Shown here: positions 1 through 64,000 of the stretch, in pieces
Layout: each line of letters begins with the position of its first letter
How positions within the stretch are numbered: position 1 is the stretch's first letter
DNA from: Nitrosopumilus sp.
GTDB taxonomy: Archaea; Thermoproteota; Nitrososphaeria; Nitrososphaerales; Nitrosopumilaceae
Length of the DNA: 64,000 nucleotides
Assembly (NCBI GenBank): GCA_965205675.1
Contig: OZ242186.1
Coordinates: forward strand, 1,947,362-2,011,361
Reading direction: 5' to 3'
The notes under the pieces: generated by a model
Databases searched by the model: none
What the model saw: only the letters and a program-made list of their open reading frames with translations
Told to the model about the DNA's origin: nothing
Position numbers and translations under genes: made by a program

Positions 1-2
1 AT

Positions 3-1382
3 CTTATTGCTAAATTACTAGAACAAAAACCAGAATTAACTAAAGAGGTACTTGAGGAACAAATTAAACAAAAGAAAGAGAAAATTGGTGCAGGATATCT
101 AACTGATCAAGGTGCATTATTTTTAATTGCATCTGATTATGGAGTAACATTATCAGGACCTGAAAAAATAGAAATTGGGCTAAAGGATCTATATGCAGGA
201 GCAAAAGAAATTTCATTAGAAACTAGAGTTTTGAATCTTTCACCTGCAAAGCAATTTTCTAGAAAAGATGGTTCCCCTTTCTATCTTAGGACAATGACAG
301 TATATGATACAAATTCTACAGCTAGTGTAAAACTATGGGATGAAAAAGCTAATCTCCCAGGTGTTGAAAATCTAAAACCAGGAGATTTAATTAAAATAAT
401 TAAAGCATATGTTAAATCAGATCTAGACGGTTCACCAACAATTAACATTGGTTCTGGATCAAACATAGAAACTGCAGATACAGAAAGTGAAATTCCAACT
501 ATTGATACTATTACAAAAGATGTTAGTGAATCTCAAGAGGGTCAAAAAGATCTAGTAGTAGCAGGATCTATTGATGGGATAATTAGTGGAATGGAATTCA
601 CAAATTCTCGCGGTATGCCTGGAAAAGCACTTAGAATGAGGCTAAAAGGAAAAGATGGAAGTGGAATTAAAGTAGTATTATGGGGAAAAGATGAATCTAC
701 TATTCCAAATATGATTTCACAGTCAGCCAAAGTAAGATTACTTGGGGTTAGAGTAAAATCAGGAAACCAAGGGTTGGAAATTCATGGTAATGATGCAACG
801 ATAATTGAAATTGAAGGGAGCAAAGAAACAGAGCCAATAATTACCAGAGTACTTTCAATTATACCTACTGAGAACGGTAAAAATATGATACTAGCTGTTG
901 ATAACAAAAAGAATTTGTTTAACATTAGTGATTCTTCAAACTCGACAAGTATTTGTGCAGAAGGAGATGTTATAGAATGCATGCCATCAAAAGTTTATGG
1001 TAATTCAATTACACTAGATGAAAATTCTTTTGTAAGAAAATTAGATGATGATGAATCTATTCCTTCATTATCTCAATTAAGAACAAAAATTAATGATGTA
1101 AAAGTAGACGCAAATTATTGCATTGAAGCAATTGTGTTAAAAGTTCCTGAAAGACGTGAAGTTCAAACAAAATCTGGAGAATCAATAGCACTTTCAGAAA
1201 TGTTTGTAGAAGACGATACAGGACAAATTTGGGTAAAAGGCTGGAGAAATCAAGCAAGAATTATTGATAAATGTGAACTAGGTGAAATTATTTCCATTAC
1301 AGGATTAAATGCAAAAGCAGGACTAGAAAGTAGAATAGAACTCTTTGTCACTTCATTCTCTAAAATTACAAAAAAGAATTAA
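3..1382 (+). CDS. rpa: Replication protein A / ssDNA-binding OB-fold protein (5' end outside window)
   Basis: Frame is open from position 3; repeated OB-fold motifs (VYDTNSTASVKLW, VEDDTGQIWVKGW). Confidence 0.8.
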   Translation, partial: LIAKLLEQKPELTKEVLEEQIKQKKEKIGAGYLTDQGALFLIASDYGVTLSGPEKIEIGLKDLYAGAKEISLETRVLNLSPAKQFSRKDGSPFYLRTMTVYDTNSTASVKLWDEKANLPGVENLKPGDLIKIIKAYVKSDLDGSPTINIGSGSNIETADTESEIPTIDTITKDVSESQEGQKDLVVAGSIDGIISGMEFTNSRGMPGKALRMRLKGKDGSGIKVVLWGKDESTIPNMISQSAKVRLLGVRVKSGNQGLEIHGNDATIIEIEGSKETEPIITRVLSIIPTENGKNMILAVDNKKNLFNISDSSNSTSICAEGDVIECMPSKVYGNSITLDENSFVRKLDDDESIPSLSQLRTKINDVKVDANYCIEAIVLKVPERREVQTKSGESIALSEMFVEDDTGQIWVKGWRNQARIIDKCELGEIISITGLNAKAGLESRIELFVTSFSKITKKN

Positions 1383-4123
1383 GAATCCCAAAAACCTCTT
1401 GTTACAACATACTGTCTTTCTGCTTCATAGATTTGTTTGAACAAATGTTCTTCATCAACCATATTTCTCAATATTCTTGCGGCAGTATCAGCACCTACAC
1501 CATATCCAGAAATTACAGTGATGGCAGTTTTACCAAAGTTTTCAACTAAAGAGGCCACTTTCCAGGCACGATCAAACTTGTGTTTTTCTTCTGCAGTTAA
1601 TTTTTTCCCATCATGTTTTTTTCTAATTATTTTAGGTAAATCATAATCAGAATAATAGGTTGCAGTGATTTGTCTGGCCTTACAATAGGGACAAATCGTT
1701 AAATTTTTTACCTCAAATGTCTGCATGACACGTTCCCATTTTCCACAACGAGCACAAACCAAACGATGTTTAGTTTTTTCTAATCTTGCTTTAACAAGAT
1801 CAATAATACCTTTGTCAAGATTTACTGGAGACGAATAATATTTTGCAGTATGATCTAAAATTGGTTCAGCTAATTTTGAAAACTTATCAATCTCCAACCA
1901 CGTAACACGAATCTTATCTTCTTTGATCTTTTTTAGAATTTTTTCAGAATTTTTTAGATCATATTTATCATGAAATAATTCACGGAGAGCTTCGTGTACA
2001 AGAGGAGTCTTAGAATATCGCTCATATAAGAATCTGGCAGATTTTCTTTCATACACTGCACCACGTCCAACTACACCAAATTTTTTTGCAACACACCAAG
2101 TTCTCCAGTTTACATTGTGGGTTCCAGTTAAAGATGTGCTTACAATAGATTGTAAATCATAATCATCTTTGAGTATTTCAATGAAGAGTTTTTTTGAAAT
2201 TCTTGATCTAGAAGATAATACAATTCTATATCCATCAGAACGAGAATCAACTATAGATCCTAACATAGTAGAAAGCATTGAAGAGAATAATGTTGATAGT
2301 GTTGAATTAATTTTAGTTCCTAAACAGGAATGGATTACTATTGAACCTTGAGAACGATTAGATTCGATTACAATGTTATTTTCATCAGGAATTTGATCAA
2401 AAGTTAATTTTTCGATTATCGTATTGGTTAATCTAAAATTTCCATTCTTAACTTTACTACGAAAATTTCCCACTTTTCGTGCAGTTTTATAATCAATTGG
2501 AATAGTTTCTCCTTCCCAATATGGTACAGTAATACCTCCACCTCTAAAAGGTTCAACATTTACACTAAATGATTTTTCATCTACATTTAGGATTCTCCAT
2601 TGGGAACCTTTTAAAACAAAAATATTTCCTGAATCTCCAAAATCACCTACAAATCTCTGATCTAAAGATCCAATGATTTTCTTGCCAACGCTATCAAAGA
2701 CTTTGAATTTAAGAATATCAGGTATTGTTGAAAGATTTTCAAAATAATATTTGAAAGCACTTCCTTTTTTCCAATAAGTCATTTTTGTTCTATCAAAAAA
2801 TACCAAATAATTCGAATCTAACAAATCTAGCACATTTATCAGATCTTCAAGTTGTAAATTTCTAAATGAATATGCTTTAGTTACTAAATCAAATGCTTGT
2901 TCAATTGAAACCTCACCAAGCTGCATAGATAATCCAACTAAATGATGAGCTAAAACATCAAGGGAACCAGCATGAATTTTTTGTTCTTCAATTGAACCTT
3001 CTTGAATACGATTAAGAATGGCCTGAGCTTCAAATTCATCATCAGGATTGTTTGTAACAATTAATCCTTGAGCTGATGCATCACGATTATGTTTACTTCT
3101 ACCAATTCTTTGAACAAATTTTGATACTTGTCTAGGGGAACCATAATGAATGACTAATTCAACTGATCCAATATCTAAACCTAATTCTAATGAAGACGTA
3201 CAAACTACAATACCACGATTTCCTTGACGCAGAGTTGATTCAGTTTCTTCTCTTATCTGTTTTGAAAGAGAACCATGATGTAGTTCAATAGGAATTGATG
3301 ATTTTTCTTTTAAAATTGATGCTAAAAACTCAGCTTCTCCTCTAGTATTTGTAAAAAGAAGAATTGGAGAATCCAAGTTTAATTCTAATACATATTCAAT
3401 GATTTTTTCGGCTACATCTGAAATTGTTCCATTAACATATTTTATTTCTACATCATACTTTCTTACAGAAGTATCTCGAATTATTTCACATTTTCGTTTA
3501 GTACCGACAATAAATTTTCCTGCTTCATCAAAATTTCCAACCGTAGCAGATAATCCAACTTTTGTGAGAGGATATTTTGAATTTAATTCCAATCTTTCAA
3601 TGCTTAATGATAGTTGAGAACCCCTCTCACTGGATAATAATTCATGAACTTCATCTATTACAATCCACTCTAAGTGAGTTAAACCAGTAAGCATTTTGAT
3701 TTGAGTTAAAAGAATGACCAAAGTTTCAGGAGTTGTGATAAGAATATCAGGTGGATTTTCAGTAATTTTTTTTCTATCTTTCTGACTAGTATCACCATGA
3801 CGAATTTCAATGGTTAGATCATTTTGATGAGCGTATTTGGTAATTCTTCTAAAAACATCTCGATTTAATGCCCTTAATGGTGTAATGTATAGAATTTTGA
3901 TTTTTCCAGTTTTTTTAGAATTTTTTACAAGTGAAAAAATTGGTATAACTGAACATTCAGTTTTACCAGAACCTGTAGGTGCTATTACCAGACAGTCTTT
4001 TTTTTGTAAAATTATTGGTGATGCTTTTTTCTGAATTTCAGTTAGTTTAGAAAATCCAAAGTTTCCAAATAAAGAATTAAGTAGATGACTCGGTGTTATT
4101 TGATCGTGATTTTTCATAGACAA
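1379..4123 (-). CDS. lhr: Lhr-family DEAD/DEAH helicase with C-terminal Zn finger
   Basis: APTGSGKT, DEVH, GLSAT, QRIGRS, CxxC...CxxC. Confidence 0.9.
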   Translation of the reverse strand: MSMKNHDQITPSHLLNSLFGNFGFSKLTEIQKKASPIILQKKDCLVIAPTGSGKTECSVIPIFSLVKNSKKTGKIKILYITPLRALNRDVFRRITKYAHQNDLTIEIRHGDTSQKDRKKITENPPDILITTPETLVILLTQIKMLTGLTHLEWIVIDEVHELLSSERGSQLSLSIERLELNSKYPLTKVGLSATVGNFDEAGKFIVGTKRKCEIIRDTSVRKYDVEIKYVNGTISDVAEKIIEYVLELNLDSPILLFTNTRGEAEFLASILKEKSSIPIELHHGSLSKQIREETESTLRQGNRGIVVCTSSLELGLDIGSVELVIHYGSPRQVSKFVQRIGRSKHNRDASAQGLIVTNNPDDEFEAQAILNRIQEGSIEEQKIHAGSLDVLAHHLVGLSMQLGEVSIEQAFDLVTKAYSFRNLQLEDLINVLDLLDSNYLVFFDRTKMTYWKKGSAFKYYFENLSTIPDILKFKVFDSVGKKIIGSLDQRFVGDFGDSGNIFVLKGSQWRILNVDEKSFSVNVEPFRGGGITVPYWEGETIPIDYKTARKVGNFRSKVKNGNFRLTNTIIEKLTFDQIPDENNIVIESNRSQGSIVIHSCLGTKINSTLSTLFSSMLSTMLGSIVDSRSDGYRIVLSSRSRISKKLFIEILKDDYDLQSIVSTSLTGTHNVNWRTWCVAKKFGVVGRGAVYERKSARFLYERYSKTPLVHEALRELFHDKYDLKNSEKILKKIKEDKIRVTWLEIDKFSKLAEPILDHTAKYYSSPVNLDKGIIDLVKARLEKTKHRLVCARCGKWERVMQTFEVKNLTICPYCKARQITATYYSDYDLPKIIRKKHDGKKLTAEEKHKFDRAWKVASLVENFGKTAITVISGYGVGADTAARILRNMVDEEHLFKQIYEAERQYVVTRGFWDS

Positions 4124-4193
4124 TTACACCAACTAAACCAAGTGTAAATAAAACTACAGTGATAATTGGTATTGAATCAAAAATTCCTGCCAT
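4077..4193 (-). CDS. 38-aa single-TM microprotein (MAGIFDSIPIITVVLFTLGLVGVIVYEKSRSNNTESST)
   Basis: Hand-read ORF filling the gap between radB-like and lhr; hydrophobic core. Confidence 0.45.
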   Translation of the reverse strand: MAGIFDSIPIITVVLFTLGLVGVIVYEKSRSNNTESST

Positions 4194-4215
4194 TATTTAA
4201 CCTAAGAAGAGGCCA

Positions 4216-4875
4216 TTAAAAATCTTCACTATTATCGGAAAGTCCAATTTTATTAATTCTGTAAGAGAAATTTTCTTTTTTTAATGCCCAATAAATTTGA
4301 CCAGTAAATTTTGATGAATTTTTAAAAAGATGTATTTTGATATGGGTAAAAGGATCAATTGCATTTTGCATATTTTCTACTTCCATATCATTTACAATTC
4401 TAATCATGTTAGTAATTATAATTGGAATTTTTTTTATAATTGCAAACTTTGATAGCTCATGCATGTATTTCATAAATAATAGATTTTTTTCAAATGTATA
4501 TTCATTTTTTTGATATTCATATGAAAATAAATCAGTGATGTTATCAATCACGATTAAAGAAAAATTATTATTTTCAATATTATGAATTGATTTGATTTGT
4601 TCTGAAGTATTTGTGATTCTAGATACAGTTATTTTTTCCAACAGGTTAGTCTCTATTTTTAATGCTTTTTGAATTTCAATAATTCGTTCAGGCCTAAATC
4701 CACCAGTCGTATCCAAATACAAAACATTGCCACCATTTTTAATTGAATTTATACACAATTGTAGTAAGAATAGGGTTTTACCAGTTCCATTTCCACCGAA
4801 TATGTCAACGATTACATTATCAGGAATTCCTCCAGACAAGAATCTGTCTAATTTTTGTAAGCCAGTAGAGATCAT
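4216..4875 (-). CDS. RadB/RecA-like ATPase
   Basis: ISTG..LD..L.GG, Walker A GGNGTGKT, YLDT, LIVIDNI. Confidence 0.8.
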   Translation of the reverse strand: MISTGLQKLDRFLSGGIPDNVIVDIFGGNGTGKTLFLLQLCINSIKNGGNVLYLDTTGGFRPERIIEIQKALKIETNLLEKITVSRITNTSEQIKSIHNIENNNFSLIVIDNITDLFSYEYQKNEYTFEKNLLFMKYMHELSKFAIIKKIPIIITNMIRIVNDMEVENMQNAIDPFTHIKIHLFKNSSKFTGQIYWALKKENFSYRINKIGLSDNSEDF

Positions 4876-4983
4876 TTGGATAAGTATTAGAAAAAGAAGA
4901 AAAAATTTAAGGAATTTCTATTTTCATAAAAGAGGTAAGGCTTTTATGCTAGAGAACAAAGTTGCAAAACAAGTGAACAATTA

Positions 4984-5229
4984 GTGTCCCAACCAAATAG
5001 CGCAAAAAGACCTCTAACGACCCTTCAAAAAAGCACCAAGAAGAAAGTTACTGTAAGACTAAAAAACGAAGTAGAGTATAAAGGGAAAATGGATAATGTT
5101 GATTCGTATATGAATTTGATAATGACTGATGCTGAAGAGCTTCATGATGGTAAGACAATTGCAAATTATGGTAGAGTAATCGTAAGAGGCAATAATGTAT
5201 TATTTATCAAACTAGAAAACGAACTCTAG
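4984..5229 (+). CDS. Sm/Lsm RNA-binding protein
   Basis: Sm1 DSYMNL and Sm2 VRGNNV motifs. Confidence 0.9.
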   Translation: MSQPNSAKRPLTTLQKSTKKKVTVRLKNEVEYKGKMDNVDSYMNLIMTDAEELHDGKTIANYGRVIVRGNNVLFIKLENEL

Positions 5230-5232
5230 TTA

Positions 5233-6414
5233 ATGAGATATAGTTTTATGACTAATAATTTTCTATTTACCTCCGAATCGGTAACTGAAGGACATCCAGA
5301 CAAAATATGTGATAATATTTCTGATGCATTTTTAGATGAATATCTTAGGCAAGATCCCAATTCTAGAGTTGCAGTTGAAACAATGGTTACAACTGATTAT
5401 GTAGTTGTGTCAGGAGAAGTTACATCAAAAGCAGAATTTGATCAAAAAGCTCAAGAGGAATTAGTTAGAAAAACAATAAAAGAAATCGGTTATGATAACA
5501 AAGATTTAATGTTTGATGGAGATAGCTGCAAAGTTGATTTAAAACTTCATTCACAGAGTCCAGATATTAGTCAGGGTGTAACAGCTACTGAGGAAAAAGA
5601 ACAAGGTGCAGGTGATCAAGGTTTAATGTTTGGTTATGCATCAAATGAAACAACAGAATTAATGCCTATGCCAATTTTACTTGCACATAAACTGATTCAA
5701 AAATTATCACAAGTGCGAAGAGATCAATCTTTATCATGGGTTAGACCAGATGGGAAATCACAAGTGTCTGTAAGATATGAAGATAACAAGCCTACAAAAA
5801 TTGAAACAGTAGTCATATCAACACAGCATGCTCCAGATATATCTCAAGAAGAAATTTCAAGAGAAATTATTGATAAAGTTATCAAACCTATTTTAGGGAA
5901 TCTTTGGAATGATGATATTAAAACTCACATAAACCCCACAGGAAAATTTGTAATTGGAGGTCCACATGGCGATGCAGGATTGACTGGGAGAAAGATTATT
6001 GTTGATAGTTATGGAGGATTTGGAAGACATGGTGGTGGAGCTTTTTCAGGAAAGGATCCATCCAAAGTAGACAGATCTGCATGTTACATGTGTAGATATA
6101 TTGCAAAGAATTTAGTTGCATCAGGATTAGCAGATAGATGCGAAGTCCAACTTGCATATGCAATTGGTGTAGCAGAACCAGTTTCGCTTTATGTAAATAC
6201 ATTTGGAACAAACAAAATTCCAGAAAACCAAATTGAGGATTTAGTCAGCAAAAATTTTGATATGAAACCATCAGGAATCATATCTGAGTTAGATTTGAAG
6301 AGACCAATTTACAAAAAAACAGCAGCTTATGGTCATTTTGGAAGAAATGAACCCGAGTTTACTTGGGAAAAAACAGACAAAGCCGAGACTTTAAAACAAG
6401 CTGCCGGATTGTAA
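5233..6414 (+). CDS. metK: S-adenosylmethionine synthetase, bacterial type (true start may be 5248)
   Basis: [28 protein letters not shown]. Confidence 0.95.
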
Positions 6415-7260
6415 TAATTTTAGTATAGATTGAAATTTAATTTTGGATATCTTAGATAGTTGTTTATGATTTCCTTGAAAATTACCTATTAGTATATTGA
6501 GATCATCAATTCCAAAATTAGATTTTGAATTCACTATTGCATTATGATATGCTTCTTCAAGATTGATTTTTTTAATTTTAGTTTTAGTACCTTTTGAAAA
6601 AAGTTTTACATATTTTTCAAATGTAATACAGTCAGGACCTACAAGATCAATAATCTTGTTTTCAAATTTTTGTTGATATATAGATTCAAAGATGATTTTG
6701 GTGACATCAGATACATGTATTGGTTGAATTGAATATCTTCCAGAACCAGGAATTGTAATTTCTCCAAATTTGATTTGTTTTTTAAGGTTTTTTGATAATA
6801 AGTCATCCTTACCAATAATATATGATGGTCTAAAAATTATAAAATTTAAACGAGAATCAATAATTTGTTTTTCTGCATTATACTTTGAAATAAAATAACT
6901 TAAGGATGTATTTGGAGATACACCTAAACCACTTAAAAAAATAATTTTTTTTATTCTAGCTTTTCTACTTAAATTTAGAATATGTTTTGTTAAATTAGTA
7001 TGTATCATATCAAAATTAGTATTTACAGATTGTTTTCCTATTCCAACAAGATGAATTAAGACATCTGAGTTTTGTATTTTTTTAATTATACTTTTTTCTT
7101 CATAATTTTTTGATATAATTTTAGTCTCACATTTAAAATTCTTAAAATCTTTTCGGGATATTGAGATTAACTCAATGTTTTTTTCTGATAAATATTTTCG
7201 AAGATTTTTTCCAATAAATCCACTAGCTCCAGTAACAACAATTTTTAGAGATTTAACCAT
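6391..7260 (-). CDS. NAD(P)-dependent epimerase/dehydratase (NDUFA9-like)
   Basis: TGASGFIG, YxxSK, FRPSYI. Confidence 0.8.
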
Positions 7261-7356
7261 AATAAAATAGAGTTTGTTTTAATTTTAAATCTATTTGAAT
7301 AATTTTCAAAAATTATGAAATAAGAGTTAATACTATAAAATGAATACAAGTATATC

Positions 7357-8445
7357 GTGGAAGAAGGGAAGAAAAAACTAAAAACAGGTTATACTACAGG
7401 AAGTTCTGCTACAGCTGCATCAAAAGCTGCATTATTATCAATAATCAATCAAAAAAAAATTGAAAATGTAGATATTTTATTACCAAAAAGATCCTATGCC
7501 CAAATTCCAATCCATTTATGTGAATTTCAATCTGATAAAGCAAAATGTTCGGTAATTAAAAATGGTGGAGATGATCCTGATGTTACTCATGGAGCAGAGA
7601 TTATTGTAGAGTTATCATTTATTAAAAAAATTAACGAAATTGAAATTGAGGGTGGAGAAGGAGTAGGCATAGTGACTAAACCAGGATTAGGTTTGGAAAT
7701 TAACAAACCTGCAATCAACCCAATTCCTAAGAAAATGATTGTTGAAAATCTAAGAGAGGTTGGAGGAAAAATTCTTTTAGAGAAAGGAATCAAAGTGATT
7801 ATTTCAGTACCTAAAGGAAAAGAGTTAGGGCCAAAAACAGATAATCCAAGATTAGGAATTATTAATGGAATTTCAATTTTAGGAACAAGTGGAATTGTTA
7901 TTCCATTTTCTACAGCCGCTTATGCAGCATCAATTAGACAAAATTTGGATGTTGTGATTGCATCTGATAATAATATAGTAGTACTTACAACTGGTGGAAG
8001 AAGTGAAGATTTTGCAAAAAAAATCGTAGATTTACCTGAACATTGTTTTGTACAGATAGGTGATTTTTCAGGATATGCAATTCAACAATGTGGAAAAAAA
8101 GAGATCAAAAAAGCATATGTTGTAGGCTTTATTGGAAAGCTAGCAAAAATGGCAGCAGGAGTTAAACAAACTCACGTAAAAGGATCTAAAGTAGATATGG
8201 GTTTTTTAGCAGAATTAGCTCAAAAATGTAATGCTAATGAAAGTGTAATTCAAGATATTAAAAAAGCAAATACAGCTAGACATGTTTCAGAGATTATTCA
8301 AAACAATAAGATCGCAGGATTTTTTGATTTGATTAGTAGTGAAACACACAAACACATGAGAAAACATTCTGAAGAAAAAGTTCCAATTGATGTAATATTG
8401 TTTGATTTTGAAGGAAATATTTTGGCTAGAAAGTCTGAACAGTAA
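7357..8445 (+). CDS. cbiD: Cobalt-precorrin-5B C1-methyltransferase
   Basis: GYTTGS, GGDDPDVTHG, GISILGTSGIV. Confidence 0.93.
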   Translation: MEEGKKKLKTGYTTGSSATAASKAALLSIINQKKIENVDILLPKRSYAQIPIHLCEFQSDKAKCSVIKNGGDDPDVTHGAEIIVELSFIKKINEIEIEGGEGVGIVTKPGLGLEINKPAINPIPKKMIVENLREVGGKILLEKGIKVIISVPKGKELGPKTDNPRLGIINGISILGTSGIVIPFSTAAYAASIRQNLDVVIASDNNIVVLTTGGRSEDFAKKIVDLPEHCFVQIGDFSGYAIQQCGKKEIKKAYVVGFIGKLAKMAAGVKQTHVKGSKVDMGFLAELAQKCNANESVIQDIKKANTARHVSEIIQNNKIAGFFDLISSETHKHMRKHSEEKVPIDVILFDFEGNILARKSEQ

Positions 8446-8470
8446 GGTATTTTATTAATGTTGGAAGATT

Positions 8471-9529
8471 TTGATTGTGGATAAAACTTCAGTTCTCGTA
8501 ATTACTAAAAATGGAATAAAGATTGGAGGGAATTTAAAAAAAATATTTCCAGATTGGAATGTGTTTGCTCCTTCAAAATTAACTACTGGAGTAACAGGCA
8601 TTACATGGTATTCTGAGCCTACAACAGAGAAAATTGTTGAGCTTTTTAAAAATAATAATGCATTAATCTGTGTTTTTTCATTAGGTGCAGTAATCAGATT
8701 AATTTCTCCATATTTGAAAGATAAAAAAACAGATCCTGCAGTTATTGTAATTGATGATAAAACAAATTTTGTAATTAGTGTTTTGTCAGGACATATAGGA
8801 GGAGCCAATGAACTTACTGAAAAAATTGCAAAAAAACTGGAAGCATTGCCTGTAATTACTACAGCAGCTGATGTAAATAAAACAATTTCAGTTGACCTAG
8901 TAGGAAAAGAGTTTAGTTGGAAAATAGATGACGATTCTACTGTAACAAAAATTAGTGCACATATGGTAAATGAAGAACCAATAGGTATCTTTCAAGAAGC
9001 AGGGGAGAAAAATTGGTATAAAAAATTACCAAAAAATGTTGTAAGTTATGAAAGTATGAAAGAATTAAAAAAATCAAATTCTAAAGCTCATCTTATAATT
9101 TCTGATAAGATAATTGATGATAAAATATCTAAAGAATCTGTAATATACCGTCCTCCAAGTTTAGTAATTGGAATTGGATTACATTGGGATACTACAAAAG
9201 AAACCATTAGAGAAGGAATTGATTTTTGTTTAGAAAAATTTAAACTAAGTTCAAAATCAATTGCAAAATTAGTATCAATAAAAAAACCAGAAGATATACA
9301 AGGATTAATAGATCTTGGAAAAGAAATGAGAATTCCTGTAGAGTATGTAAATAGGGAAGATTTGGCCGAAATTTCTGCTCCAAATCCTTCTGAAACCGTA
9401 AAAGCCTTTGAAGGAACTGCAAGTGTTTCAGAAGCTGCTGCAATCAAAATATCCAAAGGTGAATTGATAGTAGAAAAACAGAAATTCCCACCAAATTTGA
9501 CCATAGCTATAGCGAGGATTATGAATTGA
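8471..9529 (+). CDS. cbiG: Cobalt-precorrin-5A hydrolase
   Basis: DKKTDPAVIV, SGHIGGAN, VITTA, VSEAAA. Confidence 0.92.
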   Translation: MIVDKTSVLVITKNGIKIGGNLKKIFPDWNVFAPSKLTTGVTGITWYSEPTTEKIVELFKNNNALICVFSLGAVIRLISPYLKDKKTDPAVIVIDDKTNFVISVLSGHIGGANELTEKIAKKLEALPVITTAADVNKTISVDLVGKEFSWKIDDDSTVTKISAHMVNEEPIGIFQEAGEKNWYKKLPKNVVSYESMKELKKSNSKAHLIISDKIIDDKISKESVIYRPPSLVIGIGLHWDTTKETIREGIDFCLEKFKLSSKSIAKLVSIKKPEDIQGLIDLGKEMRIPVEYVNREDLAEISAPNPSETVKAFEGTASVSEAAAIKISKGELIVEKQKFPPNLTIAIARIMN

Positions 9530-10278
9530 GGCGAGGACTACTACTAATTGATAGGGGAAGTAGAGAAAGAGAAGCATCTGAAGAATTAGATGTGATTTGT
9601 CAAGGGATTCAGGCAAAAGGAGATTATGTTTTCACAGATTTTTGTTTTTTAGAGGTAGAACCACCGTATATTGAAGATGGAATTCCCAAGTGTTTAAATC
9701 AAGACATTGATTTTTTGACTATAGTTCCCTACTTTTTGTATCCTGGTAAAAAAGTAAAAAATGCAGTTACAGAAGTAATGAAATTTCAAAAAAATACCAA
9801 AGTGAAATTTGTAGTTACAAAACAAATGAGTATGCATAAAACTTTGGTAGATGTAGTTGGAAATAGAATATCTACAACACTAAAAGAAAATCAAATAACA
9901 CTTTCAAATAATGAAGTAGATGTAATGATTATTGGACATGGAAGTAAGGATCCTAATGCACAAAGATCTTTAGATTATATTGTAAATGAATTAACTGATT
10001 CATATAGGAATGTTAGCAGATGTTGGCTAGAAATAGAACAACCTGATATTTTTGAAGGAATTAAAAAATGTGAAAAAAATAATCCTAAAGTATTGATAAT
10101 TGTATTCTATTTTCTACATGAAGGTGCACATGTTAAAACTGATATTAATAATGATTTGATACCAGCGTTGGAAAAATCTACTATTGATAAAGCATACATT
10201 ACAAAACATATAGGAACCGATCAGAAAATGATTGATTTGATATTAGAAAGAGCAAAAGAGGTAGAAGATGCAAACTAA
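9526..10278 (+). CDS. cbiX: Sirohydrochlorin cobaltochelatase, two-domain CbiX
   Basis: GHGS, FLE..P, VPYFL..G, GAHVKTDI. Confidence 0.85.
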   Translation: MRRGLLLIDRGSREREASEELDVICQGIQAKGDYVFTDFCFLEVEPPYIEDGIPKCLNQDIDFLTIVPYFLYPGKKVKNAVTEVMKFQKNTKVKFVVTKQMSMHKTLVDVVGNRISTTLKENQITLSNNEVDVMIIGHGSKDPNAQRSLDYIVNELTDSYRNVSRCWLEIEQPDIFEGIKKCEKNNPKVLIIVFYFLHEGAHVKTDINNDLIPALEKSTIDKAYITKHIGTDQKMIDLILERAKEVEDAN

Positions 10279-10909
10279 GAAAGGTCAATCAATTGAAGAT
10301 GCAAGTATGCAAATGATTGAAGATGAAATAGGTTTACATGAATTTGATGAAAAAGAATGGCCAATTGTTAAAAGAATCATTCATTCAACGGCAGATTTTG
10401 ATTTTGCAAATAAAAATAAATTAATTTTTCACAAAGATGCAATTGAAAATGGAATGAGGGCTTTGAAAAATGGTTGCAGTATAGTAACAGATGTTAATGG
10501 AGTGATTGGAGGAATGAATAAACAAAATCCAAAGGATTTTGGAAATGACATAATTTGTAATATTTCAAAACCAGAAATCATGGAATTGGCAAAAAAAGAA
10601 GGTAAAACACGCTCCCAAGTGTCTATGAGAGAAACAATCTCAGACATTGATGGAGGAGTTGTGGCGATAGGAAATGCACCTACTGCTCTTCAAGAAGTAA
10701 TTCAAATGGTCAAAGAAGGCATAGTTAAACCCGCTTTAATTATAGGTATTCCAGTAGGATTCATCTGTGCTGCTGAATCAAAAGAAGAACTAACAAAGTT
10801 AGAAGATGTTCCTTTTATCACAAATTTGGGTAGAAAAGGAGGTAGTGCTGCAGTTTCTGCTACAATTAATGCAATTTTTAAATTAGTTAGAGCAGAATCA
10901 TCTTTTTGA
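10268..10909 (+). CDS. cbiC: Precorrin-8X methylmutase
   Basis: RIIHSTADF, IGNAPTAL, PVGF..AAESK, GRKGGS. Confidence 0.93.
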   Translation: MQTKKGQSIEDASMQMIEDEIGLHEFDEKEWPIVKRIIHSTADFDFANKNKLIFHKDAIENGMRALKNGCSIVTDVNGVIGGMNKQNPKDFGNDIICNISKPEIMELAKKEGKTRSQVSMRETISDIDGGVVAIGNAPTALQEVIQMVKEGIVKPALIIGIPVGFICAAESKEELTKLEDVPFITNLGRKGGSAAVSATINAIFKLVRAESSF

Positions 10910-12253
10910 AGATTTAATGCAATTTTTAACAAAAACTTTTGCATAATTTGAGCTATCAAAATACAAATGGCCATAAGATGCCATGGTATTATCTTGAATC
11001 AACCCATCTTGATGTTTTTTAATTCCTTCGCCTATTTCTAAAGTATAAGCAAATTTTGAATCAGATGATACAGAATCTAAATGAGAGTAATGAAATTCAT
11101 GTCCTTGAAAGTTGTATGGTTTGTCAGTAATTGGGCTTTTTGAAATAATCTTACCTTTTGTATAATTTAATATCATATTCTTGGTCATTTTAGTTTCAGC
11201 ATCAAATAATCCAATCATTTTGTATTTTTTATTTTTAGATAAAATTGATTTTGTTAGATACATCAACCCTCCACATTCAGCATAAATAGGAATATTATCT
11301 TCAGATAATTTTTTTATTGAGTTTTTCATGATTTGGTTTTTTTCAAGAGAGTTACCTAAAACTTCAGGAAATCCACCGCCAATGTAAAGACCATTACATT
11401 TTGGAATTTTTTTGTCTTTGACAGGACTAAAGAATTTTAATTTTGCACCTTCACGACGTAATGCTTCTAAATTATCTTGATAATAGAAATTAAATGAAGT
11501 GTCAAGCGCAACTCCAATAGTAGTTTTAATTTTTTTATGTACAGGTTTAGATTTTTTAGTAAGATCAAATGAATTTTTTGTTATTTTTATAATTTGATTA
11601 ATATCAATATTTTTTGAAATGATTTTAGATATTTCCTTAATTTGTTTTTTGAGAATTTTACTCTCTAATGTTGAAATTAATCCAAGATGTCTAGAAGACA
11701 TATTCAATGAAGAGTTTTTTGGGACAATGCCAACAATTGGAATTTTAGTTTTTTCTAAAGCACTTCTACACAAAAATTCATGTTTTTTACTTCCTATTTT
11801 GTTAAGAATTATTCCCGAAATACAAGAATTTTTATGAAATTTTAAGAATCCAAGAGCAGTTGCAGCAATAGAACGTGAAGTTTTGCTTGCATCTAAAACT
11901 AGTATCACATGTGATTTAGTTAGTGTAGCTATATGATGAGTGCTAGCATAGTTTGAATTTCCATCAAATCCATCATAGTATCCCATAACACCTTCAATCA
12001 CAGACACATCAGATTTGGAATTAAAAAGAAAACTATTCAATAATTGATTTTGGCCCATAAGCCATGCATCTAAATTGTATGTTTGATTGTTTGAAATACT
12101 TGAAAGATAACTAGGATCAATGTAATCAGGTCCAACTTTAAACGGTTGAACTGACAAACCATTTTTTTGTAAAGCATAAATTATTGAACATGTAATTGAT
12201 GTCTTTCCAACTCCACTAGTAGCACCCGCAATTACAATTCGAGGAATTCTCAA
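10898..12253 (-). CDS. cbiA: Cobyrinate a,c-diamide synthase
   Basis: SGVGKT, KVGPDYID, EGVMG, AECGG, GHEFHYS. Confidence 0.93.
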   Translation of the reverse strand: MRIPRIVIAGATSGVGKTSITCSIIYALQKNGLSVQPFKVGPDYIDPSYLSSISNNQTYNLDAWLMGQNQLLNSFLFNSKSDVSVIEGVMGYYDGFDGNSNYASTHHIATLTKSHVILVLDASKTSRSIAATALGFLKFHKNSCISGIILNKIGSKKHEFLCRSALEKTKIPIVGIVPKNSSLNMSSRHLGLISTLESKILKKQIKEISKIISKNIDINQIIKITKNSFDLTKKSKPVHKKIKTTIGVALDTSFNFYYQDNLEALRREGAKLKFFSPVKDKKIPKCNGLYIGGGFPEVLGNSLEKNQIMKNSIKKLSEDNIPIYAECGGLMYLTKSILSKNKKYKMIGLFDAETKMTKNMILNYTKGKIISKSPITDKPYNFQGHEFHYSHLDSVSSDSKFAYTLEIGEGIKKHQDGLIQDNTMASYGHLYFDSSNYAKVFVKNCIKSSKR

Positions 12254-12338
12254 TTTGTATGACTAGGATTATTTTTTATTTAAATTGATAGATTAGCGAA
12301 TACTCAATGTTTTTAGTTAGATCTATTGAATGTAATTT

Positions 12339-12872
12339 ATGGAAAATGAAGGTTTGACAATTGTTTATACTGGAAAAGGTAAAGGTAAAACAACAGCAGC
12401 TTTAGGAATTGCTTTACGTGCTACAGGGTATGAAAAGAAAATTTGTATGATTCAGTTCATTAAAGGTTCGTGGCATTATGGTGAAATAGATTCATCTAAA
12501 AGACTTGAACCTGAATTTGAAATGATTGCAGTAGGTAAAGGATTTGTAGGAATAATTGACGATAAAAGTCCAAAAGAAGATCACAAAAAAGTAGCAAAAG
12601 AGGCAATTAGAATTAGTAATGAAAAAATTCAATCAGGAAATTATGATATTGTAATTTTAGATGAGATAAACTATGCAGTCAATCTCAATTTGATTTCAGT
12701 AGATGATGTACTGAGTATCATAAAATTAAAACCAAAAAATGTAGATTTGGTATTAACAGGAAATTATGCTAAAGATGAAATCATAGAGATTGCGGATCTA
12801 GTTACAGAAATGAGAGAGATAAAACATCCATTTCAACAAGGAATTAAAGCAAAGAAGGGCATTGATTTCTAG
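12339..12872 (+). CDS. cobO: Cob(I)yrinic acid a,c-diamide adenosyltransferase
   Basis: YTGKGKGKTTAALG, QFIKG, LDEIN, KHPF..G. Confidence 0.93.
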   Translation: MENEGLTIVYTGKGKGKTTAALGIALRATGYEKKICMIQFIKGSWHYGEIDSSKRLEPEFEMIAVGKGFVGIIDDKSPKEDHKKVAKEAIRISNEKIQSGNYDIVILDEINYAVNLNLISVDDVLSIIKLKPKNVDLVLTGNYAKDEIIEIADLVTEMREIKHPFQQGIKAKKGIDF

Positions 12873-12913
12873 TCAGCAAACATTAATTTACACATGAAGA
12901 AGTTTTAGAAGAA

Positions 12914-13711
12914 ATGTCTACTGAAATCCAAGAAATGCCTGAACAGGGTGAAATTATTCTTGCAACAATCACCAAAGTAATGGATCATGGGGCATATGTT
13001 ACACTAGATGAATATGATGATATTCAGGGATTTTTGCATATTTCAGAAATTGCTCCGGGTTGGATTAGATCAGTAAATAGATTTGTCAAAGATGGGGAGA
13101 AAAAAGTTCTTTTAGTAAAAAAAATAAATACTCAAAGAGGGGACATAGATCTTTCGTTAAAACAAGTTTCAAAAGATCAGAAAAAGCAAAAGCTAAAAGA
13201 AGTTAAAAAATTTGAAAAAGGCAAAACACTGTTACAGAATGTTCAAGAAAAAGCAAAATTATCAGATAAAGAAATAGAAAAATTAGAAGATAGTATTTAC
13301 TCAAAATTTGATTCAATTTATGATGCTTTCATATCTATTGGAAGAAATGGAATAGATTCAATAAAAGAATTAAAACTTGCAAAGAAAACTGTGACAGTAA
13401 TTGAGGATATTTGTTCAAAAATTAAACTACCTTCAGTAGAAATTAGAGGCATAATGGAAATTACAAACAACAAATCCGATGGCGTTGAGATAATTAAAAA
13501 AACACTATTAGATGTTATCAAGAAAGATTCTACTGTAGATATTACTTACTTAGGTGCACCAAAATATAGATTGTCAATAACTTCAGAAGATTTCAAATCA
13601 GCTGAGAAATTATTAAAGCCAATTATTGAAGAAGTTGGGAATAACATACAAAAGAAAAAAGGATCATTCAAATTTACAAGAGAAGATTCAAAGAAAACAA
13701 GAGAAAATTAA
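12914..13711 (+). CDS. eif2a: Translation initiation factor 2 alpha
   Basis: S1 domain GAYV.LDEY...HISEI; GAPKYR; followed by nop10. Confidence 0.92.
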   Translation: MSTEIQEMPEQGEIILATITKVMDHGAYVTLDEYDDIQGFLHISEIAPGWIRSVNRFVKDGEKKVLLVKKINTQRGDIDLSLKQVSKDQKKQKLKEVKKFEKGKTLLQNVQEKAKLSDKEIEKLEDSIYSKFDSIYDAFISIGRNGIDSIKELKLAKKTVTVIEDICSKIKLPSVEIRGIMEITNNKSDGVEIIKKTLLDVIKKDSTVDITYLGAPKYRLSITSEDFKSAEKLLKPIIEEVGNNIQKKKGSFKFTREDSKKTREN

Positions 13712-13712
13712 A

Positions 13713-13874
13713 ATGAGATTTTTATTAAGAAAATGCTCAAAATGTAATCATTATACATTAAAAGAAAAATGTCCAAAATGTAGTGAAGAGACTGTTTCTG
13801 TTCATCCTGCTAAATTCTCACCAGACGATAAATACATGAGATATAGATTAGCAGAGAGATATTCAAAAAATTAG
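13713..13874 (+). CDS. nop10: H/ACA RNP protein Nop10
   Basis: MRFLLRKC..C..YTL...CP.C....HPAKFSPDDKY; ATG at 13713. Confidence 0.92.
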   Translation: MRFLLRKCSKCNHYTLKEKCPKCSEETVSVHPAKFSPDDKYMRYRLAERYSKN

Positions 13875-16000
13875 GATGTTGGTTTGTATTCTTTATTAAT
13901 TTCATAGACAAAAACTCCTAACATAGGTCCAATTTTTTCTTCAGTAAAGCCAGGAGAAGCATAAACTAATCTCAATGGTCCATCACCATCAGATGGGAAT
14001 TTGATGTCTTTTTCATAAATTCCAACCATTCCAGGAACATATGTTTTAGATTGTTGATTCAAGTTATTTGGGTTAATATATCCAAGTGGAGAAAATGGGA
14101 ACATTTTACCTAGTACAGTTTCATTCCAAAAATGATCAGTTCCACTTAGTCCATCTGCATGTAGATATTTGGATGCAGAGTACTTTGCTATTTTGATAAA
14201 CCATTGTTTTTTAGATTCATCGCCTCCGCCACCTAATCGGTAAAGAGATTCAGTTTCAACTATGTCTAGTTTTTCACCCACAACAAAAACAAGGACATAA
14301 TCAGCTTTCATATCATTAAGCATATTCCATGCTGAATCTGGATCACTTAGAAACATTTTTGCTATATTTTCAATAATATAACTATGAATTGTTGAGTTAT
14401 CTGTCAATGTTGCTCTATCACTCATTGTAGAAAGCCAATAACCATAATCCCACCAAGACGCAATAACGGAATCTTTAGGAGTGTTATTTTTGATCCAATC
14501 TAGGGTATCAACCCAATCATTAGTGGCAACTCGATAGACAGATCCTCCATTCAAAATTGTAGGAGTTGAATCTACTAGATTGTAAGTTTCTGAACCAACA
14601 GGATATATCATTGGAATCATTAAAAGAATAATAATCCCTGTAATGTATGGTAATTGTATAAATTTACTAATAGACTTGGTAGGTGATGTATTTTTGAACA
14701 GTTCTTTTATTAGTATAGTCAAACCTAATGAAGCTAAAATTATTAATGAAATAGATGCAAATACTTCTAATCTGACAAAAGTAGAACCAACATAAACTCC
14801 TACAAGTCCAATGATAAGTGAAAAAGCCAACATATCATTTTTAATAAAAGATAAGTTTTTGTTTTGAATATTTTTAATTATCAACCAAACACCTAAACCT
14901 GAAAAAATCATCAACACAGAGTTAAACAAAAATGATTGAGATAATGTTGTTGTTGCATGTTCTGAAACAGAATCTACTAGTGGATCAGTAGTAGTCAAAA
15001 ATGGGTTTATCGCATTAAGATATCTATGACTTGGTAAAAAGTCAGAATCAGAATTTAGTATTAATATGCTAGAAGATATAATTAAAATTACAAGTAAAAA
15101 TAATAAACCATTTCTTATTTTATGATTTGAACTCTTCTTTTGTATAAAAATGCAAGATATCAAAAATAATGTAGGAAGTATTAATGAAACCCCACCTAAT
15201 CCAAAAATGAAATTAGAGCTTACACGTTCAAATCCTAAACCAGATATAATTACAGAAATAGTATATACTGGTATAGCCCATAAAATAAATTTATGATCAG
15301 TTCTCAAAAAAGGCAATGCCAAAAAGAAGATACCTATTGGAATAATAAAGAATTGATTACCACCCCAAGCAGAAATAGAAAACGCTGTAAATATTCCTGC
15401 CCCAATTAGTTTAGATAATGCTATTTTTTTATTTTGAGAAGTAATTCCACTTAATAGAAGATAGACTGTTAAAAGACTAAAAAATAATCCCAAAGGTTCT
15501 GATTTAAACCATCCAATAGGGCCTCTAAGTAATATTGAAAATGAAATAGAAAACAATAGAGCAGAAAATAATCCAGCAGTAGTACCACCAATCACTCTAA
15601 CTAATGCAAAAATAACAATAGCTGAAAAAGAGCCAAAAATTATTGGAAATAAGATTGTAAAATCATAAAGATCTATTCCTCCTCCAAAAATCCAGTATGT
15701 TATAGCTGCTGTTAGATGAAGTATTACTTGAGAAGTTGCAGAGATATCTCTGCCGATAGGATACCAGCTAAGATCATCATTCCATTCAAAATATGCAGGA
15801 ATACCATTATCTACAATATACTGAGTTGCTCTATAATTGAAAAAAGGATCAAATTCATTTAATTCAAAGCCATGATCAGCAGGCTGAGAGCGAAGAAGAA
15901 ATGAAATAGTAAATGATAAACTGAGAATTCCAATAATTAAAAGATGATTTAATTTTAAATCAAAACTACCAATAGTAACGAGTTTCGTATTTGTTAACAA
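13871..16000 (-). CDS. aglB: Oligosaccharyltransferase AglB/STT3
   Basis: EFDPFFNYR, SVSEH, WWDYG, many TM helices. Confidence 0.9.
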   Translation of the reverse strand: MLTNTKLVTIGSFDLKLNHLLIIGILSLSFTISFLLRSQPADHGFELNEFDPFFNYRATQYIVDNGIPAYFEWNDDLSWYPIGRDISATSQVILHLTAAITYWIFGGGIDLYDFTILFPIIFGSFSAIVIFALVRVIGGTTAGLFSALLFSISFSILLRGPIGWFKSEPLGLFFSLLTVYLLLSGITSQNKKIALSKLIGAGIFTAFSISAWGGNQFFIIPIGIFFLALPFLRTDHKFILWAIPVYTISVIISGLGFERVSSNFIFGLGGVSLILPTLFLISCIFIQKKSSNHKIRNGLLFLLVILIISSSILILNSDSDFLPSHRYLNAINPFLTTTDPLVDSVSEHATTTLSQSFLFNSVLMIFSGLGVWLIIKNIQNKNLSFIKNDMLAFSLIIGLVGVYVGSTFVRLEVFASISLIILASLGLTILIKELFKNTSPTKSISKFIQLPYITGIIILLMIPMIYPVGSETYNLVDSTPTILNGGSVYRVATNDWVDTLDWIKNNTPKDSVIASWWDYGYWLSTMSDRATLTDNSTIHSYIIENIAKMFLSDPDSAWNMLNDMKADYVLVFVVGEKLDIVETESLYRLGGGGDESKKQWFIKIAKYSASKYLHADGLSGTDHFWNETVLGKMFPFSPLGYINPNNLNQQSKTYVPGMVGIYEKDIKFPSDGDGPLRLVYASPGFTEEKIGPMLGVFVYEINKEYKPTS

Positions 16001-16066
16001 CTAATATTTTTCAAAAAAACTTTTGTTTATTATTCTTTGTATAAAAAATTACAAGCTCATTACAAA

Positions 16067-16519
16067 CTAGGGAGCATATCTTCCTTGAAGTAATGTTTCT
16101 GCGATAATATGGTTTTTCATTACGGATTCAATTTCTTGTTTAGTAGAGCCTTTATTAATAAATAATTTTTGATCTAGTGCATATAGTTTGAAAATATACG
16201 TATGTTCTTTATCAGGTGGTGCAGGTCCACCATAACCAATATCATCAAAATCTGTTTTGCCTTCAATACAACCAGATGGGACGGAATTTTCTTTAAATTC
16301 AGAATTTTTTGGATCTATGTTCCATACAACCCAATGAACCCAAATTTTGCCAACAGCAGCCATCGCATCAGGATCATCCATTATTAAAACAAGAGAAACA
16401 GTATTTTTAGGAATTTTATTTACTTGTAAAGGTGGACTAATGTTTCCATGTTTATATCCATATTTTTGAGGAATAATTTCTCCATTTTGAAATACCTTAC
16501 TTGTTAAGCTTAAAGTCAT
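16067..16519 (-). CDS. YbhB/YbcL (PEBP) family protein
   Basis: DDPDA, WVHW, GYGGPAPP, HTYIFKLYAL. Confidence 0.9.
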   Translation of the reverse strand: MTLSLTSKVFQNGEIIPQKYGYKHGNISPPLQVNKIPKNTVSLVLIMDDPDAMAAVGKIWVHWVVWNIDPKNSEFKENSVPSGCIEGKTDFDDIGYGGPAPPDKEHTYIFKLYALDQKLFINKGSTKQEIESVMKNHIIAETLLQGRYAP

Positions 16520-16553
16520 ACTATAGCGTAAAATATGTTGAAATTAAATATTT

Positions 16554-16937
16554 CTAAGATTCTAAAACAATTTTGTTGTTTGAAAAGGACATTATTGAGC
16601 TTCCATTGTTTTTAATCTGTTTTTTTAATTCTTTATCCATTGTAGCTACAATAACTCTATTTTGGGATACGTAATCAAGTAATTCTTTATCAGCGAAAGA
16701 ACCAAGTATAGGAATTGTTTTAAAATTTTCAATATAATTTAATGTTGATTGGACTGCTTGTTTTTTTTCAGAGTTTTTTTCTAATTCAAGTAATTCATTT
16801 TTTACAACTTGAGGTATAACAAAAGTAATTTGACCAATCTCAACATCAAGACTATCTAAATTTTTAATTCTATGTGTAGCTAGATGAATCAGAAAATTTG
16901 TATCACAGATTACTTCAACCAACGATTCCTGCACCAA
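16554..16937 (-). CDS. PIN-domain protein (Fcf1-like)
   Basis: CDTNFL, V..EL, AD, VATMDKEL; usual position after aIF2-gamma. Confidence 0.85.
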   Translation of the reverse strand: MVQESLVEVICDTNFLIHLATHRIKNLDSLDVEIGQITFVIPQVVKNELLELEKNSEKKQAVQSTLNYIENFKTIPILGSFADKELLDYVSQNRVIVATMDKELKKQIKNNGSSIMSFSNNKIVLES

Positions 16938-18177
16938 TTAATCGCCATCTTTCAGCAATTCGTCTACTAATTGCAACATTGCCACCTTCAAAAATGCATG
17001 CGGGTCTTCTAAGTTCAATTTCAATATTTTTTGATTTGATTTTAGTAACTTTACCCAAAACTGGAGCTGTTCCTATGTTTAATCGAAATAATTCTCCAGA
17101 TGAAATTGGTTGTACTTTAATGTCTTCAGTTGTACCAACAGCAGAATCAAACAAGTTTACTTCTAATTTTAACAAAGTGGAATTTTCAGGAAGAGTACCA
17201 GGTTTGCCAATAACTGAACCAATAAATGAATCACTTCTAGTCATAGCAGGATCTAATTTTGTTCCAATAGCTACCAAACCTCCAGGTTTTATTGATTCAA
17301 CAATTCCTGCAGCAGTTCCTAATGAAGTAATTTCTGTCAATAATGGTTCGTATGTTTTTTTCTTTTCATTTATGATTCCAGGTTTAATTTCGATTTCATC
17401 ACCAATATTAAAAACGCCTTGAGTAAGACTTCCGCCAATAACACCACCTTTGATATCTTTTAGTTTGATTCCAGGTTTGTTTACATCAAAAGAACGTAAA
17501 ACATGCATTACAGTATCAGCTTTTTCATCTCTTTCAGGAGTTTTGATTGTTGATTCAATTGATCCGATTAATGCATCAATGTTTAATCCAGATTGTGCAG
17601 AAATTGGAATTACAGGAGATTTTGCAGCGTGACCTCCTTTAACAAATTTACTGATTTCTTGATAATTTGTAAGAGCTTCTTGATAAGATAATAAATCTAC
17701 TTTATTTTGAACTACGACAATTTGTTGAATGCCAAGAGTTTGAAGTGCCAATAGATGTTCTTTTGTTTGAGGTTTAGGTACTTTCTCATTTGCTGCAGCC
17801 AATAACAATGCACCATCCATCAATGCAGAGCCTGAAAGCATATTTGCCATAAGACTCTCGTGTCCCGGACTATCTACAAAACTGACAACTCTAGATAATT
17901 CACTTTCTTTTCCACAATTATTACATTTTGGAGTTGTGGAATATCCTAATGGTTCTTTACATTTTTTACATTTGTAAAATGCTGCATCAGAATAACCAAC
18001 ACGAATTGTAATACCGCGTTTTAGTTCTTGACTATGTACACTTGTCCAAGAACCAGTTAAAGCTTGGATTAAAGTGGTTTTTCCATGATCCACATGACCA
18101 GCAGTACCAATGTTAACACATGGTTGATAACCATATTTTTTGATATACCAATCGGGAAGAGTTTCTCTCCAATGCAT
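16915..18177 (-). CDS. eif2g: Translation initiation factor 2 gamma
   Basis: GHVDHGKT, RGITIR, DSPGHE, QNKVD, WRLIG. Confidence 0.96.
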   Translation of the reverse strand: MHWRETLPDWYIKKYGYQPCVNIGTAGHVDHGKTTLIQALTGSWTSVHSQELKRGITIRVGYSDAAFYKCKKCKEPLGYSTTPKCNNCGKESELSRVVSFVDSPGHESLMANMLSGSALMDGALLLAAANEKVPKPQTKEHLLALQTLGIQQIVVVQNKVDLLSYQEALTNYQEISKFVKGGHAAKSPVIPISAQSGLNIDALIGSIESTIKTPERDEKADTVMHVLRSFDVNKPGIKLKDIKGGVIGGSLTQGVFNIGDEIEIKPGIINEKKKTYEPLLTEITSLGTAAGIVESIKPGGLVAIGTKLDPAMTRSDSFIGSVIGKPGTLPENSTLLKLEVNLFDSAVGTTEDIKVQPISSGELFRLNIGTAPVLGKVTKIKSKNIEIELRRPACIFEGGNVAISRRIAERWRLIGAGIVG

Positions 18178-18208
18178 GAATCAAAAAATAGAATCGGTAT
18201 ATGTTAAG

Positions 18209-18598
18209 TTATTCTTTTTTATCTTCAGGTTTTTCTTCTGCAGGAGATTCAACTGGTAATTCCCCATTAAATTTGCAATTTACTTGGTAGATTTCTTCAG
18301 ATACCGTATTTCCTCGCATGAGTTTTCTTTTTCGTTGTCCATACTCTGCATCTTGTAAACCAACACCTTTAGAAAGTAAAACTTTTTTTCTTGCAGCACC
18401 ATGAACATCATTTCTCATAGGAACGCCTGATTTGTCACTGCCTCCAGTGAGTTTTAATTTTCCAGTTAGTCCAACAACAGATGCATCAGTTTCATTTCCT
18501 AATTGTAATCCTAACAAAGGATTAGCATCACTGTCTTTGAGTTCTTTTGAAATAGATTTTCCTTTAATATCAGATATTGTAAGTTTAAAATTAGCCAA
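18209..18598 (-). CDS. rps6e: 30S ribosomal protein S6e
   Basis: LKLTGGSDKSGVPMR, GQRKRKLMRGN. Confidence 0.95.
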   Translation of the reverse strand: MANFKLTISDIKGKSISKELKDSDANPLLGLQLGNETDASVVGLTGKLKLTGGSDKSGVPMRNDVHGAARKKVLLSKGVGLQDAEYGQRKRKLMRGNTVSEEIYQVNCKFNGELPVESPAEEKPEDKKE

Positions 18599-18672
18599 TT
18601 ATTCCAAAAAAAAGTTGAACGACTAATTAACCTTTGGACATTATTTTTAAATCAAGATTAACAAAGATAGGC

Positions 18673-18795
18673 ATGGTAGAAGAAATTAGATGTCCAAGGT
18701 GTGATAATAAAATGGTAGATATGCAAGCTTGTCATATGTTTTGTCCGAATTGTGGAGCTCATTTAGATTGTTCAGATAAAGGGAATTATTGGTAA
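18673..18795 (+). CDS. 40-aa CPxC Zn-finger microprotein
   Basis: Hand-read MVEEIRCPRCDNKMVDMQACHMFCPNCGAHLDCSDKGNYW. Confidence 0.7.
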   Translation: MVEEIRCPRCDNKMVDMQACHMFCPNCGAHLDCSDKGNYW

Positions 18796-18969
18796 TTAAA
18801 TACCGGGTCTATCAGGAATATATTCTGACGACATATTGATTGCTTGATCTTTCATGATTTCAAGATATGTTTCATAATCTGCTTCAAAATTGCAATGAGG
18901 GCATTTTACATTAGTTACATCATCATCTAATACAGCAACTTTTTCACACTCAGGGCATCTTGCATCCAT
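18796..18969 (-). CDS. 57-aa Zn-finger microprotein
   Basis: Hand-read MDARCPECEKVAVLDDDVTNVKCPHCNFEADYETYLEIMKDQAINMSSEYIPDRPGI. Confidence 0.7.
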   Translation of the reverse strand: MDARCPECEKVAVLDDDVTNVKCPHCNFEADYETYLEIMKDQAINMSSEYIPDRPGI

Positions 18970-19021
18970 ACTTTGAATTATCAGTCAAGATATTTAATCA
19001 TAGTTGACGAATTTGATTTAA

Positions 19022-19095
19022 GCGGAGTTAGTTTAGTCTGGTATGACGTCAGCTTCCCAAGCTGAAGGCCGCGGGTTCAAATCCCGCACTCCGCA
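19022..19095 (+). tRNA. tRNA-Gly (CCC), no intron, CCA not encoded
   Basis: Acceptor GCGGAGT/ACTCCGC, anticodon arm TCAGC-TTCCCAA-GCTGA, T-loop GTTCAAATC. Confidence 0.95.
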
Positions 19096-20058
19096 TTATA
19101 ATTCTCTAATCGCTTGTTCTATGATTCCTCTATCAGGAGCTTTTGGATAATATTTCAAATAATTTTTAAGATCGTCTTTTGCATCAGAATTTTTGTTTTG
19201 TTTTTCTCTGAGATAAGCACGATTTTTGTAAATTTTAGCAGATCTTTTTGAATCAATTTCTATAGCTTTGGTGTAATAATTTTCTGCCTTTTCAAATTCA
19301 TTAGTTTTAAGATAAAAATTTCCTAGACCATTATAAGTCAAATATGACTTGTTGTTAATTTCTAAACATTTTTTATAATACTTTATACAATCAGGAGAGT
19401 TTTGGGAATTTAACATTGTACCCAATAAATTTAAAGCAGTCGAATTATTTACATCAATTTCTAGAGCCTGTTTTAATGATTGAAGAGCTTCAGTGATATT
19501 TTTTAGAATATTTTGTTTTTCAGAAATAAGACATAATCGATTTGCTTTATCATTGGATATATTTTCAAGATTTGTTGATGATAAAATCTCTGATGGTGCT
19601 AAAATTATCAATAATTTCCCTTCTTCAGACCATTCTTTTTCAAAAATATCTTGAGGTATTACTCCTTCTTGCTGTTCACCTTCATGATTACCTTTTTGAA
19701 TATAATGTAAAATTGTTTTTTCATTTTGATCATATCCAGTAATTACAGAAGCATGTTGTGTAATTTCAGGAATCCCTGGAAGAATAACAATAGGAGGAAT
19801 TCCCAAGTCAATAAATTTTTTTAGTTCTGTTATAGACGAATGGATTATTCTGCATGTTAAACCATGTCTTTCAGCAATTTCTATTCCTTCAATTAGAATA
19901 CTACCATCAAATCCAGAATATTTTTTAGCAGATTCTATGGCTTCAACCATAGGCAAATCAATATTCCAATATTTAGAAATTACATTAATTGGTAATGGGA
20001 GACAGATATTTTCATCTTCAACAAGTGGTAAAAATAATTCATGACTTTCCTCATCCAT
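19096..20058 (-). CDS. C39-like cysteine peptidase fused to TPR repeats
   Basis: N-terminal Cys (ENICLP), HASVITGYD, C-terminal TPR motifs. Confidence 0.7.
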   Translation of the reverse strand: MDEESHELFLPLVEDENICLPLPINVISKYWNIDLPMVEAIESAKKYSGFDGSILIEGIEIAERHGLTCRIIHSSITELKKFIDLGIPPIVILPGIPEITQHASVITGYDQNEKTILHYIQKGNHEGEQQEGVIPQDIFEKEWSEEGKLLIILAPSEILSSTNLENISNDKANRLCLISEKQNILKNITEALQSLKQALEIDVNNSTALNLLGTMLNSQNSPDCIKYYKKCLEINNKSYLTYNGLGNFYLKTNEFEKAENYYTKAIEIDSKRSAKIYKNRAYLREKQNKNSDAKDDLKNYLKYYPKAPDRGIIEQAIREL

Positions 20059-20092
20059 AAAATAAAGAAATTTTGGGAGTTATTAAAATCAA

Positions 20093-20635
20093 TCAAAGAG
20101 TGCAGAATTTCTCAATTAAATTATTACCATCTTGACTCATTTCAGGATGAAATTGGGTTCCAAAAATTGGTTTTTTCTTATATTGAATAATTTCATATTT
20201 ACAGTTATTTGATTTAGCAAGTGAGATCAAACTACTAGGTAATTTTGAGATCTCATAACTATGACTTTCAAATACATCTAAAGAATTGTTGCAAAGGGAA
20301 TTGTCAGCTATGATCTGAATTGACTCGATTCCTTTTTGAAGATCAATAGTTTTTCTGATCGTGCCTCCCAATGTTAATGCTAAAATTTCTGCACCATAAC
20401 AAATTCCTAATAATTTATGATTATTTTTAACACAATATGTAATGATTTTAGAATTTATTTCGTTAATTTTTTTTTCATTTTTCCTACGTCCAGATAAAAT
20501 AAAAGAATCATAATTTGAAAGTAAATTCAAGTTTAAAAGTTGTGGAAGTCGTTTTTCAAATAAGATTTTTTTTTCAATTAAGAAATCAGTTAACTGTTTT
20601 GTATAGGTAGAACCATTATCTACAACAAGAAGCAA
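20093..20635 (-). CDS. Class I glutamine amidotransferase (GMP synthase A-like)
   Basis: VDNGS, GICYG, QFHPE. Confidence 0.88.
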   Translation of the reverse strand: MLLVVDNGSTYTKQLTDFLIEKKILFEKRLPQLLNLNLLSNYDSFILSGRRKNEKKINEINSKIITYCVKNNHKLLGICYGAEILALTLGGTIRKTIDLQKGIESIQIIADNSLCNNSLDVFESHSYEISKLPSSLISLAKSNNCKYEIIQYKKKPIFGTQFHPEMSQDGNNLIEKFCTL

Positions 20636-23491
20636 TTAGGTGCCTACCTCAATTGAGACATAATGCATCTCAGAAAGTCCATCTTTTTCAAATATAGTTC
20701 CAATGTTAAGATCAGCATCCTCTTGCCACATGAATACTCTGTCGCTACGTGGTTTTACAAAGTCATCTATGAATTGAGATAAGAACTCTTCAGCATCATT
20801 CTGATCATTTTTAGTAAAGAAGAAAAGTTCTCCTTCATTAAATGACAGTGGAATCTGAATTGATGTAGGTTCAGATATAGAAATGTCGTTTGTTTCAAAT
20901 ATTGACTTTATAATTTCAATTCTCTTAATTCTGTCTAATTCAACATAATCATCATCAGCAATAGTGGCAGTGGATGCTACACCGGAAACTTTCTTCAAAT
21001 ATGCTTCAAATGCTTCTTCTTGAGTTTCACCTAAACCAACAAAATATTCGCCATTAAATGCAGCACCTACTGCTGCAATTGTTCCTAGTTGTGCAACTAC
21101 TCCACCAGCTCCTGCAGTGTATACAGGAATAAAGTAAACATCATGATCTCCGACACGATATAGAATGTTATCACCAATTCTTGGATTTCTCAATAATGTC
21201 TTTAATTGAGCAAATTCTGGATCTCTATCAAGCGCTTCTCTTACCGCAGTAGGTCCAATTAATTTAGTCGTAGAATTTAATGGAACTTCATAGAATTGTA
21301 AATCTCCTAAATTATCTAAATCATTTTCCACTACCATATATCCAGCAAGATTTCTACCTTCAGAACCTCTTAATTCTAATGATAATAATCCTAAGAATTC
21401 TGTTTGTTCAAATCCGGGTGGTTTTGCTTCAACATAATAGGTATCAAGATTACGAGGAATTTCATAAAATTCGTTAGCTTGGATAAATGTCTCAACATTT
21501 GTTACGTGATAGATATTATACATCTCTGTTTTCCAATTAAATAATTCAACAGGATATCGCATCTGTTCTTCTAACCAAAGAGGTATTGGTACAAACTGAT
21601 CAGCGTATTGACTTGTAAGCATATCAGTAAAGAAGTCATTCCCAGTTTTTAGTAATTGAATATCACCGTTGTAAGAATCAACGAGTGCATATCCTACTAA
21701 ACGCAAGTATGGATTACCAACAGACCAAGGAACATCACCTGTGTCAAATCCAATAATTAATGGAATTAGCCAATAAGAATTTTCTCCATCAGTAACAGGG
21801 AATAAATCTAATTCTTTTCCAAACAAATCATATAGGAAATAAGGATACAGTGTTTGCATTCTATCATGTACGTCTTTGTATCTCATTATATGGACTGATT
21901 CACTTGGAAATGAGAGTAAGAAGTTTGGTTCAAATATCCAACTTAATGGTGGTGGAACATCTAGCCCTCCCAAACCAGCATAAGATACCCCTCCAAGTTC
22001 TGCACTAGGACCATCTCTTGAAGTTGGATATCCAGACCAAGTTTTGTTAAATAATCCTCCCTCACCATAATAAATTTCTCTTTGTTTGAAAAACTCACTA
22101 CTGTCAACTATTTGTCCATCTGTTGCTTCTAAAGTAAGAAATCCATTAGGAACATGTGTATAAACAAGATGTTCATTATACCATTCATTACTAGTACTAA
22201 CAGATGAAGGTAAAATGGGTTCCATTGAGGCAGTCCAATACAGAGTATTATTGAAACGAAGAATATCATTATCTTTAAAATTTACATAAGGAATAAGTCC
22301 TATTTCAGGCCTGAGTTTTGCATCAGCTGCATCCCAATCCCAGACTCGAATTACATCAAGAACATCACTATGTTTGGTTACATAATTGTTAATATTATTT
22401 GGAGAAACAGATGTCAATTGAACATCATGAATAGTTTCTTGAATATTATTTAATTCTCCAAGATAACGATTCACGCCAATCTGTTGGGCAGTGTATGGAC
22501 CTAAAAATTCAATCTTCTTTGCATCTGCAATACTATTGTTAACTAATACAACACCAATTACAATAATTGCAATTGCAATGATTGTCAAAAACCTGACATA
22601 AACATCTCTCTTAAACATATGAGTTAACACACGAGCTCTAATTCTGTCAACTATTGAAAATCCAATTAATGCAAATCCAATGACAAGTATACCACCAATG
22701 ACATATCTTGTATTATAATCAATTTGATCAGTAAAGAATAGATTTATTCCTACCCAGATGACACCAATTCCTAAAATTCCTTCAATAGTTGAAACATAAT
22801 TTAAATATCTAGGTTTACCTTCATTGGAATCTTGTAGAAAAGATGTGATAACATTAATCATTCTATGAATTCCAACATATAAAACTAAACGAAGTCCAAT
22901 AGCTGCAAGTAATGGAGGGAGCAATATTACTAAAGCAGGAATCATTGGAACGACATTTACTGCTGCATAGTTTGGATTGGTATCTGGAGTTACAAAAGGC
23001 AAAGTAAACAATGAAGGTAAATTCTCTATTCCTAAGGTATTCCCATCAAGAAACGACGTTGCTGCAAATCCAAACATGATATTGGCAAAAAAAGCTCCGA
23101 AAAGCAAGATCTTGGTAATTTGCCAGATTGCAAATTGTATGGATGATAATTTGTAATCTCTAAAATTTATCAGAGTGTTTGAAATTGGTTGTTGACCGCC
23201 ATTTCCTAGAAATCTAATTCCGGTACTAATAGCATACCAAAAAATTGAAGATCTGCCGATAACATTTATTCGAACAAGAGCAATAGCTGACAAAATCACA
23301 GTAGAAACAAGTGTGTAATAGAGAGGTTTGGTAAACTGTTCACCAAACTCAGTGAAATTCATTGATAAAACGACTGCTTGATTTGCCACTAGAGTGAAAA
23401 TCATTATTCCAAGAAGTGCAACAATGCCTAATTTGATATATTTTCCAGTATTAGGAGGCGGAGCTTGTTTATCAGTAGAAGCGCTATACAA
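20636..23491 (-). CDS. UPF0182 family membrane protein
   Basis: TM N-terminal half, IRVWD, W.NEHLVYTH, IYYGE, ~950 aa. Confidence 0.75.
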   Translation of the reverse strand: MYSASTDKQAPPPNTGKYIKLGIVALLGIMIFTLVANQAVVLSMNFTEFGEQFTKPLYYTLVSTVILSAIALVRINVIGRSSIFWYAISTGIRFLGNGGQQPISNTLINFRDYKLSSIQFAIWQITKILLFGAFFANIMFGFAATSFLDGNTLGIENLPSLFTLPFVTPDTNPNYAAVNVVPMIPALVILLPPLLAAIGLRLVLYVGIHRMINVITSFLQDSNEGKPRYLNYVSTIEGILGIGVIWVGINLFFTDQIDYNTRYVIGGILVIGFALIGFSIVDRIRARVLTHMFKRDVYVRFLTIIAIAIIVIGVVLVNNSIADAKKIEFLGPYTAQQIGVNRYLGELNNIQETIHDVQLTSVSPNNINNYVTKHSDVLDVIRVWDWDAADAKLRPEIGLIPYVNFKDNDILRFNNTLYWTASMEPILPSSVSTSNEWYNEHLVYTHVPNGFLTLEATDGQIVDSSEFFKQREIYYGEGGLFNKTWSGYPTSRDGPSAELGGVSYAGLGGLDVPPPLSWIFEPNFLLSFPSESVHIMRYKDVHDRMQTLYPYFLYDLFGKELDLFPVTDGENSYWLIPLIIGFDTGDVPWSVGNPYLRLVGYALVDSYNGDIQLLKTGNDFFTDMLTSQYADQFVPIPLWLEEQMRYPVELFNWKTEMYNIYHVTNVETFIQANEFYEIPRNLDTYYVEAKPPGFEQTEFLGLLSLELRGSEGRNLAGYMVVENDLDNLGDLQFYEVPLNSTTKLIGPTAVREALDRDPEFAQLKTLLRNPRIGDNILYRVGDHDVYFIPVYTAGAGGVVAQLGTIAAVGAAFNGEYFVGLGETQEEAFEAYLKKVSGVASTATIADDDYVELDRIKRIEIIKSIFETNDISISEPTSIQIPLSFNEGELFFFTKNDQNDAEEFLSQFIDDFVKPRSDRVFMWQEDADLNIGTIFEKDGLSEMHYVSIEVGT

Positions 23492-23538
23492 AACTGAATT
23501 TTCTTTGGATTCGGTAAATTAATGTCTTACCTGTAAAA

Positions 23539-24663
23539 TTAAGCAATTCCAGCTAGTTTTTTGCAGATCATATAGACGGCGGCAAATGTTGGAACTGTTA
23601 CTTTTTCATTTGAATATGGACCAAATTTTTTATTTTTTAGCTTAAATTCTATAGGACAATTTGCAAAAACTTCTACAGTGTCATCACTAAGAAACGATGC
23701 TTGAACATATGGATCAAATTTTGTTAAATTATCACAGCGAGTTTTTGTAAGACCACTTTTACTGTTAATTGAACCAGGTAATCTAAAAATTCTATGGATA
23801 TCCATAGTAACATTAGGATCAATTTTTACTCCAATATTTTCTGAGACATCATCTAAAGTTTTTTGAAAAGAAGAATAGCCATTTGCAAGTAATTTTGCAA
23901 TTATTTGTGATCGTTTTGATTTTGAACCAAAAACTTGTTTTGAAAATCTACCTCTCCATCCTTTTTCATCAAAATCAGGAAATGAATTTTTGTTAGGTTT
24001 GTATTTCTTCATTCCAAATGTTTCAGGAATGATTCCTCGTAAGGATATGTAATCGGTTAGTTCTGATCTTTCTCTAGAACCAATTTTTTGAAATTGAGAA
24101 TTATATACATAAACATGAAAACCTTCATTGCCAGAAAAATATATTTCAATATTCTCTTTATTAATCCCAAGATCATTAACTAAAACTTCAGATAATTTTT
24201 CTACTTCAATTTTTGAAGCATTAATACAATTTTTGCAGGATAAGGATTTCTTTTCTAACTTGAATGAATTACATTTTGAACATTGGGTTAAAGTTTTTGA
24301 AATTTCATTGCAATCATTACAAATTGATACTGTATGATTTTCTCTGCAAGACAAATTAAGATCTTTTGCATCAATATCAAAAATCAGATCTGCTTCCTTC
24401 CAATCTTTTTCTTTCATGGGTAAATTAGGAAATGTATAGTATGCATTTGAACAATAAACATCTGATGGGATATTTTGTATTAGCATGAGATGCAATTCTT
24501 TATCTTTTTGTATTGCTATATGACGAGTCATTCCACTAAAATTAAATTTTTGGTAGCCAAATTCTCTTTCAGAAGATCTTTTTGGGATTTCAATTAGATC
24601 AAAGTGATCAAAATAATGCTTTTTAAATGAATTTTCTAGAAATTGTATATCAGAGTCTTGCAT
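23539..24663 (-). CDS. priS: DNA primase small subunit
   Basis: REFG, DLIFDID, FSGNEGFH, IDPNVTMD..RIFRLPGS. Confidence 0.93.
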   Translation of the reverse strand: MQDSDIQFLENSFKKHYFDHFDLIEIPKRSSEREFGYQKFNFSGMTRHIAIQKDKELHLMLIQNIPSDVYCSNAYYTFPNLPMKEKDWKEADLIFDIDAKDLNLSCRENHTVSICNDCNEISKTLTQCSKCNSFKLEKKSLSCKNCINASKIEVEKLSEVLVNDLGINKENIEIYFSGNEGFHVYVYNSQFQKIGSRERSELTDYISLRGIIPETFGMKKYKPNKNSFPDFDEKGWRGRFSKQVFGSKSKRSQIIAKLLANGYSSFQKTLDDVSENIGVKIDPNVTMDIHRIFRLPGSINSKSGLTKTRCDNLTKFDPYVQASFLSDDTVEVFANCPIEFKLKNKKFGPYSNEKVTVPTFAAVYMICKKLAGIA

Positions 24664-25754
24664 TATTTTTTCTTCCTTCCAAATTGTAAGGGATTGATGA
24701 TATTATCACATTCAGATGTAGCAAAACATAGATCTTGAGTTTTTAATTTATCACAAGATGGACATGAATATTGTGTTCCACTTCCAGAAGATCCTGCCAA
24801 ATGATTTAGTTGGTAAAGTGTAACTTGTTCATTATAATCAGGCGCATTTTTGAACAAAGGTGCAATTTGTTGAACTGTTTGTCCTTTTGATAAAAGAAAA
24901 GTTGCAAGCATAAATCGTCCAGAATGAGGAAGATTTTCGCCTTTCTCAAGTACTTCACTAGCATGTTTAATGCATGGAGGATACTCTCCAGTATCTACAG
25001 TAAAAGTTACAAATTTTTTTGCTAATGAAATAAGTTTATTAACTGAATCTTCAAATCCAGGAGTCATTTCTGGAGTTTTTGCTTTACTAATTTTTAAATC
25101 AATATACTTTCCTAATTCTTTTCTTATTAATCTAATTGTTTGGTGTGAAGATAAATACACTTTTCCATTTTCAACTTTTCTATTAACTAATTTCCATTCA
25201 CGTTCATGGAATTGAATAGAACGTTTAAGATAATCTGAAACAGTAACTAACCATTCGTCTTGACCTGAAGTATAATTTTCTTCTTCTTTTTCTTCAGGTT
25301 TAGAAATTTCAACGTTAGAAATTTCTTTGATTATTTGTGCAGCTACGTCTCTCTGAGATTTTTGTTCATCAGTAAGAAGTACAGATCCACTAGGATTATT
25401 AGATATTTTTAGAGTATCTTCTAATAGTTTTTCTGCACGTCTTGATTCTTGCATTGCAAATCTTTTGATTAGAGTATGCGTGCTACTAAGCTTCAATAAA
25501 ACAACAGCCAACAAAAATGAAAAAACTTCTCTAGGTAAGGCAGCCTCTTTTGAAACATGATCCCCATCTAGATCAGATTTGTAGATTTTACCATCTACTG
25601 CAACTCGAATTCTCTCATATGCCTTCTCAATTAGTTGTTTAAAGTCAGGATCTGAACCAAATTGTTCAAGAGAAAATCCCTGATCTTTGAGATATTGACC
25701 AGCATCTGCCAAAAATGGATATTTTGCAATTTCATCCTGTCCTAATGCAAGCAT
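24663..25754 (-). CDS. priL: DNA primase large subunit
   Basis: YPPCI, HSGRF, PDYNE, YQL.H, PSC. Confidence 0.9.
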   Translation of the reverse strand: MLALGQDEIAKYPFLADAGQYLKDQGFSLEQFGSDPDFKQLIEKAYERIRVAVDGKIYKSDLDGDHVSKEAALPREVFSFLLAVVLLKLSSTHTLIKRFAMQESRRAEKLLEDTLKISNNPSGSVLLTDEQKSQRDVAAQIIKEISNVEISKPEEKEEENYTSGQDEWLVTVSDYLKRSIQFHEREWKLVNRKVENGKVYLSSHQTIRLIRKELGKYIDLKISKAKTPEMTPGFEDSVNKLISLAKKFVTFTVDTGEYPPCIKHASEVLEKGENLPHSGRFMLATFLLSKGQTVQQIAPLFKNAPDYNEQVTLYQLNHLAGSSGSGTQYSCPSCDKLKTQDLCFATSECDNIINPLQFGRKKK

Positions 25755-25839
25755 GAAAGTGATTTATCTAGTTTACTTAAAAATCTGATTTTTTAAATTT
25801 GGATGCTAATTTAAATTATGTTTAAGGAAAATATAATAT

Positions 25840-26679
25840 ATGCAAGTTGGATGTCATGTTTCAATATCTGGATCAATTGACAAATCAGTAGATAATGCAG
25901 TTGAGAGAGAATGCTCAGCATTTCAAATATTTACAAGAAATCCAAGAGGTTGGCATGCAAAAGCACTAACCAAAGAGGATATTGATAATTTCAAATCAAA
26001 GCTAAAAACAAGTAAGATTGACAGATTTGCAACATGTGCGCACATGCCATATTTACCAAATCTGGCAACACCCAAAGATGATGGATTTGAAAAATCTGTT
26101 AAAACTTTGATAGATGAAAGTAAAAGATGTGCGCAATTAGGAATTCCATATTTAGTGACACATCTAGGCAGTCATTTAGGAACAGGAGAAGAAGCTGGAA
26201 TCAAAAGACTGGTAGAGGGATTGACAAAAGCTGGAAAAACAAAAAATGACGTAATGATTTTATTAGAAAATACAGCAGGACAGAAAAATTCTGTAGGCTC
26301 TGATTTTCAACAATTGGGTGAAATTTTTAGACAGCTGAAACCTGCAAAAAAATTTGGTGTTTGTTTAGATACATGTCATGCATTTGTTGCAGGTTATGAT
26401 TTAAGAACTGAGACAGCAGTAAAGAAAATGTTTACAGAATTTGATAAACATGTGGGGATAGATAATTTGAAAATTCTTCATCTTAATGATGCTAAAGGAG
26501 AAATGGGTTGTAATCTTGATAGACATTATCATTTAGGATTAGGTGGAATTGGAGAAAATGGAATTTCATCAGTTGTAAAGTTTGCAAATAAGAAAAAAAT
26601 TCCCATAGTTTTAGAAACACCTATTGATGATGATAGAGACGATTTTGAAAACGTTAAAGTAGCAAAAGGATTTGTGTAG
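25840..26679 (+). CDS. nfo: Endonuclease IV
   Basis: GCHVSI, LENTAG, DTCH, HLND, DRH, LETP. Confidence 0.93.
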   Translation: MQVGCHVSISGSIDKSVDNAVERECSAFQIFTRNPRGWHAKALTKEDIDNFKSKLKTSKIDRFATCAHMPYLPNLATPKDDGFEKSVKTLIDESKRCAQLGIPYLVTHLGSHLGTGEEAGIKRLVEGLTKAGKTKNDVMILLENTAGQKNSVGSDFQQLGEIFRQLKPAKKFGVCLDTCHAFVAGYDLRTETAVKKMFTEFDKHVGIDNLKILHLNDAKGEMGCNLDRHYHLGLGGIGENGISSVVKFANKKKIPIVLETPIDDDRDDFENVKVAKGFV

Positions 26680-26698
26680 AAATTTATTTCATGGATGA

Positions 26699-28168
26699 GT
26701 GAATAAAATAATGAATTATGAAGCAGTTATGAAATTAGCACTTGAACGTGGATTTTATTTTCCTAGCTGTGAAGTTTATGCTGATGCTCAGGCTGGATTT
26801 TGGGAATACGGTCCATCTGGAGTTAGTCTGAAAAATAAATTTCTCGAATTGTGGCGAAGGGAGCTAATTAGAAGAGATGGCATGTTAGAAATTGACGGTT
26901 CCCAGATAATGTCAAAATCAGTTTTTGAAGCATCTGGTCATTTAGGAAATTTTGCAGATCCAATAATAAAATGTACAAAATGTAATGCTACTTTTAGAGC
27001 AGACAGAACAATAGCAGAAATTACACAAATTGAAATTCCTGAAAGCGCAGATTTGGAAGAATTTGATAATGTAATATCACAAAATAACATAAAGTGTCCA
27101 AAGTGTAAAGGTAGTTTTGATAAAACAAAAAAATTTAACATGATGTTCAAAGTTGGTATTGGTCCTGAAGAAGAGGAAGCATATCTACGACCTGAAACAT
27201 GTCAATCGATTTTTGTAGATTTTCCTAGACTATACAAAACAATGAGAGGAAAGCTACCTCTAGGAATAGCTCAAGTTGGAAAGAGTTTTAGAAATGAAAT
27301 AGCACCCAGACAAAGTTTACTTCGTTTAAGAGAATTTTATCAAGCAGAAATTGAGATATTCTGTAATCCAAACAAACTATCAGATATGGAAAAATTCTCA
27401 GAGATTGAAAATGTCACCATAAGAGTTCAAACAGATACAGAACCTGTTATTATGACATCTAAAGAAGCAGTAGAATCAGGAGTTGTTCCAAATAAATTTG
27501 TGGCATATTATTTAGGAATGTTAACTGAATTTTATGAAAAAACAGGAATAGATATTGCAAAAAGTAGATTTAGGAAATTGGGAGATAAAGAAAAAGCATT
27601 TTATGCTGAAGTGGCCTTTGATTTTGAAGTTGAAACTACCATGGGATGGCTTGAATTAGTTGCATGTAATTACAGATCTGACTATGATTTAACCAGTCAC
27701 GCAAAAAAAAGCAAGCAGAAATTTGAGATTATGGATGAGGATGAAAAAGTTTTACCCCATGTATTTGAGATTTCAATGGGGATTGATAGAAGTTTGTATA
27801 CAATTTTAGAGCACAGTTTGAAAGACGACAAAAAACATGAAAGAATGGTTTTATCACTAAAACCATATCTTGCACCAACACACGTAGGTATGTTATCTCT
27901 AGTCAAAAAAGACGGTTTGAAAGAGAAAACTGATGAGATTTTTCTACAAATCAAAAGAAAATGTGATGCATTTTTAGACCATTCAGGAGCTATAGGTAGA
28001 CGGTATAGAAGACTAGATGAGATTGGAGCACCATTTGCAGTAACTGTTGATCACCAAACATTAGAAGATGAAACTGTAACAATTAGAAAAAGAGATTCTA
28101 TGGAACAAAGCAGAATAAAAATTTCTGAACTTGATTCTATAATATCTGAATCAATCTCATTTCCTTAG
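26699..28168 (+). CDS. glyS: Glycyl-tRNA synthetase (alpha2 type)
   Basis: YLRPET, FRNEI.PR, REF.QAE, IGRRYRR.DEIG. Confidence 0.95.
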   Translation: MNKIMNYEAVMKLALERGFYFPSCEVYADAQAGFWEYGPSGVSLKNKFLELWRRELIRRDGMLEIDGSQIMSKSVFEASGHLGNFADPIIKCTKCNATFRADRTIAEITQIEIPESADLEEFDNVISQNNIKCPKCKGSFDKTKKFNMMFKVGIGPEEEEAYLRPETCQSIFVDFPRLYKTMRGKLPLGIAQVGKSFRNEIAPRQSLLRLREFYQAEIEIFCNPNKLSDMEKFSEIENVTIRVQTDTEPVIMTSKEAVESGVVPNKFVAYYLGMLTEFYEKTGIDIAKSRFRKLGDKEKAFYAEVAFDFEVETTMGWLELVACNYRSDYDLTSHAKKSKQKFEIMDEDEKVLPHVFEISMGIDRSLYTILEHSLKDDKKHERMVLSLKPYLAPTHVGMLSLVKKDGLKEKTDEIFLQIKRKCDAFLDHSGAIGRRYRRLDEIGAPFAVTVDHQTLEDETVTIRKRDSMEQSRIKISELDSIISESISFP

Positions 28169-28268
28169 TTTTAAAAAATAAAAAACTTGATTAAAAAAGT
28201 ATTTTTGTTTAGAAAAATAAAAATTATCGTAACAGTTTTTTTATTCAATTCTAAGTGTAATGATTTGT

Positions 28269-29033
28269 TCATTCAATTGTAAGTTTAGAAACTGTATTTT
28301 TAATATTAATATGACCAAGTTTATTTTTAAATGATGTAATATTACCAGAAGTAAAAATTTGTAAATAATTTCTTTGTTTATTAGCATCAAAATATTTTTG
28401 CTTTAGTTTTTTAGCTAATAATTCACTAGGATCAAGAAAAGTTATGTTTGGAAATATATTTCCAAATAATTCTAAAAGAAATGGTAAATGAGTACTAGAT
28501 AATGTTACTACATCTACATTGTTTATGCTAAGTTTAGATTCAAGTGTTTTTTTGATTATATATGTACAAAGTTGAGGATTTGAATAGAAATTACCATGTT
28601 CGACTAATTCTACCAATTTTGATGCATTAATTTTGATAATTTTAATATTATTTGTGTTAAATTTTTGTATATATTCATCAAGTAATTTACTTTTAACAAT
28701 AGATTCTGTTGCTAATACTGCAATAGATTTCGTTTTTGTGATTTTTATTGCTTCATTAAACGGTGGTAATACTCTTAGAATGTTTTTAGAATGTAAATCT
28801 AATGTAAGAGATAATGTGTTTGAGCCAACTATAATTAATTCAGATTTGAATAAAGTTTGAAGAGTTGAGATTGTTTTTAGTGTAATGGTTTTAATTTCTT
28901 TAATAGATTTTTTTCCATATGGGAAATTTTTGGAATCAGCAAAGTAAATTATACTGCATTTGAATTGTTTTTGAATTGATTTAATTACTGACAGTGAGCC
29001 TAATCCTGAATCAAAAACAACAATTCTTACCAT
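28269..29033 (-). CDS. Glutamate racemase-like protein with both catalytic Cys positions read as Ser
   Basis: FDSGLG, YFAD..NFPYGKK, VLAT; GSNT and SSTH where ACNT and GCTH are expected. Confidence 0.75.
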   Translation of the reverse strand: MVRIVVFDSGLGSLSVIKSIQKQFKCSIIYFADSKNFPYGKKSIKEIKTITLKTISTLQTLFKSELIIVGSNTLSLTLDLHSKNILRVLPPFNEAIKITKTKSIAVLATESIVKSKLLDEYIQKFNTNNIKIIKINASKLVELVEHGNFYSNPQLCTYIIKKTLESKLSINNVDVVTLSSTHLPFLLELFGNIFPNITFLDPSELLAKKLKQKYFDANKQRNYLQIFTSGNITSFKNKLGHINIKNTVSKLTIE

Positions 29034-29140
29034 AAGATATTGTTTTATTGAATTAGATTTAGATTTTGTTAGCTAAATTTACTCTAAAGTTGATCTAAAT
29101 ACACACCGTTGATTAAGACTAAATTTCTAAACTAGCAACC

Positions 29141-29791
29141 ATGCCAAACTTCGATAAAACTTGGGCTCGACAAGAGACTCAAAGTGTAACTGGCAAACTA
29201 CGTGAAGCAGTAAAGCCTCAAGGTGCATTAAAACCACGAATTCAAACTGCAGTAAATAAACTACAAGTCCAAATATCAAAAATGGATTCTATGTTAGGTA
29301 AACTGCATGAAAGAGATGCACAACTCTTTCAACGAGTCGTAACCGCAATGCAACAACATGATACTAGCACAAGTAGAGTTTTGTCTAACGAATTAGCTGA
29401 AATTCGTAAAGTTACAAAAATGCTCGGCAATGCAAGAATGTCATTAGAACAAGTCCAACTAAGACTGACAACTATTCATGATCTTGGTGATGCTATGGTA
29501 GCAATTGGACCAGCAATGTCTACAATGAAGGGATTAAAGTCATCGCTAGGAAGATTCATGCCAGAAGCTGATTCAGAATTGAATACTATGACTCAGACAC
29601 TTAATGGATTGATGATGGATTCACTTGCAGGAGATTCATTTAGCATAGAATCTGATGTTTCAAGTGAAGAAACCGAAAAAATTCTTCAAGAAGCATCCGC
29701 AGTCGCTGAGCAACAGGTAGGAGACAAATTCCCGTCTGTACCATCTTCAACAGGACTTTCGTCTCAAAGCTCTACATCTACATTTGAATAG
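29141..29791 (+). CDS. cdvB: CdvB/ESCRT-III (Snf7) paralogue
   Basis: Coiled-coil, ELAEIRK, LEQVQLRL.TI..LGD, EKILQEA. Confidence 0.85.
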   Translation: MPNFDKTWARQETQSVTGKLREAVKPQGALKPRIQTAVNKLQVQISKMDSMLGKLHERDAQLFQRVVTAMQQHDTSTSRVLSNELAEIRKVTKMLGNARMSLEQVQLRLTTIHDLGDAMVAIGPAMSTMKGLKSSLGRFMPEADSELNTMTQTLNGLMMDSLAGDSFSIESDVSSEETEKILQEASAVAEQQVGDKFPSVPSSTGLSSQSSTSTFE

Positions 29792-29984
29792 AGCAAAAAA
29801 GACGAAATGTTCATTATTTTTATTTTTCATAGTTCTTTCAAAGTATGTAGTAATATGATAGATCTTCATAGAATTTTACTTTGAGAAAACAATTTAGTAT
29901 TTTTCCAGTATCGATTTCATAAAATTTCCAATCATTGTAACTACGATCATTTCATATGGGTCAATATTGTCAAATTACCAATTA

Positions 29985-31129
29985 TAGTTTAGGCATACAA
30001 ATTTTGAACGAATTATCAATTATTTTAACTCAAAAGATCTAGATCACATATTACACTTACAGAATCATGTCAAAACAAACTAAAGCATTAATGGTATCTT
30101 CAGGAAGCCATTTCATGAAAGGAACAAGCATTAATTTTTTAAGAAAAACATGCAAGAATGAAAAAAATGCAAAAGCAAAGATAAGATTAAAGGCTGCAAT
30201 ACTAAGAAAACAAGATATTCCATATTCTGTGATATGTGCCAGTTTGGATGTCATACCATCAACTCTGTCCTACTGGCTAAATCGAATGGATAAAGAAGGA
30301 ATAACGGCATCACGCCGTAAGAAATATTCTGGTTCTAGATGTTTCTTAAATAAAAAACAACTAGTGTCATTAAGAGATGATCTAATTTCAGGTCCAGAAA
30401 AATTTGGATTTAACCAATTCATGTGGAGTACAAGAATGGTAATTACACATGTGAATAAAAAATACAATACGCTATACTCTGCAAGAGGAATGCGTGAATT
30501 GCTGCACAGAATCGGATTCTCATCTAAAAAACCAAGACAGACTCATCACAAATCAGCCTCAAAAGAGGAGCAAAATCGTTTTAAAAAAACGCAAAAAGGA
30601 CAGTTAACAGATATTCCAAATTGGGATACACCACACTATGTCTGGACGAGTCAACAAGTAAAGTAGCACCCAACATAAAGCGCGGATGGTATCTTGCAGA
30701 GAATAACATTACCACATCAATTAATTATACACGAGAAAAATTTCAATCCTTTGGTGAACTGGGGAATAACGGCATATTTTTCTGCAGGTTCTATGATAAG
30801 GCAAATACGATATCATTTCTTGATTTTTTAAAATCCCTACAAAAACAATTTGGTAAGAAACTGTTACTGTTTGCAGATAATGCATCATGCCGCAAAGTGT
30901 CAGAGTAAAAGAATTTCTCAAAGCATCAAAAAGTAAAGTGATAATTAGATATTTTCCTGCATACATTCCAGAATTAAACCCAATTGAGATACAGTGGAGA
31001 GAAGAGAAAAAGGAAACTGCAAACCAATTCTTCGTCAATGGCTCTGAAATGAGAAAACATATGCAGAAGAGACTAGATAATGGAGTGGTTTGAGTTGCTA
31101 AAGTGTTCAGATATTTAATGCCTTAACTA
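29985..31129 (+). mobile_element. IS630-family element; transposase split in three pieces (30067-31093), probably inactive
   Basis: Imperfect ~26-bp TIRs (atagtttaggcat.../...atgccttaactat), TA at both ends, HTH + DES/DNAS/PELNPIE, slippery TTTAAAAAAAC near 30580, second shift near 30890. Confidence 0.85.
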
Positions 31130-31193
31130 TTGCAGTAAAACTATTGATATTACAATAATAATTGTAGGAATACCAATTAAAACATTTTAGAAT

Positions 31194-32363
31194 TTATTGC
31201 CAAAGTTTTTCTTTAAATGTTAATTTTTTATTTAAAATGAAATTACTAAAAGCTCCAGTTAAAACACCAATACCTAATGCAGTTGTATATATCCAATTAT
31301 AATTATCAACTAATGAAAATACAACACCGAGTTGTATTAATGCGCCAACTGAGCTAAACATAATAAATTTTGAATATTGTAATATAGTTTTTTTAAATGA
31401 AAAATTTCTATCACCAAATGTCCACCATTTATTTAAAACAAAATTTGACGTCATGGATACAATAATTCCTAAAATATTTGCATGTAAATACCAAATTTCT
31501 GTAACGCCTCCTGAAAATAATAGTGATATAACATAGTTTATTGCAAATCCAATTGCGCCAATTGTATAAAACCTACTTGCTTTTGAAAAGAATTTTATAG
31601 AATTTCTTTTTTCATTGTTTTCTTTAGAATTTCCATAACGATATAATTTCCAAATAGATTTAACATAGTCAAAGATTACTAAAGAATTTAATTTACTTGA
31701 ACCTAGTTCTCTATTTTCAAACGTATAAGGAATTTCTTGAATGCTTATTCCTTTTTTCTTAACAAGTATTTCAAGTAACAATTTGTAACCTATTGCATCA
31801 AAGTTTAATCCTTTCAAAATTGTTTTTTTAAATGCAAAAAATCCTGACATTGGATCATTTGTTTTGATATCAAGACCTTTCTTTGCAATTAAAGTAGCAG
31901 TTTTGCTCATTAGTTTACGTTTTATATTCCATCCGTTTATTTGTCCACCCGTGATGTATCTTGATGCAATTACCATATCACATTGACATCGCTTTAGTGT
32001 TTCGATCATTTTTGGAATTATTTGTGGGGGATGAGAAAGATCACTATCCATAACAACTATAGTATCGCCTGTTGCATGTTGTATTCCACTAAGTATCGCT
32101 GAACTCAATCCATTTTTTGTTGTTCTATGTATTATGCCTATGGTATATCCCGCAATTTTCTTAATATTTTTCAAATAATCATCAACAATCTTACCTGTAC
32201 CATCAGGAGAATTATCATCAACTACTATTGCTTCAGTTAGAATATTTTTTGGAATGATATCGCCAATGGATTTTAGCACATTTAGGATATTTTGTGATTC
32301 ATTGTAAGTAGGAATAATGATTGAAATTTGAGGTTTTTTTGTATTCAATGTTTCAAAAGTCAT
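31194..32363 (-). CDS. GT2 polyprenol-phosphate mannose synthase fused to GtrA
   Basis: IIPTYNE, VDDNSPDGT, MDSDLSH, C-terminal GtrA TMs. Confidence 0.88.
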   Translation of the reverse strand: MTFETLNTKKPQISIIIPTYNESQNILNVLKSIGDIIPKNILTEAIVVDDNSPDGTGKIVDDYLKNIKKIAGYTIGIIHRTTKNGLSSAILSGIQHATGDTIVVMDSDLSHPPQIIPKMIETLKRCQCDMVIASRYITGGQINGWNIKRKLMSKTATLIAKKGLDIKTNDPMSGFFAFKKTILKGLNFDAIGYKLLLEILVKKKGISIQEIPYTFENRELGSSKLNSLVIFDYVKSIWKLYRYGNSKENNEKRNSIKFFSKASRFYTIGAIGFAINYVISLLFSGGVTEIWYLHANILGIIVSMTSNFVLNKWWTFGDRNFSFKKTILQYSKFIMFSSVGALIQLGVVFSLVDNYNWIYTTALGIGVLTGAFSNFILNKKLTFKEKLWQ

Positions 32364-32619
32364 TTGATTAATGGGAAAAACTAAAAGATATTAATTTTTA
32401 ATTAAAAATAATAAATTTCAAACGTCATATTTTTGAACTTTTGGTCTAATATTTAAAGATGAAGATCTTAAATGAATTCAATTTTGTAATTGATATGGAT
32501 AGAATCATTAACAAAATAACTATTGAAAATAGAATTGATGGACTAAATTCTAAAAGAGATTGGAATAAACCCATCAGATGGTAATGGTCGAATTGTGAAA
32601 TATACCATCATCTACTATG

Positions 32620-33290
32620 AATAGAGTGTAGTATTTTAGGACATACTGAATTCATAGACAGTTATAATGAAGAAAATATTCTTTCATATCAACAAATCGA
32701 CAACGCAATTGTAAGTAAGGGAAGAAATTGTACTACATGTTACTATTTGATGTAAACACTGAATGTCATTTAGAGGTTGCATTAGAACTAGGAAAATTCA
32801 CAGCTGTTGACTAGGTAATGGTTCATTATTAACAGCAGATACAAACGTAGCAGATCTTAATTCAGGAATTTATGGAGCATAAAATGATGATTGGATTAAC
32901 AGGAATATTCAGTTCACTAGGTACATTCACTAATACAACTGGAAATGATGATAATGCTGTACAAAAAATGTTAAATTCTTTTACATAAGACCTCTTGCGT
33001 AATTATAGAGATTTTTTCTCAAATTTTGTATTTTAACAGAATTCATACCTGAAAATTCAAATTTCTCAACAATTTGAAAAATCCTGCAGCAAAATTCACG
33101 CCTAGAAATAATTACGCAAGACGTCTATATAACAACACACAAATGTAATCAGCCAAGCTGGTTTGTTTAATAGTACATCAGGTGCATCAAGGACATTTGC
33201 GTTGGAGAATTTCCCATCAAATGTCACCATGAATACAAATGATCAATGAACAGAAACATTGCAATCACTGATTCAGATGCAATGTCTTAG
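32620..33290 (+). pseudogene. Eroded gene remnant interrupted by a MITE (boundaries approximate)
   Basis: Protein-like fragments (ILGHTEF, YQQIDNAIV, ISQAGLFNSTSG, FALENFP) broken by stops and frameshifts. Confidence 0.4.
32988..33126. mobile_element. ~140-bp MITE, copy 1
   Basis: TIRs agacctcttgcgtaatta / taattacgcaagacgtct; near-identical reverse complement at 52511-52650. Confidence 0.9.
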
Positions 33291-33299
33291 ACACATGAA

Positions 33300-34070
33300 C
33301 TATTTTTTGTTTTTCTTTACTTTTCTATAGCCGTGACTAAAGTTTTTATCATATAGTTTAGAATATTCATAAGTTTCTGGATTAATTACATTACTGATTA
33401 TCACTATAGCTGTTCTAGTAATTTTTTCATCTTTGATTTTTTGTGTAATAGTATCTAAGGTTCCTTTGATAATTTTTTGATCTTTCCAACTTGCTCTATA
33501 GACTACAGCAACTGGTGTTGATTTTTTGTATCCTCCTGCAATTGCTTCTTTAGTTAATTTAGAAAGTAGATGAATGCTAAGATAAAAGATCAGAGTAGCT
33601 TTGTGTTTTGAGAGTTCAGATATTTTTTCATGTTTGGGTACTTTAGTTCTTGATTCTACCCTTGTTACAATGATTGTTTGTGTAACTCCAGGAAGTGTTA
33701 GTTGAGTTCCAAGTGCAGCAGCTGAGGCTAAAAATGCAGTAACTCCAGGTACAACTATGGATTTTATCCCTTTATTCTCAAGATTATCAATCTGTTCTTT
33801 GATTGCACCATAAATTGAAGGATCTCCATCATGTAAACGCACAACAAGTTTGTCTTTTTTAGCATTTTTGTACAATAAATGAAAGATTTCTTCTCTGACT
33901 AGCTTTGCAGCGTTATGTAGTTTGCCTTTTTTACATAGTTTTAAAATTGGTTCAGGTATCAAAGAACCTGAGTATACAACGACATCTGCCTTTTGAATTA
34001 ATTTTTTAGCTTTGATAGTGATTAAATCAGGATCGCCTGGCCCACATCCAACAAAAAATACATCAGACAC
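33300..34070 (-). CDS. cbiF: Precorrin-4 C11-methyltransferase
   Basis: GCGPGDPDLIT, YSGSL, RLHDGDPSIYGA, QTIIVTR. Confidence 0.92.
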   Translation of the reverse strand: MSDVFFVGCGPGDPDLITIKAKKLIQKADVVVYSGSLIPEPILKLCKKGKLHNAAKLVREEIFHLLYKNAKKDKLVVRLHDGDPSIYGAIKEQIDNLENKGIKSIVVPGVTAFLASAAALGTQLTLPGVTQTIIVTRVESRTKVPKHEKISELSKHKATLIFYLSIHLLSKLTKEAIAGGYKKSTPVAVVYRASWKDQKIIKGTLDTITQKIKDEKITRTAIVIISNVINPETYEYSKLYDKNFSHGYRKVKKNKK

Positions 34071-34785
34071 GTTTTACCACCAAAATTGAAAAATACTTTG
34101 TTGTCAATGATGAATCATTTACTTCACCCAAAGTCATTTTTCTAATAATTTCATTTTCTGTTCCAAGATCTTGTCCAATAGCAAAAATAGAATTATCTGG
34201 AAATCCAGATTCTTTTAACACATCAATTACCTTATCAAAATATCTTCCATCTTTTAGAAATATCATTGATTCAGAATTTTTTGCAATCTCTTTTACACTT
34301 GATAAGTCATAACAAGATGGAATGATTGCAACCTTTTCTGCACCCTCAGCTATGCTTACACCAACTTTGGATGCAAATGTAAACATGGATACAATTCCAG
34401 GAATTACACTAATGTTCATGTCTGGATAATTTTCTTTAAGATCTTTGTGCATGTAAATCCAAGTACTATACAAGAAAGGATCACCAACTGTGAGATAAAC
34501 AACATTCTTTCCAGTCAAAACAGTTTCAGCCATTATTCTTGCATTCTTTTTCCATGTAGCTTCTAAAACATCTTTGTCTTTAGTCATTGGAAAAATTAAT
34601 TTTACAATTTTTTGGCTTTTGGATTTATCAATAATTGGCGAAACGACTCCAAATGCAATACTTGGCCTTTCTTCATTTGAAGCAGGACACATTATAATAT
34701 CGGCATTCTGAATTGCATTAACTGCCTTGACAGTAAGTAAATCAACATCTCCAGGACCTACTCCTACTCCTATTAATCCAGGCAT
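34063..34785 (-). CDS. cbiL: Precorrin-2 C20-methyltransferase
   Basis: GVGPGD..LLTVKA, FPM, GDPFLYST, YFS. Confidence 0.92.
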   Translation of the reverse strand: MPGLIGVGVGPGDVDLLTVKAVNAIQNADIIMCPASNEERPSIAFGVVSPIIDKSKSQKIVKLIFPMTKDKDVLEATWKKNARIMAETVLTGKNVVYLTVGDPFLYSTWIYMHKDLKENYPDMNISVIPGIVSMFTFASKVGVSIAEGAEKVAIIPSCYDLSSVKEIAKNSESMIFLKDGRYFDKVIDVLKESGFPDNSIFAIGQDLGTENEIIRKMTLGEVNDSSLTTKYFSILVVKRV

Positions 34786-34821
34786 GAAAAGTATGATTTT
34801 CTACCTAATTAAAAATCTAGA

Positions 34822-35424
34822 TTAAACTTTAGTAGCAGATATAATAGTTATAGGATTTCTTGCAAGCATCATAGTTCCAGTACTGGTTTTTCGGCTCTTT
34901 GATATCGTAACTTGAGTGATATCAACAGATTCAAACTGTAATTTATCTAATACTTGTAATACAGAATACAGAGTCTCAATTAGAATAATTCCAACTACAA
35001 TTCGACCTCCAGATTTTAGTTTATTTTCAGAAAGCTCAACTATCTCTTTAGTATCATCTCCAGTTCCACCAATGAATATAGTATCAGCTTCTTCAAATTT
35101 TAGAATTTTTTCTTTGGCATTACCAAAAACTATTGAAACATTTGATACGTTAAATTTTTTTATATTTTTTTTAGTTAATTCTATAGCATTTTCATCATAA
35201 TCAACTGCCAAAACTTTACCGATAGATTCTATTTGCAGTGCAGCCTCAATAGAAATAGAACCACTGCCGCATCCAATATCATAAACAATTTGTCCTGGTT
35301 TTAATCTAGCCTTGCTAATTTGAATAACTCTAACTTCTTCTTTAGTTATAGGAACTTTTTCTGCTCTTTCAAATTCTTCATCAGGTATGCCAGGTGTTTT
35401 AAATTTCCACATAACTATTACCAT
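34822..35424 (-). CDS. cbiT: Precorrin-6Y C15-methyltransferase (decarboxylating)
   Basis: PITKEEVR, DIGCGSGSI, FIGG, ARNPI. Confidence 0.92.
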   Translation of the reverse strand: MVIVMWKFKTPGIPDEEFERAEKVPITKEEVRVIQISKARLKPGQIVYDIGCGSGSISIEAALQIESIGKVLAVDYDENAIELTKKNIKKFNVSNVSIVFGNAKEKILKFEEADTIFIGGTGDDTKEIVELSENKLKSGGRIVVGIILIETLYSVLQVLDKLQFESVDITQVTISKSRKTSTGTMMLARNPITIISATKV

Positions 35425-35439
35425 GTTTTAATTTCTAAA

Positions 35440-35919
35440 CTAAATGTTAATTCCATTAGAAGTATTTCCTAAATGATTTAATGTATTAGTTACAATCCAT
35501 GAAAATAAGTACAGAAAAACATAGCTGCCAATAGCTTGTGTAACAATTTTTTTTCTATCAGATGATGGTAATTGCATCTTCATTGCTTTTGCAACTATAA
35601 CTGTTCCAAAAAATATCAGAATCATAAATCCAATTGATGCCCATCTTCTATCCTCACCTTCAATATCTTCAAAGATAAAAGTAGCTGCAGTTCCGGCAAT
35701 TATAGCCAAAATAACACGCATCCAAAATAATTTATTTAATTTTTTATCTTTTTCACTTTTCTCTGCTAGATTTACTGACGGATCATCTGAAGGTGTATCT
35801 GGTACAGACTTGGGTTTTTCAGTTTCTGGGATCTCTGTTGGAATATCTTCTACGAATTCCTTTTTAGAGTCATTAGGATCAACTGTAGGTTCAGATTTTT
35901 TCTTTTTGAATTTTGCCAA
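35440..35919 (-). CDS. Small 3-TM membrane protein (possibly EMC6-like)
   Basis: Charged N-terminus then three TMs, ending GSYVFLYLFSW. Confidence 0.5.
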   Translation of the reverse strand: MAKFKKKKSEPTVDPNDSKKEFVEDIPTEIPETEKPKSVPDTPSDDPSVNLAEKSEKDKKLNKLFWMRVILAIIAGTAATFIFEDIEGEDRRWASIGFMILIFFGTVIVAKAMKMQLPSSDRKKIVTQAIGSYVFLYLFSWIVTNTLNHLGNTSNGINI

Positions 35920-36022
35920 GTAAATTTCTAGCGTGTCTCAAGCAAACCATGTTTAATATCTTTGGTCAAGATTTGAGTATATCAAAGCAAGAGTATAATT
36001 TTAGACAAAAAATAGGATAGTT

Positions 36023-37969
36023 ATGGCTCTAGCAGGAATAGAATTACGATATTTAGTTGATAAAATTACAGAGCAAGTTCAAGGATACTATATTAGTAAT
36101 ATTTATGGAATTACAAAAGATAGTATTCTATTCAAACTTCATCATACGGAAAAAAGCGATCTTTTCATGATGATTTCAACATCAGGTGTTTGGTTAACTG
36201 CGGTAAAAATTGATCAGATAGAACCAAACAGATTACTCAAGAGATTACGTAGTGATCTGCTTAGATTAAAATTAAAAAAAATAGAACAAATTGGTGCAGA
36301 AAGAATTGCATATTTTACTTTTGAAGGATTTGGAAAAGAATTTGTTTTGGTAGGAGAGTTTTTTGGAGATGGCAATATTTTACTATGTGATAAAGAAAGA
36401 AAAATTCTTGCATTACAGCACTCAATTGACGTTAGACATAGAAAGCTAAGTGTTGGTTTAAAATATACTCAACCACCAAGTAGTAGATTAGATATTTTTA
36501 ATCTAAAAGGATCAGATTTTGATGAACTTAAAACGACAGATTTAGTTGCTGCAAAATGGTTTGGTAGAACTTTGGGTTTACCAAAAAAATATGTCGAAAC
36601 AGTTTTTGAGATTGCAAAAATTGATGGAAAACGAATTGGAAATTTATTAACAGAAGAAGAGATCAAAAAAATTTTTGAGACTATAAAGAAAATTGTTTCA
36701 GATGTAATATCTGGAAATCATAAAGTAGTAATAATAAAAAATGAAAAAACAGAAGTACTTCCTCTAAGATTAGGAAAATTAGAGGGGGAAATAATTCCAG
36801 CTAACAGTTTCATAGAAGGATTAGACACTGTATTTACTGAAAATATTATAGAAAAAGGAAAATCTATTCAATCGAGTAGATCAGATAAAAAAACCAAAGA
36901 ATTACAAACACAGATTTCTGAACAAGAAAAAGCAATTGAGACTGTAAAAGAAAGATCTAAAAATATCACAAATGTTGCAAATTCACTTTTTGAGATGGTA
37001 TCAAAGGGAATAATATCAATTCAAGACAGTCTAGCACAAGAGATTTTAACAAACAATAATGCAAAACTAGTTAATGAAAAAGGAATTTCATTAATTGTTG
37101 TTCAAGATGAAAAAATAAAGATAAACACTGAATCTCCACTTCAGTCAATTGCTTCAGTGTTATTTAATGAAGCAAAAAAACAATCAGGTGCAATATCTTC
37201 TATTCAAGCAATTAAAGAGAAAACAGAAAAGAAATTAGAAAAATTCCAAAGTAAGACAGATTCAGAAAAAGATCTGATTGTAATTTCAGAAATTAGGAAA
37301 AAGAATTGGTATGAAAGATATAGATGGTTCTTTACAACTGATGGATTTCTTACGATTGGGGGAAGGGATGCAGCATCAAATTCAGCTGTAATTAGAAAAC
37401 ATTTAGATAAAAACGACAAAGTGTTTCATGGTGATATTTTTGGTTCACCATTTTTTATTTTAAAGAATGCAGAAAATGCACCTAATTCAAGTATGAATGA
37501 AATAGCACATGCTACAGTTTGTTTTAGCAGAGCTTGGAGAGAAGGAATGTATGGAATAAGTGCATACTGGGTTCATCCTGAACAAGTAAAAAAATCAGCA
37601 CCAAGTGGAGAATTTCTTCCAAAGGGATCATTTACCATAGAAGGACAAAGAAATTTTATCAAATCAGAAACTCTTCGTTTAGCAGTTGGGATTATACCAA
37701 TTGATGATGATTATGTGTTAACATGTGGCCCTCCAGAATCAATTAAGAAAAATTCTCTTTGTTATGCAATAATTGAACCACATGGTCTAGAAATGGTAGA
37801 AGCTGCTAAAAAAATACGAATAGAGTTTTCTAAAATGTTTGAAGATATTACAAAGAAAATAAACATTGATGAATTTGTTCGTGCATTACCAGCTGGTAAA
37901 AGTCAGATAGTGGAAGTGAACATGGGAAATTCACAAAAAGAGAACGCTATTGATAATGAATTTGACTAG
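36023..37969 (+). CDS. rqcH: Ribosome quality control protein RqcH/NEMF (NFACT)
   Basis: EFFGDGNILL, WYERYRWF, GGRDA..N, SGEFLPKGSF. Confidence 0.9.
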   Translation: MALAGIELRYLVDKITEQVQGYYISNIYGITKDSILFKLHHTEKSDLFMMISTSGVWLTAVKIDQIEPNRLLKRLRSDLLRLKLKKIEQIGAERIAYFTFEGFGKEFVLVGEFFGDGNILLCDKERKILALQHSIDVRHRKLSVGLKYTQPPSSRLDIFNLKGSDFDELKTTDLVAAKWFGRTLGLPKKYVETVFEIAKIDGKRIGNLLTEEEIKKIFETIKKIVSDVISGNHKVVIIKNEKTEVLPLRLGKLEGEIIPANSFIEGLDTVFTENIIEKGKSIQSSRSDKKTKELQTQISEQEKAIETVKERSKNITNVANSLFEMVSKGIISIQDSLAQEILTNNNAKLVNEKGISLIVVQDEKIKINTESPLQSIASVLFNEAKKQSGAISSIQAIKEKTEKKLEKFQSKTDSEKDLIVISEIRKKNWYERYRWFFTTDGFLTIGGRDAASNSAVIRKHLDKNDKVFHGDIFGSPFFILKNAENAPNSSMNEIAHATVCFSRAWREGMYGISAYWVHPEQVKKSAPSGEFLPKGSFTIEGQRNFIKSETLRLAVGIIPIDDDYVLTCGPPESIKKNSLCYAIIEPHGLEMVEAAKKIRIEFSKMFEDITKKINIDEFVRALPAGKSQIVEVNMGNSQKENAIDNEFD

Positions 37970-38333
37970 ATTCAGTATCAAAAGAAATTTTCATTCCATC
38001 TTTAATTGAAAGAAATTCTTCATCACTAACTGTGATTAATGGAATATTTGCTAATGCACATCCAGTAGCAACTGTGAGATCTGCTTTTTGACAAATCATG
38101 GCAATAGGAGCTGTTTGATTTGATTTTATCGAATAAATCGTATATGCACCAACACTGCTTCCTACGCCAGAAGGAAACACAAGAACAGAATCTTTGAGAG
38201 ACTTTTCATACAAGTCATGATTCTTGTCACTGATAATTCCAGTTTTTTTATCCACTGTACCTAAAAAATTGATTGGATTTTCAGATTTTAAAACTATGCC
38301 TTTTATTTTTCCTGAAACTAGAATTTTTTTCAT
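37947..38333 (-). CDS. AcnX small (swivel) subunit, DUF126
   Basis: INFLGTVD..TG, GVGSSVG; coupled to the large subunit. Confidence 0.88.
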   Translation of the reverse strand: MKKILVSGKIKGIVLKSENPINFLGTVDKKTGIISDKNHDLYEKSLKDSVLVFPSGVGSSVGAYTIYSIKSNQTAPIAMICQKADLTVATGCALANIPLITVSDEEFLSIKDGMKISFDTESSQIHYQ

Positions 38334-39484
38334 CTTGTCTCATCTTCAACTATTTGTAATAATGGTTTTAGATTAACATCTATGTTATTAGAATTTTTAA
38401 GATAAAATGCGCCTTTAATACTATTTGTTGTAACTGCATCTACATTATCTTTAGTAATCAATGGAGACAAACATGTACAACAGTCAGAAAGAATTTCACA
38501 TCCTGCACGTTCAAGTTCTGCAATATATCCAATTTTTGTAGATTGTTCTTTTACAGTTCTAGGCATAAACACCATACATCTTTTTTGAAAAGAGCGACCC
38601 TTTAGTTTGCCGGTAAGATCAGAGATTTCATCTAATCCTAATTGAGGACTACCAAGTGTAATGATATCACCTTTTTCTGCTGTGTTTAATTCATCATGAA
38701 TATTTTGCATTTCTTTTTCATCAAAATCTATTTTTTCACAATTAGAATTGCCTTCTGCAAAAATAAATTTAGCACAAGTTCCAGAGGTTCCCATTCCACC
38801 ACACATTGCTTTGGTTTGTCTCTTATCCATTTCATTTAATCCTGAAATATTTACAGATGTATCTCCAATTTTTCCAGCAAAGAATCCAAGCATTCCATAT
38901 GTTAGTTCATTAGGATTTGGTATTTTCATTCGAATGGTAATATTTGGATTATCTTCTTTTCTTAGTGAAGAGAATGGACTTTTTCCAACAATTGCACTAG
39001 ATAATGCACTAAATGCACTTTCTTTGTTTGTCTTTAATTTATCAAAAGAATTTGCATGTATTGCAGCATTACTTTCTGCAAAAGCTACCTGAGTTCCATC
39101 TTTTGGAATATCAAATATTTCATAAGGAATACATGAAAATGAAGGAATAACACCCATTGTTTCATATGAGTTTCTAATTGAAAGTTGTTTTGAGATAAAA
39201 TTTTCATCTAATCCATAATTGACCACATTATCAATATCAAATCCCATGGGATTCAAAGTAGTTTTGACTTTGACTTGTGCATATTTACTAATACTAGATA
39301 GAAATTCTTCTCCTGCATCACCAATTGTATTATAATTTACGCCTGAAAGATGAGCCCATTCTATGGGAACAAGTTTTTCAGCATCAGTTGCCTCACCTGT
39401 GGCAACAAGAATTCTATATGCCATCTGCATAATTTCTCCTTGTTCACCTTTTAATGCAGATTCTTCATCTCTAGTTAATTCCAA
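38330..39484 (-). CDS. AcnX large subunit, DUF521 (putative phosphomevalonate dehydratase)
   Basis: AHLSGV, TTLNP, SCIPY, ESNA...ANS, TNKE, TTNS.K. Confidence 0.88.
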   Translation of the reverse strand: MELTRDEESALKGEQGEIMQMAYRILVATGEATDAEKLVPIEWAHLSGVNYNTIGDAGEEFLSSISKYAQVKVKTTLNPMGFDIDNVVNYGLDENFISKQLSIRNSYETMGVIPSFSCIPYEIFDIPKDGTQVAFAESNAAIHANSFDKLKTNKESAFSALSSAIVGKSPFSSLRKEDNPNITIRMKIPNPNELTYGMLGFFAGKIGDTSVNISGLNEMDKRQTKAMCGGMGTSGTCAKFIFAEGNSNCEKIDFDEKEMQNIHDELNTAEKGDIITLGSPQLGLDEISDLTGKLKGRSFQKRCMVFMPRTVKEQSTKIGYIAELERAGCEILSDCCTCLSPLITKDNVDAVTTNSIKGAFYLKNSNNIDVNLKPLLQIVEDETR

Positions 39485-39539
39485 TAAAATTATTGTAATA
39501 TTACAGTTATAATACTTGTAGGTAGTTTTTCAGTTAGAA

Positions 39540-40190
39540 ATGGAAAAAATACTTTCTGGAATGACAAAGACAATGAATGCAGTAAAACCTCCAAGAATAA
39601 CTGCATTAAGAGATCTTCATGATGCAGAAACTGGTCCATTTAGTATTTTGATCGGAACCATACTATCTGCAAGAACAAAAGATGAAACTACTACAAAAGT
39701 AGTTAAAGAATTATTTTTAAAATATAAAAATCCAAAACAATTAGCTGGTGCGAAAATTAAAGATATTGAGGAAATAATAAAATCAATTGGATTCTTTCAT
39801 GTAAAATCTAAAAGAATTATTGACGTTGCAAAAATAATAGATAGAAAGTACAAAGGTAAAGTTCCAGAAGAATTAGATACTTTGATACAATTACCTGGAG
39901 TGGGGAGAAAAACTGCAAATTGTGTTCTTGTATATGCATTTGAAAAACCAGCAATTCCAGTGGACATTCATGTTCATAGAATTTCAAATAGATTAGGTTT
40001 AGTTGAAACAAAAAATCCAGAAGAAACAGAACAAGAATTAATGAAGAAAATTAAAAAGAAATTTTGGATTGACATTAACGATACTTTTGTAATGTATGGT
40101 CAGAATATTTGTAAACCAATTTCACCAATGTGTGATGTATGTCAGATTAAAAAAAATTGTAAATTTTATAAATCTAAGAACGCTTCTTAG
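39540..40190 (+). CDS. nth: Endonuclease III
   Basis: LPGVGRKTA, VDIHV.R, C-terminal 4Fe-4S Cys motif. Confidence 0.95.
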   Translation: MEKILSGMTKTMNAVKPPRITALRDLHDAETGPFSILIGTILSARTKDETTTKVVKELFLKYKNPKQLAGAKIKDIEEIIKSIGFFHVKSKRIIDVAKIIDRKYKGKVPEELDTLIQLPGVGRKTANCVLVYAFEKPAIPVDIHVHRISNRLGLVETKNPEETEQELMKKIKKKFWIDINDTFVMYGQNICKPISPMCDVCQIKKNCKFYKSKNAS

Positions 40191-40842
40191 TTAGGAATAA
40201 TATTCCAACTACTACTCCCATGCCTGCTGCAATATAAAATGGAAATAGTGCAAATACATTCTTTGCAGGATCACCTGATAGAAATTCTACAATCATACTA
40301 CCAGAATTTACAGATGGAGGATCAGTGGAACCCTCCAGTCCATGAACAGAATATGAGTGAAGTGCAAATTGGCCTATATCGAGGTTAGTGACCACAATTC
40401 TAGCGCCGTTATTTACAGTCAGGCCTGCTCGGTCAGTGTAAGATATGATAGATTTTGCTTGAGGATACCATCCTCTGTCAAAGTCTTTATAAACAACAAC
40501 GTATCCTTCTTTTGGTGTTTGAACTGCAACCCAAAACTTGTTATCAGGTTGTGATCCCATTCCAACTTCAATAAATTCATCTTGTGTTTCTTGATCGTAT
40601 AATCTTAAAACTGCATTTCCATTTGGATTTGAATAAAGTAGATTGTTATCAATTGTTACTTGCCAACTAACTGCATGGATGTCTGCTAAAACTCTAATTG
40701 GCGCTTCTCGTAATACGGTGTTAAACTCATCTGAAGGAATTTCTAATGTATCAATAATTAATGATGGATTGTTTGGTTCTTGAGCAAATGCAGTGGATAC
40801 AGTAATTCCAATGAATAAAATTATCGTAAAGAAATACTTCAC
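40174..40842 (-). CDS. Secreted protein with C-terminal membrane anchor
   Basis: Signal peptide ending AFA; C-terminal TM followed by KKR. Confidence 0.6.
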   Translation of the reverse strand: MKYFFTIILFIGITVSTAFAQEPNNPSLIIDTLEIPSDEFNTVLREAPIRVLADIHAVSWQVTIDNNLLYSNPNGNAVLRLYDQETQDEFIEVGMGSQPDNKFWVAVQTPKEGYVVVYKDFDRGWYPQAKSIISYTDRAGLTVNNGARIVVTNLDIGQFALHSYSVHGLEGSTDPPSVNSGSMIVEFLSGDPAKNVFALFPFYIAAGMGVVVGILFLTKKRS

Positions 40843-40872
40843 AAGCTAAAACAGATTTGATTAAATAAAAAT

Positions 40873-42015
40873 CTAATCAACAAATGGTTTTGGATGATCT
40901 AATATTATTTGTGCGACTTCTGGTCTTAGGATAAACTCAGAAGGTGCTTGACCATTTTGAATCATTTCTCTTAGTGCAGTTCCACTGATTTGCTCTTTAA
41001 CGTCATTATCATGTGGACATGCTTTTGGTGTAGTGTATGTAAGACATTTCTTACAATAAAAGAAAGGTGGAAAAAATACTGGAGAAATTTCTAACTCTGG
41101 ATAATCACCAAAGATTTTTTGTGCTGCAAATGGATCATAAAACTTTCCAACACCTGCATGATCTCGTCCGATGATAATGTGTGTACAACCATAATTTTGT
41201 CTCATAATTGCATGATGAATTGCTTCTTTTGGACCTGCATACTTCATTTGTGTATGTAAAGTTCCAAGTTGACATTTATTTTCTGGATAATATAGTTTTA
41301 TCATTGTTTTATAACATTTTACAATTACTTCATCTACAAAGTCGCCAGATTTTTTCTTTCCAATAATTGGATTTACAAATACACCATCACGTGTAGTAAT
41401 AGATGTTTTTTGTAGCATTTCGTGGGCAACATGTGGTGGATTTCTAGTCTGAAATGCACAAATTGTCTTCCACCCAGCTTTTGCAAAAGATTTTCGTGTT
41501 TGGATTGGTGTTAACCTATTTTTTCGAATTTCAGTATCATTGGGTCTTTGAATATAATCTATTTTTCCACCAACCAAATAATCTTTCATAGACATTGTGT
41601 ATGCAACACCTGGATGCGATGAATCATTGGTACCATAAACACCTTGAACAGTTTTTTCTTTATCAAAAGAATATGTTTCCTCAACATGTAATACTGCAAT
41701 TCCAATGCCATCTAGATTTTGTAATAAAACATCTTTTGCATCTTTCATTTTAGATGCAGTTTCTTCATCAACATCAAGTACAATGGGAATAGTCCAAGCT
41801 AAATCATTTGATAATCTTCCACGTAAAACAACACTTTCAAAGTCTTGTTGACCTAAAAATCCATTTAATGGACTAAAAATTCCATCTGCAATATTTTCAA
41901 CATCATTTGCTAAATCTTCACTAATAGTAATTGCAAATAATCCTAAAGGATCAATTTTGGTAATTCTATTTACTAGTATTCCACCATGTGGCTTTATTGA
42001 ATTATTTTCTGACAT
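40873..42015 (-). CDS. sat: Sulfate adenylyltransferase
   Basis: [26 protein letters not shown]. Confidence 0.95.
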
Positions 42016-42016
42016 A

Positions 42017-42742
42017 CTAACCCATTCTTTTACGCTCTATATGAAGGCCACATTCTTTGTTCCCTTCTTGTTCCCACCACCATCTACCTGCACGAATGTC
42101 TTCTCCAGGTTTAATTGGTCTAGTACATGGTTCACAACCTATACTTGGATAACCTTTGTCAAGCAGACTGTTATATGGTAAATTATTTTTTTTAATATAT
42201 TCTTGAATTTGATCCCATGTCCAATCAATAATTGGATTTATTTTTAAAATCCCCTCATGACCGTGATCTAGTTGAAATATAGTTATATTTTCACGGTTTT
42301 TAGTCTGATCTCGTCTTAATCCCGTTATCCAACCATCTAAAGTGTTTAACATCTTATTCATTGGATGCACTTTACGAATTTCACAACAAAGTTTTCTATT
42401 CTCAATATTTTCATAGAACAGATTCATTCCTTTCTCATGAACCATCTCTTCAACTTCTGTTGCATCAGGGAATAAAACTTCAATAGAAATATTGTACTTT
42501 TTACTTACTACATCTATAATATCATAGGTTTCTTGTGGTAATCTTCCAGTATCCAGAGTAAAGAATCGAAATTTAGGATTAATTTTTAGCATGATATCCA
42601 TAACTACAGCATCCTCAGCACCAAAGCTTGATGCTTTTGCAACTTTAGGGTGAAGGTTATTTGAAGCCCATTTTAATGCATCTTCAGTAGTTGTTATTTT
42701 TGAGTTTAATTCATCTATTTGTTCTTGTGTGAATTTTGTCAT
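42017..42742 (-). CDS. cysH: APS/PAPS reductase; CC...CxxC suggests 4Fe-4S APS type
   Basis: [30 protein letters not shown]. Confidence 0.92.
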
Positions 42743-42826
42743 ATTTTCATTTAGATTATTTGTTTTATATTGATTGCCTAAAGATCTATCCTAAATTATA
42801 AACAAGTATAATTCAGAATAGAAAAT

Positions 42827-43939
42827 ATGGATAAAATATCATATGTTGTGGTTTTTCCAACTATCTTTTCAAAAAATGAAATTCAACACTTAATTTTAAA
42901 TATTAAAAAAATTCTTAAAATAAAAAATCAAGAATTCAAATCTGTAAAACGTGATGGAGATGTGATTTTAGTTAACGCAAATGATCCTGTTTTTGCATCA
43001 TCTGCAATTAATCTATTATTTGGAATTGAGAAAATTGCTATTGCAAGACAAATAAAAAATGATTTTCAAAATATAATTTCTGAGATTACTTCTATTGGAG
43101 GTAATTTACTCTTAAAAGGAGAAAGATTTCTAGTAAAAGTAGATGGAATATCAAAAGGATTTGTAACTAAAGACGTAGAAATAGCTGCAACATCAAATAT
43201 AATAGAAAAAAAAATAAAACTTGGAGCTTATCCAGGAACAGATGAAAATTTTGATAAATTACTATATACATATCTAACAAAGAATAATGCATACATTTGT
43301 ATATTTTTAGATCAAGGTAAAGGTGGAATTCCATATCAATCACAAAATCAAAAAACTATTTGTGCAATATATGATGAAATATCAGCGATTTCTTGTTATG
43401 AGACAATCAAACAAGGTTATGATACAAAAATAATAATTTGTTATAGACAGAAATCTGAGTTAATGAATCTTGCAAAAATAATCAATCAGATTATTCCAAG
43501 ATTAGTTCAAGATAAAATTCAACTTGACTTTTTACAATTAAAAATTAATCCTAATGGAATTAAAAATTATTTAATTTATGTAAATTCAATATTAGAAATA
43601 TTATTACATTATTCTAACAATCGTGTATCATTAGCATTATCTCCATTGATATATTCTTCAAAATTTATTGATAATTCACTGAAAATAGTATTTGATAAAA
43701 AAAAGATTCCTATTTTGCCACTTACTGGAGTGGATATGAATTTGTTTGATGAAGCAAAAGAGATAGGATTGGAAAGAAATATCAAAAAAATAGAAAAAAT
43801 GGTTACTATTACTACAAATGTAATTCCTTCTAGTTCAAAAAAACAAGTTGAATCTTCATTCAAAGCAAAAAAAACCATTACAATTCAAGTAGGTCCCAAT
43901 AACGTTCATGATATTTTAGACTCTTTAGAGAATCATTGA
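42827..43939 (+). CDS. THUMP-domain ThiI-like protein with degenerate PP-loop
   Basis: LLFGIEK, FLVKV, GKGGIP; SGGIDS motif not present. Confidence 0.6.
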   Translation: MDKISYVVVFPTIFSKNEIQHLILNIKKILKIKNQEFKSVKRDGDVILVNANDPVFASSAINLLFGIEKIAIARQIKNDFQNIISEITSIGGNLLLKGERFLVKVDGISKGFVTKDVEIAATSNIIEKKIKLGAYPGTDENFDKLLYTYLTKNNAYICIFLDQGKGGIPYQSQNQKTICAIYDEISAISCYETIKQGYDTKIIICYRQKSELMNLAKIINQIIPRLVQDKIQLDFLQLKINPNGIKNYLIYVNSILEILLHYSNNRVSLALSPLIYSSKFIDNSLKIVFDKKKIPILPLTGVDMNLFDEAKEIGLERNIKKIEKMVTITTNVIPSSSKKQVESSFKAKKTITIQVGPNNVHDILDSLENH

Positions 43940-43969
43940 GAATTTAAACGGCATATTTCTTTTCATAGT

Positions 43970-45205
43970 GTGCTCAAAATAGGAGAATTCATCTACCCAT
44001 GGGGAAGTGGCCATTATTCACGAATGATGAGGCTAAATGATGTTTTAGATGAACATATCAAAGAGAAATTTGAGGTTCATTTTTCTAGCAAGGATCATGT
44101 TTATGAAAAATTACTGAAAAAATTTCCGGACCAAAAAGAAAAAATCCATGAAATTTTAATGCCAACTCCAATTGATGGTAAGTTTGGTCCAAGTGTTTCA
44201 AAATCATTGATGAATTTGTTATTGCCAATCTCAAAAAATCCATCACTTGTAAGACAAATTACAAATTATTTGAGAGAAGAAAGAGAATTGTACAACAAAG
44301 AAAAATTTGATCTTGTAATTAATGATGGAGATATGGGCTCAAACATTTTAGCAAAAAATAGAAACATTCCTAGCTTGTTTGTAACAAACCAATTTAGACC
44401 AAAATTGTATAATTCAAGATCATATCTTTATCCGTCATTAATTTTTATTGCAAAACAAATTGCAAAAGCATCAAAGATTCTAGTTGCAGATTCACCACCA
44501 CCATATACAATGTGTGAATATAATTTAAATCTCATAAGTGAAGTAAAGGAAAAAATTGTTTATGTTGGATATTTTACAAATAACAAACAAATTAAAAAAG
44601 GAAATAGCTCAAATCTTGAAGAATTAGTTAAAGATAATGAATTTGGGTATTGGATGAGAACCGGAAATAAATCAACAAATGATGGAACTGGACAAAGATA
44701 TGAAGAAGTGTTTCATCAAGATCAAATGAAAAACGAAAAACGAATAATTTCACATGCAAGAAATAATTCTAATATTGATGCGGTGTTAGGAAAAGATGGA
44801 AAAAAATATTCAGTATCAGAAGCACTGGAGAAAAAAATAGATTGGATGCAAATTGATATTGGTTTTCTATCAGAACAAGAAAAGGATACAGTTTTGAATT
44901 TTTGTAACTATGCAGTGGTTAATGGTTCTCATACAGTAATGGGTGAAATAATAGGAGGAAAATCAAAACCAGTAATTGGAATTCCAATTTATGATGAACA
45001 CACAAACAACATCAAATGGGCTGAAGAAAAAAATCTAGGCGTGCTTGCAATTAAAACAAGTCAAGTAATTCAAGGTATATCCAAAATTAAAGAAAATTAT
45101 GAACAATTTCAAGATAGTTTAAAGGAATTCTCAAAGAATTTCATTCCTTCAGGAGCAGAGAATTCTGCAAAGATTGCGGCCCAAATGCTAGAAGAAAAGA
45201 GATAA
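43970..45205 (+). CDS. GT-B glycosyltransferase (GT28/MJ1255-like)
   Basis: GSGHYSR, DLVINDG, NGSHTVMGE, IPIYDEH..N. Confidence 0.7.
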   Translation: MLKIGEFIYPWGSGHYSRMMRLNDVLDEHIKEKFEVHFSSKDHVYEKLLKKFPDQKEKIHEILMPTPIDGKFGPSVSKSLMNLLLPISKNPSLVRQITNYLREERELYNKEKFDLVINDGDMGSNILAKNRNIPSLFVTNQFRPKLYNSRSYLYPSLIFIAKQIAKASKILVADSPPPYTMCEYNLNLISEVKEKIVYVGYFTNNKQIKKGNSSNLEELVKDNEFGYWMRTGNKSTNDGTGQRYEEVFHQDQMKNEKRIISHARNNSNIDAVLGKDGKKYSVSEALEKKIDWMQIDIGFLSEQEKDTVLNFCNYAVVNGSHTVMGEIIGGKSKPVIGIPIYDEHTNNIKWAEEKNLGVLAIKTSQVIQGISKIKENYEQFQDSLKEFSKNFIPSGAENSAKIAAQMLEEKR

Positions 45206-45229
45206 TAGATTATTTTGATGATTTTGCTC

Positions 45230-45297
45230 ATCTGGCATGCGGGATTTCGATGGGCGAACTGACCACAAGGGATGATGAAAAAATCCGTATGCCAGAT
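45230..45297 (+). ncRNA. Candidate structured RNA with a box C/D-type K-turn
   Basis: 17-bp stem (one G-U, one bulge) enclosing CTGA-CC-ACAA-GG-GATGATGA. Confidence 0.5.
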
Positions 45298-45357
45298 AAT
45301 ATCGATCAATAAAGATTGTGGGAACGCTTTTATGGAAAAAATTAAGCCAAATCATCA

Positions 45358-45672
45358 GTGCCTAATTGTCCTGAATGTACATCACGAGAGAGAAAGAAAA
45401 TAGAAGCAAAATACATAGAAGATTTTCCAGAGGAGGAGAATAGAAATAGAGACGCCTTATTCAAATTATTTGATGAAATTGACATTCCAATGAAAATGGA
45501 TGAAAAGAATAGAAGACATTTCATTTGTAAACGATGTGGATTATACGCAACAAGAGAAGAAATTTCAGATATCAGATTCAAGTTGAATCAAAGAGAAAGA
45601 ACACGTGATGATAAACATGATGACTATCTTGAGTGGTGGTCAAAAAGTAAAAAAGAAAAAGCAGAAAATTAG
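45358..45672 (+). CDS. Zn-finger hypothetical protein
   Basis: CPEC ... CKRCG. Confidence 0.65.
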   Translation: MPNCPECTSRERKKIEAKYIEDFPEEENRNRDALFKLFDEIDIPMKMDEKNRRHFICKRCGLYATREEISDIRFKLNQRERTRDDKHDDYLEWWSKSKKEKAEN

Positions 45673-45684
45673 AGTAGATTTACT

Positions 45685-46077
45685 ATGGTAAAAAAGAAAG
45701 AAGATGAAATTCCAGAATGGGTTACAGATGAAATTCAGAATGCCAAATTTAAAAAGCCTGAAAAACAAAAAAAATCAGGCTATATTTTAGAGTTCTATTA
45801 TGAAGATAATAAAATAGATGTACAGTTGTATGATCCTGTAGAAGATGGACGACATATAGTAACTATGGATGTTCCAAAAAATATTAAAATGGATGATTTA
45901 CTAAAAGGTGAAGTCTATGAATTTGTGTTTGATCAACACAAAGCACCATTAAGTAAAAAAGCATCAGAGTTTCTTGAAAAAGAAAAAGAAATTATCATGA
46001 AAGCAATCTATCAATTTGACTTAAAATCATTAGAATTGTTAGATGTAGGCTCTAATGAATCTACAGAGGAAGATTAA
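45685..46077 (+). CDS. Hypothetical protein
   Basis: 130-aa ORF in compact core context. Confidence 0.6.
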   Translation: MVKKKEDEIPEWVTDEIQNAKFKKPEKQKKSGYILEFYYEDNKIDVQLYDPVEDGRHIVTMDVPKNIKMDDLLKGEVYEFVFDQHKAPLSKKASEFLEKEKEIIMKAIYQFDLKSLELLDVGSNESTEED

Positions 46078-46871
46078 TTTTTCATAGTATCTAATTGTTT
46101 TTTGAAAGCTTTTCCTAATATTGGATTAATAAGATAAGGAAATGTATTTTTCATCCATACGACACCTCGAACTACAGATGGAACTATAATTTCCAGTCTT
46201 GAAGAGTTTGCTGCTTTTAGGATTGCTTTTGCAACAGTTTGGGAGCTAAGTGATGTCGGAGAGAACTTTGGTATTTTTTTAAATGAAGGATGATCAAAGA
46301 AATTGGTTCTTACCATAATTGGACTAACAACAGTAATTCCAACTCCTGTATTGTATAATTCATGTTTTAGTCCTTCTGAGAATCCTAACATTGCAAATTT
46401 TGACGCACAATACGAAGCAATTCCAGGTAAACCAAAGCTTGCTGCCACAGAGGCAACATTAACAATATGTCCTGATTTTTTATCTAGCATTGATGGAAGA
46501 AAGTTTTTGATGCAATAAATCATTCCAAAATAATTAGTTTTCATCTGAGATTCTATTTGATCAACATTAAGACTAGATACAGAACCATAAATTGCAAAAC
46601 CAGCATTATTCACTAAAATATCAACTGAATCAAATTTTTCTAAAACTATTTTTGACATTTCTTTTACTTGATCTTTCTTAGATACATCACATTTACACAC
46701 CAATACTGTTACGTTGAATTTTTTTAATTCATCTGCAACTTTTTCAAGCTTTTCTTGTGTTCTTGAAACTAAAACTATGTTAGCACCTCTCTTTGCAAAT
46801 TCTATTGCTGAATCTCTACCAATTCCTGATGATGCACCGGTAATTAGAATAACTTTGTTTTTAAAATCCAT
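46074..46871 (-). CDS. Short-chain dehydrogenase/reductase
   Basis: TGASSGIG, NNAG, YCASK. Confidence 0.92.
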   Translation of the reverse strand: MDFKNKVILITGASSGIGRDSAIEFAKRGANIVLVSRTQEKLEKVADELKKFNVTVLVCKCDVSKKDQVKEMSKIVLEKFDSVDILVNNAGFAIYGSVSSLNVDQIESQMKTNYFGMIYCIKNFLPSMLDKKSGHIVNVASVAASFGLPGIASYCASKFAMLGFSEGLKHELYNTGVGITVVSPIMVRTNFFDHPSFKKIPKFSPTSLSSQTVAKAILKAANSSRLEIIVPSVVRGVVWMKNTFPYLINPILGKAFKKQLDTMKN

Positions 46872-47103
46872 AAATTAAAAAAATTATCTAAAGATAAAGT
46901 GGTTTCTATTCGATAAATAGTGCATAGAAACAACTGTTTCACGTCAATTTCTAAATTTTCAAATTTTTTAATAATTTCATTATTGAAAAATTTGGGTCAA
47001 TTTTGTACATAATTCAATTTTCATATTTTCTGAAATATAGTATGATATTGATGATAAGTAGGGAGTAAATTTAAGGAATTGTTAAAAAATTTCAATAAAT
47101 TTT

Positions 47104-48010
47104 GGTGATTGTAAACCTATTACCCCCAAACTAATTTTATGTAATTATTGGAAAAAACTATCAATATCATTGAGTTATCCAAAATAGTTTCAGATAAATC
47201 AACATCATTAAAATTTCTGTGTAAAAGATTCAACAGCACAAGTTCTGTATGTTGTCCCAAGTGTGATTCTCCAAGATATTATCTGATGAGCAGAGGGAAT
47301 TTGAGATGCAGTAAATGTAAGACAAACTACAAACCATTCTCAGATACACAGTTTGGTATTATCAATATTGATTATCCAAAATGGTTGGTTCTAATCAAAC
47401 TATTTGATCTTGGGATTAGTGCAAGACGTGCAGCAAAAGAAGTTGGTGTTAGTTATCCTACCGCATTGCATTCTTTTGACACCATGAGATTCTCAATACT
47501 TGAAGAACAATCCAAAACAGATGATGTTCTAAAGGGTCAGATTGAGGCTGATGAGGCCTATTTTGGAGGAAAAAGAAAGGGAAATCGTGGCAGAGGATCT
47601 AAAAACAAAACTATTGTATTTGGAATTTTAGAGAGAAATGGAAAAGTTCATGTTGAGATTGTAAAGAACGTAAAGGCCAAGACACTTCTTACAAGTACTA
47701 TCAAGAAAGTAAAGAAAGGAAGTATTGTGTATACGGACAAGTGGAGAGGATACAATTCGTTAATTTTCAATGGTTACAAGCATCTCTCAATAGACCACAG
47801 CAAGATGTTTGGAAAAGATGATGTGTACATAAATGGAATAGAAGGATTTTGGAGTTTTGCAAAAGAGAACATGGCAAAGCATCATGGTGTCAGTCCAGGT
47901 AAATTCTTGTTGTACATCAAAGAAATGGAATGGAGATACAACAACAGAGATGAAGATACTTTCTCATTATTGCTTGATTATATGTTGGGGGTAAATAATT
48001 GATAATCACC
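47104..48010 (+). mobile_element. IS1595-family element, apparently intact (transposase 47148-48002)
   Basis: TIRs ggtgatt...tacccccaa / ttgggggta...aatcacc; 8-bp TSD TAAATTTT; Zn finger, EADEAY, YTD, NGIEGFWS, E..WRYN. Confidence 0.93.
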
Positions 48011-48081
48011 TAAATTTTTTTAATCAAGTCAGTAAGGATTAGTCATATTGCTTATAACACTAAATCTAACAAGGGATAGAG

Positions 48082-48708
48082 ATGGAAAGAAAAAACGTTT
48101 TTGATTATTTTTTATATGAATTAGAACAATTTACAGAATTAGATTTAGAGACTTTAAAAAAAGTTGCAGAGCTAATTAATCAAAAAGGAGAGCATGTGTC
48201 TTTTCGTGAATTGGGTGATCTATCTGGTTTTGATGTATTAAATGGTCAAGCAGAAGGATTACTACAAATTTTAACAGGTATTGTTCATCGTGAATTAGTT
48301 ATAGATAAAACATTTGATGAAGAATTAGAAAAATCTAAATTAAAAGATAAAGAAAAAATCAAAGCATTTTTTGAATTTCTATCTGATAAAGGAAAAAAAA
48401 GTTTGGATGTAAGATATTTTATAGAAAGAAGTAATGTTGGAGATCCTGTTTTAGAAGATATAGAGCAGAATACTTTTCTTAAAGAAATTTTTGATGATGA
48501 TAAAAATTTGATATGTTATTTACCTATCATTCGTTTAAAATTTACTTTTGTAAGAGATGATAAACCTAGTATTAGATATGGTTATTTCCCAAAAGAACAA
48601 CTAAAGAATATGATCGATAGTTTACAAGAAATTTATGATGATAGTGCAAAATCAATAGAGAGATATAAAAACGTAAGAGATACATCATTGGAGATAGTTG
48701 GTGAATAA
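48082..48708 (+). CDS. Hypothetical protein, putative COMMD-like
   Basis: 208 aa; helical N-domain plus P.LEDI...PIIRL.F...EQLKNMIDSL pattern. Confidence 0.5.
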   Translation: MERKNVFDYFLYELEQFTELDLETLKKVAELINQKGEHVSFRELGDLSGFDVLNGQAEGLLQILTGIVHRELVIDKTFDEELEKSKLKDKEKIKAFFEFLSDKGKKSLDVRYFIERSNVGDPVLEDIEQNTFLKEIFDDDKNLICYLPIIRLKFTFVRDDKPSIRYGYFPKEQLKNMIDSLQEIYDDSAKSIERYKNVRDTSLEIVGE

Positions 48709-49453
48709 AATGAGTACGACTAGACATTTTTCAAAATATCGTAGGGGGACTAAATTATCATATCGAAATGTACCAGAAGTTTCAGCTCGAATTAAACTTA
48801 ATCAGCTTGAACGTTTTCAAGTAGAATTAGAAAATCAGAGTAGTTTTAGAAATAGAAAATTAGATGAAGGGATAATTGAAAAAACAAAATCCATGGGATA
48901 TCTTGTAGAAGTATTTGGTAAAAAACACAAACAAGATGATATTTACACCAAAGTAGTTGATGAACTTGGCGTTCCAAGACCAACTGTAAGAAGAGTTGCA
49001 AGAGATCTAAGATTATCATTGCATGAAAAAATTAATCGTATTCAAACAATGTATTCACAAAAACAATTAGCAGAATTGCTTTCCCATGTTGAGAAAAATG
49101 ATTTTAATGCAATTTTACAAAATATGCGAGATATCAAAGGTAAAGAATTAGACATCATAGTAGGTTTTTGTGATAATTTAGAAAATGTGTTTAATATTGA
49201 AAGATTGACGATGGAGCCATCATTACAGAAAATCAAAATTGAAAATTATCAGAGAAATTTATTTGAGATTAAAAAAATAGCAAATCAACTAAAAAAAGAT
49301 CCAGACAACCAAGAAATGCAGAAAGAACTAACAAAATATTTGAAAGATTTGGAAAGAAAATTGGAAAGTAGGGCAGCATTATCAGGAATTATGAATGAAT
49401 ATGGCTATACCGAAAAGCAATTAGAAAAAGAAATGGCAGAATCCCAAATTTAA
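48698..49453 (+). CDS. Hypothetical HTH / coiled-coil protein
   Basis: VVDELGVPRPTVRRVARDL reads as an HTH; helical C-terminus. Confidence 0.55.
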   Translation: MVNKMSTTRHFSKYRRGTKLSYRNVPEVSARIKLNQLERFQVELENQSSFRNRKLDEGIIEKTKSMGYLVEVFGKKHKQDDIYTKVVDELGVPRPTVRRVARDLRLSLHEKINRIQTMYSQKQLAELLSHVEKNDFNAILQNMRDIKGKELDIIVGFCDNLENVFNIERLTMEPSLQKIKIENYQRNLFEIKKIANQLKKDPDNQEMQKELTKYLKDLERKLESRAALSGIMNEYGYTEKQLEKEMAESQI

Positions 49454-49505
49454 TAATAAAAATGGACCCAGTTGGTATTTGTAAAAGAAATAATCCAAAA
49501 AAGTA

Positions 49506-50048
49506 GTGGAAAAAAATGAAACTCATTATTTTTATTGGCCATTGGAAGCAGGATTTACTTACATTACAATTTTAGGAAGAAAATTTCCAATTTTTCCAAT
49601 AAAAAAAGATGATTATGAACCAATAAAAACCTCAGAATGGAAGGGTAAAAAAATTGTGTTAAGTAGATTTCATTATGATATTTTTTTGTATTTTAATAAT
49701 CTAGAATTAGAAAATGAAAAACCAATAGTAGATTTTTTGCTTGGAAGTCATTCCCCTATGGTATATGTAAAAAAAGGATCAGATATTACAATAAATAATA
49801 AAGTCAATTGGGACGATATGGAAGTTGAGGGTTTAGATTTTTTTCAAGCACTTTACATGATGTATAAATTAATTTTAAAAGGAGTGATAAAAAAAGAAAT
49901 TTGTGAAACCATTGGATATGATGTTATCCATGAAGAACTTGATAGTGAAATTGAGTTAGAACCTTCATCAATGAAAGCATTACTTATTTTTGGAAAATAT
50001 GAAGAACCAGAAGCAATTGAAAATACAGGATACAAATTATTTTCTTAA
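49506..50048 (+). CDS. Hypothetical protein
   Basis: 180-aa ORF, no recognised motif. Confidence 0.55.
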   Translation: MEKNETHYFYWPLEAGFTYITILGRKFPIFPIKKDDYEPIKTSEWKGKKIVLSRFHYDIFLYFNNLELENEKPIVDFLLGSHSPMVYVKKGSDITINNKVNWDDMEVEGLDFFQALYMMYKLILKGVIKKEICETIGYDVIHEELDSEIELEPSSMKALLIFGKYEEPEAIENTGYKLFS

Positions 50049-50081
50049 TACTCTATATACAACATATATCAAATCTACATC

Positions 50082-50225
50082 ATGGTCAAAACCCTTCGAA
50101 TTTCAGACGAAAATCACACAGAAATGCTCAAAATTCAAGGCCAAATCCAGGCTAAATCAGGTGAATTTACATCAATGGATGATGTTATTGTAGAATTGAT
50201 AAAATCATTTAAAAAAAGAAAATAA
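50082..50225 (+). CDS. 47-aa RHH/antitoxin-like DNA-binding protein
   Basis: Hand-read MVKTLRISDENH..ML.....SMDDVIVELI. Confidence 0.65.
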   Translation: MVKTLRISDENHTEMLKIQGQIQAKSGEFTSMDDVIVELIKSFKKRK

Positions 50226-50375
50226 TTTTTCTAGTTTAGATTTTATAATTAACATTTTATTTTAATTTGTTTTTGATTTTAAAATTAAAATCGATTTTTT
50301 GATCATATAACATAGATCATATCGTTCATTATTTTTTACTATAGTCAGGTTATTTGGTAGTTTTAAGATTTTGGC

Positions 50376-50516
50376 ATGAACATTGAACTTGACAAAAACA
50401 CAATAGAACAATTAACAAATCTCGGAAATGTTTTGCAAACTTACGATGATGTTATATTGAAATTGATAAAACATGTTGAAACATGTGATAAATTCTGGAA
50501 TGATATGGAATGGTAA
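50376..50516 (+). CDS. 46-aa RHH-like protein
   Basis: Hand-read MNIELDKNTIEQL...QTYDDVILKLI. Confidence 0.6.
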   Translation: MNIELDKNTIEQLTNLGNVLQTYDDVILKLIKHVETCDKFWNDMEW

Positions 50517-50671
50517 CTATAATCACACCACTTCTATTTGAGAATAATTTGATAATTTCATTATCAAGAGATTGGATAATTCAATTTGATAAAATTCCCC
50601 AATTCATAGTTAAAGTGAATTCCAAAAATAGACTAGTTATTGAATCCCTAGAAGGAGTTGAAAGTAAATGA
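50510..50671 (+). CDS. 53-aa AbrB-like small protein
   Basis: Hand-read; overlaps previous stop; paralogue of 56752-56943. Confidence 0.5.
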   Translation: MVTIITPLLFENNLIISLSRDWIIQFDKIPQFIVKVNSKNRLVIESLEGVESK

Positions 50672-50803
50672 TTGATCATAGAAAAAATATCATATCATAC
50701 CGTATTTTCAGTGAATATAAAAAATATTTTTTAAAAATAATTATTATTATTATTAACTCCAAAAGTTCGAGTAATCAATTTGGTAAATATGAGATGATAT
50801 GAT

Positions 50804-51055
50804 ATGAAAAAAGATCCGAGTTTAAAAGTAAATAATCAAAAATATAACGCAAAGAAGTTTCTAGATTTAGTTAGAGAAAGGAAAGACATTCACAAGTATG
50901 AGTTAATGAGAGCAATAGACATTTCAGAATCAACGTATGAGAAATTAAAACCATACATGGAGTATTGGTATGGAGATAAGATATTTTATGAAAAATCTAC
51001 AAAGATGTGGTCATGGGAATTAGATAGAGACGGAACTGGTGTGAAGGCTACATGA
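50804..51055 (+). CDS. Small winged-HTH protein
   Basis: KYELMRAIDISESTYEKL followed by a beta wing. Confidence 0.55.
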   Translation: MKKDPSLKVNNQKYNAKKFLDLVRERKDIHKYELMRAIDISESTYEKLKPYMEYWYGDKIFYEKSTKMWSWELDRDGTGVKAT

Positions 51056-51091
51056 TCATTTTACGTTCATTTCATTCATTCCATTTGAGCG

Positions 51092-51514
51092 GTGATTGTT
51101 TTGCCTAGGAAAGGTTGGGGAAAAGGCACTGATGTTCTTAATGCAGTTTCAGACTGTATGGTTAGACGATTAACCACAAAAGAGGCATTATCACGCCTAA
51201 AATCACTAGATTTTCCTATGAGTGAGGCTAAATTCCGTAGAATAAAGCGCCATATTCATGAATCCACTCAAGACAGACTTGATTTTATTGCCTACAAAGA
51301 ATATGCACAATCGCACATTGAAGCAATTGATTCTGTAAAATCTGTAATTAACAGACTGTGGGAGATTTCCAATGAAAGAAAAGGTTCCAGAGATGAGATA
51401 CGTTGTCTAGAGTTAATCCCACAAAACATCAAAGTTCTTGAAGAATTATACGATTCAAATCCAATTGTATCTACTATTTCTGAAAAACTAAGAGTAAAAC
51501 AAAATGTTTCGTAA
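51092..51514 (+). CDS. Putative terminase small subunit (HTH plus helical)
   Basis: Overlaps the start of the terminase large subunit; HTH-like N-terminus. Confidence 0.45.
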   Translation: MIVLPRKGWGKGTDVLNAVSDCMVRRLTTKEALSRLKSLDFPMSEAKFRRIKRHIHESTQDRLDFIAYKEYAQSHIEAIDSVKSVINRLWEISNERKGSRDEIRCLELIPQNIKVLEELYDSNPIVSTISEKLRVKQNVS

Positions 51515-52535
51515 AAAAATTACAGCCATACTAGAACAAAATCAAATGATTCAAAGTATTCCTATCTTATCAGAAGACATCATAACATGGACTACGCAAA
51601 CTAGAAATCTAAAAAATGAACCATTCTCATTTGAAAATAGAGATTATCTACACACAATATATCGAGATGATGCAAAAGAGATCTACATCGTTAAAGGAAG
51701 ACAGACAGAGATTACTGAATTTGCATTAAACTGGTTACTATTTCATCTATCAAAGAATCCTGGAACTGTTGGACTGTACCTTTCTGATAGAGATTCACAT
51801 ACATCAAAATTTTCCAATTTACGATTAAAAAACTGGGCAATAGGGCAAAGTAAGATTCTGCAAAGTTTAGCACCACTAAAAAAACATAGTTCTACTACTC
51901 AACCCTTTGAGAATGGTTCTGTTTTGTATATGCATTCTGCATGGGGAGAGTTTGACCAAGCAAGATCAGTTTCTGCAGACTTTACTGTAGTTGATGAGAT
52001 GCAATCAGTTGATGTAAAAGAAATAGACGTACTACAAGAAGCACTATCTCACTCAAAGTTTGGATATATGATTGGGATTGGAACAGGTTCAGAAGAAGGA
52101 AGTGGATGGCATAAACTTTGGCAGTTAGGAAATCAATGCTCATGGGATGTAAATTCAAAGAAATGGAATGCAAAAAATTCTGAATCTAAAATTCATTCTT
52201 ATCATTTACCTCAAACAATAGTTCCATGGATCTCTTCAGAGGATGTGGAGGACAAGAGAAGAAAGATGACTAGTAGAAGATTTGAAACAGAAGTGATTGG
52301 TGGTTGGTTTAGAGGAGCACAAAAGCCACTCATTGAATCAGACATTCGAGGACTTTTTGATAGGAATTTGAGCCTAACTATGCCTGAAAATATCGATAAA
52401 TCAAGAGGTAAAATCCACATGGGAGTTGATTGGGGTGGAGGACAATCTGCATTTACTGTACCATGGATTTGGCAATGCCTTGATGAGAACATTCCATTAT
52501 TCCAAGTATTAGACGTCTTGCGTAATTATTTCTAG
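51504..52535 (+). pseudogene. Terminase large subunit (GpA-like ATPase), truncated in the nuclease domain
   Basis: VKGRQ Walker A-like, TVVDE Walker B, IGTG, nuclease MGVDWG; last codons come from the MITE. Confidence 0.8.
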
Positions 52536-52650
52536 GCATGAATTTTATTGCAGGATTTTTCAAATTGGTTGAGAAATTTGAATTTTCAGGTATGAATTCT
52601 GTTAAAATACAAAATTTGAGAAAAAATTTCTATAATTACGCAAGTGGTCT
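52511..52650. mobile_element. ~140-bp MITE, copy 2 (inverted relative to copy 1)
   Basis: TIRs agacgtcttgcgtaatta / taattacgcaagtggtct. Confidence 0.9.
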
Positions 52651-52767
52651 AATACTTTCATCTGTATCTTAAGGAGATAGAGTTTTGATTCAACAACAGA
52701 GATGAGAATATCTTTGAAATGTTGGTAAAAATGCTTGTAAAACCTGTTCCAAATGAGAGGTATTACC
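52651..52767 (+). pseudogene. 3' remnant of a second IS1595 transposase
   Basis: YFHLYLKEIEF*FNNRDENIFEML aligns with FLLYIKEMEWRYNNRDEDTFSLL in 47148-48002. Confidence 0.7.
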
Positions 52768-52829
52768 TAAATCATTTACATTTCAAAGAACTAACAATCA
52801 TAAAATAATGGATATTTTTAAGAAAATCA

Positions 52830-53351
52830 TTGAGCATACGAAAAAGAATAGATCAACTGCATTCATATGTTTATGACCTTGAAAAGATTCAAGACGAACA
52901 AAAGGATCACTCAAAACAGGTATCAAAGATTAAAGAAGACCATATAAAAAATCTAACGAATGCAACATCTGCTGCATATGCCGTATTAGATACAATTGAA
53001 CAAAGTAAAATGTTTTTTAAAGAACAGATTGACATAATCAAAAAAATATCTCCACTAATGTCTGAATATTTGGATTATCTTATGGAGGAATTTGAAGCGT
53101 TTCAATTTGATATAAATTATGAACTCCAAGATAGTACCACTACACTTCAACAAAATCATCCAGATGCAATAAAAAAAATGCAAACAGTTGATGTATTAAT
53201 TGAGGAAATTGCAGATTGTTACAATCAACTACATCATACACTAATTATATCATATGATTCCTTTGGTGGAATGCTGAATTTTATAGAAAATATTACACCA
53301 AAAAAGACAAAACAAAAACCAACCAAACAAAGGAAGAAAAATGTCAAATGA
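52830..53351 (+). CDS. Hypothetical all-helical protein
   Basis: 173-aa ORF, heptad-rich, overlaps the hsdM stub. Confidence 0.55.
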   Translation: MSIRKRIDQLHSYVYDLEKIQDEQKDHSKQVSKIKEDHIKNLTNATSAAYAVLDTIEQSKMFFKEQIDIIKKISPLMSEYLDYLMEEFEAFQFDINYELQDSTTTLQQNHPDAIKKMQTVDVLIEEIADCYNQLHHTLIISYDSFGGMLNFIENITPKKTKQKPTKQRKKNVK

Positions 53352-53397
53352 GGCACCAGTCATAGTTCAAAAATTATGGAATTTCTGTAATGTATAG
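53341..53397 (+). pseudogene. hsdM: N-terminal stub of type I R-M methyltransferase HsdM
   Basis: MSNEAPVIVQKLWNFCNV resembles the HsdM start IVQKLWN.CNVLRDDG; ends at the TA where the IS630 relic begins. Confidence 0.6.
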
Positions 53398-53726
53398 CGA
53401 AAAGACAAAGTTCGTGAACTAAATAATTCCAAAACAAAAAACTTTTTGATCAGTTAACCCAACAAAATACATGAACAAGTTAGAATCCCTTGAAGCATCA
53501 TACAAAAAAGAAAATTCAAAAGTTGCAGTAAGAATGTTTGCAGTATTGATGATTCTAAAAGATGGTAAGGAATTAGAACACTGCAAAGACACTGCACAAA
53601 CTGGGTACGAAAATGGGTGAGTCGTTTTGGGGTAGATGGTCTCTACGACCACCCAAGGAGTGGAAGACCAAGAATAATTCCAAAGAAGAAAATGGATTGT
53701 ATAATGTCAAAGGCAATGCTAACTTT
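53393..53726 (+). mobile_element. 5' fragment of an IS630-family element
   Basis: KKE..KVAVRMFAVL ... WVSRFG.DGLYDHPRSGRPR, frameshifted and cut by the IS5 copy. Confidence 0.7.
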
Positions 53727-54799
53727 AGACGTCTTGCGCAATTACAAACAAAACCTCTTCTTTCATTGAATTTAATTTCAAATAATTTCTAATCTTATGG
53801 AATCACAACAAACTCTTGCTTCCATCTTGTCTTGAAATTTACAATTCCACATACGATATCACTTATTGCATCATACCTGCACAATCTATTCCTAAATGTC
53901 TCAAAATTAATCCTAAACTTTTTGATTTGAGAGATAATATGTTCTACTTTTATTCGGATTCTTGACTGTATCTTGTTCCATTCCTTTTGATGTATGGTCA
54001 GTTTTTTTCCTTTCTTTTTCTTGTATGGTAGAATGCTTGTCTGTTCTGGGAAATCTTTTTCCACTCCCAAATACCCCAAGGTCATAAAATATCATCACAT
54101 CTTCGGGCAGTTCTGGATGTCTGATTTTCAGTATCGCATAATCATGTTACCTGGAGAATGTGGAGGTTTGTGGATTATCTCACCTTTCTGGTTTACGGTG
54201 TTTGGTTTTTTATTGTGTGTTTTTTCTTTTTTCCTGAATAGTGAGTCTTTTCTTTTTGTTCTGGGGTCTTGGGATTGGTTGTTCAGCACCATCAGTCATT
54301 GCAATTAATTCAGGAAAGAACAGTTGGAGTTGCTGTACATCATTTATTTTTTTAGAATCAGAGTATAGTTTTGAAGGAATAGGAATTGATTTTCTTACTG
54401 CAGTCTCTAAATATCTGATGTTTCTGTAGACGTTGCTCTGGTCTAATCCAAACAGATATCCTGTCAACTCGCATGTCAGGTACATCCGATAGTAAACAAA
54501 CAACATTACAAGCTGGTCTTCAAGACTCAAATCAAACTTTCGCCCAGCTCCGATACTTCTTTTTCTCTTTGCTTTGGATAGTCTCTTCTTTTCTTCTATA
54601 CGGTGATTCTTTCTGACATCCTTTAGAATCACATCAAACTGTTGCCTAGTCACTCCAGTAAAAGAGAGAAACGATTTTGGCTTTTTTGAGAGTTGCTTGT
54701 ATGTTAACATGAAATGTGTTAGGTTGTTCTTAGCTTTGGATCTTGTTGTGAATGAATTTGTGTAATATGGTAAAATATGTCTAATTGCGCAAGAGGTCT
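53727..54799 (-). mobile_element. IS5-family (HTH_Tnp_4/DDE_Tnp_4-like) element, frameshifted, copy A
   Basis: TIRs agacgtcttgcgcaatta / taattgcgcaagaggtct; near-identical to 62388-63456; DG.E, DLG, RIKVEH. Confidence 0.88.
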
Positions 54800-54864
54800 A
54801 GTATTGATTGTGTTATTGAGTGATTTAGTTTACTAAAAATAATACTTTATTTCATTACAAACAG

Positions 54865-55461
54865 ATGGATACAAAAATGATTGATCATACTAGAGAAATT
54901 ATCATTGATAGTTTAGCTTTCAATATTTTTGATGATCCTGATGCATTTAGAAAAAATACTGATGGAAATCACATTTCTCTTGCATTATTTGAAAATCCAA
55001 AACATTTGAAGGAAACTGCTCTAAAACTATTGCAATTTCATCTTAGAGAATCAAATTGTAAATCTGTCATAGGATTTACTGAAAATGATCCATCTTTGAT
55101 TGTTTTAGCAACACAAGCCAGCCTAAATGAACAATTACCACTTTATCTATATGATTTAGAACATGATGAAGGAGCATTTAGTCAATTTATCAGACCTGAA
55201 ATTGTTCCATGTTCTTTGATAATTCCTTATTCTATTGATGAAAAGTATGTTTTAGAAATAATTGAGATGTTTTCCCAACAAAAAATTCCAATTTCTAAAG
55301 TCATTTCAATAATTGATGAAAATCCATCCAAAACTAATTTTTCAGATAAAGATTTTGAATTTATATCCATTTGTGATTGGAATTCTCTAAAAAATAGAAT
55401 GAATCATTATCAAAACATTACAAAAGAGAAAATGGATCGATTATTGGCAAAGTTTGGCTAA
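54865..55461 (+). CDS. Degenerate PRTase-fold protein
   Basis: LFENP..L, SVIG, KVISIID follow the PyrE layout; PRPP loop reads CSLIIPYSIDE. Confidence 0.5.
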   Translation: MDTKMIDHTREIIIDSLAFNIFDDPDAFRKNTDGNHISLALFENPKHLKETALKLLQFHLRESNCKSVIGFTENDPSLIVLATQASLNEQLPLYLYDLEHDEGAFSQFIRPEIVPCSLIIPYSIDEKYVLEIIEMFSQQKIPISKVISIIDENPSKTNFSDKDFEFISICDWNSLKNRMNHYQNITKEKMDRLLAKFG

Positions 55462-55637
55462 AATGATCAATTCTGTAAAAATTTGAGCCCTTTGAGTCAA
55501 ATGAGTCGGACTTTACCCATTTAGATCATACAGGGTTTTAGAATACAGCAAGTTGATGATGCAAGGCAATCTTGATTATTGTGTCCATAATCGTTTTCTC
55601 TCATTATTACACTTGAAAATTAATAATAATTTTAATA

Positions 55638-56285
55638 TTGACTGGAGGTCTTTTACTCAATGATATGACCATTTCATCTGATTTTAGAACTGATAAACAA
55701 AGACTAGCCGATTTACTAGTGGAAACTAAAGCATTTCAATATTCGCCAGAAAAACCATTTCAATTAGTATCTGGAGCAACCAGTCCATATTATTTTGATC
55801 TAAAATTACTAAATGGACATCCAGAAGGAATCAATGCAGTTGCAAAAGTATTCTATCATTTAATCAAACAATACCCTGATGTAGTATCAGTTGGTGGTTT
55901 AGAATCTGGTTCAATCTCAATTGCAACAGCAATTTCACAACTAAGTTACTTTGAAAATCAAAAAGATCCTTCAAATCCTTTAATCACATCATTCTTTGTG
56001 CGTAAAGCACCAAAGAAACATGGAACTCAAAAATTAATTGAAGGAAGAATTAGTTCCCCAGTAGTTATCATTGAGGATGTAATCACCAGTGGAATGTCTG
56101 CAATAATTGCAATACATGCAGTTGAAGAGATGGGATATGAGTGTAAATCTCTAATGTCTATAATTTTTAGAGGAACTGAAGAACATCGTCAAAAGGTAGA
56201 AAAAGAAAGTACATTACAATATATCTTCCACAAAGATCAGTTCATTGAAGAATACAAAAAGCAATTCAAAGAATTAACTGCATAA
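55638..56285 (+). CDS. pyrE: Orotate phosphoribosyltransferase-like protein
   Basis: F.LVSGATSPYYFD, GGLESG, VRK..K.HGT..LIEG, VIIEDVITSG. Confidence 0.85.
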   Translation: MTGGLLLNDMTISSDFRTDKQRLADLLVETKAFQYSPEKPFQLVSGATSPYYFDLKLLNGHPEGINAVAKVFYHLIKQYPDVVSVGGLESGSISIATAISQLSYFENQKDPSNPLITSFFVRKAPKKHGTQKLIEGRISSPVVIIEDVITSGMSAIIAIHAVEEMGYECKSLMSIIFRGTEEHRQKVEKESTLQYIFHKDQFIEEYKKQFKELTA

Positions 56286-56660
56286 TCAGTGTCCTAAAAA
56301 ATAAGGGAAAGGTTGTTTTAATTTCTAAAAAATCAAAACTCCGTAATTGATTCCGTATTTTGACTTTAATGATGCTAAACCTTCACTTTCAAAGAAATAA
56401 TTGGTAATTTTCACAGATTTTCCAAATTTGAAATATTTCTAACTTTTTTCTTTCCTTGAAATTTATCTTCAACAATGTTTGCCAAAGAATATGATGTAAG
56501 TTTCGTATCAAATTCATCAAAGACAAAGGTTTTTCCATTCCATGAATCAAACGTATACTCAATAATAAAAATTCGTCACCCTATTTTGAACTCGATTTAC
56601 GTACATTGTAGATTCAAGTTTAAATTTCAGGAATTAGTATAATTTGGAAGATTTTGGGTC

Positions 56661-56755
56661 ATGAATATTTGTTAGACAGTATACGATAGCGTTATTACAA
56701 AGATCTTGGATCATGTATAGAAAAATGCGATAGATTTCGAGAGGATGTCGATTGA
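56661..56755 (+). pseudogene. Eroded paralogue of the RHH-like gene 50376-50516
   Basis: YDSVITKILDHV/EKCDRF versus YDDVILKLIKHVETCDKF; shared upstream aagattttgg..catgaa.att. Confidence 0.55.
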
Positions 56756-56943
56756 AAAGATTCCCCAAGACTTCTGCAGTTATTTTTGAGAATTTTGCAA
56801 TTGTTGCACTGGACAAGAAATGGTTTGAGATTAATGATTTACGGTTTGATGTGTTCATTGATAGTTCTAGCCGACTGGTATTGCGAACAACAGAACCATG
56901 CCAGGAGAAAATAAATGCCATACAAGGAACTCGTCAGTGTTGA
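56752..56943 (+). CDS. AbrB-like small protein, paralogue of 50510-50671
   Basis: FENFAIVALDKKW...F.V.IDS..RLV versus FENNLIISLSRDW...F.V.VNS..RLV. Confidence 0.5.
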   Translation: MKRFPKTSAVIFENFAIVALDKKWFEINDLRFDVFIDSSSRLVLRTTEPCQEKINAIQGTRQC

Positions 56944-57135
56944 GGGTAACTTTACCGATGTTGATATCTAGTCAGACTTCAGTCATTGGTCAAGCGATCT
57001 TGCAACGTTAGGTTTTTTGATCATCTGAGAATTCTGAAATCTAAATGAGCGGTAAGGAAGGAAAATATTTTTGGAGAGGTGTAAAACATGACATTTCTCC
57101 GTTCTCATTTATTCTTCCATAGAATATTAGCGAGG

Positions 57136-57483
57136 TCATTTCTTCATAACCTTATATTTGCTATAAAAGAAGGATCGGTGATTCTTAATACAAGATTTGA
57201 TTTTACTACCTAATTTCAAACCCAATTTTATAAAATTATCATCAATTCCAAATTTCTCAAAGATTCGCCTCAAAAAATAACTTCTAGCAAATGATATTGA
57301 GGCATAAACAAAAGTAATTGCCATATTTGCAACTAGTGGATCTTCTTGAATCCAACCCACAGACAGTGGTAAAACTATAATTCCTAATCCATATCCTATC
57401 GGATATCCACCAAATGAGTTGACAAATGCCTCTGAAAGACTCTTTTTGTGAGAATCTGGTTTATTTTCTTTTATTGTTGACAT
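57136..57483 (-). CDS. Small membrane protein of phage/MGE type (DUF7220-like)
   Basis: SHKKSLSEAFVN..GGY.IG, S.ARSY.LRRIF. Confidence 0.6.
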   Translation of the reverse strand: MSTIKENKPDSHKKSLSEAFVNSFGGYPIGYGLGIIVLPLSVGWIQEDPLVANMAITFVYASISFARSYFLRRIFEKFGIDDNFIKLGLKLGSKIKSCIKNHRSFFYSKYKVMKK

Positions 57484-57677
57484 TTACAAGTCCCCTTTAA
57501 TTTTTTGATTGCACATTTAGAACAATAAACATAATCTCTAAAAGAAAAAAAACCATAACATTCAAGTCTTCCTGAAAACATCCTATGTTCTCTTTTTAGA
57601 ACACATCGAACATCACAAAAAAATATTATACAACAAATAAGATAATTTGGTTCAATACCTTGCCAAAAAGTGTTCAT
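57471..57677 (-). CDS. Cys-rich small protein
   Basis: Several CxxC-like motifs; coupled by overlap. Confidence 0.45.
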   Translation of the reverse strand: MNTFWQGIEPNYLICCIIFFCDVRCVLKREHRMFSGRLECYGFFSFRDYVYCSKCAIKKLKGTCKCQQ

Positions 57678-57928
57678 TTCATATCCTCCAAAACATCTTC
57701 AGAAAATGATTTCATTCCAGAATCTTCTCTAGTTTGTTCATGTGATTGAGGAAGATCTGAAATTATCTTTGGTAAATAATACAAAACAACTAGTACAACA
57801 CCGACTAGTGGATTGATTAATCCGAGTAGAATCGTTACACTCCAAAAGAAAATTTTTGTAAATCTATTCATTTTCTTCACGTTCTCCCCATCGATAATGA
57901 CAATCATTGCATTCCCATTTTGGATCAT
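57674..57928 (-). CDS. Small membrane protein (true start may be ~57871)
   Basis: Two hydrophobic segments; overlap coupling. Confidence 0.5.
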   Translation of the reverse strand: MIQNGNAMIVIIDGENVKKMNRFTKIFFWSVTILLGLINPLVGVVLVVLYYLPKIISDLPQSHEQTREDSGMKSFSEDVLEDMK

Positions 57929-58058
57929 GGTCTGTAATTAAACACCCACCCAGAATGATCTCTTGTTTTTCTAATAATTTCTCAAGTGATTCTAGATCTC
58001 CAGGATATCCCCAAAGAATTTCAGCAATCCATTCTTTCTTACAGTGAGGACATTTCAA
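57864..58058 (-). CDS. Small Zn-finger protein
   Basis: CPHC...ILWGYP...ILGGC...PKWECNDC..RWG. Confidence 0.7.
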   Translation of the reverse strand: MKCPHCKKEWIAEILWGYPGDLESLEKLLEKQEIILGGCLITDHDPKWECNDCHYRWGEREENE

Positions 58059-58191
58059 TTTCTAATACTCCAATATTTATGCAGATAATTGTACTTCCAA
58101 GAAAAATAGTCAGAAATATTACTACAAAGTATACATGCTTGTTGCTCTTCCCATGACTGAAATCGATTTGTATTCTTATGATGGATTTCAT
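58039..58191 (-). CDS. 50-aa single-TM microprotein
   Basis: Hand-read MKSIIRIQIDFSHGKSNKHVYFVVIFLTIFLGSTIICINIGVLEIEMSSL. Confidence 0.4.
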   Translation of the reverse strand: MKSIIRIQIDFSHGKSNKHVYFVVIFLTIFLGSTIICINIGVLEIEMSSL

Positions 58192-58203
58192 AAATTTTAA
58201 ACC

Positions 58204-58428
58204 TCAATCTCTTTTCCCCCAAATTTTCTCTGAATTTTCTTGGTTTTTATGCTCTCTAGCCCCAAATTCTTTGTTTGAGTTCTCAGTATCTGATGATAGT
58301 TCTCTAGTCACAGTAACCATAGAGTTTCCAAAATCCTGAACTGTCTTGTTGAATGTGTCAATATTCTTGTTGATGTTCTTTATGTTAATTTTTTCAAGAA
58401 GAATAATAACCAGTTCTTTTTTATTCAT
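58204..58428 (-). CDS. Small hypothetical protein
   Basis: ATGA overlap with the upstream ORF. Confidence 0.5.
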   Translation of the reverse strand: MNKKELVIILLEKINIKNINKNIDTFNKTVQDFGNSMVTVTRELSSDTENSNKEFGAREHKNQENSEKIWGKRD

Positions 58429-58706
58429 ATAGTTATACTCCTCATTTTCTTAATGTTGTAAATCAAAACAATACATATGATAATGATTCTTAAGATTACT
58501 AACACTACATAATGTGATTGAGTGATTTCTGTAATTACTTCCAATTTTTTCCCTCCAGTCTTTAATTCTTCTCTATCTTCTGCAACTCGTTCTTCAAATA
58601 TTCTAACTGTTCCTTTATGATATTGTAAATGAATTTCTGCTTGTTGCAAATCTTCTTCTTGGTATGATTTTACAAGAAACTTTGGAAGAATTCTAGTTAG
58701 TTTCAA
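58425..58706 (-). CDS. Small coiled-coil protein with C-terminal TM
   Basis: Overlap coupling at both ends. Confidence 0.5.
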   Translation of the reverse strand: MKLTRILPKFLVKSYQEEDLQQAEIHLQYHKGTVRIFEERVAEDREELKTGGKKLEVITEITQSHYVVLVILRIIIICIVLIYNIKKMRSITI

Positions 58707-58813
58707 TTTTTATTCTCCTTTTGATATCCTTCTAATTTTTCTTTTAGATTTGCAAAAGAGAATACAATACTATCTTCATGTGTAAAATTTTTTGATCTAA
58801 ATAGAATAGTCAT
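58703..58813 (-). CDS. 36-aa microprotein
   Basis: Hand-read MTILFRSKNFTHEDSIVFSFANLKEKLEGYQKENKN; 4-nt overlaps at both ends. Confidence 0.4.
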   Translation of the reverse strand: MTILFRSKNFTHEDSIVFSFANLKEKLEGYQKENKN

Positions 58814-58905
58814 GATCTAGCTCCATAAATCATTGGTTCATCTCTTTCATCTTCAAATTCTCGAATAATTCTTGGATACATTGTAGGTTTCATTGTAGGT
58901 TTCAT
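58810..58905 (-). CDS. 31-aa microprotein
   Basis: Hand-read MKPTMKPTMYPRIIREFEDERDEPMIYGARS; begins just after the PIN stop. Confidence 0.4.
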   Translation of the reverse strand: MKPTMKPTMYPRIIREFEDERDEPMIYGARS

Positions 58906-58906
58906 T

Positions 58907-59326
58907 TTAAATTCCTCTCACCATTGATGGATGAAATCCTACAACCCCAAGAAACTCACAGGTCTTGAGAAGCATTCTATCAAATGTTACCAAAACAAAG
59001 TCTTTCGATTGGCATAGACTAAGGATTTTATTATCTCCATTATGACAAATTTGAAATTGATTTGTTATTTCATTTGCAGTTGTTTTATTTTGTTCATCAA
59101 TCTCTGAGAGTTCAATTGGTCTTCCAAGAATTTTTGAGATTTTTTCAATGGTTATTTTTGGAGATAGTCCTCTGACTCTTTGTACTTCTTGTAGTACAAC
59201 ATCACATAGGACTATTGAAAGTGATTTACCTCTAAGATGTGATTTGAGTTTAGATGCTACTTTTGGTTTCTCTATAATATCAATTATGACACAAGAATCA
59301 AATGCTATGTTTTGTGTTTGATTCAT
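58907..59326 (-). CDS. PIN-domain ribonuclease (VapC-like)
   Basis: FDSCVII, VLQEV, GDNKIL, LVTFD..L acidic tetrad. Confidence 0.85.
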   Translation of the reverse strand: MNQTQNIAFDSCVIIDIIEKPKVASKLKSHLRGKSLSIVLCDVVLQEVQRVRGLSPKITIEKISKILGRPIELSEIDEQNKTTANEITNQFQICHNGDNKILSLCQSKDFVLVTFDRMLLKTCEFLGVVGFHPSMVRGI

Positions 59327-59354
59327 AGAATAACTTGGACATCTAAATTATTAT

Positions 59355-59390
59355 ATAGTATGACAATACTAAGCATACTAAACATACTAT
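59355..59390. promoter_or_regulatory. Putative operator in the divergent PIN/CARF promoter
   Basis: ATAGTATG...CATACTAT inverted repeat plus three 9-nt tandem units containing ATACTA. Confidence 0.45.
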
Positions 59391-59391
59391 T

Positions 59392-60138
59392 ATGGCTAAA
59401 AATGAGAATTTACGTGTACATATTGCCCCTGTAGGCTATGAAATTGATAGAATTGTACTTTCCGCAAAGAAGATGAGGGCAGATAAGGTATGTTTACTTG
59501 TTCATGAAAATCCTAGTGTTGATAAGGCAATTTTATTTTATAAAAAAATCTCAAAACAATTACAAAAACAAAACATAGAGATCACAAAAGAATATCATGA
59601 TAGATTAGATCTTTTCAAGATAATAAAATCAGTTAAAAAAATTATTGAAAAAGAAAAAGGGAATATCATTTATGTTAATTTAGCATCAGGTAGTAAAATA
59701 CAATCAATAGCATGTATGATGGCATGTATGATGTTTAATGATGATGAAAATGTTCATCCATTTTATGTAGAAGCAAAAGACTATCTAGGATTTTCAGGAA
59801 AACCAATCTCAATTGGTATTAAAGACATCCAAAATGTTCCTCCATATTCAATAAAAATCCCAGAAGAGAAATTGATTCAGGCTTTAGAAATTATTAAAGA
59901 AAATAATGGTAAATTAACAAAAAAAGAAATGGCACAGATTGCAGAAGAAAATAAAATAATTATAGTTAATGCACAAGAGAAAAATCATTCTATGGCAAGA
60001 TTTGCAAGTTTGGATAAAAATATTATTCAGCCACTTGAAGAACAATGGAAATTCATTAAGGTTAAAAAGATTGGAAGAAATCGTTGGATTAATCTTACAC
60101 AAGAAGGAGAGAACGCTATAGAATTTTTAATTTCATAA
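59392..60138 (+). CDS. CARF-like + winged-HTH regulator (DUF6293/Csa3-like)
   Basis: VHIAPVGYEIDRI, YVNLASGSK, FYV.A..Y, C-terminal wHTH ending GRNRWINLTQEG. Confidence 0.75.
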   Translation: MAKNENLRVHIAPVGYEIDRIVLSAKKMRADKVCLLVHENPSVDKAILFYKKISKQLQKQNIEITKEYHDRLDLFKIIKSVKKIIEKEKGNIIYVNLASGSKIQSIACMMACMMFNDDENVHPFYVEAKDYLGFSGKPISIGIKDIQNVPPYSIKIPEEKLIQALEIIKENNGKLTKKEMAQIAEENKIIIVNAQEKNHSMARFASLDKNIIQPLEEQWKFIKVKKIGRNRWINLTQEGENAIEFLIS

Positions 60139-60159
60139 AAATAAAATACTAGATAAAAC

Positions 60160-60830
60160 AAGTGAGAAAACAGTTGAAGTAAATGTATTGCATGATCTAG
60201 CAACTTGCTTAGAAAAGAATTATAAAATTACAATTATTGTTCCAGCACAAAATGAAGAATTAGATTTTGGTTTTGATGGAATTTTTTCAAATCTGCCATC
60301 AGGGAGAATTTTAACCTTGTAATTTAAGAGACCAGAAGAGTGAAATGGTGCTGAGGCTAATTTTCATATTTTTATGCCTTAATTACACACGCTTAGGTTT
60401 AACTTCCCAAACAGAAATGATGCATTTTTAGAAATATTGAAAAAGCAAACAACAATGTCAATATGGAATATAGGACAGAAACACCAATGCATATGTTATT
60501 TGAAATGCCATCATTAACCAAAGTGGAATACTATTTGGCATCTAGAATAGAAAACTGATTTTCTAAAGTATGAATTTACGTAAGACTTGGTCATAAACTA
60601 GTAATTATTTCAATATTGGATATTTCTGAACTAAAAATTGGTGCACTAATAGAGGGTCCAAAGTGGCCAGATCCCAGTTGAAATTAAAAAGATAGAAGAT
60701 TATGGAGGCGATGTCAACATTATTGATTCACGAATACCTGCAGGAATACATGTTGATGTAATTTTATCAAAAGAAAAGCTAGCACATATTAGTCTTGAAA
60801 CAATTGATTGTGATTTTTCTAAAATTTGAA
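60160..60830 (+). pseudogene. Eroded gene remnant(s), possibly a PD-(D/E)XK nuclease
   Basis: SEKTVE.N...P.Q.EE..FGFD...L*FKRP fragments with stops. Confidence 0.35.
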
Positions 60831-60909
60831 CAAGCATTTATGCTGGAATGTGGTTAATTGGATAATGTACATTTGATATATTATATATATAGTGTATATC
60901 ACATGGTTT

Positions 60910-61926
60910 CTATACAGATTTAGGTTTAGATATTTTACTCAGGGCTAATTTGACTAAAAGTAACCACGTAATTACTATTGGAACATAATATGTTGCAATT
61001 CTCCAACCAATTACTGCATCCCAAGCTACAATTCCCTCACTTATACTAAAGTCAAATGGATTAAGATTGTTAAGATATGCTATAATTCCAAATTCAGCTA
61101 AACCTGAACCGCCTATGGTAATTGGCAAGTTACCAATTGCATTTGCACCCATAACTGCCATGATTGAATCAAATACACTAATCACATATTCAGTTCCCAT
61201 TGCTATGATCATAAACGATATTCCATAAAATGCCCAAGAAACAAATGAGATTAGAAAAGATACTGTAAAAATTTTCTTGGATTCAGGTGTATGTATATTT
61301 TCTCTAATCATAGTACATGTTTCCTCCATCCAAGAATTAGTTTGATTAATAATTTTGATGCCTTTTTCTTTTCCTAATTTTTTAATGAGATTTGCAAGTG
61401 AATTTGGTATCTGAAATGTATGTTTAGAAGACAAGAAAAACATTACCATCCACAAAGATGTTATTACAATACTAGTAGCTAAAATAACTATTCCAACAAC
61501 ATATGCTCCATTCAATAACGCAATTATTCCAGCCATTATAGACAAAAGACCTGCTGCAAGTACTTCAGTTACAATATCCATAAGTGCGATCCATGTAGCC
61601 TTTGAAAGTTTTATACCTTTTTTCTTCAAATAATAAATTACAATAAATTCAGCTCCAATAAACATTGGAGTTGTAAATTTGATAAATTCACTACCAACTC
61701 TAACACCAACTAATTTGAAAAATGAATCAGTATTACCAAGATATTTTCTTGTTATATATGCAAACTTTATTCCTTGTAATCCAAGCTTTATCATCATTGC
61801 AATAATTGCACCAACAAATGGAAATAATCCAATAGCTAAAACATCTTCAATTTGAACATCAAATTGAATGACAATGATAAAAATAGGGATTAAGGTAATA
61901 GGGATAGCTACTAGTCTCCAGTTCAT
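60910..61926 (-). CDS. UPF0104 / lysylphosphatidylglycerol synthase TM (flippase-like)
   Basis: TPMFIGAE, PITIGGSGLAE, WRIATYY, multi-TM. Confidence 0.85.
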   Translation of the reverse strand: MNWRLVAIPITLIPIFIIVIQFDVQIEDVLAIGLFPFVGAIIAMMIKLGLQGIKFAYITRKYLGNTDSFFKLVGVRVGSEFIKFTTPMFIGAEFIVIYYLKKKGIKLSKATWIALMDIVTEVLAAGLLSIMAGIIALLNGAYVVGIVILATSIVITSLWMVMFFLSSKHTFQIPNSLANLIKKLGKEKGIKIINQTNSWMEETCTMIRENIHTPESKKIFTVSFLISFVSWAFYGISFMIIAMGTEYVISVFDSIMAVMGANAIGNLPITIGGSGLAEFGIIAYLNNLNPFDFSISEGIVAWDAVIGWRIATYYVPIVITWLLLVKLALSKISKPKSV

Positions 61927-62099
61927 TTAATGATTTTTTTGAGGAATCAAATATGAAAGTTGAGAAAGTTTTCAACCTGAAGAAAACTGTGCCTAGAATT
62001 AGGCATAAAAATTATGGTTAATCTTTGGGTTTAGGTTGATTTTGAAGTTCAAGCTTTATTTCTTCAAACAGTGAATCTAACATATCTCAAAATCCGAAA

Positions 62100-64000
62100 G
62101 GTTATCTTTTCCGAAAATTATTTCACCCCTTAACTAAGAAAGCATTATTCCCATATTGTCGTATACGAAGATACCATAGCATGCCTGTAGTAAAATTAGA
62201 TGATAAAAAGATAAGGTGTATGATAAAATCAAAAGATGAGAAAGTCAAGAATTCAGATATTGGTGATATCCTCAAGATAACGTCTAGAAGAGTGCAACAA
62301 GCTACACTCAGTACAAGAAGACCAAAAAGATCCCCCACACTCAAAATACCAGAACGTCCAAGAAAACCAATCACATCACAAGAGATAAGACCTCTTGCGC
62401 AATTAGACATATTTTACCATATTACACAAATTCATTCACAACAAGATCCAAAGCTAAGAACAACCTAACACATTTCATGTTAACATACAAGCAACTCTCA
62501 AAAAAGCCAAAATCCCTTCTCTCTTTTACTGGAGTGACTAGGCAACAGTTTGATGTGATTCTAAGAGACGTCAGAAAGAATCACCGTATAGAAGAAAAGA
62601 AGAGACTATCCAAAGCAAAGAGAAAAAGAAGTATCGGGGCTGGGCGAAAGTTTGATTTGAGTCTTGAAGACCAGCTTGTAATGTTGTTTGTTTACTATCG
62701 GATGTACCTGACATGCGAGTTGACAGGATATCTGTTTGGATTAGACCAGAGCAACGTCTACAGAAACATCAGATATTTAGAGCCTGCAGTAAGAAAATCA
62801 ATTCCTATTCCTGCAAAACTATACTCTGATTCTAAAAAGATAAATGATGTACAGCAACTCCAACTGTTCTTTCCTGAATTAATTGCAATGACTGATGGTA
62901 CTGAACAACCAATCCCAAGACCCCAGAACAAAAAGAAAAGACTCACTATTCAGGCAAAAAAACACACAATAAAAAACCAAATCACCATAAACCAGAAAGG
63001 TGAGATAATCCACAAACCCCCACATTCTCCAGGTAACATGATTATGCCATACTGAAAATCAGACATCCAGAACTGCCCGAAGATGTGATGATATTTTATG
63101 ACCTTGGGGTATTTGGGAGTGGAAAAAGATTTCCCAGAACAGACAAGCATTCTACCATACAAGAAAAAGAAAGGAAAAAAACTGACCATACATCAAAAGG
63201 AATGGAACAAGATGCAGTCAAGAATCCGAATAAAAGTAGAACATATTATCTCTCAAATCAAAAAGTTTAGGATTAATTCTGAGACATTTAGGAATAGATT
63301 GTGCAGGTATGATGCAATAAGTGACATCGTATGTGGAATTGTAAATTTCAAGACAAGATGGAAGCAAGAGTTTGTTGTGATTCCATAAGATTAGAAATTA
63401 TTTGAAATTAAATTCAATGAAAGATAAGATTTTGTTTGTAATTACGCAAGAGGTCTAAAGTTACATGATACCAAGATAAACCACAACCGCATTTTACAAG
63501 ATTATGTTAGATGAAGGATTATCAATCAAGCATCCAAGAAAAAAGAGGAGAAGAAAACAGATTGAATATGAGCGGGAATACTCTAATTCACTATGGTATA
63601 CTGACTGGCACACAATACATGATTCACGTTAGGAAGGAAAACAACTAATTGCATTTGATGATGCATCATGATTCATTACAGGTTATGGTGTATATGATGA
63701 GGCAACAACAGTGAACTCATCTGCAGCACTATCTGATGCAATCAAAAAGTATGGTAGGCCAGCTTCTGTACTATCTGATAATGGAAAACAGTTCACATCA
63801 GATGTAAAACTACTGGATCATAACAAGTCAATAGACTTTGAACAACAGCAGATGAGAAACCATGTAAAGCATTCACATACAAGAGTGAGACATCTACAGA
63901 CAAATGACAAGCTAGAAAAGTTCTGGGATATCTTTGAGTGTAAGATAAAATACTTTGAATCAGTGGAACAGTTTATGCATTGGTACAACCACATGATACA
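62100..64000 (+). mobile_element. IS481-family relic interrupted by IS5 copy B, running off the window (left end approximate)
   Basis: KLDDKKIR...SRRVQQ N-terminus; after the insert SNSLWYTDW, DDAS, SDNGKQF, QTNDKLEKF, with stops. Confidence 0.75.
62388..63456 (+). mobile_element. IS5-family element, frameshifted, copy B
   Basis: TIRs agacctcttgcgcaatta / taattacgcaagaggtct; TAA occurs at both junctions (TAA-gac...gtc-TAA). Confidence 0.88.

Follow-up and report, generated by a model that had tools for sequence, protein, structure and literature searches.

A 208-amino-acid protein encoded on a variable island of a Nitrosopumilus genome is supported as a COMMD-like protein with a predicted two-domain COMMD fold. 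Direct results place its gene at the head of a small operon inside an island, show the operon DNA spreading horizontally between archaeal genera, and match the fold model to solved COMMD structures. Taken together, these results are very probably explained by a COMMD-like protein that belongs to an operon of a horizontally moving island, in which a ring of the protein would act as a platform for the products of the operon, in traffic or conflict between the mobile element and its host.

Prokaryotic COMMD-like proteins are already a known kind, published in 2025-26. The main text of Liu et al. (Liu, Moody ... Collins, Healy, Nat Commun 2026, PMC13392464) describes homo-octamers and homo-decamers built from COMM-domain dimers, on the basis of MALLS, mass photometry, crystallography and cryo-EM. 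Solved ring structures are among the published data (PMC13392464; 9q6a, 9q6c). The idea of the preliminary description of this DNA is right, but the kind of protein was known already; the novelty lies in the lineage and in the mobile three-gene context.

The COMMD-Like Gene, Its Host and Its Relatives

The window, that is, the whole stretch of DNA that was analysed, is 64,000 nucleotides long, has a G+C content of about 30% and lies at the high end of a genome that consists of a single 2.01-Mb contig. The genome carries an amoA gene of the archaeal type (1.9e-116, above the Pfam cut-off), which confirms that the DNA is archaeal, as had been supposed from its letters, and the host is therefore an ammonia-oxidising archaeon. 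The gene and its two domains are located as follows.

48082..48708, forward strand: COMMD-like gene, 208 aa, ATG start, stop codon at 48706-48708
48082-48432, forward strand: HN-like helical domain of the COMMD-like gene, residues 1-117, placed by the model and alignments
48442-48669, forward strand: COMM domain of the COMMD-like gene, residues 121-196, placed by the model and by structure and profile matches

A 208-aa open reading frame with an ATG start had been described at this position on the forward strand, and it is present exactly so. The stretches quoted from it are all found: TFDEELEKSKLKDKEKIKAFFEFL at residues 77-100, DPVLEDIE at 121-128, YLPIIRLKFTF at 146-156 and IRYGYFPKEQLKNMIDSLQEIY at 164-185. 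The COMM domain was also said to lack Trp, and residues 121-196 of the window protein indeed contain none; Trp occurs within the COMM-domain region in five of 59 family members.

A word-indexed search of 5.8 billion proteins gave a single relative (43% identity), and a full HMMER scan was therefore needed. With a two-sequence profile against 1.84 billion representatives, 65 proteins were found at E<=1e-3, 43 of them at E<=1e-10 and six at E<=1e-30. Nearly all of the 65 relatives are 205-225 aa long and match end to end. The open reading frame is a real gene and not a chance one.

The working alignment, A2, holds 59 of 66 proteins. It leaves out seven shorter or partial matches of 99-175 aa (P0053, P0055, P0057-P0059, P0061, P0067), and it is also without P0063, a protein of 275 aa that matches from profile position 81 onward only. 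The family is divergent: the mean column identity in A2 is 29%, and only M1, L100 and P148 are 90% conserved. Pro148, which sits in the predicted strand 143-158, is nearly invariant (98% of the 59 rows). Variability is equal in the two halves of the protein, with a mean entropy of 2.69 versus 2.68 bits.

The 2.01-Mb genome has one COMMD-like match at E<=10. Two full-length intact matches were found in two of the 17 matching genomes of a class-level sample (G304 and G249); the G249 copies are one strong and one distant, while G072 has as its second match a short piece interrupted by a stop codon. One gene per genome, rarely two, is also the pattern of prokaryotic COMMD-like proteins.

Predicted Fold and Structural Relatives

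The AlphaFold2 model built with the 59-sequence alignment has a mean pLDDT of 94.6 and a pTM of 0.82, and the five models range from 93.7 to 94.6. It places helices within residues 6-117, strands at 123-137, 143-158 and 161-169, and a helix at 171-196. The C-terminal part is thus a predicted three-stranded antiparallel sheet with an extended helix, as in a COMM domain, with pLDDT values of 87-98 per 10-residue block. The helical N-half and the strand-strand-strand-helix order are already present in a model made with two sequences (pLDDT 65.9). With that model, Foldseek puts nothing but COMMD or COMMD-like chains in its first ten PDB places, and they are the same ten as with the deep model.

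In a Foldseek search of 350,542 PDB chains with the deep model, the first 23 ranks are taken by COMMD or COMMD-like chains without exception. The best matches are 9q6c_A (E 1e-7) and 9q6a (4.7e-7), both of the octameric protein MBK5214510 from a Flavobacteriaceae bacterium. Human COMMD8, 9, 4, 10, 2 and 3 follow, at E-values from 2.3e-6 (COMMD8) to 4.3e-5. The isolated COMM domain of Commd9 (6bp6_A) is matched with a TM-score of 0.80 (target) and an rmsd of 2.6 A over 79 columns.

VIA-align, a method independent of Foldseek, gave the same family. Among 48,161 representative chains, the first six places go to COMMD or COMMD-like chains (Z 8.9-7.9), ahead of Pur-alpha as the next fold (Z 5.1). 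The tool cautions that Z below 8 is common for single rows; the weight of the fold match lies in a one-family block above a 3-unit Z gap and in the agreement of two methods. Four full-length chains are aligned across both domains: 9q6a_A over 188 residues (model 3-207), 8f2r_C over 183, 8p0w_J over 179 and 8f2u_H over 176. It is through these whole-chain alignments, rather than through the HN domain alone, that the all-helical N-terminal part appears to share the topology of HN domains. The rows that cover the COMM domain are 6bp6_B (Z 8.1) and 8esd_S (Z 8.0), with rmsd values of 2.6-2.7 A.

Superposition is tight for the COMM domain only. Whole-chain TM-scores are low (0.33-0.45) and rmsd values high (6.7-16.8 A), which we read as the two domains sitting at a different angle in the monomer model. 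The preliminary description had read the protein as COMMD-like, and named as refuting it a fold without three strands and a helix, or a lack of structural likeness to COMMD proteins. The predictions and searches were run and gave a helical N-domain followed by three strands and a helix at pLDDT 94.6, with COMMD chains at the top of both structure searches.

The first non-COMMD match in Foldseek is the chlamydial protein Cpn0803 (3q9d_A; rank 24, E 0.065), followed by ParB (0.076). Cpn0803 and its relative CT584 have the same two-domain outline and assemble as hexamers through the helical N-domain instead of as COMM-domain rings, and VIA-align also finds 3q9d_A, with 139 residues aligned. It is hardly credible that the archaeal protein is of this type, the least probable of the readings weighed here: Cpn0803 ranks under every COMMD or COMMD-like chain in both structure searches (Z 4.4 versus 7.9-8.9), its assembly is a different one and, according to the main text of PMC13392464, the CT584 family is exclusive to Chlamydiales.

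Sequence Links to the COMM Domain

At the sequence level, the links to the COMM domain are faint, though they agree with one another. The best match of the A2 profile among PDB sequences is human COMMD8 (E 0.026), in which positions 152-192 align in register with the Pro-led second strand, the third strand and the helix. A second profile, A6, was made from 13 C-terminal-domain sequences cut from the window and from loci fetched from other genomes; its 11 rows include COMMD8 (0.03), COMMD10 (0.17) and COMMD3 (1.2), and also the ssDNA-binding protein 4psl (E 0.31). Among the 59 members of A2, Pfam COMM_domain (PF07258) is the commonest family, with matches in eight (best E 0.0015); the other 51 are without a COMM_domain match, and no other Pfam family occurs in more than two members.

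None of these links reaches a curated threshold: the eight Pfam matches are all sub-threshold, and the window protein itself does not reach the COMM_domain gathering threshold. The Pfam scan of the 208-aa protein gave a tRNA-synthetase region only (E 0.072) and no COMM_domain at E<=1. Nothing below 0.07 was found for it in PHROGs, and no family in PADLOC. Such sub-threshold links agree with the identity of less than 20% between the prokaryotic group and COMMDs given in the main text of PMC13392464. The sole phmmer match of the protein in PDB sequences, an odorant-binding protein (E 0.0068), was set aside as not usable.

Could the protein merely resemble a COMM domain? It is very improbable that it is a single-stranded nucleic-acid binder of the Whirly/Pur-alpha/PC4 type, binding DNA or RNA of a mobile element together with an HTH neighbour. 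Proteins of this type bind nucleic acid through a charged surface. Pur-alpha has a related strand-and-helix dimerising unit, the Pur-alpha, PC4 and Sub1 chains come directly after the COMMD rows in the VIA-align list (Z 5.1-3.6), and Borrelia Pur-alpha is in the Foldseek list of the two-sequence model. The neighbouring gene 2 has an HTH-like motif, and, according to the main text of PMC13392464, COMMD-like genes of Chlamydiales and Haloarchaea have genes for DNA handling nearby. However, the nucleic-acid-binder matches cover residues ~120-200 only and lie 3 Z units under the COMMD rows, whereas the N-domain of the model also aligns with COMMD chains (176-188 residues in the four full-length chains). 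According to the same main text, Pur-alpha has repeats of four strands and no HN domain; the model, by comparison, shows three strands together with an HN domain. The profile matches, too, go to COMMD8, COMMD10 and COMMD3, though 4psl stands among them.

The Three-Gene Cassette

The COMMD-like gene was described as the head of an operon, and the layout bears this out. Gene 2 starts with an ATG at 48710, one base after the COMMD-like stop codon, and eight bases separate gene 2 from gene 3. The whole unit measures about 1.9 kb.

48710..49453, forward strand: cassette gene 2, 247 aa, from ATG 48710; the open reading frame list starts it at TTG 48698 (251 aa)
49462..50048, forward strand: cassette gene 3, a member of an orphan family; 180-aa open reading frame from GTG 49506

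TTG 48698 was rejected as the start of gene 2, as a database gene call (247 aa) and the one-base spacing both favour ATG 48710. The product of gene 2 has a basic N-terminal tail, an HTH-like motif at about residues 78-103 of the 251-aa frame and a helical, coiled-coil-like C-half. A dozen small proteins that are otherwise unrelated share the HTH-like motif, with ~75% identity over ~44 residues. Matches to known families are weak (HTH_23 0.11; phrog_1729 8.6e-4; PADLOC GajB E 0.0034 only), and the ESM Atlas gave no usable match for gene 2. An orthologue is present in two of the other loci (L030 and L008). Gene 2 is fast-evolving. Genes in this position fall into two types, between which hhalign gives a link probability of 0.1%. 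By eye, the two types agree in an N-terminal tail rich in Arg and Lys and in a C-half that is helical; the HTH-like motif is in the window copy alone.

Gene 3 appears to be frameshifted at its start. The frame that matches the N-termini of its homologues begins at ATG 49462, and their first 14 codons (MDPVGICKRNNPKK) are found at 49462-49503 in another frame than the rest, with the shift at an A6 run (49497-49502). The local copy may therefore be decaying. Contigs from sequencing runs show the same A6 letters; of the four contig runs compared, three come from one study and are probably the source sample, so that they confirm letters only, here and at the insertion sequence-to-gene junction discussed below. 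Eight sequences of the family share 15 invariant residues (H7, F9, Y10, W11, E14, D36, E38, P39, R54, H56, Y57, F77, H82, P84 and Y138), among them three His, one Asp, two Glu and one Arg. No match to the family was found in Pfam, PDB sequences or PADLOC, and the ESM Atlas gave unnamed clusters only.

The Variable Island

The preliminary description placed the gene on a mobile island, and synteny supports this. The flanking genes and the main features of the island are listed below.

46074-46871, reverse strand: SDR gene, island flank, from synteny
46872..60909: variable island of 14.0 kb between the SDR gene and the LPG-synthase-TM gene, from synteny
47082..48029, forward strand: insertion sequence of the IS1595 family, with a transposase open reading frame at 47148-48002; ends ~50 bp upstream of the COMMD-like start
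50082..50225, forward strand: small open reading frame of 47 aa downstream of the cassette; Pfam VAPB_antitox only, at E 0.036
50376..50516, forward strand: small open reading frame of 46 aa, DUF7557-like (PF24434 7.6e-5, 22.5 bits against a cut-off of 25)
51504-52535: fragment of a terminase large-subunit N-terminal ATPase (phrog_675 3.3e-49; 343 aa against a profile of 576 positions)
60910-61926, reverse strand: LPG-synthase-TM gene, island flank, from synteny

Ten genomes of the same genus have both flanking genes on one contig. In seven of them (G101, G114, G268, G580, G262, G159 and G581), the two genes are adjacent, with a gap of 41-312 bp. The other three have larger gaps, of 2.3 kb (G128), 11.3 kb (G257) and 20.5 kb (G126).

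The insertion sequence next to the COMMD-like gene has a transposase (DDE_Tnp_IS1595 1.1e-34) and an imperfect terminal inverted repeat (47067-47085 and 47999-48017). At least 30 matches to related copies were found in the genome, and these cover positions 33-980 of the query 47050-48081. Contigs of three runs (X1-X3) bridge 47985-48967, the junction between the insertion sequence and the gene.

Other genes of the island encode an HTH protein, a 140-aa protein, broken pieces of a DDE_Tnp_4 transposase, a phosphoribosyltransferase-like protein, a DUF7220 protein, a PIN protein and a CARF-plus-winged-helix protein (PADLOC CARF3 2.1e-75). The island is a mosaic hotspot rather than one intact element. 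The 47-aa open reading frame at 50082..50225 can be read by eye as a ribbon-helix-helix protein.

The terminase fragment, which lies 2.8 kb downstream, and the small DNA-binding-like open reading frames in between raise the question of whether the COMMD-like protein is a structural or packaging protein of a decayed provirus, so that there would be no independent cassette. The chance of this is very small indeed, and several findings stand against it. Firstly, a Pfam scan at E<=1e-5 of the nine other neighbourhoods that were fetched, with the cassette or a variant of it, showed no terminase or capsid family. Secondly, the DNA shared between genera begins 33 bp before the COMMD-like gene and carries no virus gene. 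Thirdly, no match was found in phage records, in IMG/VR (pattern scan) or, at E<=1e-3, in BFVD.

Distribution and Horizontal Spread

Within the sampled genomes, the sequence family occurs in ammonia-oxidising archaea only, and patchily. The counts come from samples, in which a gene that is not found in the searched genomes differs from one that is absent. In the class sample, the A2 profile matches 17 of 401 genomes at E<=1e-3 and 12 of them (G000 included) at E<=1e-7. The family sample has 11 matching genomes among 401 at E<=1e-10, G000 included, which makes 10 of the 400 others. In the phylum sample, three of 401 genomes match at E<=1e-5, all of them in the same family, and none of the 344 genomes of other families does.

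The COMMD-like cassette moves horizontally between genera. A maximum-likelihood tree of 42 rows (13 genomic sequences and P0002-P0030) splits genus g1: its six rows take up at least five different positions, all well supported, and near-identical pairs on this tree join different genera. At the DNA level, the cassettes of G304 (g1) and G249 (g7) are 98.5% identical over 1743 bp; their match starts 33 bp ahead of the COMMD-like start, and beyond that point upstream the flanks are unrelated. An insertion sequence interrupts gene 3 in G304. The cassettes of G072 (g13) and G305 (g1) are 95.1% identical over 1920 bp. These identities of 95-98.5% are figures for the cassette DNA itself, and the genera are named as the search tool labels them. 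The shared DNA is the cassette only in one pair; in the other it goes on for ~0.9 kb, through an ADH fragment, with no virus gene. The near-identity of cassette DNA between genera and the synteny of the flanks thus uphold the earlier suggestion that the protein is cargo of the island.

Searches for relatives in viruses were negative: tblastn against phage records gave no COMMD-like match, and BFVD viral structures gave nothing at E<=1e-3. Scans of viral (IMG/VR), genome (two scans) and metagenome contigs found no relative; these rest on two short peptide patterns and therefore say little.

The Cassette and Its Variants in Other Genomes

Ten matches in other genomes were fetched with 12-18.5 kb around each, and all open reading frames were clustered. 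The order found in the window, a COMMD-like gene followed by a gene for 196-251 aa and a gene-3 member, also occurs in L022, L024, L029, L030 and the short contig L008. It is therefore present in six of the ten loci with a strong COMMD-like match (E<=1e-40), with spacers that are short or overlapping. The COMMD-like gene of L002 stands alone, with an aldo-keto-reductase-like gene after it on the opposite strand. L023 and L025 have no member of a partner family downstream; an unrelated small open reading frame is found there, which may or may not be a partner. L009 is not scorable, as its contig ends 500 bp downstream of the COMMD-like gene.

Conversely, a gene-3 profile matches seven of 401 genomes in the family sample, and in six of these, gene 3 stands behind the COMMD-like gene. 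G144, the remaining one, carries genes 2 and 3 but no COMMD-like gene next to them. Together with L002, L023 and L025, this indicates that the link between the COMMD-like gene and gene 3 is frequent in both directions and not obligate.

In four loci, the partners of the COMMD-like gene are different. L026 and L027 have a divergent COMMD-like gene without part of the N-terminal domain (hhalign probability 98.9%), which in L026 is fused behind a DNA-methylase fragment; downstream of it are two small proteins with, by eye, hydrophobic membrane-like stretches. In L028 and L031, the first gene encodes a distant relative that is full-length (hhalign probability 95.1%). The second product is an acidic protein of 150 aa, and the third is a retropepsin-like aspartic protease (Asp_protease_2 1.4e-11; PADLOC candidate PDC-M08B 9.2e-6). 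No link was found by hhalign between gene 3 and the retropepsin-like protein, or among the partner genes of the cassette variants. The recurring plan is thus a COMMD-like gene at the head of two small genes that change from locus to locus; seen in about a dozen loci from related genomes, it is a pattern and not a statistic.

The company of the loci was scanned with Pfam (E<=1e-5; open reading frames of at least 80 aa within 7.5 kb of the gene; 24 + 139 open reading frames). It includes transposases of the IS66, IS5, IS3 and IS110 types, a tyrosine integrase and two giant restriction-modification proteins of type IIG-like kind. An HNH protein, a HicA toxin, a GHKL-ATPase protein and ordinary housekeeping genes are also present.

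Comparison with Known COMMD Proteins

The closest known proteins are the prokaryotic COMMD-like proteins of 9q6a and 9q6c (MBK5214510), which give the best whole-protein structural match (Foldseek E 1e-7, VIA-align Z 8.9). Alike are the length of about 210 aa, the combination of an HN-type and a COMM domain, and the single gene per genome. The sequences differ, with 13-15% identity and no HMMER match to 9q6a even at E 10.

The archaea named in the main text of PMC13392464 are Methanobacteriota, Halobacteriales, Thermococcus and Asgard. That main text is without the terms Thaumarch-, Nitroso-, Thermoproteota, phage and mobile; the 111 archaeal proteins of its supplement may include the present family. 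Likewise, none of the papers searched joins COMMD with Thaumarchae-, Nitrosopumil- or Nitrososphaer-.

Eukaryotic COMMD1-10 (8f2r, 8f2u, 8p0w, 8esd, 6bp6) share the two-domain architecture with the window protein. The predicted COMM domain superposes on that of Commd9 with an rmsd of 2.6 A over 79-82 residues, and in the profile match to COMMD8 the Leu-rich helix and the Pro at the start of strand 2 are both aligned. Unlike COMMD1-10, the window protein has no COMM-domain Trp and is found without a CCDC22/CCDC93, Retriever or WASH context, at 10-22% identity. Because there is a single COMMD-like gene here, the ring could at most be homomeric.

Possible Function of the Module

By analogy with the solved relatives, COMM-domain dimers of the protein would build a closed octameric or decameric ring, with its HN domains on the outer side. 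Such a ring could then serve passively, as an oligomeric platform on which the products of genes 2 and 3 are arranged. This step is modelled on the eukaryotic COMMD ring, which holds CCDC22 and CCDC93, and is suggested for the present module by the layout of its genes. The same layout would have the module act in the traffic or conflict between mobile element and host rather than in core metabolism.

The function of prokaryotic COMMD-like proteins is stated to be unknown in the main text of PMC13392464, and the text of a preprint (10.64898/2026.02.02.703414) says likewise of the bacterial and archaeal proteins. The neighbourhood survey in the main text of PMC13392464 describes a loose T6SS-like association in Myxococcota, and predicted no complexes between COMMD-like proteins and their neighbours, which is an observation against the platform step.

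A further reading, rather unlikely in our judgement, would make the COMMD-like ring the constant, first-encoded part of a modular, horizontally exchanged conflict system of ammonia-oxidising archaea (for defence, anti-defence or element maintenance) in which the partners are swapped. The partners would be the orphan His/Asp/Glu-rich protein and the basic-tailed helical protein, or the pair of membrane proteins, or the acidic protein and the retropepsin-like protease. If true, this would be a first function for prokaryotic COMMD-like proteins, and it would also suggest a prokaryotic precedent for the platform role of the COMMD ring toward CCDC22/CCDC93. Against a conflict role it may be noted that no known defence family was matched (in PADLOC-DB 2.0, none for genes 1 and 3, and for gene 2 the weak GajB match only), that no viral homologue was found in phage records, in the IMG/VR pattern scan or in BFVD, and that both halves of the cassette can occur alone.

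The most probable reading, a COMMD-like platform protein of a moving island operon, has a practical side. The carriers are abundant and partly cultivable ammonia oxidisers. The context also differs from the one published: a small mobile cassette in regions rich in insertion sequences and restriction genes is found here, while the main text of PMC13392464 describes T6SS-like clusters in Myxococcota. The three-gene unit is a much tighter context than the published neighbourhood analysis gave; with it, co-expression and pull-down offer a direct test of partner binding and of function.

The third gene of the cassette

To judge from the sequence, the reading frame of gene 3 looks shifted at window 49462-49510, where 14 codons matching the N-termini of gene-3 homologues (MDPVGICKRNNPKK) run into a TAG; the remainder of the protein lies in a different frame, from the A6 run at 49497-49502 onward. 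The same letters occur at the shift in contigs from three public runs, which are probably derived from the source sample. In another genome (locus L022), an insertion sequence with a DDE_Tnp_1 transposase, at 10636-11930, interrupts gene 3. Apart from this split gene, the L022 cassette copy is 98.5% identical.

Other arrangements of the cassette genes

In the related genome G144 (locus L034), genes 2 and 3 are paired with each other and no COMMD-like gene accompanies them. Divergent COMMD-like genes are found in further loci, among them L026, L028 and L031:

L034 2350-3529, minus strand: pair of genes 2 and 3
L034 4576-5241, plus strand: nearby 221-aa ORF
L026 9126-9953, minus strand: fused ORF, DNA-methylase fragment and C-terminal half of a COMMD-like protein
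L028 8929-10413 and L031 8427-9881: distant COMMD-like gene, then an acidic protein (150 aa), then a retropepsin-like aspartic protease

By eye, the 221-aa ORF looks like a PD-(D/E)xK exonuclease. The fused ORF of L026, with N6_N4_Mtase at residues 34-128 (2.3e-26) and the COMMD-like C-terminal half at residues 144-274, is probably a deletion product. The distant COMMD-like gene of L028 and L031 is matched with an hhalign probability of 95.1%, and the protease matches Asp_protease_2 (1.4e-11). The L028 and L031 stretches come from different genera and share 71% DNA identity.

Gene 2 of the window carries a small motif:

Window 48920-49010: helix-turn-helix-like motif of ~25 residues (gene 2, residues about 78-103)

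A dozen small metagenomic proteins (143-254 aa), unrelated in other respects, share the motif at ~75% identity, and in these comparisons it behaves like a shuffled module.

The island and its insertion site

The SDR/LPG-synthase junction, where the island holding the cassette lies, looks like a hotspot of repeated integration. It carries other insertions of 20.5 kb in G126 (C14 23269-43808) and 11.3 kb in G257 (C1 1488864-1500139); among the matches listed, neither relative has a COMMD-like match. Upstream of the cassette lies an IS1595-family element (window 47082-48029). Across the 2.01-Mb genome it has at least 30 matches, copies and fragments taken together, and most of those listed are partial.

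Two further features of the window are:

58907-60138: PIN-domain protein, divergent from a CARF and winged-helix protein
53795-54710: broken DDE_Tnp_4 transposase pieces

The PIN-domain match is 4.4e-8, and its neighbour matches HFX_2341_N (3e-36) and PADLOC CARF3 (2.1e-75). No cas genes were seen in the part of the window examined, about 44-64 kb. Window 50804-53351 is a remnant of a tailed-virus packaging module. Besides an HTH protein and another protein of 140 aa, it contains a piece of the terminase large subunit, of which only the N-terminal ATPase part is present (343 aa; phrog_675, 3.3e-49). The transposase pieces lie downstream of the terminase piece, as does a coiled-coil ORF.
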